32,000 bases of DNA from Coprobacillaceae bacterium (GTDB taxonomy: Bacteria; Bacillota_I; Bacilli_A; Erysipelotrichales; Coprobacillaceae): NCBI GenBank assembly GCA_963675915.1, contig OY780959.1, positions 180,001 through 212,000 on the forward strand, in the 5' to 3' direction. Below, one piece after another: positions 1 to 32,000 of this stretch (within the stretch, counting starts at the first letter, position 1; each line of letters begins with the position of its first letter). The translations under genes and the position numbers were made by a program. The notes under the pieces are model-generated. The model saw only the letters and a program-made list of their open reading frames with translations. It did no database searches and had not been told where the DNA came from.

Positions 1-144
1 AAAAGCTACTCGAGGGATTGCTACATTCAGTGGAAGACTGGTCGGATGTTCTGTTTTGGAGTGGATATATTTGATGATCAGTCTGATAAAGGATCTTAGT
101 TAATTATCACAGTTATTATCTTCTATTCAAAGCCAAATGATACG

Positions 145-380
145 AGTGACGAAAGTGACTTATATTTCAACTCGTACGCTTAAAAAAAGTTAAAAGTGAC
201 GAGAGTGACGATTATTCTGACTTCTGAACCAGAAAAAATCAATGAAAGTGACGAGAGTGACGGCTTTTTAAACTTCTGAGAAAATAAAGTATTAAAAGAA
301 GATAGGAAAGCAAGTACAACCTAAACTCTTCGAAAATTTTTTTCAAAAATCAAAATTGAAATACCGTCACTCTCGTCACT
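145..380. repeat. Iteron-like array of the 16-nt motif AGTGACGAGAGTGACG. Direct copies lie at 145-160 (2 mismatches), 195-210 and 247-262. One perfect inverted copy lies at 365-380. The copies bracket a ~100-bp AT-rich spacer (263-364).
   Basis: Read directly from the sequence. Each unit is two GTGAC(G) half-sites 8 nt apart. Copies 2 and 3 are each followed by a shared ACTTCTGA element. Confidence 0.85.
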
Positions 381-546
381 CCTGTCATCCCGAGTCTGTT
401 CTGTAATGTAGGGGAAAAAGATCAGTGTGACAAGGAAAGCTTTTACTTGTGGTCAATCAAGCTCTCTATGTCAAAGAAATCATCAAATGGTTATGGGTTC
501 ATAAAAGGCAGCCCGCGTTATTTAAAATAGGAAGGAGGTTTGCAAA

Positions 547-777
547 ATGGATGAAGATTATGATGAAAGATTCGACTCGTTAATTCAACAGCACGATGAG
601 GGTCTTTTCAAAGAGTTTTCTGTATTGTCGATAGAAGAAGCAGTAGATGAATATTGTGAATTTTACTGTCCCGAATGCTTTGATTGTCCAGCTGGTTGTA
701 GCAACTACGATTGTCCACTGTTTCAGCATCGTTCGGCTTTTTACATTGATGAAATGGCAGATATGATGGATGACTGA
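547..777 (+). CDS. Hypothetical small, very acidic, Cys-rich protein (76 aa) with a CX2CX2CX3C motif
   Basis: GGAAGGAGG Shine-Dalgarno sits 8 nt upstream of the ATG. The protein has 22 Asp/Glu against 3 Lys/Arg. Cys cluster: CPECFDCPAGC. Confidence 0.6.
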   Translation: MDEDYDERFDSLIQQHDEGLFKEFSVLSIEEAVDEYCEFYCPECFDCPAGCSNYDCPLFQHRSAFYIDEMADMMDD

Positions 778-1122
778 TGGAAATGATAAAATCTACCTGT
801 CAGGTGAGAGTTTGATAGGCATAAGCGGTCAAAAATATAATACATATATCGGTTGGATTAGCGGTATAATAAAATTGACTAAAATGGTCATACATATATC
901 GCATCGGAATCAATAACATTTTCGACTTTGTACGAGCAATGATGATAAGACATGTTTTTGGGAGCAGTAAATGGTTATTGATACACACAGGTATCGTTAC
1001 TCCTGATTTATCACTTCGGCAGGTTGCAGAACTTTCCCGTTTGTTTCCCGGCGGCATATGCCTGCCATTGAACATAATACATAATTAATTGCCATGAATC
1101 ATAACGAAAGGGGGAATTTACA

Positions 1123-1539
1123 ATGAATCAATTGGCAATAGACTTACAGCTTCCTGACAAGATTAAGGGATTGTCTATCAAGCAGACAAAGTTTGTGATG
1201 GGTATTTTATGTCACGGATCTATCCAGCTGGCTGGCGAAGAAGCAGGGATAACCAGAAGCACGGCCTACAAGTGGTCAAATGATGACAAAATCAAGAAGG
1301 CATTGAATCAGTTCAGGGATGCATTTGTCCTCCAGTCTATCAACCGTAATAAGATGTTTTTGAATACGGCAGTAGACAAGGTGTTCGAAATTATGAACGA
1401 CGATAATGCATCGAAGCGTACCCAGTTAAACGCGGCCAAAACTCTAATCGAACTGTCAGAACGTCTGATTGAAAAGGCGGATATCCTGGATCGTATTGAT
1501 GAACTCGAGAAGCATTATGAGGAGGAATTCAAACAATGA
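1123..1539 (+). CDS. HTH protein resembling a phage/satellite terminase small subunit (Terminase_2-like N-terminus)
   Basis: GGGGGA RBS. The N-terminal segment LSIKQTKFVMGIL...LAGEEAGITRSTAYKW resembles the KQxKF...A..AGYS..TA pattern remembered for small terminases. The C-terminal half is coiled-coil-like. Confidence 0.5.
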   Translation: MNQLAIDLQLPDKIKGLSIKQTKFVMGILCHGSIQLAGEEAGITRSTAYKWSNDDKIKKALNQFRDAFVLQSINRNKMFLNTAVDKVFEIMNDDNASKRTQLNAAKTLIELSERLIEKADILDRIDELEKHYEEEFKQ

Positions 1540-1823
1540 AGCGGTATACAGCCCTAAATCGAAAGCTTGACAGGATATCCAAAACAGCAATGTCATCGTA
1601 CGCTCCTAGCATGGCGTTTCTCTCGAACGATGAAGACGGGAAATATTTACTCGTGATCGGATTTTGGGATGGAGTGTATTTGTCTGGGGACAGGATGCCG
1701 GAATCTTTGAAAATGCAGTTTGATACCAAAGATAAGGCGTTAGCTTTTATGGACCAGTATCTTGAGGACAACCCGCCTCTGCCATCGTTCAAATGCCTTG
1801 ATTCGTCGGACTGGTATGAATGA
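1536..1823 (+). CDS. Hypothetical protein (95 aa), translationally coupled to the upstream ORF
   Basis: ATGA start/stop overlap with the 1123-1539 ORF, and GAGGAGG lies upstream. No recognisable motif. Confidence 0.55.
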   Translation: MKRYTALNRKLDRISKTAMSSYAPSMAFLSNDEDGKYLLVIGFWDGVYLSGDRMPESLKMQFDTKDKALAFMDQYLEDNPPLPSFKCLDSSDWYE

Positions 1824-1839
1824 CAATATAATGAGAATT

Positions 1840-1869
1840 GCTCCTGCTTATGGCGGGAGCTTTTCATTT
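1840..1869 (+). terminator. Probable intrinsic terminator after the small-ORF module
   Basis: 7-bp stem GCTCCTG/CGGGAGC (one G-U pair), a 7-nt loop, then TTTTCATTT. Confidence 0.55.
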
Positions 1870-2275
1870 GCTTTCAGTGTCCAAGATTAAAACAGCTCTC
1901 ACTGTGCTTTAAAACATGCAGTATATAGTGGTTTTCTTGCATAAAACATCAAAGGGGTCATATAGTACCTGGATTGTTTTAAAAATATTATTTTGGCCTA
2001 TATACGGGGGTTTTTAGGAAGGGACGGCAGATTGGTGGATGGCAATGTCTTCAATCAGGATTATAATGGGAAAGTCGATTTAGTGAACGCAAACTGGCGA
2101 GATTCATGCCAATAAAGGGGGCAATATGGCCGGGTTTAAGTCCAATCTTGTACTTGTTTTTTCTTTTACATTCGAGTCGGAAGTGATACAATGGTTGTAT
2201 ACGTTTTATTAACAGTTGAGTCAAATCAACAAGATGATGGTATTGGATGGGCACATCATTAAGGGGGATATAATA

Positions 2276-5272
2276 ATGGTTAAATATACCGGGGAACAAG
2301 AGATTGAGAACCAAATGATCCAGCAGCTTACCCGCGGTGAAAGCCAATGGACTTACCGTGAAGATTTGAATACTGAAGCACTCCTGTGGGAGAACTTCTT
2401 TGAAAAGTTGGAACAAAACAATGTGAAGACTCTGGATGGTAACCCGTTAACCGAGCAGGAAAAAAATCAGATCAAGAACCAGTTGAACTTCGTCAATTAC
2501 TACGAGGCGGCCAAATGGATAGCTGGTGAGAATGGGATTGCAAAAGTTCAAGTCCAACGTGAAGATGCAACTCTAGGAACCATCAGGCTGGAAGTATTAT
2601 GGCGTGATAATGTGGCTGGTGGAAAATCCAGCTATGAAGTAGTCAATCAGGTTAAGATAGAAAAGACAAAGCTAGATGATTTGAACCGGCGCTTTGATGT
2701 GACCTTGCTAATCAACGGGTTGCCTATGATCCATATCGAACTGAAAAATCGTTCAACTGGCTATATGGATGCATTCTATCAAATCAAGAAATACGACAAG
2801 GAAGGTAAGTTCAGAGGGATATATTCAACACTGCAAATGTTCGTGGTATCAAACGCGACCGAGACAAGGTACATCGCTGCTGCGAAAGATAATAAGATCA
2901 ACGATCAGTTCCTGACAAAATGGGTGGACGTGGATAATCACCCAGTTGTTGATTTGGCCAGCTTCACTTCTCAGGTTTTATCAATCCCTCGCGCTCATCA
3001 GATGGTCATGCAGTATTCAGTGATTGATGACAGCAAAAAGGCTCTGATATTACTTAGACCTTACCAAGTCCATGCCATAGAGAAAGTTAAGGAAGCGAGT
3101 AAGCAGCGCAAAAGCGGGTATGTCTGGCATACTACTGGATCTGGGAAAACGTTGACCAGTTACAAGGTTGCAAGGAACCTACTTCAAATTCCATCAATCC
3201 AGAAGACTATTTTTGTGGTCGACAGGACCGATCTGGATCAACAAACAACTTCTAGCTTCTTGTCTTACGCCGAAAATGATGTAATTGACATCGATGAGAC
3301 CGAGAGCACTCACAATCTCGTAAAACAGCTGTATTCTGATGAAAAAACTGTGGTAGTTACCACGATTCAGAAGATCAACACGATGATGAAAAAATTCGAT
3401 GAGGGCAAATATAAAAAAGAAAATAAAAAAATAAAAGAATTAAACGTAGCTTTTGTAGTAGATGAATGCCATCGAGCAGTAACACCAGGCAGACAACGGT
3501 TAATCTCTAAATTCTTCATCAACGCACTCTGGTATGGATTTACTGGTACGCCTATATTTGCGGAAAATAAGCGGGAACAAGTGGGTGATTTGGCCCAAAC
3601 AACGGAAGAACAATACGGTGAACGTTTGCATCAGTATACTGTCAAAGAAGCCATTCATGATAAAGCGGTCTTAGGCTTCCAGGTTGAATACAAGAACACA
3701 GTCATTAGTAAACTACCTGAATCAGAGATCCTTTCAGAAGTATATGATAAGGAAGAACATATGCGAGAGGTATTGGATTCAATAATTAACCACTCTCGTC
3801 GCAAGTTAGGTTTCCAAAATGGTGTTGGGAAGACATATACAGCGATTTTAACTGTCAAAAGCATCTCGATGGCCCAGAAGTATTATGATTTGCTTAACCG
3901 CGTAAAAAGCGGCGAATATAGCCTGAAAGTGAGCGAGCAGGTCAAACAGACCTTGCCTGACTTCCCTAAGTTTGCAATCACTTATTCTGTGTCGGAGAAC
4001 GAGGAAGACAGCACGACAAATCAGGACAAGATGAAAGAATCCATCAAAGACTACAACAATATGTTTGGAACTCATTTCACGATCGCTGACATCCGTTCGT
4101 ACAATAATGACATCAATGAGCGACTGGCAAGAAAGAAAGATCGGTATACATTCCGAGACGAGCAGCTTGATCTAGTTATTGTGGTCAATAGGCTGCTAAC
4201 TGGTTTTGATGCCCCTTGTTTGTCAACACTGTTTATCGACCGCCTACCAATGAAACCACAGGATTTGATCCAGGCATTTAGTCGAACAAACCGGCTCTTC
4301 GACCGGTCTAAAAAATATGGACAAATTGTAATATTTCAAAAATATGAAACATTTAAGAGCGCAGTTGATAATGCACTGAGACTATACTCTAACGGTGGTG
4401 AAAACTTTGTGTTAGCACCTACCTGGCAAGAGGAGAAGCGAAACTTTGATCAAAAAGTGAAAGAATTCAAGATGATTGCTCCAACACCAGAAGATGCTCC
4501 GGATGTTGTATCGGGAACTGATGAGGAACTGAAGTATTTTGCCAAAGCATACCAGGAGTTCGACAAGCTATTTGCTTCAATTCAAGTATATTCTAATTAT
4601 GATCGTAGTAAAGTTTTGCGGGAAGCAGGACTTACAATCGGAATGATTGAGGAGTTCGCCGGTAAGTATGAAAATATCATGGATGAGTTGAAACGGAGAA
4701 AAGGTGATGATGATGATCCCGATATAGTTCCCATTGACATTCTGTATGAGCTTGAAAGTGTGAGAACAGATGAAATCAACTACGAGTATATCTTATCACT
4801 GATTCAAGCGTTCATCCCTGAAGTTGAAGGGGAATCAAAAGAGCTGTCAGACAAAGACGTCAAAGCAATCAGTACATATATCGGTGAACTTCGAAAGACC
4901 AATCCGGGATTGGCTGGAATTATCGATAATCTGTGGATCCAAGTTCAAATGGATCCAGATAGATACCGTGGGCAATCTGTTGCAAATATCTTGGACGAAA
5001 TGATTGAAGAGACGATTAGCAAGAAGGTACTAGAGATATCGTCGAAGTGGTTTGTGGGATACGAAGAGCTGATGTTCCTAGTTAGAAACTATCGTAAGGG
5101 TGAGTCAAAGCAGCTCGGTGAACAGGAACTTAATCAATCAAGGGATTACAATGCCTACAAGGAGCAATCCGGAGATGCTGCGTTGTCAAAGCTAAAATAC
5201 ATGAAAGAGATAAAGCCGGCATATACTCAAGCGATTGAAGAAGTAATTGTTCCGTTGCAACGAAGAAGATAG
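2276..5272 (+). CDS. hsdR: Type I restriction enzyme R subunit (HsdR), about 998 aa
   Basis: N-terminal PD-(D/E)XK core [20 protein letters not shown]. Helicase motif I TTGSGKT and motif II DECHR. Start placed at ATG 2276 behind AAGGGGGA rather than at the ORF-track TTG 2216. Confidence 0.9.
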
Positions 5273-5281
5273 GAGTATTAA

Positions 5282-6529
5282 ATGATTGAAATAACAAAAA
5301 AACAACCAAAAGTAAGGTTCAAAGATTTCGCAGGCAAAAATGCTGAAGATTGGGAACAGCGTAAGTATGGTGATCTAGCACAAGTGCGTAGGGGGTTAAC
5401 GTATAAACCGTCGGACGTTCAAGAAAATGGAGTTAAAGTGCTCAGATCTTCTAATATTGATGCGGATATTTTTGTCCAGAGGGAAGATGATGTTTACGTT
5501 CAAGGGGGAGCGGTTAATATCGATTTTTTATGTGATGGAGATATCTTGATCACAGCAGCAAATGGATCTTCGCGTTTGGTTGGTAAACACGCAATTATTA
5601 ACGGAATATCTGATAGATCAACTGTACACGGCGGATTTATGTTGGCTGCTACAACAGATAATCCTGAATTTTTAAATGCCTCAATGAGCTCAAGGTGGTA
5701 TTCTAAGTTTATCAATATGTATGTTGCTGGTGGGAATGGGGCAATTGGCAATCTCAATAAAAATGATTTAGAAAATTATAAAATTCTTGTTCCCAATATA
5801 CATGAACAAGAGAAGATTGGCGATTTTTTCAAGAACTTAGATAACCTTATCACTCTTCATCAGCGTGAGTTGGATAATAAGAAGACTTTGAAACAGACGA
5901 TGCTGTCAAAAATGTTTCCGAAGGATGGATCAGATGTTCCGGAGGTTAGATTTGCTGGATTTGCTGACCCTTGGGAACAGCGTAAGTTAGCTGAAGAAGT
6001 AGAATTTTTTAATGGATTAACTTATTCTCCTGCTGATGTTAGTGAAAATGGAACTTTTGTTTTACGGTCTTCGAATGTAAAAGAAGGAGAAATAGTTAAC
6101 GCAGATAATGTATACGTAGACCCTCAAGTTGTTAATTCTTCCAATGTCGAGGAGGGGGACATAATTGTTGTAGTAAGGAATGGATCTCGAGCACTAATTG
6201 GAAAACACACACAAATTAAGGAAAGAATGGATGATACAGTGATTGGTGCGTTTATGACCGGTATACGTTCGGACCAACCTGGATTTGTAAATGCATTGTT
6301 GGATACTGAACAATTCAATCGAGAAATTCATAAAAATTTGGGTGCTACTATAAATCAAATTACCAATGGGATGTTTGCAAAGATGAATTTTATGTTCCCT
6401 AATTTTGAAGAACAGCAGAAAATCGGAGTATTTTTCACTAATCTGGATAACCTAGTCGCTCTTCATCAGCATGAGTTGGAAACGTACCAAACATTAAAGA
6501 AAACAATGCTGGAAAAGATGTTCGTGTAA
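5282..6529 (+). CDS. hsdS: Type I R-M specificity subunit (HsdS) with two target-recognition domains
   Basis: Internally duplicated architecture. Repeated WEQRK entry segments, plus conserved helices LITLHQRELDNKKTLKQTMLSKMFP and LVALHQHELETYQTLKKTMLEKMFV. Confidence 0.9.
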   Translation: MIEITKKQPKVRFKDFAGKNAEDWEQRKYGDLAQVRRGLTYKPSDVQENGVKVLRSSNIDADIFVQREDDVYVQGGAVNIDFLCDGDILITAANGSSRLVGKHAIINGISDRSTVHGGFMLAATTDNPEFLNASMSSRWYSKFINMYVAGGNGAIGNLNKNDLENYKILVPNIHEQEKIGDFFKNLDNLITLHQRELDNKKTLKQTMLSKMFPKDGSDVPEVRFAGFADPWEQRKLAEEVEFFNGLTYSPADVSENGTFVLRSSNVKEGEIVNADNVYVDPQVVNSSNVEEGDIIVVVRNGSRALIGKHTQIKERMDDTVIGAFMTGIRSDQPGFVNALLDTEQFNREIHKNLGATINQITNGMFAKMNFMFPNFEEQQKIGVFFTNLDNLVALHQHELETYQTLKKTMLEKMFV

Positions 6530-6571
6530 CTGACTGGCAGTAACATATAAAACAAAGATCAGGAGAAAATA

Positions 6572-8179
6572 ATGACAGATACAAGTAAACAAAATTCACA
6601 AACTTTATACCAAGCACTTTGGAATAGTGCGGATATCTTGCGTTCAAAAATGGATGCCAACGAATACAAATCGTATCTTCTAGGGTTGGTCTTCTACAAG
6701 TACCTTTCCGACAAGATGCTTTTTTACGTTGCTGAGATCATGGAAGAAGGAACTGACAACCTTCAAACAGCACAGAAGCTATATGAGGAGTCTTTCAAAG
6801 ATGAGGAAACACGAGAGGATTTGATTTCGGTTCTACAGGAAGAAATTTCATATTCTATCGATCCACATCTGACATTTACTGCATTAGTAAATCAAGCAAA
6901 TATCGGATTTTTCCAATTGGAGTCATTAGCGCAAGGGTTTAGGAATATCGAGCAGGCTAACGAAACCTTTGAAAACTTATTCGAAGATATCGACCTTTAT
7001 TCAAAGAAATTAGGGCCAACACCGCAAAAGCAAAATGCAACGATTGCTGCAATTATGAAAGAATTGTCAGCATTGGATGTTGCAGCTCATGCTGGGGATA
7101 TGCTTGGAGATGCCTATGAATACCTCATTGGTCAATTTGCCAGTGATTCAGGGAAGAAGGCTGGCGAGTTCTATACGCCTCAGCCAGTAGCGAAACTGAT
7201 GACACAAATTGTGATTAATGGACGTGAAAACAAAAAAGGATTAACGGTATACGATGCGGCCATGGGATCAGGATCACTGCTTCTGAATGCTAAGAAGTAC
7301 AGTAATGAACCAGGAACGATTTCATATTATGGTCAGGAGCTAAATACTTCAACATACAACTTGGCTCGGATGAACATGATCCTTCATGGTGTCGCTGTTG
7401 AGAACCAGTTCTTGCATAATGCAGATACACTTGATCAAGACTGGCCTACTCAAGAACCAACAGACTTTGATGCAGTATTGATGAATCCGCCATACTCGGC
7501 GAAATGGTCAGCTGACAAAGGTTTTTTGCAGGATCCACGATTCTCAAGCTATGGAGCATTAGCGCCTAAATCAAAAGCGGACTTTGCGTTCCTGTTGCAT
7601 GGATTCTATCACTTGAAGCAAAATGGTGGAGTGATGGCAATCGTACTCCCTCATGGAGTATTATTCCGAGGCAATGCAGAAGGTCGTATACGTAAGCACC
7701 TGCTTGAAGAAGGAGCGATCGATACCGTAATTGGAATGCCAGCAAATATCTTCTTCAATACGAGTATTCCAACTACTGTAATCATCCTGAAGAAGAACCG
7801 TACGAACCGGAATGTACTGTTCATCGATGCATCACAGGAGTTTGACAAGGGTAAAAATCAGAACACGATGACTGATGAGCATATCGGCAAGATCCTGGAT
7901 GCTTATAATAAACGTGAGGATGCCGATAAGTTTGCGCATGTGGCGAGCTTTGAAGAGATCAAAGAAAACGACTTCAACTTGAACATACCACGTTACGTTG
8001 ATACTTTCGAGGAAGAACCGGTTGTTCCATTAACTGAAATTGTTGGAAATATCAAATCGACACGCGAAGAGATCGAAAGAACAACAGCAGAGATTTATAG
8101 CATGTTGGAAGACTTGGTTGGGACAACGTCTGAAGAGGATAATCAATTGAAGGATTTTTTAAGGCAATTAAATATTTAG
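6572..8179 (+). CDS. hsdM: Type I R-M N6-adenine DNA methyltransferase subunit (HsdM)
   Basis: AdoMet motif DAAMGSGSLL and catalytic NPPY (LMNPPYSAKW). The N-terminal HsdM_N-like region opens with LWNSADILR. Confidence 0.92.
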   Translation: MTDTSKQNSQTLYQALWNSADILRSKMDANEYKSYLLGLVFYKYLSDKMLFYVAEIMEEGTDNLQTAQKLYEESFKDEETREDLISVLQEEISYSIDPHLTFTALVNQANIGFFQLESLAQGFRNIEQANETFENLFEDIDLYSKKLGPTPQKQNATIAAIMKELSALDVAAHAGDMLGDAYEYLIGQFASDSGKKAGEFYTPQPVAKLMTQIVINGRENKKGLTVYDAAMGSGSLLLNAKKYSNEPGTISYYGQELNTSTYNLARMNMILHGVAVENQFLHNADTLDQDWPTQEPTDFDAVLMNPPYSAKWSADKGFLQDPRFSSYGALAPKSKADFAFLLHGFYHLKQNGGVMAIVLPHGVLFRGNAEGRIRKHLLEEGAIDTVIGMPANIFFNTSIPTTVIILKKNRTNRNVLFIDASQEFDKGKNQNTMTDEHIGKILDAYNKREDADKFAHVASFEEIKENDFNLNIPRYVDTFEEEPVVPLTEIVGNIKSTREEIERTTAEIYSMLEDLVGTTSEEDNQLKDFLRQLNI

Positions 8180-8255
8180 AATATTATGACAAGAAATACT
8201 TATTTATACAGGTACAAATACGAGGTTTATTTGCTCAATGTCTGGGGAGGACAAT

Positions 8256-8795
8256 ATGAAAATTGATTTTAAAGGGATGGATAAAAACGAAGTTATTTTG
8301 TTGATTGACTATATTGAAAACTTCAATATTCACTATGACTTGTTGTTAAGACGGTATGAACGCTTTAAGGAAATTAACTATTTAGGTAATTCGGATATTG
8401 ATGTTATCACTTATTTTGATATGGTTGTTGTGCAACTTAGGGCAATGTGTATTGAAAGCGAATGGTATAAAAAAAATTACACTGCACAAATATTGCTACG
8501 AAAAATTGGAGAAGGTGAACTAGCTGAAAAATTAGATAGTGTCTTGGATGAAGAGTTTTTTCAATGGACTTCAGGATTTACAATTCGAAAGGGATTGAAG
8601 GAGCTTGCAGATCAATTTATTTGTCACTATGATAATTTTGACGGAAAGAATAAAGATGGCTGGGCAATGGCTTCGATTATTGAAAAAGAGTTAAAGAACC
8701 CTTATGCTGGAAAAAATTTGGACTATATTATGAACAAAATTGTCGAGTGTATCGGTACAGGATTAAGTTTGGAGCATTTTTCGATTGAGGAATAG
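8256..8795 (+). CDS. Hypothetical protein (179 aa), co-oriented behind hsdM; candidate partner of the downstream RES-like protein
   Basis: GGGGAGGA RBS before ATG 8256 (the ORF-track start 8238 is less likely). No HTH or other motif recognised. Confidence 0.6.
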   Translation: MKIDFKGMDKNEVILLIDYIENFNIHYDLLLRRYERFKEINYLGNSDIDVITYFDMVVVQLRAMCIESEWYKKNYTAQILLRKIGEGELAEKLDSVLDEEFFQWTSGFTIRKGLKELADQFICHYDNFDGKNKDGWAMASIIEKELKNPYAGKNLDYIMNKIVECIGTGLSLEHFSIEE

Positions 8796-8902
8796 GGTGT
8801 TTTCATAATTGTTATCTAATGATTAATTCAAGTTTTAGCACTCCGTAATAAGTTTAAATTTTACGAAATATTTAACTGGGTTAAAGAAAGAAGGAAAAAC
8901 GT

Positions 8903-9877
8903 ATGGGAAAGAATAAATATCGGAACAAACCTTGCCCCTGTGGAAGTGGAAAAAAATACAAGAATTGTTGTATGACAAGAGAACGTGAGGATGAGCCAGG
9001 TAGGGTGGAAAATAGTAAAAAAATCTTTGATTTTGGGGATTTAGAAAAAAGTGAGGAAATTATTAGAAAAACGTGGGATGAATTTAGAGAGGCTTTGTCA
9101 AAAGAAATTTTCAATTACGATGAAGTTGAAAAAGCCAAGGAGCAAACTTTCTTACGAGTATATGATGATTTGTTTAATAAACACCTTGGGATTGAACTTC
9201 AGACGAAAACAGTGTCAGAGATTCGCCATACTAAAATAGGACGTGGTACAATCCTTGAACCTGGAGAAACACCTGACTTTGAGCGATTTATTCCTAAAGA
9301 GGAATATATTAAAGAGGATAATCGTTTCAGCCCGCCAGGTGTCGAATGGTTGTATATGGCACTTGGAAATGAAGATGAGCTGCTAGACTGCGCACAATGC
9401 GAGTGTCGAGTTGCAAAAGGTGATAGATTTGGTTTTTGTCATTTTAATTACAGTAATACATATGACGACTGTAAGCTTGTGGATTTGACAATATCAGATG
9501 AGCTTTCATTTGGTGAATTAAACCAGCAATTAGAAGAATATGGTCAAGAAGTAATGAGGAAAATTAAAAATGAGGCACTGACTACAGGAAAAATCAATGA
9601 CGTAAATAGGGATGAATTCGAAGCCACATTTACAAAATGGGGGGTATATACTTATACTAAATTACTGTCTGATCAAATTTTTATTCCGCTTGATTCAACT
9701 GATAACAAAAAAAATAAGTATGCTCCTTTTCAAACTATGGCGCATTACTTTATATCTCTAGGATATTCAGGGATTATTTACGGAAGTACAGTTTGTCCAA
9801 TTGGAAAAAATATTGTTCTATTTGACAAAAAAATGGCAAAACCATATGGAAATATTGATGAAGTAATAATTGACTAG
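8903..9877 (+). CDS. SEC-C zinc-motif N-terminus fused to a RES-domain-like C-terminal half (324 aa)
   Basis: KPCPCGSGKKYKNCC lies near the N-terminus. RES-like landmark segments are NRFSPPGVEWLYMA, LLDCAQCE and GIIYGSTVCPIGKNIVLFD. Confidence 0.65.
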   Translation: MGKNKYRNKPCPCGSGKKYKNCCMTREREDEPGRVENSKKIFDFGDLEKSEEIIRKTWDEFREALSKEIFNYDEVEKAKEQTFLRVYDDLFNKHLGIELQTKTVSEIRHTKIGRGTILEPGETPDFERFIPKEEYIKEDNRFSPPGVEWLYMALGNEDELLDCAQCECRVAKGDRFGFCHFNYSNTYDDCKLVDLTISDELSFGELNQQLEEYGQEVMRKIKNEALTTGKINDVNRDEFEATFTKWGVYTYTKLLSDQIFIPLDSTDNKKNKYAPFQTMAHYFISLGYSGIIYGSTVCPIGKNIVLFDKKMAKPYGNIDEVIID

Positions 9878-10025
9878 TTGTAGAAATTCTTATGTTACCG
9901 GTATGTCTTCTAATTATAATACCGTCATCTTTTATGGTTGGCTTAAAAATTTTGGGTACCGTTGACATGTCGGGAAATTGGTTTTTTCAGTTTGTGTTAG
10001 AGTTGGAATAAATAATTTAATCAGG

Positions 10026-10050
10026 GAGCGGAAAAACCGCTTCTTTTCTT
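10026..10050 (+). terminator. Intrinsic terminator closing the hsdRSM-orf179-RES block
   Basis: Stem GAGCGG/CCGCTT (outermost pair G-U) with an AAAAA loop, followed by the T-rich run TTCTTTTCTT. The IS66 element is inserted immediately downstream. Confidence 0.6.
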
Positions 10051-10152
10051 TATCTGTAAGCGTCAAATAGAAGGCACCTACAAATGAAAAGAGCCCCAGT
10101 GTATAATGGGCTCAGTTGGATATTTACGTTGATGCACTAAAAGATCATATTT

Positions 10153-11724
10153 CTATGATTTTTTAGTGATATACAGTTCTTTTGGCAGTTTTGCCCACGG
10201 CATTACTGTTTCCAATGATTTTTCATCAGTTATATCCAGATCCGGCAAACGGTCTAGGATATACTGGAAATAATCATATGGTTTGAGATTGTTCATTTTG
10301 GCTGACTCAACCAAGCTGTAAATGTAGGAACTGCTATTGGCACCTTTAACTGTATTCATAAACAGCCAATTCTTGCGGCCGACAGTGAACGGTCTGATGA
10401 TGTTTTCAGCTGCATTGTTGCTGATATCTATTCTCCCATCACTAATATATGTTCTCAACTTTGATTCTTGATTGTAAGCATAGTTGATTGCTTCGCCTAA
10501 ATGAGATTTAGGTAGAGCAACCTTTTTAAGTTCATGGATTTTTTTGAAGAATTCATTCACTTTCTTCAATGACTTTTCCTGCCGAATTTTGGTCAGTTTG
10601 TCATAATCGCAATCTTTGTGCTTTCTCTCTATGGCGAACAGCTCGTTGATCATTGCGAAACATTTATATGTCTCGGTAGACTCAAGATTGACATTTTTAG
10701 GAACCAGATCCAAAGCTTCTTTGAATTTCCTTCTAGCATGAGCCCAACAACCTGCCTGAGTTACACCTTCGACTTTGTCATATGCCTGGTAACCGTCTGA
10801 TATCAAAACTCCTTTGAAATCTTCAAGGTAATTAACGGCGTGCTTATGGGCGCGGCTTGGCTCGTAGTTAAACAGTACGTATTGATTGGCTTCGCTTCTG
10901 CCAGTCATATAGACCCACATGTATGATTTCGATGATGCCGCTTTACCTGGTTCATGTAGCACTTGGACGCTGGTCTCATCGGCATTGATATACTGGGCCT
11001 TCATCAGCTGTTTATACATGTAGTCAATCAATGGTTTGAAGTAGTTATTTGATACCCTGATCAGCCAGTTTGACATGTTCTGACGATTCAGATTGATCCT
11101 CATTCTTTGATAGGAAACTTCCTGACGGTATAACGGCAACGATTTGACATACTTGTCATTGATGATATTTGCCACCAGTGAAGCTGAAGCAATGCTACCG
11201 CTGATCAATGGCGTTGGTCCATTAGCTTTGATAATGGTTGCTTCGATGTCGTTCTTCTCGCAATTGCGGCAGCTGTAGATGTGTTCGACATGATTAATCA
11301 CTTCCACTTTGGCAGGAACGAAAATAAGTTCTTTGCGAACTTTTTTCGACATCTCATGCAATTCATGATTGCATTTAGGACAAACCTTTTCATCAGCACT
11401 CAAAACATAATCAATCGTAGTGTTCTTCAAGGAATCCAAATCCATAATTCTTGATTTCTTTTTGCGCTTATGAGATTTTACTTCGGTGATATTTGATTCA
11501 TCATTGATCGGTGTTGATTCAAATTCAATCTCATCAAACAAAGACAACTGATCAACATGAACTTTTTCAGACGATTGACCAAACAATTTCTTCTGCTGCA
11601 GTCTGACCTGTTCCTTGTACCAGCTGTTCTCTTGAGATAATTGTTCTACTTTTGTATGTAAAGCCATGTAGGATTTTTCTAATTCCTCACGTGACATTTT
11701 CTTGATATTAACGGTATTTTTCAT
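10153..11724 (-). CDS. tnpC: IS66-family transposase (TnpC/orf3)
   Basis: N-terminal coiled coil. Zinc-finger-like CPKCNHELHEM...CRNCE. The LPLYRQ motif and a DDE-type core typical of IS66 transposases. Confidence 0.9.
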   Translation of the reverse strand: MKNTVNIKKMSREELEKSYMALHTKVEQLSQENSWYKEQVRLQQKKLFGQSSEKVHVDQLSLFDEIEFESTPINDESNITEVKSHKRKKKSRIMDLDSLKNTTIDYVLSADEKVCPKCNHELHEMSKKVRKELIFVPAKVEVINHVEHIYSCRNCEKNDIEATIIKANGPTPLISGSIASASLVANIINDKYVKSLPLYRQEVSYQRMRINLNRQNMSNWLIRVSNNYFKPLIDYMYKQLMKAQYINADETSVQVLHEPGKAASSKSYMWVYMTGRSEANQYVLFNYEPSRAHKHAVNYLEDFKGVLISDGYQAYDKVEGVTQAGCWAHARRKFKEALDLVPKNVNLESTETYKCFAMINELFAIERKHKDCDYDKLTKIRQEKSLKKVNEFFKKIHELKKVALPKSHLGEAINYAYNQESKLRTYISDGRIDISNNAAENIIRPFTVGRKNWLFMNTVKGANSSSYIYSLVESAKMNNLKPYDYFQYILDRLPDLDITDEKSLETVMPWAKLPKELYITKKS

Positions 11725-11756
11725 ATCTAGATTATACCAAAAAATCGGCCAAGTTA

Positions 11757-12116
11757 CTAGATAATAAGCCGATTTTCCATGTTTTTAAATGCATATTTTT
11801 GATCGATTTCAAGGCCCTCGAGCAACCAGCGAAACTGTCTTTCATCAATGACTCTGGTGTTTGAATTCTCATCTTCACGAACCTTGAACTTTCCGCTTTC
11901 AAGCCGTTTGAGAAACAGCCAAAACCCACCATTTTCGTAATAAAGAATCTTCATCCTGTTGCGAGCCCGGTTGACAAAAATGAACAAGCTGCCGTTCATC
12001 ACATCCAAATCAAACTCCATGGCCACTATCAAAGACAAACCATCGATTGACTTGCGCATGTCGACATGTCCAGTGGCAAGATAAATATGTTTGACATCAT
12101 CAGTGTTGATAATCAT
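11757..12116 (-). CDS. tnpB: IS66 Orf2 (TnpB) accessory protein
   Basis: The DMRKSIDGLS motif is typical of IS66 orf2. ATGA overlap with orf1. Confidence 0.85.
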   Translation of the reverse strand: MIINTDDVKHIYLATGHVDMRKSIDGLSLIVAMEFDLDVMNGSLFIFVNRARNRMKILYYENGGFWLFLKRLESGKFKVREDENSNTRVIDERQFRWLLEGLEIDQKYAFKNMENRLII

Positions 12117-12406
12117 TTGATAGCCCCAATCACTTTACAAAGCAGAGACTCATCAAATGTCAGTTCCACATCGTTGACAGTGATTGTAATCTTCCTGGTG
12201 GGATTGTCAATCAATACCGGGGCGAAGAAACGGCCATCAGACTTAACCGGTTGGCTGAGTTCATCAGTATCAATGATCTTACGCCATTTATAAAACGAAT
12301 TCTTGTTGATCCCATTTTCCATGCACCAACGGCTAATGGATTTCCCGGAAATCCGCCAATTTTTAACTAGACCATTCCAATAATCATAACGCTCTTGAGC
12401 ATTCAT
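12113..12406 (-). CDS. tnpA: IS66 Orf1 (TnpA) HTH accessory protein
   Basis: Position and size fit the IS66 triad. HTH-like ISRWCMENGINKNSFYKW. GGAGG RBS. Confidence 0.75.
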   Translation of the reverse strand: MNAQERYDYWNGLVKNWRISGKSISRWCMENGINKNSFYKWRKIIDTDELSQPVKSDGRFFAPVLIDNPTRKITITVNDVELTFDESLLCKVIGAIK

Positions 12407-12668
12407 AAAAAGTACCTCCTGTTATAACTTACAACGAAATTATAACCCGAGGCACTAAATTTTAAAACGTGTCATCTATTTGACGCTTACCTTTATCTAT
12501 TGTGTATATCGATTTAAATGAAAACATATGTTTTTGTTTATACTTTGTACGGCGCTAAAAATGAAGCGAAACCAGTTGATTTGCAGTTAATTATATAAAA
12601 GAAACCGTGGACACCTTTTCGTTTATAGTGTATCATGTTTATACGGTAAGACGAAGGAGGAACCTGAA

Positions 12669-13259
12669 ATGATATATGGTTATGCGAGATGTTCAACTGA
12701 CGAGACAAAACAAGATATTAATCGCCAGAAAAGGGAACTGAAATCACATGGAGCTACTGACGTCACTATTTATTTTGAGTATCAGAGTGGTACCAATTCA
12801 AATCGTCCTGAGTTTAATAAGTTACTGGATGTGGTCCAGGGAGGTGACACGATCGTGTCAACTGAAGTCAGTCGGATAACTCGAAGCACAAAGCAATTAT
12901 GTGAGATCATTGAGGTTGCAAAAGAAAAGAAGTTGAAACTTGTCTTGGGAAGTTTCGTGGTCGACTGTACGAAAGAACTTGACCCAATGACAGAAGGGAT
13001 GCTTAAAATGATGGGAGTCTTTAGTGAACTTGAACGAAACATGATAAGCCAACGAGTTAAGAGTGGTATGGCTAATGCAATGGCTAAGGGAAAGGTGATT
13101 GGTAGGCCAGCAACTACTGCCGATGATATTCCTGCTATTTTTTACAAGCATTATCCTAAATACAAGAATGGTGAGATAAACAAAGCTGAATTTTCAAGGC
13201 TGTGCGGATTGTCGTATCCGACAATTTATAAGTATTTGAATATTGTAGAAAGCTTATAG
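12669..13259 (+). CDS. Small serine recombinase (resolvase/invertase family, 196 aa)
   Basis: N-terminal catalytic motif IYGYARCSTDETKQD, followed by GDTIVSTEVSRITRS. C-terminal HTH (FSRLCGLSYPTIYKYL). AGGAGG RBS. Confidence 0.88.
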   Translation: MIYGYARCSTDETKQDINRQKRELKSHGATDVTIYFEYQSGTNSNRPEFNKLLDVVQGGDTIVSTEVSRITRSTKQLCEIIEVAKEKKLKLVLGSFVVDCTKELDPMTEGMLKMMGVFSELERNMISQRVKSGMANAMAKGKVIGRPATTADDIPAIFYKHYPKYKNGEINKAEFSRLCGLSYPTIYKYLNIVESL

Positions 13260-13405
13260 TCTTGAAGACTAAAACTGCGCGTCTATTAAAGGGCGGGCTT
13301 TTTTGGTTTTATTGTATAATCATATGTCAAGTGATATAATTATAACAAAGAATTACATATTGCCAATTGTATATACTGATGTTTTGAAAAAAGGAAGGAG
13401 TAAGT

Positions 13406-13984
13406 ATGAAAAAATCAAAAGGCATCGTATGGCTTATTGCGTTTGTTGTGATACTATCATCAATAACAACGGTAGCTGCAAAAAATGATAAAAATGATGG
13501 ATTTACTTTAGGTGAATTTACATCAATGTACTATGAGGTTTTGAGTCAAGAGGTAGTAGATGGTACAGCTATTCCTTGTTTTCCTCCGGAAGAGTTTGAT
13601 TGGATAGTGGTTAATAATAATGTATTGGATCCTGACACTTTCGGAATTTTTGAGTTTAATATGCCTGTTCATGTTGAAAGTTTTACCGCAAACATTAGTA
13701 ACAACGATTTTTCGGAAGTTGCACAATCAACAGGATTAGCGCCAAACTGGCTTAAAAGTTATTTAAAATACAGGATTGATTTTACTATTTCAGGTAGTGC
13801 GGATGCTTCATACGCAGGATATAGTTTTGAGTTGGGATGCGTTACCACCTATGGTAATGGCGGTTCGATAGCTGTCACAATTAATCCCGATGGAACATTT
13901 GCAGGTGAAAGCTACTTGATGACAAATTGTTCTGTAAATGAGCTTATATTCACTTCTGCGTCTCTTGATGCGCCTCTACCATAA
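13406..13984 (+). CDS. Hypothetical secreted protein (192 aa)
   Basis: AAGGAGTAAG RBS. Signal-peptide-like N-terminus MKKSKGIVWLIAFVVILSSITTVAA. No other motif recognised. Confidence 0.6.
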   Translation: MKKSKGIVWLIAFVVILSSITTVAAKNDKNDGFTLGEFTSMYYEVLSQEVVDGTAIPCFPPEEFDWIVVNNNVLDPDTFGIFEFNMPVHVESFTANISNNDFSEVAQSTGLAPNWLKSYLKYRIDFTISGSADASYAGYSFELGCVTTYGNGGSIAVTINPDGTFAGESYLMTNCSVNELIFTSASLDAPLP

Positions 13985-14101
13985 TAATGTCTATCAAAGG
14001 TTAAAGTGTTTATGGTCTGGCTAGCTATTTTATCTGATGAAATTTATATTCATCCTGTATTTAATAAAGGTCAATTAAAGATGATTTGCTGAAATGCATT
14101 A

Positions 14102-14136
14102 GGGACTCCATGATAAGATGGGGTCCTTTATTTTTG
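14102..14136 (+). terminator. Intrinsic terminator
   Basis: 9-bp stem GGACTCCAT/ATGGGGTCC (one G-U pair) followed by TTTATTTTT. Confidence 0.6.
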
Positions 14137-14329
14137 TGAATAAACTAAGCTGTTCTCCCTGAAAAAATTTTGATATTAGCCTTATCAAGCATTTTAGTAA
14201 TTTTATGATTGGTTGATAATTCGATCAAGACAACCGCATTGTTACATTACTAATGTATATTAACACTTTGTTGTGATATAATTTACATAGTGAGTATAAC
14301 TTTAATTTGTTCTAGGAGGGGGAAGAAAA

Positions 14330-15136
14330 ATGAAATTCAAATCAATTAACGGAAGTATTGGTATTGTTGTGTGCTCGTTATTATTATCAGGATGTTCAAG
14401 CGAGGAACCTTTGGGAGAAAATGAGTTAAGAATTGCCGATGCGTCAAAGAGCTATGAGGGTGAGGATTATGAGGATGTTGTTGCGAGATTAGAAGATAAT
14501 GGGTTTTATAATATCGAAACGGAGACGATAGAGGATTTAATAACCGGCTGGCTAACAAAAGATGGAGAGGTAGAATCGATCTCAGTTGGTGGTGAAATGG
14601 AATTTGATGATGGGGATATCTTCACAAAGGATGCTACCGTAATAATCACTTATCATACATTTAAAGACAGTGGTTCAAATGAAGCTGGAGATTCAATCGA
14701 AAATGAATCGTCATCTAATGATGCTATAAATTTTGATGGATACACTTTGATTGAGGTTAATGGTGGGGATTTGTCAGGTGATAGAAAGCCGAACGCTGTT
14801 GTTGACGTAGGATTTGGAGAACGTGAATACTGGGCTTTTACAAATGAATATGGTCAACTGGTAAAAGTGATCGCAGATGAAATTATCTTGCAGGATGACT
14901 CATCTGAGCCTGTGAACAGTGATGGGAGGTACTATGATGATGAAGCGAAGGTACCCGGTACTGAAAGCCCTGATTTAGATGAGGGTCATGTCATTGCGGA
15001 TAGTCTTGGTGGTGTATCCAATGCTTATAATATTACTCCTCAGGATAGTACTCTTAATCGGTACGGTGATCAAGCTTATATGGAAAAGGTAATTCGTGAT
15101 GCAGGGGGACGTTTTTATGGCATCGGTAACTGGTAG
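14330..15136 (+). CDS. Lipoprotein with a C-terminal beta-beta-alpha-Me (DNA/RNA non-specific, EndoNS_2-like) nuclease domain; the C-terminus may be truncated
   Basis: Lipobox LLLSGC. Nuclease motif DEGHVIADSLGG...NITPQDSTLNRYG..AYME. Only about 10 aa follow the last conserved block before the stop. Confidence 0.65.
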   Translation: MKFKSINGSIGIVVCSLLLSGCSSEEPLGENELRIADASKSYEGEDYEDVVARLEDNGFYNIETETIEDLITGWLTKDGEVESISVGGEMEFDDGDIFTKDATVIITYHTFKDSGSNEAGDSIENESSSNDAINFDGYTLIEVNGGDLSGDRKPNAVVDVGFGEREYWAFTNEYGQLVKVIADEIILQDDSSEPVNSDGRYYDDEAKVPGTESPDLDEGHVIADSLGGVSNAYNITPQDSTLNRYGDQAYMEKVIRDAGGRFYGIGNW

Positions 15137-15953
15137 GATAAAACAAATCAAGCAACCTAGGGGAGGGTTCGTTAAACCATCTGAGTTTAAAGTTGTAATT
15201 GAAAAAGACAATGGTGAATTGAATCCGAAAGAAAATATTCATGGTACTATAGTGGGTATGGCTGTTGATTATCTCACAAGGTTTTCAATGGGAACTGATA
15301 TACTTGAATCATTTAAAATATCAATTCGCGGCGCTGCCATCGCAGAGCAACTTGGAGTTGAAGGATCTGTGAATATTGCAGCTAACCTTGTGGATGGTAT
15401 AAACGGTCTTGATGAAGAGTCTATCATTAATGCCTGTAAACTTGTAGCATTCGACGTATGGCTCAGAAATCCTTTGGGAGCCATGATGGCAAAAGACTAC
15501 AAATCAATAAATCCAGATGAAGCAACGGTGCAAAATATCCATACTCTTGTTATCCGCAGTATTGATTTTTTTCAAAAATATGGCCCGATAACAAAAGATG
15601 GATTTACCTTTGAACCACCTGGATCAGATATAGAAGATTTTGCAAAAATAATGAAATCAAATGAAGGTGTTTTGGGCGGATACACTTCTACTGTAGAATC
15701 AGGTGATGGAGATTTTCTGACCTCAGATACCCTTTGGGATTTTAAAGTATCTAAGTCAAAGCCAACAAATAAGCACACGTTACAATTATTGATGTATTGG
15801 ATAATGGGCCAGCACTCTGGTCAGGAAGCATTTCGTGGTATTACAAAGTTGGGAATATTCAATCCGCGCCTAAATACGGTTTACTTGCTGGATATGGCAG
15901 ATGTATCTCAAGAAATAATTGAAGCTGTAGAGGATGAAGTAATATGTTATTAA
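15117..15953 (+). CDS. PD-(D/E)XK (RecB/Cas4-like) nuclease-fold protein, 278 aa
   Basis: AGGGGGA RBS before ATG 15117. The motif series GDGDF, LWDFKVSK and QLLMYW matches the D / (D/E)xK / QxxxY pattern. Overlaps the upstream ORF by 20 nt. Confidence 0.6.
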   Translation: MASVTGRIKQIKQPRGGFVKPSEFKVVIEKDNGELNPKENIHGTIVGMAVDYLTRFSMGTDILESFKISIRGAAIAEQLGVEGSVNIAANLVDGINGLDEESIINACKLVAFDVWLRNPLGAMMAKDYKSINPDEATVQNIHTLVIRSIDFFQKYGPITKDGFTFEPPGSDIEDFAKIMKSNEGVLGGYTSTVESGDGDFLTSDTLWDFKVSKSKPTNKHTLQLLMYWIMGQHSGQEAFRGITKLGIFNPRLNTVYLLDMADVSQEIIEAVEDEVICY

Positions 15954-15996
15954 TGTATCTAATGATAGTAGTTAGTACAGAAGAGGGGAATAAATA

Positions 15997-16923
15997 ATGC
16001 CAAAGTTAGGAAAAATTGAAAAGGTAGATGATTTGCGTACAATTTGGAAGCGTGAAGCACTCGATTTTACAAAGTGGTTAGCAAGGGAAGAAAATCTTGA
16101 AATATTGAGTGATTCGATTGGAATTGAGATTGTTCTTGAGGAGACCGAGTCATCCGTTGGAAACTTTAATGTTGACTTGTATGCTACTGAAGAGGGGACA
16201 GGAAGGAATATCATAATCGAGAATCAGCTCGAAGACACTGATCACGACCATTTGGGTAAGCTTATCACTTATGCTTCTGGTAAAGGTGCTGAAGTTGTTG
16301 TTTGGATAGTAAAAAGAGCAAGAGATGAGCATAAGCAAGCAATTGAATGGCTTAATCAACATACGGATGAGAATGTAGGATTTTTTCTTCTTGAAATTCA
16401 GTTATGGAAGATAGATGAATCACTACCAGCTCCAAGATTTAACGTTGTTGAGAGACCAAATGATTGGGCAAAAACAATGAAAGCTGTCAGTGGGTTATCT
16501 GATACTAAGAAATTACATTTGGAGTATTGGGATGCTTTTAATGAGTATGCTTTCAACAAGCCTGAGTTTAAACGCGTGTTTTCAAAACGTAAGCCTCAAC
16601 CGCAAAATTGGTATGATTTGAGTGTTGGGAGTTCTTCTTACAGAATTGCAATTTCGGCAAGTACACAAAAGAAGCGACTGGGTGCTGAGATATACATAAA
16701 TGATGATAAGGAATTGTACGAAAAATTCAAAAATTCCAAAGCGTCTATTGAAGCGGAACTCGGATTGGAACTTCAATGGATCGAGGCTTCAAAAGATTGT
16801 CGTATTTTTGCAGCGATTAAAGGTGATATCAAGAGTGGAAATTCTAAGTGGAATGATTACTTTGATTGGTACTGCGACATGGCGTTAAAACTCAAGGATA
16901 TCATTCGAAAGTATGATGCTTGA
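15997..16923 (+). CDS. Nuclease-fold N-terminal domain plus a DUF4268-like C-terminal domain, 308 aa
   Basis: The segment VDLYA...IIIENQLEDTDHDHLGKLITYA is a signature remembered from DUF4268-family proteins. GAGGGGA RBS. Confidence 0.55.
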   Translation: MPKLGKIEKVDDLRTIWKREALDFTKWLAREENLEILSDSIGIEIVLEETESSVGNFNVDLYATEEGTGRNIIIENQLEDTDHDHLGKLITYASGKGAEVVVWIVKRARDEHKQAIEWLNQHTDENVGFFLLEIQLWKIDESLPAPRFNVVERPNDWAKTMKAVSGLSDTKKLHLEYWDAFNEYAFNKPEFKRVFSKRKPQPQNWYDLSVGSSSYRIAISASTQKKRLGAEIYINDDKELYEKFKNSKASIEAELGLELQWIEASKDCRIFAAIKGDIKSGNSKWNDYFDWYCDMALKLKDIIRKYDA

Positions 16924-17003
16924 CGATATATACCAGTGTTGTTTTACCTGAGTAATATTGAAAGAAAATGTTAGTGAATTTGTTGAGAAGGAGTAATATC
17001 GTA

Positions 17004-17657
17004 ATGATGATTCATCCACAAATGTATTATGATAATAATTTGAAAGGTAACAATGAAAAGGAGTTGATGACTGCTATTCGCGGATTGAAACAGAGAATAG
17101 GCCGTCTAAAAAACAGTATCGAGAATCCGGATCTGATTAGGGTTTATATGCAACCAAGGGCTTCGCTACAGATAAAGCTCATGCGCGAATACCTTGAGAT
17201 GGCGAAGCGAGCGTATCGTGAAGCTGGTGGTGTTTATACTCCCTCTAAGGCTGAACTGAAAGTCATTGATTTCGATGGTAATATTTCAGAAATTGCGAAG
17301 ATAACCTTTTCTATTGGCGGATACTTTAACGGCTACGAGACATACGTCATTGATTTCGGTGAGACGGAGGTTCACATTGAAAAACGGCATAGCTTGAAAG
17401 ATCCAGAATTATCCACTGAGAATGATCGGATTTTTGATAAACAATCGTTTACTGAGGGGTTAAGAGATCTGCACATTGGCGAATGGAGAAGAGGGTATTC
17501 GACCGAACGTTTCGGATATAGGGTGCTCGATGGTACGCAATGGGAACTGGAGTTTGAATACCAAATTGGGCATAAGCATTTTCGATTTTCAGGGAGCAAC
17601 TCGTATCCGTATAATTTTGATGAATTTCAAGTGTTGTTTGGCATCGAATTTCTATAG
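17004..17657 (+). CDS. Hypothetical protein (217 aa), last gene of the nuclease cluster
   Basis: GAAGGAG RBS before ATGATG at 17004. No recognisable motif. Confidence 0.5.
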   Translation: MMIHPQMYYDNNLKGNNEKELMTAIRGLKQRIGRLKNSIENPDLIRVYMQPRASLQIKLMREYLEMAKRAYREAGGVYTPSKAELKVIDFDGNISEIAKITFSIGGYFNGYETYVIDFGETEVHIEKRHSLKDPELSTENDRIFDKQSFTEGLRDLHIGEWRRGYSTERFGYRVLDGTQWELEFEYQIGHKHFRFSGSNSYPYNFDEFQVLFGIEFL

Positions 17658-17710
17658 TAAATTTTGATGGGATTAAATGAAATTAGTGAGAAAGGAATTG
17701 GAAAATTACT

Positions 17711-18865
17711 ATGAAATCTTTAGTTTTTAGAACGGTATTGATCTTTGTTTTAGCTTTTTGTATTGTTGGATGCTCATCGGAATCGGAAAGTGATCAAGGC
17801 ACCGGTAATTCGGATAGTGAAGAGGAAATAGATGTTGAAGGAGTAAGTATTTATCGAGTTGAAGAGGTTGAGGAGGATCCTCCGGTCAAAAGCACTACAA
17901 TGGCAACTGGTGAATTTGAATCGCTACTTTCAAAACTTCCATTGACTGTCGATTCAACAACTTACCACGTTCAAGATGATAGATATAAAGCGCTGTATCC
18001 TGATATGTTGCAAGCTGTAATAAAAAATAATTCGTCACTTGACATAAAAAATGCTATAGTAGCATTTGTCGCGTGGGATGAAAATAATCTTCCCGTGAAA
18101 ATTGTTGGCTCGATAGATTTTTCTGATGGTGCATACGTTAGAAAGGTTAATTATTCTGATATAAACTTAGTTCCAGGTGATACCTATGGGGAAAACTCAG
18201 GATTTGAAATCGATGAAAGTTGCGGAATAAAGTCATTTAAAGCCATTGTTGTCTCGTATGAAGCATTTAATGGAGAAGAATGGAATAATCCGTATTATGA
18301 TGAATGGCTTGATCTTTATGAGGGAGCGAAATATGCGGAAGATCTTTCTGTTGAGGTAATAATTGAGGATGAATTGGTAGATGATAAAGTAGTTGAAAAT
18401 CAATCTCCAACGGTGGATGTGGAATTATCTGAGCAAAATCTTATTTCAATAATTGATTCACAAGAGGTTAAAATTATTTCAACAACTTACCACGTTCAAG
18501 ATGATAGATATAAAGCGCTGTATCCTGATATGTTGCAAGCTGTAATAAAAAATAATTCGTCACTTGACATAAAAAATGCTATAGTAGCATTTGTCGCGTG
18601 GGATGAAAATAATCTTCCTGTGAAAATTGTTGGCTCGATAGATTTTTCTGATGGTGCATACGTTAGAAAGGTTAATTATTCTGATATAAACTTAGTTCCA
18701 GGTGATACCTATGGGGAAAACTCAGGATTTGAAATCGATGAAAGTTGCGGAATAAAGTCATTTAAAGCCATTGTTGTCTCGTATGAAGCATTTAATGGAG
18801 AAGAATGGAATAATCCGTATTATGATGAATGGCTTGATCTTTATGAGGGAGCGAAGTTGCTTTAG
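17711..18865 (+). CDS. Lipoprotein with two near-identical ~126-aa modules
   Basis: Lipobox CIVGC. An acidic linker follows. The protein sequence TTYHVQDDRYKALYPDM...YEGAK is present twice. Confidence 0.7.
   Translation: MKSLVFRTVLIFVLAFCIVGCSSESESDQGTGNSDSEEEIDVEGVSIYRVEEVEEDPPVKSTTMATGEFESLLSKLPLTVDSTTYHVQDDRYKALYPDMLQAVIKNNSSLDIKNAIVAFVAWDENNLPVKIVGSIDFSDGAYVRKVNYSDINLVPGDTYGENSGFEIDESCGIKSFKAIVVSYEAFNGEEWNNPYYDEWLDLYEGAKYAEDLSVEVIIEDELVDDKVVENQSPTVDVELSEQNLISIIDSQEVKIISTTYHVQDDRYKALYPDMLQAVIKNNSSLDIKNAIVAFVAWDENNLPVKIVGSIDFSDGAYVRKVNYSDINLVPGDTYGENSGFEIDESCGIKSFKAIVVSYEAFNGEEWNNPYYDEWLDLYEGAKLL
17953..18330 (+). repeat. Copy 1 of a 378-bp intragenic direct repeat
   Basis: Aligned by eye with 18478-18855. 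The only difference is C at 18094 against T at 18619. Confidence 0.95.
18478..18855 (+). repeat. Copy 2 of the 378-bp intragenic direct repeat (525-bp period)
   Basis: See copy 1. A 147-bp unique spacer (18331-18477) separates the copies. Confidence 0.95.
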
Positions 18866-18995
18866 GAAAAGCGTTAGTCTACTTGGTTCACTAATATTAT
18901 GATATGTTAAAAAGGATAGGCCGTTGTGGTCTATCCTCTTTGCATGTATGTTGTCATATCGATTCTTATTATTCGCTACGTGGAATTGGCATAAA

Positions 18996-19943
18996 TTACT
19001 GTGTTTGAATATAATAATTTTGACCAAAAACATTTAGTTTGATTTGTATATCTCGGTCCAGTAGGCTGTCTGATATTTCAATTAAACAATAGACAATCTC
19101 TTCATCTAATGGATCGATTTGGGCATATCCACTAATATCGGCTCCATTATCTTCCTCACAAACAATAAATCCTTTGTATTCATATTTATCGTCAACGATT
19201 GCTTTGCATCCTATCACATCATCTGGGTCTAGGCTACTAGTATACAGATTAGTTAATTTCATTTTCAAGGCCAAATACGAATTATCAGCATCATCAACTT
19301 CATAATAACTATACCATGAATCTGTAGGTGAACTTGGACGTATTTCTTTTGTTTTGAGTATTTCCACTATATTTAGTGAGCAATAATCTTCTTTCTCAAT
19401 AATATCACCGTAACTTAAAGTCAATTTGGTAGGCGCTAATTCGGTTACATTTAAACTAAGTAAACTTTCGTCGCTGTTAATAGTAAGTTTCAAAGATACT
19501 TCTTCAGGTATTTTGTCTTCAGCAATTTCAAAATACAAATGAGCTTTTGCGTTGTCTAATGGGGCTATATCCTCATATGCCCATAATCCTGTCCCATCAT
19601 CTTCTTCTGTTATTATCTTTGCATCGTACTCCATATCATTAACAATAAATATTCCCTCCATGAAATCAGGTAACTCGATAGCGCTTGAACTTTCGTTAGT
19701 TACTTCCATCGATAAATCAAGGAAAACATTATCATTAGACTCAGGCTCATAGTAGCTATAATAACCTACGGTAGAAGATGGTTCGATCACATCAGTGATC
19801 TCCAGTCCAATAATTTTGTACGAAAGTAACTCTTCGACTAAAAATTCATCCCCTTTGGCAACCTCAATTGCTGTTTTGCCTCCGCTCGAAGCGCAACCGG
19901 CCAATAGTAGTGATAACGATAAAACACTTAACAATTTCTTCAT
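18996..19943 (-). CDS. Lipoprotein with two diverged DUF4352-like beta-sandwich repeats (315 aa)
   Basis: Lipobox LLAGC. Two related segments: ...EPSSTVGYYSYYEPESNDNVFLDLSMEVTN and ...RPSSPTDSWYSYYEVDDADNSYLALKMKLTN. Confidence 0.65.
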   Translation of the reverse strand: MKKLLSVLSLSLLLAGCASSGGKTAIEVAKGDEFLVEELLSYKIIGLEITDVIEPSSTVGYYSYYEPESNDNVFLDLSMEVTNESSSAIELPDFMEGIFIVNDMEYDAKIITEEDDGTGLWAYEDIAPLDNAKAHLYFEIAEDKIPEEVSLKLTINSDESLLSLNVTELAPTKLTLSYGDIIEKEDYCSLNIVEILKTKEIRPSSPTDSWYSYYEVDDADNSYLALKMKLTNLYTSSLDPDDVIGCKAIVDDKYEYKGFIVCEEDNGADISGYAQIDPLDEEIVYCLIEISDSLLDRDIQIKLNVFGQNYYIQTQ

Positions 19944-19968
19944 AAAATTCTCCTCTCATATAAAGTTA

Positions 19969-19997
19969 ATTATACAGGTGTATCATAAGTGCGTCAA
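19969..19997 (-). promoter_or_regulatory. Sigma-A type promoter for the 18996-19943 lipoprotein gene
   Basis: On the minus strand: TTGACG, a 17-nt spacer, then TATAAT, about 25 nt upstream of the GAGAGGAG RBS. Confidence 0.5.
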
Positions 19998-20390
19998 TAA
20001 TCATCGGAATTTATATATATGTTTCATATGGTTCTATTCTTGTTGATGTGAGGTGTGATTTCGTTGTTCATGTAATATTAAGCAAATATCCTGATTAATT
20101 CTTCTCGCATTTAGTGCTTATTCGATCGTTCATTTTGACTAATTAAATTAATAAATATGTCGATTAATTCGATGATGCCTTAAAATAGAAAATACAAGGA
20201 TTGTCAAACATCATAACAGAAGCGAGCTGGTTTTGTTGTATTGTCTTGAATTATTACAAAAACTGAACTTGGAGTTGTTAGTAGATACTATTCTTTACCG
20301 ATTGTCATCATGCTTATCATCTTCTAATGTATACATACTAAAGGATTGAAGTGATTACTCTTTAAATTTCCAATTTTCTTATCTGTTTGA

Positions 20391-20434
20391 AAAATGTTGC
20401 CAAAATGTTGCCAAAATGTTGCCAAAATGTTGCC
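20391..20434 (+). repeat. Four perfect tandem copies of the 11-mer AAAATGTTGCC
   Basis: Read directly. The period is about one helical turn. The last unit continues as TTGCCAC. Confidence 0.95.
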
Positions 20435-20486
20435 ACGGTAAAAAAGAGTATAAAAAAATGGCTATTTCTAGCCATTTATATTCGAA

Positions 20487-20509
20487 TGGTGTGGCAGACC
20501 GGACTTGAA
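20487..20509 (-). other. tRNA 3'-end-like remnant (T-loop, T-stem 3' strand, acceptor 3' strand, ACCA)
   Basis: The minus strand reads TTCAAGTCCGGTCTGCCACACCA. No matching 5' acceptor strand or rest of a tRNA lies upstream, so it is a fragment only. Confidence 0.45.
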
Positions 20510-20532
20510 TGAACAATTTGAAAAATGCATTC

Positions 20533-20553
20533 TTGTGGCAAGTTTGTGGCAAG
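20533..20553 (+). repeat. Two copies of TTGTGGCAAG at 11-bp spacing, inverted relative to the TTGCCA units at 20391-20436
   Basis: Read directly. The reverse complement CTTGCCACAA shares TTGCCAC with the last left-hand unit. Confidence 0.8.
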
Positions 20554-20569
20554 GGTGTTTTTGGTAACT

Positions 20570-20593
20570 AAAAAACGACCATATATGGCCGTT
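20570..20593 (-). terminator. Intrinsic terminator of the tRNA operon
   Basis: On the minus strand: ACGGCCA-TATA-TGGTCGT hairpin (one G-U pair) followed by TTTTTT, immediately downstream of tRNA-Leu. Confidence 0.6.
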
Positions 20594-20603
20594 ATTTTAA
20601 GAT

Positions 20604-20687
20604 TGGTGCGGGTGACAGGAATCGAACCTGCACGCCGAAGGCGCTAGATCCTAAGTCTAGTGCGTCTGCCAGTTCCGCCACACCCGC
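20604..20687 (-). tRNA. tRNA-Leu(UAG): tRNA-Leu, anticodon TAG (84 nt, long variable arm, encoded CCA)
   Basis: Acceptor GCGGGTG/CACCCGC. Anticodon stem CTAGA/TCTAG with loop CTTAGGA. T-loop GGTTCGATTCC. Confidence 0.92.
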
Positions 20688-20699
20688 AATTTATTTAAA

Positions 20700-20775
20700 T
20701 GGTGACCCGCAGGCGACTCGAACGCCTGACCCTCTGATTAAAAGTCAGATGCTCTACCGACTGAGCTAGCGGGTC
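20700..20775 (-). tRNA. tRNA-Lys(UUU): tRNA-Lys, anticodon TTT
   Basis: Begins GACCCGCTAGCTCAGTCGGTAGAGC. Anticodon loop CTTTTAA. Encoded CCA. Confidence 0.92.
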
Positions 20776-20779
20776 TAAA

Positions 20780-20855
<76 letters not shown>

Positions 20856-20871
20856 TTATAATTATTTAGAA

Positions 20872-20947
20872 TGGTGGGGGTTAACGGGCTCGAACCGCTG
20901 ACCCTCTGCTTGTAAGGCAGATGCTCTCCCAACTGAGCTAAACCCCC
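20872..20947 (-). tRNA. tRNA-Val(UAC): tRNA-Val, anticodon TAC
   Basis: Begins GGGGGTTTAGCTCAGTTGGGAGAGC. Anticodon loop CTTACAA. Encoded CCA. Confidence 0.92.
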
Positions 20948-20955
20948 GATTAAAT

Positions 20956-21031
20956 TGGTGACCCGTACGGGATTCGAACCCGTGAATGCATGCGTGAAAG
21001 GCATGTGAGTTAACCGTTTCTCCAACGGGCC
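20956..21031 (-). tRNA. tRNA-Glu(UUC): tRNA-Glu, anticodon TTC
   Basis: Acceptor GGCCCGT/ACGGGTC. Anticodon stem CATGC/GCATG with loop CTTTCAC. Encoded CCA. Confidence 0.88.
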
Positions 21032-21034
21032 ACA

Positions 21035-21110
21035 TGGCGCTTGAAGTAGGACTCGAACCTACGACCGCTCGGTTAACAGCCGAGTGCTCTACCAACTGAG
21101 CTATTCAAGC
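21035..21110 (-). tRNA. tRNA-Asn(GUU): tRNA-Asn, anticodon GTT
   Basis: Begins GCTTGAATAGCTCAGTTGGTAGAGC. Anticodon loop CTGTTAA. Encoded CCA. Confidence 0.92.
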
Positions 21111-21137
21111 AATTGCTGTATTGCTTAGTGCTCAATG

Positions 21138-21166
21138 ATAATAACATCTAATCGCATGTAATGCAA
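21138..21166 (-). promoter_or_regulatory. Candidate sigma-A promoter of the six-tRNA operon
   Basis: On the minus strand: TTGCAT, a 17-nt spacer, then TATTAT, preceded by an A/T-rich UP-like tract and about 25 nt upstream of tRNA-Asn. Confidence 0.45.
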
Positions 21167-21239
21167 TACTTTTTAGCAAAAAAAATTAAAAAATTTCAAT
21201 TATTTTGAGCGGTGATCAATTAATGATTTTGCCTGAAAG

Positions 21240-21482
21240 TTACTTGATTTGAAGAATTCTTGGATTTATCGGACCTTTTTCAATTTTGATGAATTTTGGT
21301 TTGAAATAATCATTCATGATGGCAATCAATTCATCAATATCAATTGTTTCATCATCTTCATCATATACCAACTCCATTGATTGGGAACCGCATGTGTCAT
21401 GAAGTTTCACCTTTGCAGGGATGTTCTTTTCATTGAAAATCTTATTAATAAACGGGGCATCGAATGCTGATACTGATTTCAT
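21240..21482 (-). CDS. Hypothetical small protein (80 aa)
   Basis: AAGGAGAATG-type RBS on the minus strand. Acidic central segment. No firm family assignment. Confidence 0.55.
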   Translation of the reverse strand: MKSVSAFDAPFINKIFNEKNIPAKVKLHDTCGSQSMELVYDEDDETIDIDELIAIMNDYFKPKFIKIEKGPINPRILQIK

Positions 21483-21559
21483 GTAATCATTCTCCTTAGT
21501 TTCTTTTTTGGTACTTTAATGATATAATGTTTTCAATTAAATTACAAGGAGGACTTATT

Positions 21560-21817
21560 ATGAGTTATGAGGAAGCATTGGAATCAGGCAGAGAATTGGA
21601 AGTGTATTTCGATTCGGAACAGGCTGACTTGAAAGCTGATGAAAATGTTTTAGATGCTCTTTGGCAAAGCAACTATGACGTATGCAAACTGATTGCCAAC
21701 GGAGTTCTTGATGGTTTCACCAAGGAAGAATTCGATGCGGCAATAATATGGTTGAAAGATACCAAACATCTAACTGAGGATTATCAGGATTTTGCAGTTG
21801 AAATGGAGATGCATTAA
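21560..21817 (+). CDS. Hypothetical small acidic protein (85 aa)
   Basis: AAGGAGG RBS before ATG 21560. The ORF-track start at 21527 lacks an RBS. Confidence 0.55.
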   Translation: MSYEEALESGRELEVYFDSEQADLKADENVLDALWQSNYDVCKLIANGVLDGFTKEEFDAAIIWLKDTKHLTEDYQDFAVEMEMH

Positions 21818-21818
21818 T

Positions 21819-22673
21819 TTGAACAAGACATTAATAGTATGTGATACAACCAGCGCGATGAACCTTGAAAGAAGTAAAAAAGAGGGCATCGAGCTGCTTT
21901 CGCTTTCGGTTATCATTGATAATGTGGAATACAAGGACCAGATCGACATCTCTACTCATGAACTGTATCAGAAGTTGAAAGAAGGGGCGCTTCCTTCAAC
22001 CAGCCAGCCTAACACTGGTTATTTGATGCGCAAGATGTACGAGTGGAAAGAACAAAATTATGATGATATTGTCATCCTCTGTTGTTCAAGCAATCTTTCC
22101 GGTACTTATTCAGGCGTGATGATTGCCAAGGACCAGTGTGAGATGGAAAATGTAACTGTAGTGGATACCAGAACCATTGGGGCTCCGATTCTTGATATGG
22201 CGATTTATGCCAAGAAAATGGCGGATGATGGCAAAAGCGGGGCGGAGATTGTCGCTGGCGTAAAAGTGAAGATGGCCAACACTTTCTCATTCCTTTATCC
22301 TGAGACGCTCAAACAGCTGGCTAGAGGTGGTCGGTTGTCTCCGGTTGCTGCCGGTCTGGCAGGGATGCTTAAAATAAAGGTTTTACTGGCCCTCGATGAA
22401 CAAGGCAACCAGATTGATCGTTTTGATATGGCCAGAACGGAAACCAAGTTGCTTCGTCATGTCCGGGAACATTTCCAAAAAATAGGAATTGATGCCCAAA
22501 CCCACAAACTTTATGTTTCTCATGCCGATAATTATGATGTTGCAATCAAAGTGGCTGAATATCTCAAATTGCACCTTAATAATATCGACATCGAGATTCT
22601 GGAATTTCCGGCAGTTCTTTCAAGTCATGCCGGAATTGGAAGTATTGCCATCCAATCTACTTATAAGATGTAA
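21819..22673 (+). CDS. DegV-family (fatty-acid-binding) protein
   Basis: Typical N-terminus IVCDTTSAM. Size and overall pattern fit DegV proteins. The likely start is TTG 21819 behind GGAGA; the alternative ORF-track start is 21792. Confidence 0.75.
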   Translation: MNKTLIVCDTTSAMNLERSKKEGIELLSLSVIIDNVEYKDQIDISTHELYQKLKEGALPSTSQPNTGYLMRKMYEWKEQNYDDIVILCCSSNLSGTYSGVMIAKDQCEMENVTVVDTRTIGAPILDMAIYAKKMADDGKSGAEIVAGVKVKMANTFSFLYPETLKQLARGGRLSPVAAGLAGMLKIKVLLALDEQGNQIDRFDMARTETKLLRHVREHFQKIGIDAQTHKLYVSHADNYDVAIKVAEYLKLHLNNIDIEILEFPAVLSSHAGIGSIAIQSTYKM

Positions 22674-22734
22674 TCCAAACCGTACTTTTTGGGTCAAAAA
22701 ACCTGATTATTGTGAGATTTTTAGGTTAGGGATA

Positions 22735-22991
22735 TTGACATCGTGGTGATATTGTCTATAATGAATTTAACTCAGTGAAAAAAAGAGTAGGATTATGAAA
22801 GTCTCGAGCGAACTGACGATGGTGCAAGGTCAGTGGCGGCAGTAATCTGAAGCGCATTTTGGAGAGGAAAGTTGGAAATCAAGTATAACTTTCGGGTAAC
22901 TGCCCTTATCAGTGAAAGAGGTCATTAGGTCGACTAATGACAATTAGAGTGGTAACGCGTTGATAACGTCTCTTTTCAAGAGGCGTTTTTT
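22735..22991 (+). promoter_or_regulatory. Promoter plus T-box riboswitch leader, probable Arg (CGC) specifier, controlling the dipeptidase-argF unit
   Basis: TTGACA (22735-22740), a 16-nt spacer, TATAAT (22757-22762). Stem I elements GUGA and AGAGUA. Specifier context UCUGAAG-CGC-A (CGC at 22853-22855). T-box AATTAGAGTGGTAACGCG (22942-22959). Terminator hairpin plus T-run at 22965-22991. Confidence 0.85.
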
Positions 22992-23026
22992 GTATTAAGG
23001 GAAATTCCAAGGAGAATAAGGGGGAT

Positions 23027-23992
23027 ATGATGAAAATAGTTGATATGCACTGTGATACGGTGACAAGATTATATTTTGATGATGAGGGAGATACCAAGTT
23101 AGCGAAGAATGAATGCCATCTTGATCTGGAAAAGATGAAAATGGGGGATTATCTGTTACAGAATTTTGCGGTCTTTTTAAATATGACCAAGCATGATGAT
23201 CTTACTGATCTGACCTTGAAGATCATTGATTTTTTTAAAAACGAGCTTGAAGCAAATAAGGATGTTATCAAGCAAGTATATAAATATGAAGATATTGATG
23301 CTGGAATGCTCAATGCGCTGTTGACGATTGAGGACAGTGAACTGGTTCCGTATGAAGAATTGGAAAGATTTTACGATCTGGGAGTCCGGATGATTACCTT
23401 GACATGGAATTATCCAAACCGGGTGGGCTATCCTAATATTGATGGTTATAATGCCAAGTCTTATGAGGATATCATGCGGATTGATGATGAAAGTGGACTG
23501 ACTGATTATGGGGTCAGGTATGTCAAGAAAATGGAAGAGTTGGGAATTATCGTTGACGTTTCCCATGCTTCCGATAAACTGATCAAAGATGTTCTGGCGG
23601 TTACAACCAAACCATTCGTGGCATCTCATTCGAATGCCCGGGCATGTTGCAATGTGGCCAGAAATTTGCCGGACTACCTGATTGAGGAAATGATGGCCCG
23701 CGATTGTGTGATCGGCTTGAACTTTTTGGGTGATTTTCTGACTGATGACCGTTCGAATGAGTCCCGGATCGCTGATATGATTCGTCACCTTAGCCATTTC
23801 AAGGAAATTGGAGCTATTGACAATATCGGTCTTGGAAGCGATTTTGACGGAATCAACGGTAAATTGGAGGTCTTCGACGGCCGGGCGATGAAGGATCTGG
23901 TTGCAGCCATGGAAAAAGTGTTTTCCAAGGAGGAAGTTGAGAAAATTACTCATGGCAATGTGTTGAATCTGTATAAGGAAATGTTACAATAA
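23027..23992 (+). CDS. Peptidase M19 family dipeptidase (renal-dipeptidase-like)
   Basis: N-terminal metal motif VDMHCDT. DVSHAS and ASHSNAR blocks are typical of the M19 family. GGAGAATAAGGGGGA RBS region. Confidence 0.8.
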   Translation: MMKIVDMHCDTVTRLYFDDEGDTKLAKNECHLDLEKMKMGDYLLQNFAVFLNMTKHDDLTDLTLKIIDFFKNELEANKDVIKQVYKYEDIDAGMLNALLTIEDSELVPYEELERFYDLGVRMITLTWNYPNRVGYPNIDGYNAKSYEDIMRIDDESGLTDYGVRYVKKMEELGIIVDVSHASDKLIKDVLAVTTKPFVASHSNARACCNVARNLPDYLIEEMMARDCVIGLNFLGDFLTDDRSNESRIADMIRHLSHFKEIGAIDNIGLGSDFDGINGKLEVFDGRAMKDLVAAMEKVFSKEEVEKITHGNVLNLYKEMLQ

Positions 23993-24078
23993 TAATTAGA
24001 GAAGATATCGCTCCTTGCGGCGTGATATTTGATAAAAGAAAACAAATGAAATTAAACAATAACCGAGGAGGAATTACT

Positions 24079-25068
24079 GTGGATTTAAAAGGTAGAAGTT
24101 TTTTAACTTTAAAAGATTATTCAAAAGAAGAGATCAGATATTTGCTGGATCTTTCTAAAGAATTGAAAGCAAAAAAATACAGCGGGGTGATCGGTGATAC
24201 CCTGGCAGGTAAAAACATCGTTTTGATTTTTGATAAAACATCAACTCGTACTCGTTGTTCATTCGAAGTTGCCATCAACGATGAAGGTGGGAACGTTACT
24301 TTCCTGAACAACTCGCAATTCAATGTCAAAGAATCAATCGAAGACAGTGCCAAAGTATTGGGTGGCATTTATGATGGAATCGAATATCGTGGCTTCGAAC
24401 AAAGCATCGTTGAACAGTTGGCAGAATTTTCCAATGTACCGGTTTACAACGGTTTGACTGATGTCGATCATCCGACTCAGACTCTGGCTGATTTCTTGAC
24501 AATCGAAGAATGCATCGACAAACCACTTAATGAAGTGAAATTTGTCTTTGCCGGAGATATCCGTAATAATGTATGTTATGGTCTGATGTATGGAGCCTGC
24601 AAAATGGGGATGGATTTTGTTTGCCTGGGGCCTGATGAACTGGAAGTGGATCCGGAAGTTTTGGCATACTGTCAACAAGAGGCTGAAGCTTCAGGCGGTT
24701 CGATCACGGTTACTTCATCTCTTGATGATATCAAGGGAGCCGATGTCATCTATACTGATATCTGGGTATCAATGGGAGAACCGGAAGAACTTTATGTAAC
24801 CCGTACTGAAATGCTAAAACCATACAAGGTTACTGAAGCGATGATGGCTAAAACTGAAAATGATGACTGTCTTTTCATGCATTGCTTGCCTTCATTCCAT
24901 GATTTTGAAACCAAACTGGCGAAAGATAAGATCGAACAGGGAATCGATATCCGTGAAGTTGAAGACGAAGTATTCAGATCAAAAAATTCAGTGGTTTTCC
25001 AGGAAGCTGAAAACAGAATGCACACAATCAAAGCGGTATTGGTTGCAACTCTTGGAAAAACTAAATAA
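24079..25068 (+). CDS. argF: Ornithine carbamoyltransferase
   Basis: STRTRCSFE, HPTQ, VSMG and HCLP motifs. Start assigned to GTG 24079, 7 nt behind GAGGAGG; the ORF-track ATG 24022 would add an unusual 19-aa extension. Confidence 0.9.
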   Translation: MDLKGRSFLTLKDYSKEEIRYLLDLSKELKAKKYSGVIGDTLAGKNIVLIFDKTSTRTRCSFEVAINDEGGNVTFLNNSQFNVKESIEDSAKVLGGIYDGIEYRGFEQSIVEQLAEFSNVPVYNGLTDVDHPTQTLADFLTIEECIDKPLNEVKFVFAGDIRNNVCYGLMYGACKMGMDFVCLGPDELEVDPEVLAYCQQEAEASGGSITVTSSLDDIKGADVIYTDIWVSMGEPEELYVTRTEMLKPYKVTEAMMAKTENDDCLFMHCLPSFHDFETKLAKDKIEQGIDIREVEDEVFRSKNSVVFQEAENRMHTIKAVLVATLGKTK

Positions 25069-25101
25069 TTTATTTGATTTTGGGTTTTTACTAAAAAGAT
25101 A

Positions 25102-25372
25102 TTGACTTTACATGATTATTGTCTATAATGAGAATAACTATTTATATAACTCGATGAGAAAAAGAGTAGGACTATGGAAGTGTTTAGCGAGCTGGCGTTG
25201 GTGGAAGGCCGGAGATGGAATTAGTCTGAAGCGCATTTTTGAGAGGAAGGCCGGAAATTAGTATGGCTTTCGGGTAACTGCCCTTATCAGTGAGAGTGGT
25301 CATCAGGTCAACTGGTGGCAATTAGAGTGGTAACGCGTAGATAACGTCTCTTTTTTAAGAGGCGTTTTTTTT
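25102..25372 (+). promoter_or_regulatory. Promoter plus second T-box riboswitch leader (paralogue of 22735-22991), probable Arg (CGC) specifier, controlling argCJB
   Basis: TTGACT (25102-25107), a 16-nt spacer, TATAAT (25124-25129). The specifier context UCUGAAG-CGC-A is identical to leader 1 (CGC at 25232-25234). T-box AATTAGAGTGGTAACGCG (25320-25337). Terminator at 25343-25372. Confidence 0.85.
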
Positions 25373-25393
25373 ATTTCGAAAGGAGAAAATGAA

Positions 25394-26431
25394 ATGATCA
25401 AAGTTGGAATTGTAGGTGCTACAGGTTATGGAGGAAATGAACTGGTACGTTTGCTGTTGAATCACGCGGAGGTGAAAATCGAATGGCTTTCTTCTAGGTC
25501 ATATGCTCCTAGTGAATATAGTGAAATTTATGGATGTTATTTCGATATCGTTGATGACAAGCTGATCTCTGATGATCTTGAAAGTTACCTTGGAAAAGTT
25601 GATGTGGTTTTCTTTGCGACACCTCATGGTGTGGCTTCAAACATGATTACCAAGGAAATGCTTGACAGTGTCAAAGTCATTGACCTGTCGGCTGATTATC
25701 GTCTTGATGATCAAAATGAATACAATGAATGGTATAAAACTGAGCATCCAAGCTGGCATATGATGGATGAAGCGGTATTTGGCTTATGTGAAATCAACCG
25801 TGAAAAGATCAAGTCTGCACGACTGCTGGCTAATCCGGGTTGCTATCCGACTTGTTCTTCATTATCACTTTATCCGTTGGTTAAAGCTGGATTGCTGGAA
25901 AACGATTCGATCATTATTGATGCTCTTTCGGGAACATCAGGGGCTGGGCGTTCTGCCAAAGTTGCCAACCTTTTCTGCGAGGTCAATGAAAGTGTCAAAG
26001 CTTATGGGATTGCGACTCACCGTCACACTCCTGAAATTGAAATGATCTTGAACGGTGCTTCTGATGCCAAGTTCAATGTGACTTTCACTCCTCATCTGAT
26101 TCCGATGAATCGTGGGATTTTGACTACTTCTTATGCAACGTTGAAACCAGGGGTTACCAATGAAGATGTGGCTGCTGCTTATGCAATGTATGACAGCGAA
26201 AAATTCATCAGAGTTCTTAAACCAGGAGTGTATCCGGAAGTAAGAAACGTTCGTGGCAGCAATTATCTCGATATTAACTTTAAAATTGATGATAGATGTA
26301 ATAGAATAGTAGTAGTAGGAGCGATGGACAACTTGGTCAAAGGGGCCGCTGGACAAGCTATTCAAAATATGAACATAATGTTTGATTTGGAAGAATCAAT
26401 GGGGATTAATTTGGCGCCAAATTGCCTGTAA
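25394..26431 (+). CDS. argC: N-acetyl-gamma-glutamyl-phosphate reductase
   Basis: N-terminus VGIVGATGYGGNELVRLL. Catalytic Cys context LANPGCYPT. Confidence 0.93.
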   Translation: MIKVGIVGATGYGGNELVRLLLNHAEVKIEWLSSRSYAPSEYSEIYGCYFDIVDDKLISDDLESYLGKVDVVFFATPHGVASNMITKEMLDSVKVIDLSADYRLDDQNEYNEWYKTEHPSWHMMDEAVFGLCEINREKIKSARLLANPGCYPTCSSLSLYPLVKAGLLENDSIIIDALSGTSGAGRSAKVANLFCEVNESVKAYGIATHRHTPEIEMILNGASDAKFNVTFTPHLIPMNRGILTTSYATLKPGVTNEDVAAAYAMYDSEKFIRVLKPGVYPEVRNVRGSNYLDINFKIDDRCNRIVVVGAMDNLVKGAAGQAIQNMNIMFDLEESMGINLAPNCL

Positions 26432-26453
26432 TCACCCATAAAAGGAGAATGAA

Positions 26454-27677
26454 ATGAAAATTATTGAAAACGGGACAGTTACTTCACCAATCGGTTTTTT
26501 AGGTGTGGGGTGTCATATCGGTATTAAAAAAGCAAAAAAAGATTTGGCGATGATTGTATCTGAAGTTCCAGCCAAAGCAGTCGGAACTTTCACTACCAAT
26601 GTTGTCAAGGCAGCTCCGGTTGTCTGGGACAAACACATTGTCGACAACTATTCAACTGCCAAAGTAATCGCAGTCAACTCTGGAGTTGCCAATGCCTGTA
26701 CCGGTGTTCATGGCGAACTCAACAATCAAAGATTCGCCCGTCTGGTTGCCGCGCAAATGGGACTAGATGAACACGAAGTTTTGATTTGTTCGACTGGAGT
26801 CATCGGAAAACAATTGCCGATGGATGTCATTGAAGCCGGGGTTCCTGGAGCAATTGAAAAACTTAGTGATTCTCAGGAAGCCGGAACTGATTTTGCAACA
26901 GCGATCATGACAACCGACACCAAACCAAAACATCTGGCGATTGAAGTTTCCCTGTCAGGTAAAACTGTGACTTTGGGATGTTCAGCCAAAGGTTCGGGAA
27001 TGATTCATCCTAACATGGCGACAATGTTGGGATTCATTACGACTGACTGCAATATCGCCAAACCGGTATTGGATAAGATGCTTAAAGATGTCGTAAATGA
27101 GACTTTCAACATGATCTCGGTTGACCGTGACACTTCGACCAATGATACCGTGCTTTGCATGGCCAATTCAATGGCTCACAATCCGGAAATCGTCAAAGAA
27201 GATCATGACTACGAGATCTTCAAGGATGCCCTTACTTACATCTGTACTTACTTGGCTAAATCAATTGCTGGTGACGGAGAAGGAGCGACAAAACTGATTG
27301 AAGTTGATGTTCTCAACTGTTCATCAAAAGCGAATGCCAAAATCGTGGCTAAATCAATCTGTACATCGCCTTTAGTTAAAACAGCAATGTTCGGTAATGA
27401 TGCCAACTGGGGAAGACTATTCTGTGCAATGGGTTATGCCGGGGTTGATTTCAATCCTAACCTGGTTGATATCTTCCTGGAAGCTGCAGGTCATAAGATC
27501 AAATTGGTTGCCAAAGGGATGGCGACAGACTATTCGGAAGAAAAAGCAACTGAATTGATTGACAATGAAAAAGTTAATGTGGTAGTCGATATGCATGAGG
27601 GTAGCGAACAAGCCCGTGCATGGGGTTGTGACTTGAGTTACGACTATGTAAAAATCAATGCGGACTACCGTTCATAG
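26454..27677 (+). CDS. argJ: Bifunctional ornithine acetyltransferase / N-acetylglutamate synthase
   Basis: TTDT block and autoprocessing-site context MATMLGFITTD. Confidence 0.93.
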   Translation: MKIIENGTVTSPIGFLGVGCHIGIKKAKKDLAMIVSEVPAKAVGTFTTNVVKAAPVVWDKHIVDNYSTAKVIAVNSGVANACTGVHGELNNQRFARLVAAQMGLDEHEVLICSTGVIGKQLPMDVIEAGVPGAIEKLSDSQEAGTDFATAIMTTDTKPKHLAIEVSLSGKTVTLGCSAKGSGMIHPNMATMLGFITTDCNIAKPVLDKMLKDVVNETFNMISVDRDTSTNDTVLCMANSMAHNPEIVKEDHDYEIFKDALTYICTYLAKSIAGDGEGATKLIEVDVLNCSSKANAKIVAKSICTSPLVKTAMFGNDANWGRLFCAMGYAGVDFNPNLVDIFLEAAGHKIKLVAKGMATDYSEEKATELIDNEKVNVVVDMHEGSEQARAWGCDLSYDYVKINADYRS

Positions 27678-27686
27678 GAGCAGGTA

Positions 27687-28532
27687 ATGGAAAATATAAA
27701 TCAAACAGCTCAAGTGCTAGTTGATGCACTTACATATATGCAAAAGTTTTCCGGACATGTGGTGGTCGTGAAATACGGCGGATCAGCAATGGAAAACGAA
27801 GAAATCAAAAAAAGTGTCTTGCAGGATATCGCAGTCTTGAAAAGTGTCGGAATTAAAGTGGTTATCGTCCATGGCGGTGGCAAAGAAATCAACCGTTGGC
27901 TCGAAAAGACCAATATCCAATCACATTTCAAAGATGGTTTGCGGGTTACTGATGAAAAGACTCTTGAAGTTGTCCAGATGGTTCTTTCTGGAAAAGTCAA
28001 CAAAGACTTGGTTGGATATCTTGGTGAACACCAGGTCAAAGCGGTCGGACTTTCAGGAAAAGATGGTCAGATGGTCAAGGTCACTCCTCAAGAGGGCTAT
28101 GGCTATGTCGGTAAGATTGTTGAAGTTGATTCCACTCTCGTAAGTTCTTTGCTGGAGCTGGGATACACCCCGGTGATTTCAACTATTGGAGTTGATGATT
28201 ACGGTCAAGGCTACAATGTCAATGCTGATGATGTGGCGACTGAGATCGCTCGCAGCTTGAATGCCTCGAAACTGGTCTTCCTGACTGATCAAAAAGGGGT
28301 ACTCTCTGATGTCAGCAAGCCGGATTCATTGATTCATCGAATCAATGAAACGATGGCCAACAACTTGATTGAACAGGGGATCATTGAAGGCGGAATGGCG
28401 GTTAAAATCAGAAACTGTATTGCCGCTTTGGATAAAATTGAAAAGATCCATATCCTTGATGGAAGGGAACCGCATTCGATGATTGTGGAGATTTTCACTC
28501 CTCAAGGAATTGGCACTGAAATATCAAAGTAA
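27687..28532 (+). CDS. argB: Acetylglutamate kinase
   Basis: VVVKYGGSAM, VIVHGGG and NVNADD blocks. Confidence 0.93.
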   Translation: MENINQTAQVLVDALTYMQKFSGHVVVVKYGGSAMENEEIKKSVLQDIAVLKSVGIKVVIVHGGGKEINRWLEKTNIQSHFKDGLRVTDEKTLEVVQMVLSGKVNKDLVGYLGEHQVKAVGLSGKDGQMVKVTPQEGYGYVGKIVEVDSTLVSSLLELGYTPVISTIGVDDYGQGYNVNADDVATEIARSLNASKLVFLTDQKGVLSDVSKPDSLIHRINETMANNLIEQGIIEGGMAVKIRNCIAALDKIEKIHILDGREPHSMIVEIFTPQGIGTEISK

Positions 28533-28544
28533 CAGATATGTAAA

Positions 28545-28577
28545 AAGAGATGACTTGGTCATCTCTTTTGATTTTTT
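28545..28577 (+). terminator. Intrinsic terminator of the argCJB operon
   Basis: 10-bp stem AAGAGATGAC/GTCATCTCTT followed by TTTTGATTTTTT. Confidence 0.75.
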
Positions 28578-29043
28578 GCGCAAATAATAAGCCCAATGAT
28601 CGCCGGGAAAAAACGGCGTAAAAAAAGTAGAGACGAGGGGACATCTCTACTTTGTGTTTAGGTTAAGGGCGACCTAAACAGTAATTATTATAAAAAAGGG
28701 AAAATTTACATATGTAGCAAGCAAGGAAACTTACTACAATAGTAATATATATAAAGTTTGTGAACTCAATATGAACTTTTTCGTGATTTAGGTAAATATG
28801 CCCAAGATTTATTAATTGAGTCATTTTGAATAAATTATTACGATAATATCGATAAAAAATTATCACTTTACGAAAAAAATTACGCTAATAACTAAGTTAA
28901 ACTCAACCTATATTGTACCCTTAGGTTACTGGGTGCGGTTTGGTTTTTTGCTCACAATGAGGGTTATAATTTAATTTTATATTAATAAAAAATTAATTCA
29001 AAAAAAATTCAAAATAATGTATAATGACACAAGGAGGCGTACT

Positions 29044-29868
29044 ATGAAGAAATTATTTTATCGATTGATTATTTTTCTGGATACCGCAGACGATAATGAT
29101 ACTAATTATAATATCGGTTGGTATTTGGCCCACCATTTTTCGCAAATTGCGACGATGGGAATCAGCGAACTGGCGAAAAATTGTTATGTTTCACCCGCAA
29201 CAATTTCGCGTTTTTGCCGAGCTTTAGGTTACGAAAATTACGCTCACCTCAAACAGGAATGTGCCGAGTTTTCTTCCGACATGAAAAAATTCACCAATTT
29301 GATTGATGTAGATATTAATATGATGACTCAAAAACCGCAGGAAGCAACCAGCTACTTTTGCAATAAGGTAACTGATGTCATTGAAGAGTTACCAAATTAT
29401 TTAAAATGGAATGAGATCGACAAAGTGTTGAATTTGATCCATGAAACTGAAAGCGTTGCCTTTTTTGGAACCCAGTTTTCCCAATCGATTGCTTTGCATT
29501 TCCAAACCGATTTGTTGATGCTTGAAAAGTTCACCATGGCTTACCTTGATGATGAACGTCAGCTCAACTGCGCGCAGAATCTTGATTCCGATTCATTGGC
29601 AATTATAATCAGTGTCAATGGACTTTATCTAAACAGTGCCAACAAGACTATGGCTTATCTGAAAAAATCGCATTGCAAGGTGGTTTTGATCACTTGCAAT
29701 CCGGACTGTGAAGATCGGATGGATTTGAATATTGTCCATCGAATCATCATTGGAGACAAGGCGAAAGCCCGAGTAGGTAAACATGCGCTTTTGACAACCA
29801 TTGAATTGATGTCACTAAGATATTATTCACTTTTTTATCCAAATGTATTAGGGAGTATCACTAAATGA
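29044..29868 (+). CDS. RpiR/MurR-family transcriptional regulator (HTH_6 + SIS domain)
   Basis: HTH segment ISELAKNCYVSPATISRFCRALGYENYAHLK. Start placed at ATG 29044 behind AAGGAGG; the ORF-track start 29017 overlaps a TATAAT box. Confidence 0.8.
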   Translation: MKKLFYRLIIFLDTADDNDTNYNIGWYLAHHFSQIATMGISELAKNCYVSPATISRFCRALGYENYAHLKQECAEFSSDMKKFTNLIDVDINMMTQKPQEATSYFCNKVTDVIEELPNYLKWNEIDKVLNLIHETESVAFFGTQFSQSIALHFQTDLLMLEKFTMAYLDDERQLNCAQNLDSDSLAIIISVNGLYLNSANKTMAYLKKSHCKVVLITCNPDCEDRMDLNIVHRIIIGDKAKARVGKHALLTTIELMSLRYYSLFYPNVLGSITK

Positions 29869-30710
29869 GAGAAATACAATATAAAGATATAGTAAACACC
29901 ATCTGTGAACTGGCCAAAAAAGCGGCAGTGGAACTTCCAAGCGATGTTTCCAAAGCCATTGATGAGGCTATTGAATCAGAAGACTTCCCATTGGGAAAAC
30001 AAACTCTGGAAACCATCAGAGAAAACAATCGAATCGCCAAGCTGACTTGCAAACCGATCTGTCAGGATACCGGGATGGCTAATGTGTACATCACCCTGGG
30101 ACAGGAAGTCCATATTGTCGGTGGTGACTTGAACGCGGCAATCAATGAAGGGGTTGCCAAAGGTTATGAAGAAGGTTATTTGCGCAAATCGGTCGTGGAT
30201 GATCCGTTGTTTGAACGTGTCAACACCAAAAACAACACTCCAGCCTTGACTTATATCGATATCGTTGCCGGTGACGGATTCAAAATCCTGTTCGCGCCTA
30301 AAGGATTTGGATCGGAGAATATGTCAAAGATCAAAATGCTCAAACCTAGCGAAGGTGTGGTTGGTGTCAAAGAATTTGTGGAAGAAGTCGTAGTGACTGC
30401 CTCTTCAAATCCTTGTCCGCCCATTGTCGTTGGCGTTGGAATCGGTGGTTCTTTTGACAAGGTGGCTTATCTGGCCAAAAAAGCGATGTTAAGAGAAATC
30501 GGTTCGAAACATCAGGATCCGCGATATGCCAATCTTGAAGATGAATTGCTTGAAATTGTAAACAATACTGGAATCGGACCGGCGGGACTGGGAGGAAAAA
30601 CCACTGCGATCGGCTTGAATATCGAATCGATGCCGACCCATATAGCAGGGCTTCCAGTAGCTGTAGCTATCTGTTGCCATGTGTCTCGTCATATGGAGGC
30701 GGAATTATGA
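29865..30710 (+). CDS. Fe-S type (class I) fumarate/tartrate hydro-lyase, alpha (catalytic N-terminal) subunit
   Basis: CQDTG motif and conserved Cys residues. ATGA overlap with the regulator stop. Confidence 0.85.
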   Translation: MREIQYKDIVNTICELAKKAAVELPSDVSKAIDEAIESEDFPLGKQTLETIRENNRIAKLTCKPICQDTGMANVYITLGQEVHIVGGDLNAAINEGVAKGYEEGYLRKSVVDDPLFERVNTKNNTPALTYIDIVAGDGFKILFAPKGFGSENMSKIKMLKPSEGVVGVKEFVEEVVVTASSNPCPPIVVGVGIGGSFDKVAYLAKKAMLREIGSKHQDPRYANLEDELLEIVNNTGIGPAGLGGKTTAIGLNIESMPTHIAGLPVAVAICCHVSRHMEAEL

Positions 30711-31267
30711 TAAAATTACATACACCACTTACAACCGAAAAACTGGTTGGGTTGAAATCCGGTGACCAAGTCCTGCTTTCAGGAACAATTTATACCGGTC
30801 GTGATGCGGCCCATGCCAGGTTGGTCAAACTGATTGAAGAACATCAGGGTTTGCCTTTTGAAATCAGAGACGCAACTATTTTTTATGTAGGTCCGACCCC
30901 AACCAAGCCAGGAGAAGTATTTGGCAGCGGTGGTCCGACCACATCATATCGGATGGACAGCTTTTCGCCAAAATTGATTGAACTTGGTTTGAAGACGATG
31001 ATCGGTAAAGGGAATCGTTCCAAACCGGTAAAAGACGCCATCAAGAAATATAAAGGTGTTTATTTCGGGGCTATCGGAGGAACCGGGGCCTTGATTGGAA
31101 ACTGTGTCAAAAAAGCCGAGATCATCGCATTCGAGGATCTGGGACCAGAAGCAATCCGCCGACTTGAAGTCGAAGATATGCCGCTGGTAGTAATTAATGA
31201 TGTCCACGGCAACGATCAGTATGAATCGGGACGTGAGGAATACTTGAAATTTAAGGAGAATAAATAG
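30707..31267 (+). CDS. Fe-S type (class I) fumarate/tartrate hydro-lyase, beta subunit
   Basis: Block GTIYTGRDAAHARL. ATGA overlap with the alpha subunit stop. GGAGG RBS. Confidence 0.85.
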   Translation: MIKLHTPLTTEKLVGLKSGDQVLLSGTIYTGRDAAHARLVKLIEEHQGLPFEIRDATIFYVGPTPTKPGEVFGSGGPTTSYRMDSFSPKLIELGLKTMIGKGNRSKPVKDAIKKYKGVYFGAIGGTGALIGNCVKKAEIIAFEDLGPEAIRRLEVEDMPLVVINDVHGNDQYESGREEYLKFKENK

Positions 31268-32000
31268 TGCCTAGAAGAAATTATTCGTACTATGGAAGCA
31301 GACGAAGCAACAATAAATTGAAAATCGCCGGAATAATCGCCTTGGTAGTGGTTATCATCGGGGCTACTGTGTTTTTGAACTTCAATCGGATCAGAGCTTT
31401 GGTCAAAGGATACACCTTTGGTCAGGCCAGTCAGATTGTCGGAATGACCAGTGAGGAAGAAAGTGCAATCCTGAGCGTTGACCGCCTGGAAAATTTTGAT
31501 ACCTGGTATACTTTGGAGGCGACGCCTTTGAATTATATCGATTATGAAAAATTTTATGCCATCAATGACGCGATGGCGGTTGAAGAGGTTGTCGAATATG
31601 TCGACGAATTGAACGGCGACATCGCCAGCAAATTGGCTGCCCTTGGTTATCTTGAAGACGATATCTGGTCAATGATCGAAGATGGGGCCAGTATCAGTGA
31701 TTTTGCCTATTTGATTGACAACAGTCTTTCAGCGGCATCAACAGCACCGTATCGCTTGGAAAATGGTTATGTCATCAAGAACATGGAGCAATACATCCAG
31801 GCAAACAGCACTTACAATGACACTACCTATACAGTAGGGATTGTCAATTATCCGTTCCTGCTTTCAACCAATGACTATAATGGCCGCGGATATACGATTA
31901 CCAATCCGGAAAATATCCTGACTTTGGTAAAAACCGGCTTCTATCTGGAAAGTTCGTACGAGCCAGCTGACTTGGTGGTATCACCGATCCCAATCGCACC
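31267..32000 (+). CDS. Membrane-anchored protein, probably an M15/VanY-like D,D-carboxypeptidase; 5' part only, the ORF runs off the window
   Basis: Translated by hand from GTG 31267 (AAGGAG lies 8 nt upstream). The frame stays open to position 32000. N-terminal TM segment IAGIIALVVVIIGATVF. The terminal segment LVKTGFYLESSYEPADLVV resembles the entry to the VanY domain. Confidence 0.45.
   Translation, partial: MPRRNYSYYGSRRSNNKLKIAGIIALVVVIIGATVFLNFNRIRALVKGYTFGQASQIVGMTSEEESAILSVDRLENFDTWYTLEATPLNYIDYEKFYAINDAMAVEEVVEYVDELNGDIASKLAALGYLEDDIWSMIEDGASISDFAYLIDNSLSAASTAPYRLENGYVIKNMEQYIQANSTYNDTTYTVGIVNYPFLLSTNDYNGRGYTITNPENILTLVKTGFYLESSYEPADLVVSPIPIA

Follow-up and report, generated by a model that had tools for sequence, protein, structure and literature searches.

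When two genes lie side by side in a defence island, are they a pair? The question arises at the 3' end of a type I restriction-modification (R-M) operon in a 32,000-nucleotide stretch of DNA from a Coprobacillaceae bacterium (hereafter the window), where two genes, orf179 and orf324, follow hsdM. The second encodes a protein with a RES domain, and RES toxins are, to our knowledge, known solely from Xre-RES toxin-antitoxin (TA) pairs. The initial annotation of the locus noted that the usual helix-turn-helix (HTH) antitoxin was missing, saw the 179-residue protein in its position and proposed a non-canonical addiction or abortive-infection module.

The two co-oriented open reading frames exist as originally described (Table 1), on the same strand as hsdR, hsdS and hsdM and downstream of the hsdM stop at position 8179; all three type I R-M subunits were matched by Pfam. 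For orf179 the start at 8256 is favoured over one at 8238, because GGAGG is located 6 nt 5' of the ATG at 8256. The ATG of orf324 at 8903 is preceded by an AAGGA Shine-Dalgarno site, and its frame cannot be extended upstream because of an in-frame TAA at 8882. In agreement with the initial annotation, a consensus scan of the plus strand found no terminator-like site between 8179 and the final hairpin, which has a 9-bp stem. The two intergenic gaps (hsdM-orf179 and orf179-orf324) fold no better than shuffled sequence, with a z-score of +1.4 for the second. This sequence is compatible with co-transcription: the R-M promoter probably reads through both orf179 and orf324, and the hairpin is the likely end of the transcript.

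Table 1. Coordinates of the R-M operon, the two downstream genes and the adjoining element in the window.
Feature	Position	Strand	Basis or remark
Promoter-like site before hsdR	2165-2192		TTTACA, 16-nt spacer, TACAAT, TG extension
hsdR, EcoR124-like type I restriction subunit	2216..5272	+	Pfam HSDR_N, SWI2_SNF2/ResIII, T1R_D3-like, EcoR124_C
hsdS, specificity subunit	5282..6529	+	Pfam Methylase_S, two stretches
hsdM, N6-adenine methyltransferase subunit	6572..8179	+	Pfam N6_Mtase E 3.9e-110, plus HsdM_N
orf179, all-alpha, uncharacterised family	8256..8795	+	AF2 model; family contexts
orf179-orf324 spacer, 107 nt	8796..8902	+	Without terminator or stable structure
orf324, SEC-C, helical N-terminal region and RES domain	8903..9877	+	Pfam SEC-C, RES
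SEC-C zinc-knuckle motif of orf324, aa 7-24	8921..8974	+	PF02810 E 2.4e-9
Helical N-terminal region of orf324, about aa 40-107	9020..9223	+	Conserved in 25/25 homologues
RES catalytic core of orf324 (putative), about aa 108-324	9224..9874	+	Two-helix insertion at aa 203-258
Intrinsic-terminator-like hairpin, U-rich tail	10023..10045	+	dG -12.2 kcal/mol, z -2.7
IS66-family element: tnpA, tnpB, tnpC	10056..12490	-	Pfam DDE_Tnp_IS66, TnpB_IS66

The setting is a defence and mobile island, as the initial annotation had held: the type I R-M system is followed by the IS66 element and then by a resolvase. The IS66 element, inserted just beyond the terminator-like hairpin, has terminal inverted repeats (GTAAGCGTCAAATAG) and an intact 8-bp target duplication, CTTTATCT, at both ends. 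A second locus, L022, repeats window positions 7846-9962 with 95% nucleotide identity, and the likeness between the two stops at 9962.

That orf324 carries a RES domain is indicated by profile and suggested by fold. The Pfam RES model (PF08808) gives it 29.8 bits, above the cut-off of 23.2 (E 7e-7), and also matches all 25 aligned homologues (best E 1e-8); altogether 297 homologues were found, some of which NCBI calls 'RES family NAD+ phosphorylase'. On orf324 the Pfam alignment is limited to aa 266-310 (45 residues), around the S295 segment. Four residues, R141 (in NRFSPPGVEWLY), E148, E167 (in AQCECR) and S295 (in GIIYGSTV), are invariant across the 25 aligned sequences. The initial annotation had associated an Arg, a Glu and a Ser segment with RES, and this assignment stands for the domain and for the Ser segment, which lies inside the aligned stretch; the Arg and Glu segments, though invariant, lie outside it, and their equivalence to the catalytic positions is for that reason proposed from motif resemblance. 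The six top matches of the fold search were all RES toxins (NatT, the Pseudomonas putida Xre-RES protein and ParT), with a probability of 0.97 for NatT, weak E-values (0.02-0.8) and TM values of 0.25-0.5. A sequence-only link to solved RES toxins was not found when the family profile and the C-terminal fragment were compared with PDB sequences. Among phage sets, INPHARED gave no match to orf324 and IMG/VR one partial match. Judged by its sequence, orf324 belongs to a divergent RES family of gut Firmicutes in which an Xre/DUF2384 antitoxin is lacking.

The RES domain is what orf324 shares with the toxins of the Xre-RES TA systems (P. putida RES-Xre, MbcTA, ParST and NatRT). These toxins are NAD+ phosphorylases, and NAD+ chemistry is expected in the orf324 family as well (PMC11535050). 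However, the minimal RES toxins in the matched PDB chains have 144-160 residues, whereas orf324 is about twice that size and adds an N-terminal helical region, a two-helix insertion and a SEC-C knuckle. It is further set apart from the Xre-RES systems in that no Xre/DUF2384 antitoxin occurs in the window or in related loci, and that orf179 and orf324 are not conserved as a gene pair.

The N-terminal part of orf324 is composite. SEC-C (PF02810) scores 37.3 bits where the cut-off is 20.4, so that both profiles exceed their Pfam cut-offs and the SEC-C opening of the protein is borne out; what had been described as one extra SEC-C region of about 150 aa is instead a SEC-C extension of about 37 aa, followed by helices at aa 40-107 that are family-wide. 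The extension is confined to orf324 and its 97% twin in L022; the 24 other aligned homologues lack SEC-C, and their alignment to orf324 starts near residue 40 (relatives without SEC-C have 289 aa). The protein recorded for the twin, P0001, omits the motif, its gene having been called from M24, but the L022 DNA encodes it. The SEC-C zinc knuckle is read as a recent lineage-specific addition. In the AF2 model (pLDDT 80 overall) the helices span residues 47-66, 82-92 and 96-107, and from about residue 50 the pLDDT of the helical region is mostly between 85 and 95. No Pfam family matched aa 40-107 at E up to 1 in the 25 family members scanned, and an assignment of this region to the HEPN/RES-NTD1 type was rejected on that count.

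Two described proteins or architectures come close to orf324. The order of Zn-ribbon, HEPN/RES-NTD1 and RES reported by Anantharaman et al. (2013, PMC3710099) is the order of parts seen here, with a helical middle of about 100 aa, and it likewise occurs in conflict and defence neighbourhoods; in orf324, however, the zinc module is a SEC-C knuckle restricted to one lineage and the helical region belongs to no Pfam family. Rugutis, a verified lactococcal abortive-type antiphage protein activated by the phage large terminase, is a single polypeptide of comparable size (359 aa) with an N-terminal SEC-C, as in orf324 (PMC11381338, PMC12184496). Its authors describe SEC-C as the sole domain and report no structural match, whereas orf324 matches RES directly; the comparison follows the published description of Rugutis. 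A tblastn search of PLSDB with orf324 gave no match on a Lactococcus plasmid.

Would such a protein need orf179? Both genes occur together in one of the 97 loci that carry a homologue of either, and that one is L022, a copy of the same block. None of the 54 orf179 loci that extend 1.2 kb or more downstream has a RES gene, and none of the 26 RES loci that extend 0.8 kb or more upstream has orf179; independent contexts are fewer than these counts, because many of the fetched loci copy a few elements. A dedicated toxin and neutraliser, be it a non-canonical RES TA or Abi system with orf179 replacing the Xre antitoxin, would fit two terminator-free neighbours on one strand with 107 nt between them, a block conserved as a unit in L022 and the missing canonical antitoxin, yet we regard it as very improbable: the pair is missing in the other 96 loci, RES homologues that are about 60% identical and have the same domain layout are partnerless or have unrelated partners, and orf179 homologues of 65% identity lie within BREX or follow a NACHT gene, without a RES gene in the vicinity. 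In particular, orf179 cannot be an obligate neutraliser, because the RES proteins of about 60% identity do without any upstream partner. The role of orf179 as partner in the antitoxin position, and the co-occurrence of the two families as neighbours across genomes on which the initial annotation had let its proposal depend, thus did not survive this comparison. On the other hand, the very lineage that gained SEC-C is the one in which orf179 and orf324 lie next to each other and are apparently co-transcribed, and a lineage-specific functional link between them may exist.

The company kept by the RES genes is varied. Sixteen RES loci have no upstream partner and lie at the rlmD/serine-recombinase edge of an integrative element, and in L021 the RES gene stands directly behind Gabija (GajA/GajB), immediately after gajB. 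An Mrr_cat gene (240 aa) precedes the RES gene in 7 loci, in which the genes further upstream differ; a DUF4145 gene (319 aa, HEPN) does so in 6 loci, behind Gabija or a DpnII-type R-M system. In both cassettes the genes are on the same strand with gaps of about 24-36 nt. No Xre, HTH or DUF2384 gene is located next to the RES homologues in the Pfam-annotated loci (L001-L006, L021, L022 and L103-L107), which bears out the absence of an HTH antitoxin beyond the window itself; in the other RES loci, clustering and Pfam scans of representatives identify the neighbours as rlmD, Mrr-like or DUF4145. Lying behind Gabija, Mrr/DUF262, DUF4145 and type I R-M genes, the RES family is distributed as an embedded accessory would be.

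The recurring cassettes could alternatively reflect a modular two-gene system, in which a RES effector is joined by an interchangeable upstream partner (the Mrr-like nuclease, the DUF4145/HEPN protein or orf179) acting as sensor or co-effector, the pairing principle being conserved and the partner family not. The tight same-strand spacing in the 7 Mrr_cat and 6 DUF4145 loci speaks for it, and so does the match of the Mrr-like protein to NACHT-associated iREase1, given that orf179 relatives come after NACHT genes. Nevertheless, such a system seems unlikely to us, in view of the 16 RES loci that have no such upstream gene, the RES gene of L021 directly after gajB, and the lack of a detectable shared domain among the Mrr-like, DUF4145 and orf179 proteins. 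Moreover, since the partner proteins are 87-100% identical within each cassette, a cassette may go back to one recent lineage, its adjacency being a historical accident.

The orf179 protein itself matches nothing in Pfam (neither HTH nor DUF2384), NCBIfam or PADLOC, and the initial annotation had likewise placed no motif in it. Its AF2 model has seven helices (pLDDT 87, pTM 0.83), and neither PDB nor BFVD yielded a Foldseek match to it (E above 1 at best). The orf179 profile gave a chance augmin match alone among PDB sequences, and the broad alignment, used as a protein-search query, returned close relatives alone and no annotation. Seven residues, R62, E67, T76, K115, D119, H124 and D126, are near-invariant, and this conserved polar set suggests a catalytic or ligand-binding site. 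An assignment to HEPN (AbiU2) was considered and set aside as a weak lead. HEPN_AbiU2 (PF18734), which is reported in R-M operons, resembles orf179 in its all-helical make-up, size and genomic context, and the profile appears below threshold in 4 of 61 orf179 relatives (best E 0.0018; one reaches 13 bits, below the cut-off of 26.8). Yet orf179 does not match it, the Rx4-6H motif is not conserved in the family, which has R62-x4-E67 and D119-x4-H124 instead, and Foldseek matched no HEPN structure, so that likeness to the HEPN four-helix fold was not found. The hhalign comparison of orf179 with the DUF4145 neighbour and with a SEC-C/RNxxxH protein (HEPN-type) gave nothing, and extra Pfam scans of distant members brought no gain for this assignment.

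Relatives of orf179 are found between pglX and pglZ of type 1 BREX, on the same strand with gaps of 6-14 nt, 6 nt behind a NACHT gene, and in a type I R-M locus that includes an hsdS shufflon; in these positions the family resembles embedded accessory genes. Others are located on a Firmicute conjugative element (behind a gene for a 2486-aa methylase-helicase and a DUF6664 gene), on a MobA-type mobilizable element, on an IncX1 conjugative plasmid backbone beside par and rep genes (hhalign probability 98.6) and after a Peptidase_M78 gene in an HTH-rich region. Three contexts place the gene after an N6-methyltransferase gene. These last settings invite a different reading, namely that orf179 is not a defence effector but a regulator or a counter-defence or maintenance factor of mobile elements, for example a modulator of methyltransferase systems; plasmids and conjugative elements commonly carry anti-defence genes, and orf179 relatives occur there. 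We hold this to be decidedly improbable, because a tight same-strand fit between pglX and pglZ, or 6 nt behind NACHT, is typical of defence accessories, no orf179 homologue was found in viral contigs (IMG/VR), no DNA-binding motif was found in orf179, and two distant relatives (2 of 61, E 1.4e-4) weakly match the PADLOC candidate PDC-S07, although orf179 itself does not.

Defence genes make up most of what is found embedded within BREX, DISARM and type I R-M loci (Payne et al. 2024, bioRxiv 10.1101/2024.01.29.577857), and the PADLOC PDC families are counted with them; BREX loci contain backup effectors (PMC12839542), and R-M operons carry HEPN and other toxins, with PrrC as a precedent (PMC3710099). 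The relatives of orf179 share with these genes, and with PrrC-EcoprrI, the same-strand placement at very short gaps, but orf179 differs in having no PADLOC match and neither an ABC ATPase nor a recognisable nuclease domain.

On balance, we favour the view that the block is an hsdRSM operon with two unrelated, independently mobile passengers stacked at its 3' end, that is, two autonomous defence-island cassettes. The best reading of orf324 is a putative self-contained effector of the RES NAD+ phosphorylase type. By analogy with the RES family it would act on NAD+, either by phosphorolysis to ADPR-1''-phosphate and nicotinamide or by ADP-ribosylation of a target, and as an effector it would arrest growth or act abortively; that orf324 by itself depletes NAD+ or causes abortive infection is a reasonable expectation. 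As no partner is conserved across the family, its restraint must be built in, possibly through the N-terminal helical region, the two-helix insertion and/or control of expression, while SEC-C may serve as a tether to nucleic acid, the ribosome or a second protein. The orf179 protein belongs to a small family of helical proteins of about 170 aa whose genes lie within or behind other immune operons, in the same orientation and 0-15 nt from their neighbours; there it may act as an embedded accessory, a backup effector or sensor called upon once the host system comes under challenge, as PrrC does in type Ic R-M.

A bolder form of this proposal, which we find rather unlikely, would turn each of the two into a single-gene immune module. 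The orf324 proteins would then be the first antitoxin-free RES NAD+-phosphorylase anti-phage effectors, controlled in cis by the helical N-terminus and the insertion and with SEC-C as a targeting or sensing knuckle. The orf179 proteins would have a helical fold not seen before, with R/E/K/D/H/D as active site, and would serve as a portable backup effector or sensor in BREX, NACHT and type I R-M systems.

As of 2024 no RES toxin had been tied to immunity (PMC11535050), and an immune role of RES had been predicted by comparative genomics (PMC9503650). An antitoxin-free RES family that tails Gabija, Mrr, HEPN and type I R-M loci provides a testable entry point to the question of how a predicted solo NAD+ toxin stays silent and what triggers it. 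The case of orf179 and orf324 also warns that adjacency in a defence island need not mean a functional pair. As a small unannotated family that has a confident model unlike any known structure and is linked to BREX, NACHT and IncX1, orf179 is a candidate for the embedded-gene route to new defence or counter-defence functions.

The window holds an intact type I restriction-modification (R-M) operon, hsdR-hsdS-hsdM, followed by orf179 and orf324. The GGAGG 6 nt before the ATG makes 8256, rather than 8238, the likely start of orf179, and orf324 cannot extend upstream past the in-frame TAA at 8882. In agreement with the initial annotation, a consensus scan of the + strand from the hsdM stop to the hairpin at the end of the block found nothing terminator-like, and neither intergenic gap (76 nt and 107 nt) folds better than shuffled sequence; the sequence is therefore compatible with one transcript running from hsdR through orf324.

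Coordinates of features in the window and in fetched loci (L numbers) with a homologue of orf179 or orf324
Feature	Location	Strand	Details
hsdR	2216-5272	+	Pfam; EcoR124 type
hsdS	5282-6529	+	Pfam
hsdM	6572-8179	+	Pfam
orf179	8256-8795	+	ORF after hsdM; GGAGG 6 nt 5' of ATG
orf324	8903-9877	+	ORF after orf179; AAGGA precedes ATG
Terminator-like hairpin	10023-10045	+	9-bp stem, dG -12.2 kcal/mol, z -2.7 vs shuffles, then U-rich tract
IS66-family element (tnpA, tnpB, tnpC)	10056-12490	-	Inverted repeats GTAAGCGTCAAATAG; intact 8-bp target duplication CTTTATCT
Resolvase gene	12669-13259		After IS66-family element
Mrr_cat-linked RES loci	L023, L025, L026, L027, L031, L040, L042		Mrr_cat gene ends ~35 nt before RES start
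DUF4145/HEPN + RES cassette	L024 365-2217; L103-L107 5018-6870		24-nt gap; 289-aa RES homologue
GGATTAGATGT repeats	L001 7915-7985; L030, L032, L034 ~160 to 36 nt before RES start		
IncX1 orf179-family gene	L099 4875-5510		Salmonella plasmid pSE34, WP_012477164.1, 'hypothetical protein'

We fetched 97 loci, each with a homologue of orf179 or orf324, and screened all of them by tblastn; the RES loci (those with an orf324 homologue) came from 20 genome contigs and exact-protein look-ups, the orf179 loci from 56 metagenome contigs and look-ups. Both genes were found in only one of the 97, L022, which is the same block in another sample, since it is 95.5% identical in nucleotide sequence to window 7846-9962. 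No RES gene was found in 54 orf179 loci whose downstream sequence runs to at least 1.2 kb, nor orf179 in 26 RES loci with at least 0.8 kb upstream. The novel toxin-partner pair proposed initially is thus not conserved elsewhere and is not supported; a dedicated orf179-orf324 pair, for which the adjacency in the window and L022 speaks, appears very unlikely. The most economical reading, which we hold with modest confidence, is that two independently mobile cassettes accreted at the 3' end of a type I R-M operon.

At the domain level, orf324 is accepted as a RES protein. Both domains first read from its sequence match Pfam above the cut-offs: SEC-C at aa 7-24 (E 2.4e-9, 37.3 bits against 20.4) and RES (E 7e-7, 29.8 bits against 23.2), the latter aligned over aa 266-310 only. 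A large protein search returned 297 relatives, nearly all of 289 aa and ~60% identical, from genomes of gut Clostridia; several bear the NCBI name 'RES family NAD+ phosphorylase'. Conservation was read from a 25-sequence alignment, in which R141 (DNRFSPPG), E148, Y151, E167 (AECR), R169, R175 and S295/T296 (GSTV) are invariant, so that the three C-terminal segments (Arg, Glu and Ser) picked out in the initial annotation form the conserved core of the family; R141 and E167 may be equated with the catalytic positions. The other aligned proteins match orf324 only from about residue 40 onward, and the SEC-C motif is limited to orf324 and its 97%-identical L022 twin, which was called from M24 although the L022 DNA encodes the whole N-terminus. 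The SEC-C knuckle appears to be a late addition in this lineage only. In the AF2 model (pLDDT 80), aa 1-38 are disordered and are followed by a helical region (47-107), a beta core and a two-helix insertion (203-258). The top six Foldseek matches in the PDB are RES toxins (NatT, P. putida Xre-RES, ParT), with weak E-values and TM-scores; the match to NatT has a probability of 0.97 and a weak E of 0.02. Searches from sequence alone reached no solved RES toxin, no family member has a Pfam family over the helical N-terminal region, and orf324 gave no match in phage genomes and one partial match only in IMG/VR.

Relatives of orf324 lie directly behind gajA-gajB, 24-36 nt behind a 240-aa Mrr_cat protein (seven loci, with varying upstream genes) or, at the same spacing, behind a 319-aa DUF4145/HEPN protein with the motif RAIRNDCMHYDDNF (six loci); this last cassette follows Gabija in some contigs and a DpnII-type R-M system with DUF3644 in another. 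The Mrr_cat protein has N-terminal Cys clusters and also matches the NACHT-associated iREase1; L079-L081 have a 45%-identical copy of it 3.5 kb upstream of their orf179 homologues. Such arrangements would suit a model of RES with an interchangeable upstream partner, which would partly rescue the pair idea and which we consider unlikely. No domain common to the alternative neighbours, or to them and orf324, is detectable, and 16 loci have RES without an upstream partner, at an integrative element's edge beside either a serine recombinase or the 3' end of rlmD. In the accretion reading, orf179 and orf324 would be stacked behind the R-M operon and probably expressed with it, orf324 being most likely a self-contained effector of the RES NAD+ phosphorylase type. 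Its toxicity, if any, would have to be restrained in cis or by expression control rather than by orf179, because proteins ~60% identical to it and laid out alike occur with no partner at all; restraint in cis could come from the N-terminal helical region or from the helical insertion. In NatT, inserted 'Flap' elements can govern RES control (PMC11535050).

In the RES lineage by rlmD or the serine recombinase, a ~220-nt upstream region carries two to four same-strand copies of GGATTAGATGT, the last abutting the ribosome-binding site. These could be operator repeats or what is left of recombinase sites; neither the window nor L022 has them, nor do the lineages linked to Mrr, DUF4145 or Gabija. 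A conserved 302-aa gene with no Pfam match follows the solo RES gene in L001-L006 (9016-9924; C. scindens and related contigs), with a serine recombinase after it; in L030 and L035 a different, 431-aa membrane-anchored protein takes its place.

orf179 had no match in Pfam, NCBIfam or PADLOC, its one profile match being a weak one to a PHROG family without known function. The AF2 model, with seven helices, is confident (pLDDT 87, pTM 0.83) and found no fold match in the PDB or BFVD (best E-values >1). With 161 representative clusters at E <=1e-3 among 1.84 billion proteins, the family is small; in an alignment of 61 members H124 is invariant and R62, E67, T76, K115, D119 and D126 are at least 90% conserved, which suggests an active or ligand-binding site. 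HEPN_AbiU2 was the sole recurring signal, below threshold in 4 of the 61 (best E 0.0018); the Rx4-6H motif is absent from the family, hhalign to HEPN-type neighbour proteins gave nothing, and HEPN is kept as no more than a lead. A weak match to the PADLOC candidate PDC-S07 is seen in two distant members. Rare fusions (homologues P0242, P0351/P0373 and P0331) join the domain to the C-terminus of a glycosyltransferase-28-like protein, to a NUDIX-like N-terminal domain (a sub-threshold match) or to BspA-type LRRs.

Apart from the IncX1 gene below, the relatives of orf179 listed by context are 55-67% identical to it. In complete type 1 BREX operons, which also carry a GmrSD-like gene, they sit between pglX and pglZ with gaps of 6-14 nt; elsewhere they follow a NACHT gene at a distance of 6 nt, belong to a type I R-M locus that has an integrase and spare hsdS genes, or come after a Peptidase_M78 gene in an HTH-rich region. 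orf179 fits what has been published on genes embedded in BREX, DISARM and type I R-M systems, the majority of which are defence genes (bioRxiv 10.1101/2024.01.29.577857). Backup effectors are reported from BREX loci (PMC12839542), and toxins in R-M operons have an older precedent in the PrrC logic (PMC3710099). Further relatives lie behind a 2486-aa methylase-helicase and a DUF6664 gene in a conjugative element, and among GNAT genes in the cargo of a MobA-type mobilizable element. The family also takes in a 211-aa gene of the IncX1 plasmid backbone (hhalign probability 98.6, E 1.3e-15), which in pSE34 has the par genes on one side and ddp1/rep on the other and which is carried by at least 24 conjugative plasmids of enterobacteria. 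These last settings would suit orf179 as a regulator or counter-defence factor of mobile elements, a reading that, set beside the BREX and NACHT placements, seems to us quite unlikely. L089 (3180-4529, 3' of a truncated orf179 homologue) encodes another SEC-C-tagged conflict-type protein in these neighbourhoods. It is 449 aa long, with Cys clusters near its N-terminus, the HEPN-like motif RNAIGH (Rx4H) and, at the C-terminus, SEC-C (Pfam E 1.6e-10).

The IS66-family insertion lies a few bases past the operon terminator; similarity of the window to L022 already stops at 9962, before the element. In L022, two small ORFs and an opposite-strand AIPR (abortive-infection) gene come after the RES gene instead. 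A run of + strand genes past the resolvase, at 13406-18865, may be cargo of the toxin/immunity type; its products include a DUF5780 protein, a 268-aa protein ending in an Endonuclea_NS_2 domain and a 192-aa protein that is probably secreted.

The RES domain is common to orf324 and the Xre-RES toxin-antitoxin modules, but the two features that define the pair were tested and neither was found; consistent with the missing HTH antitoxin noted initially, no RES relative has an HTH or DUF2384 neighbour. orf324 is therefore a RES-domain protein outside that class. The order of its parts (zinc module, helical region, RES) echoes an architecture described in 2013 (PMC3710099), from which it differs in that its helical region has no Pfam family match. 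The lactococcal Rugutis system is a verified defence of one gene, whose product has an N-terminal SEC-C and a fold that is not known (PMC11381338, PMC12184496); it offers an intriguing architectural parallel, likened here by published description only. A part for RES domains in immunity has been predicted (PMC9503650) and not yet shown (PMC11535050). What had made the locus attractive was the claim of a novel pair, which lacks support; the finding is a variation on known kinds rather than a new category.
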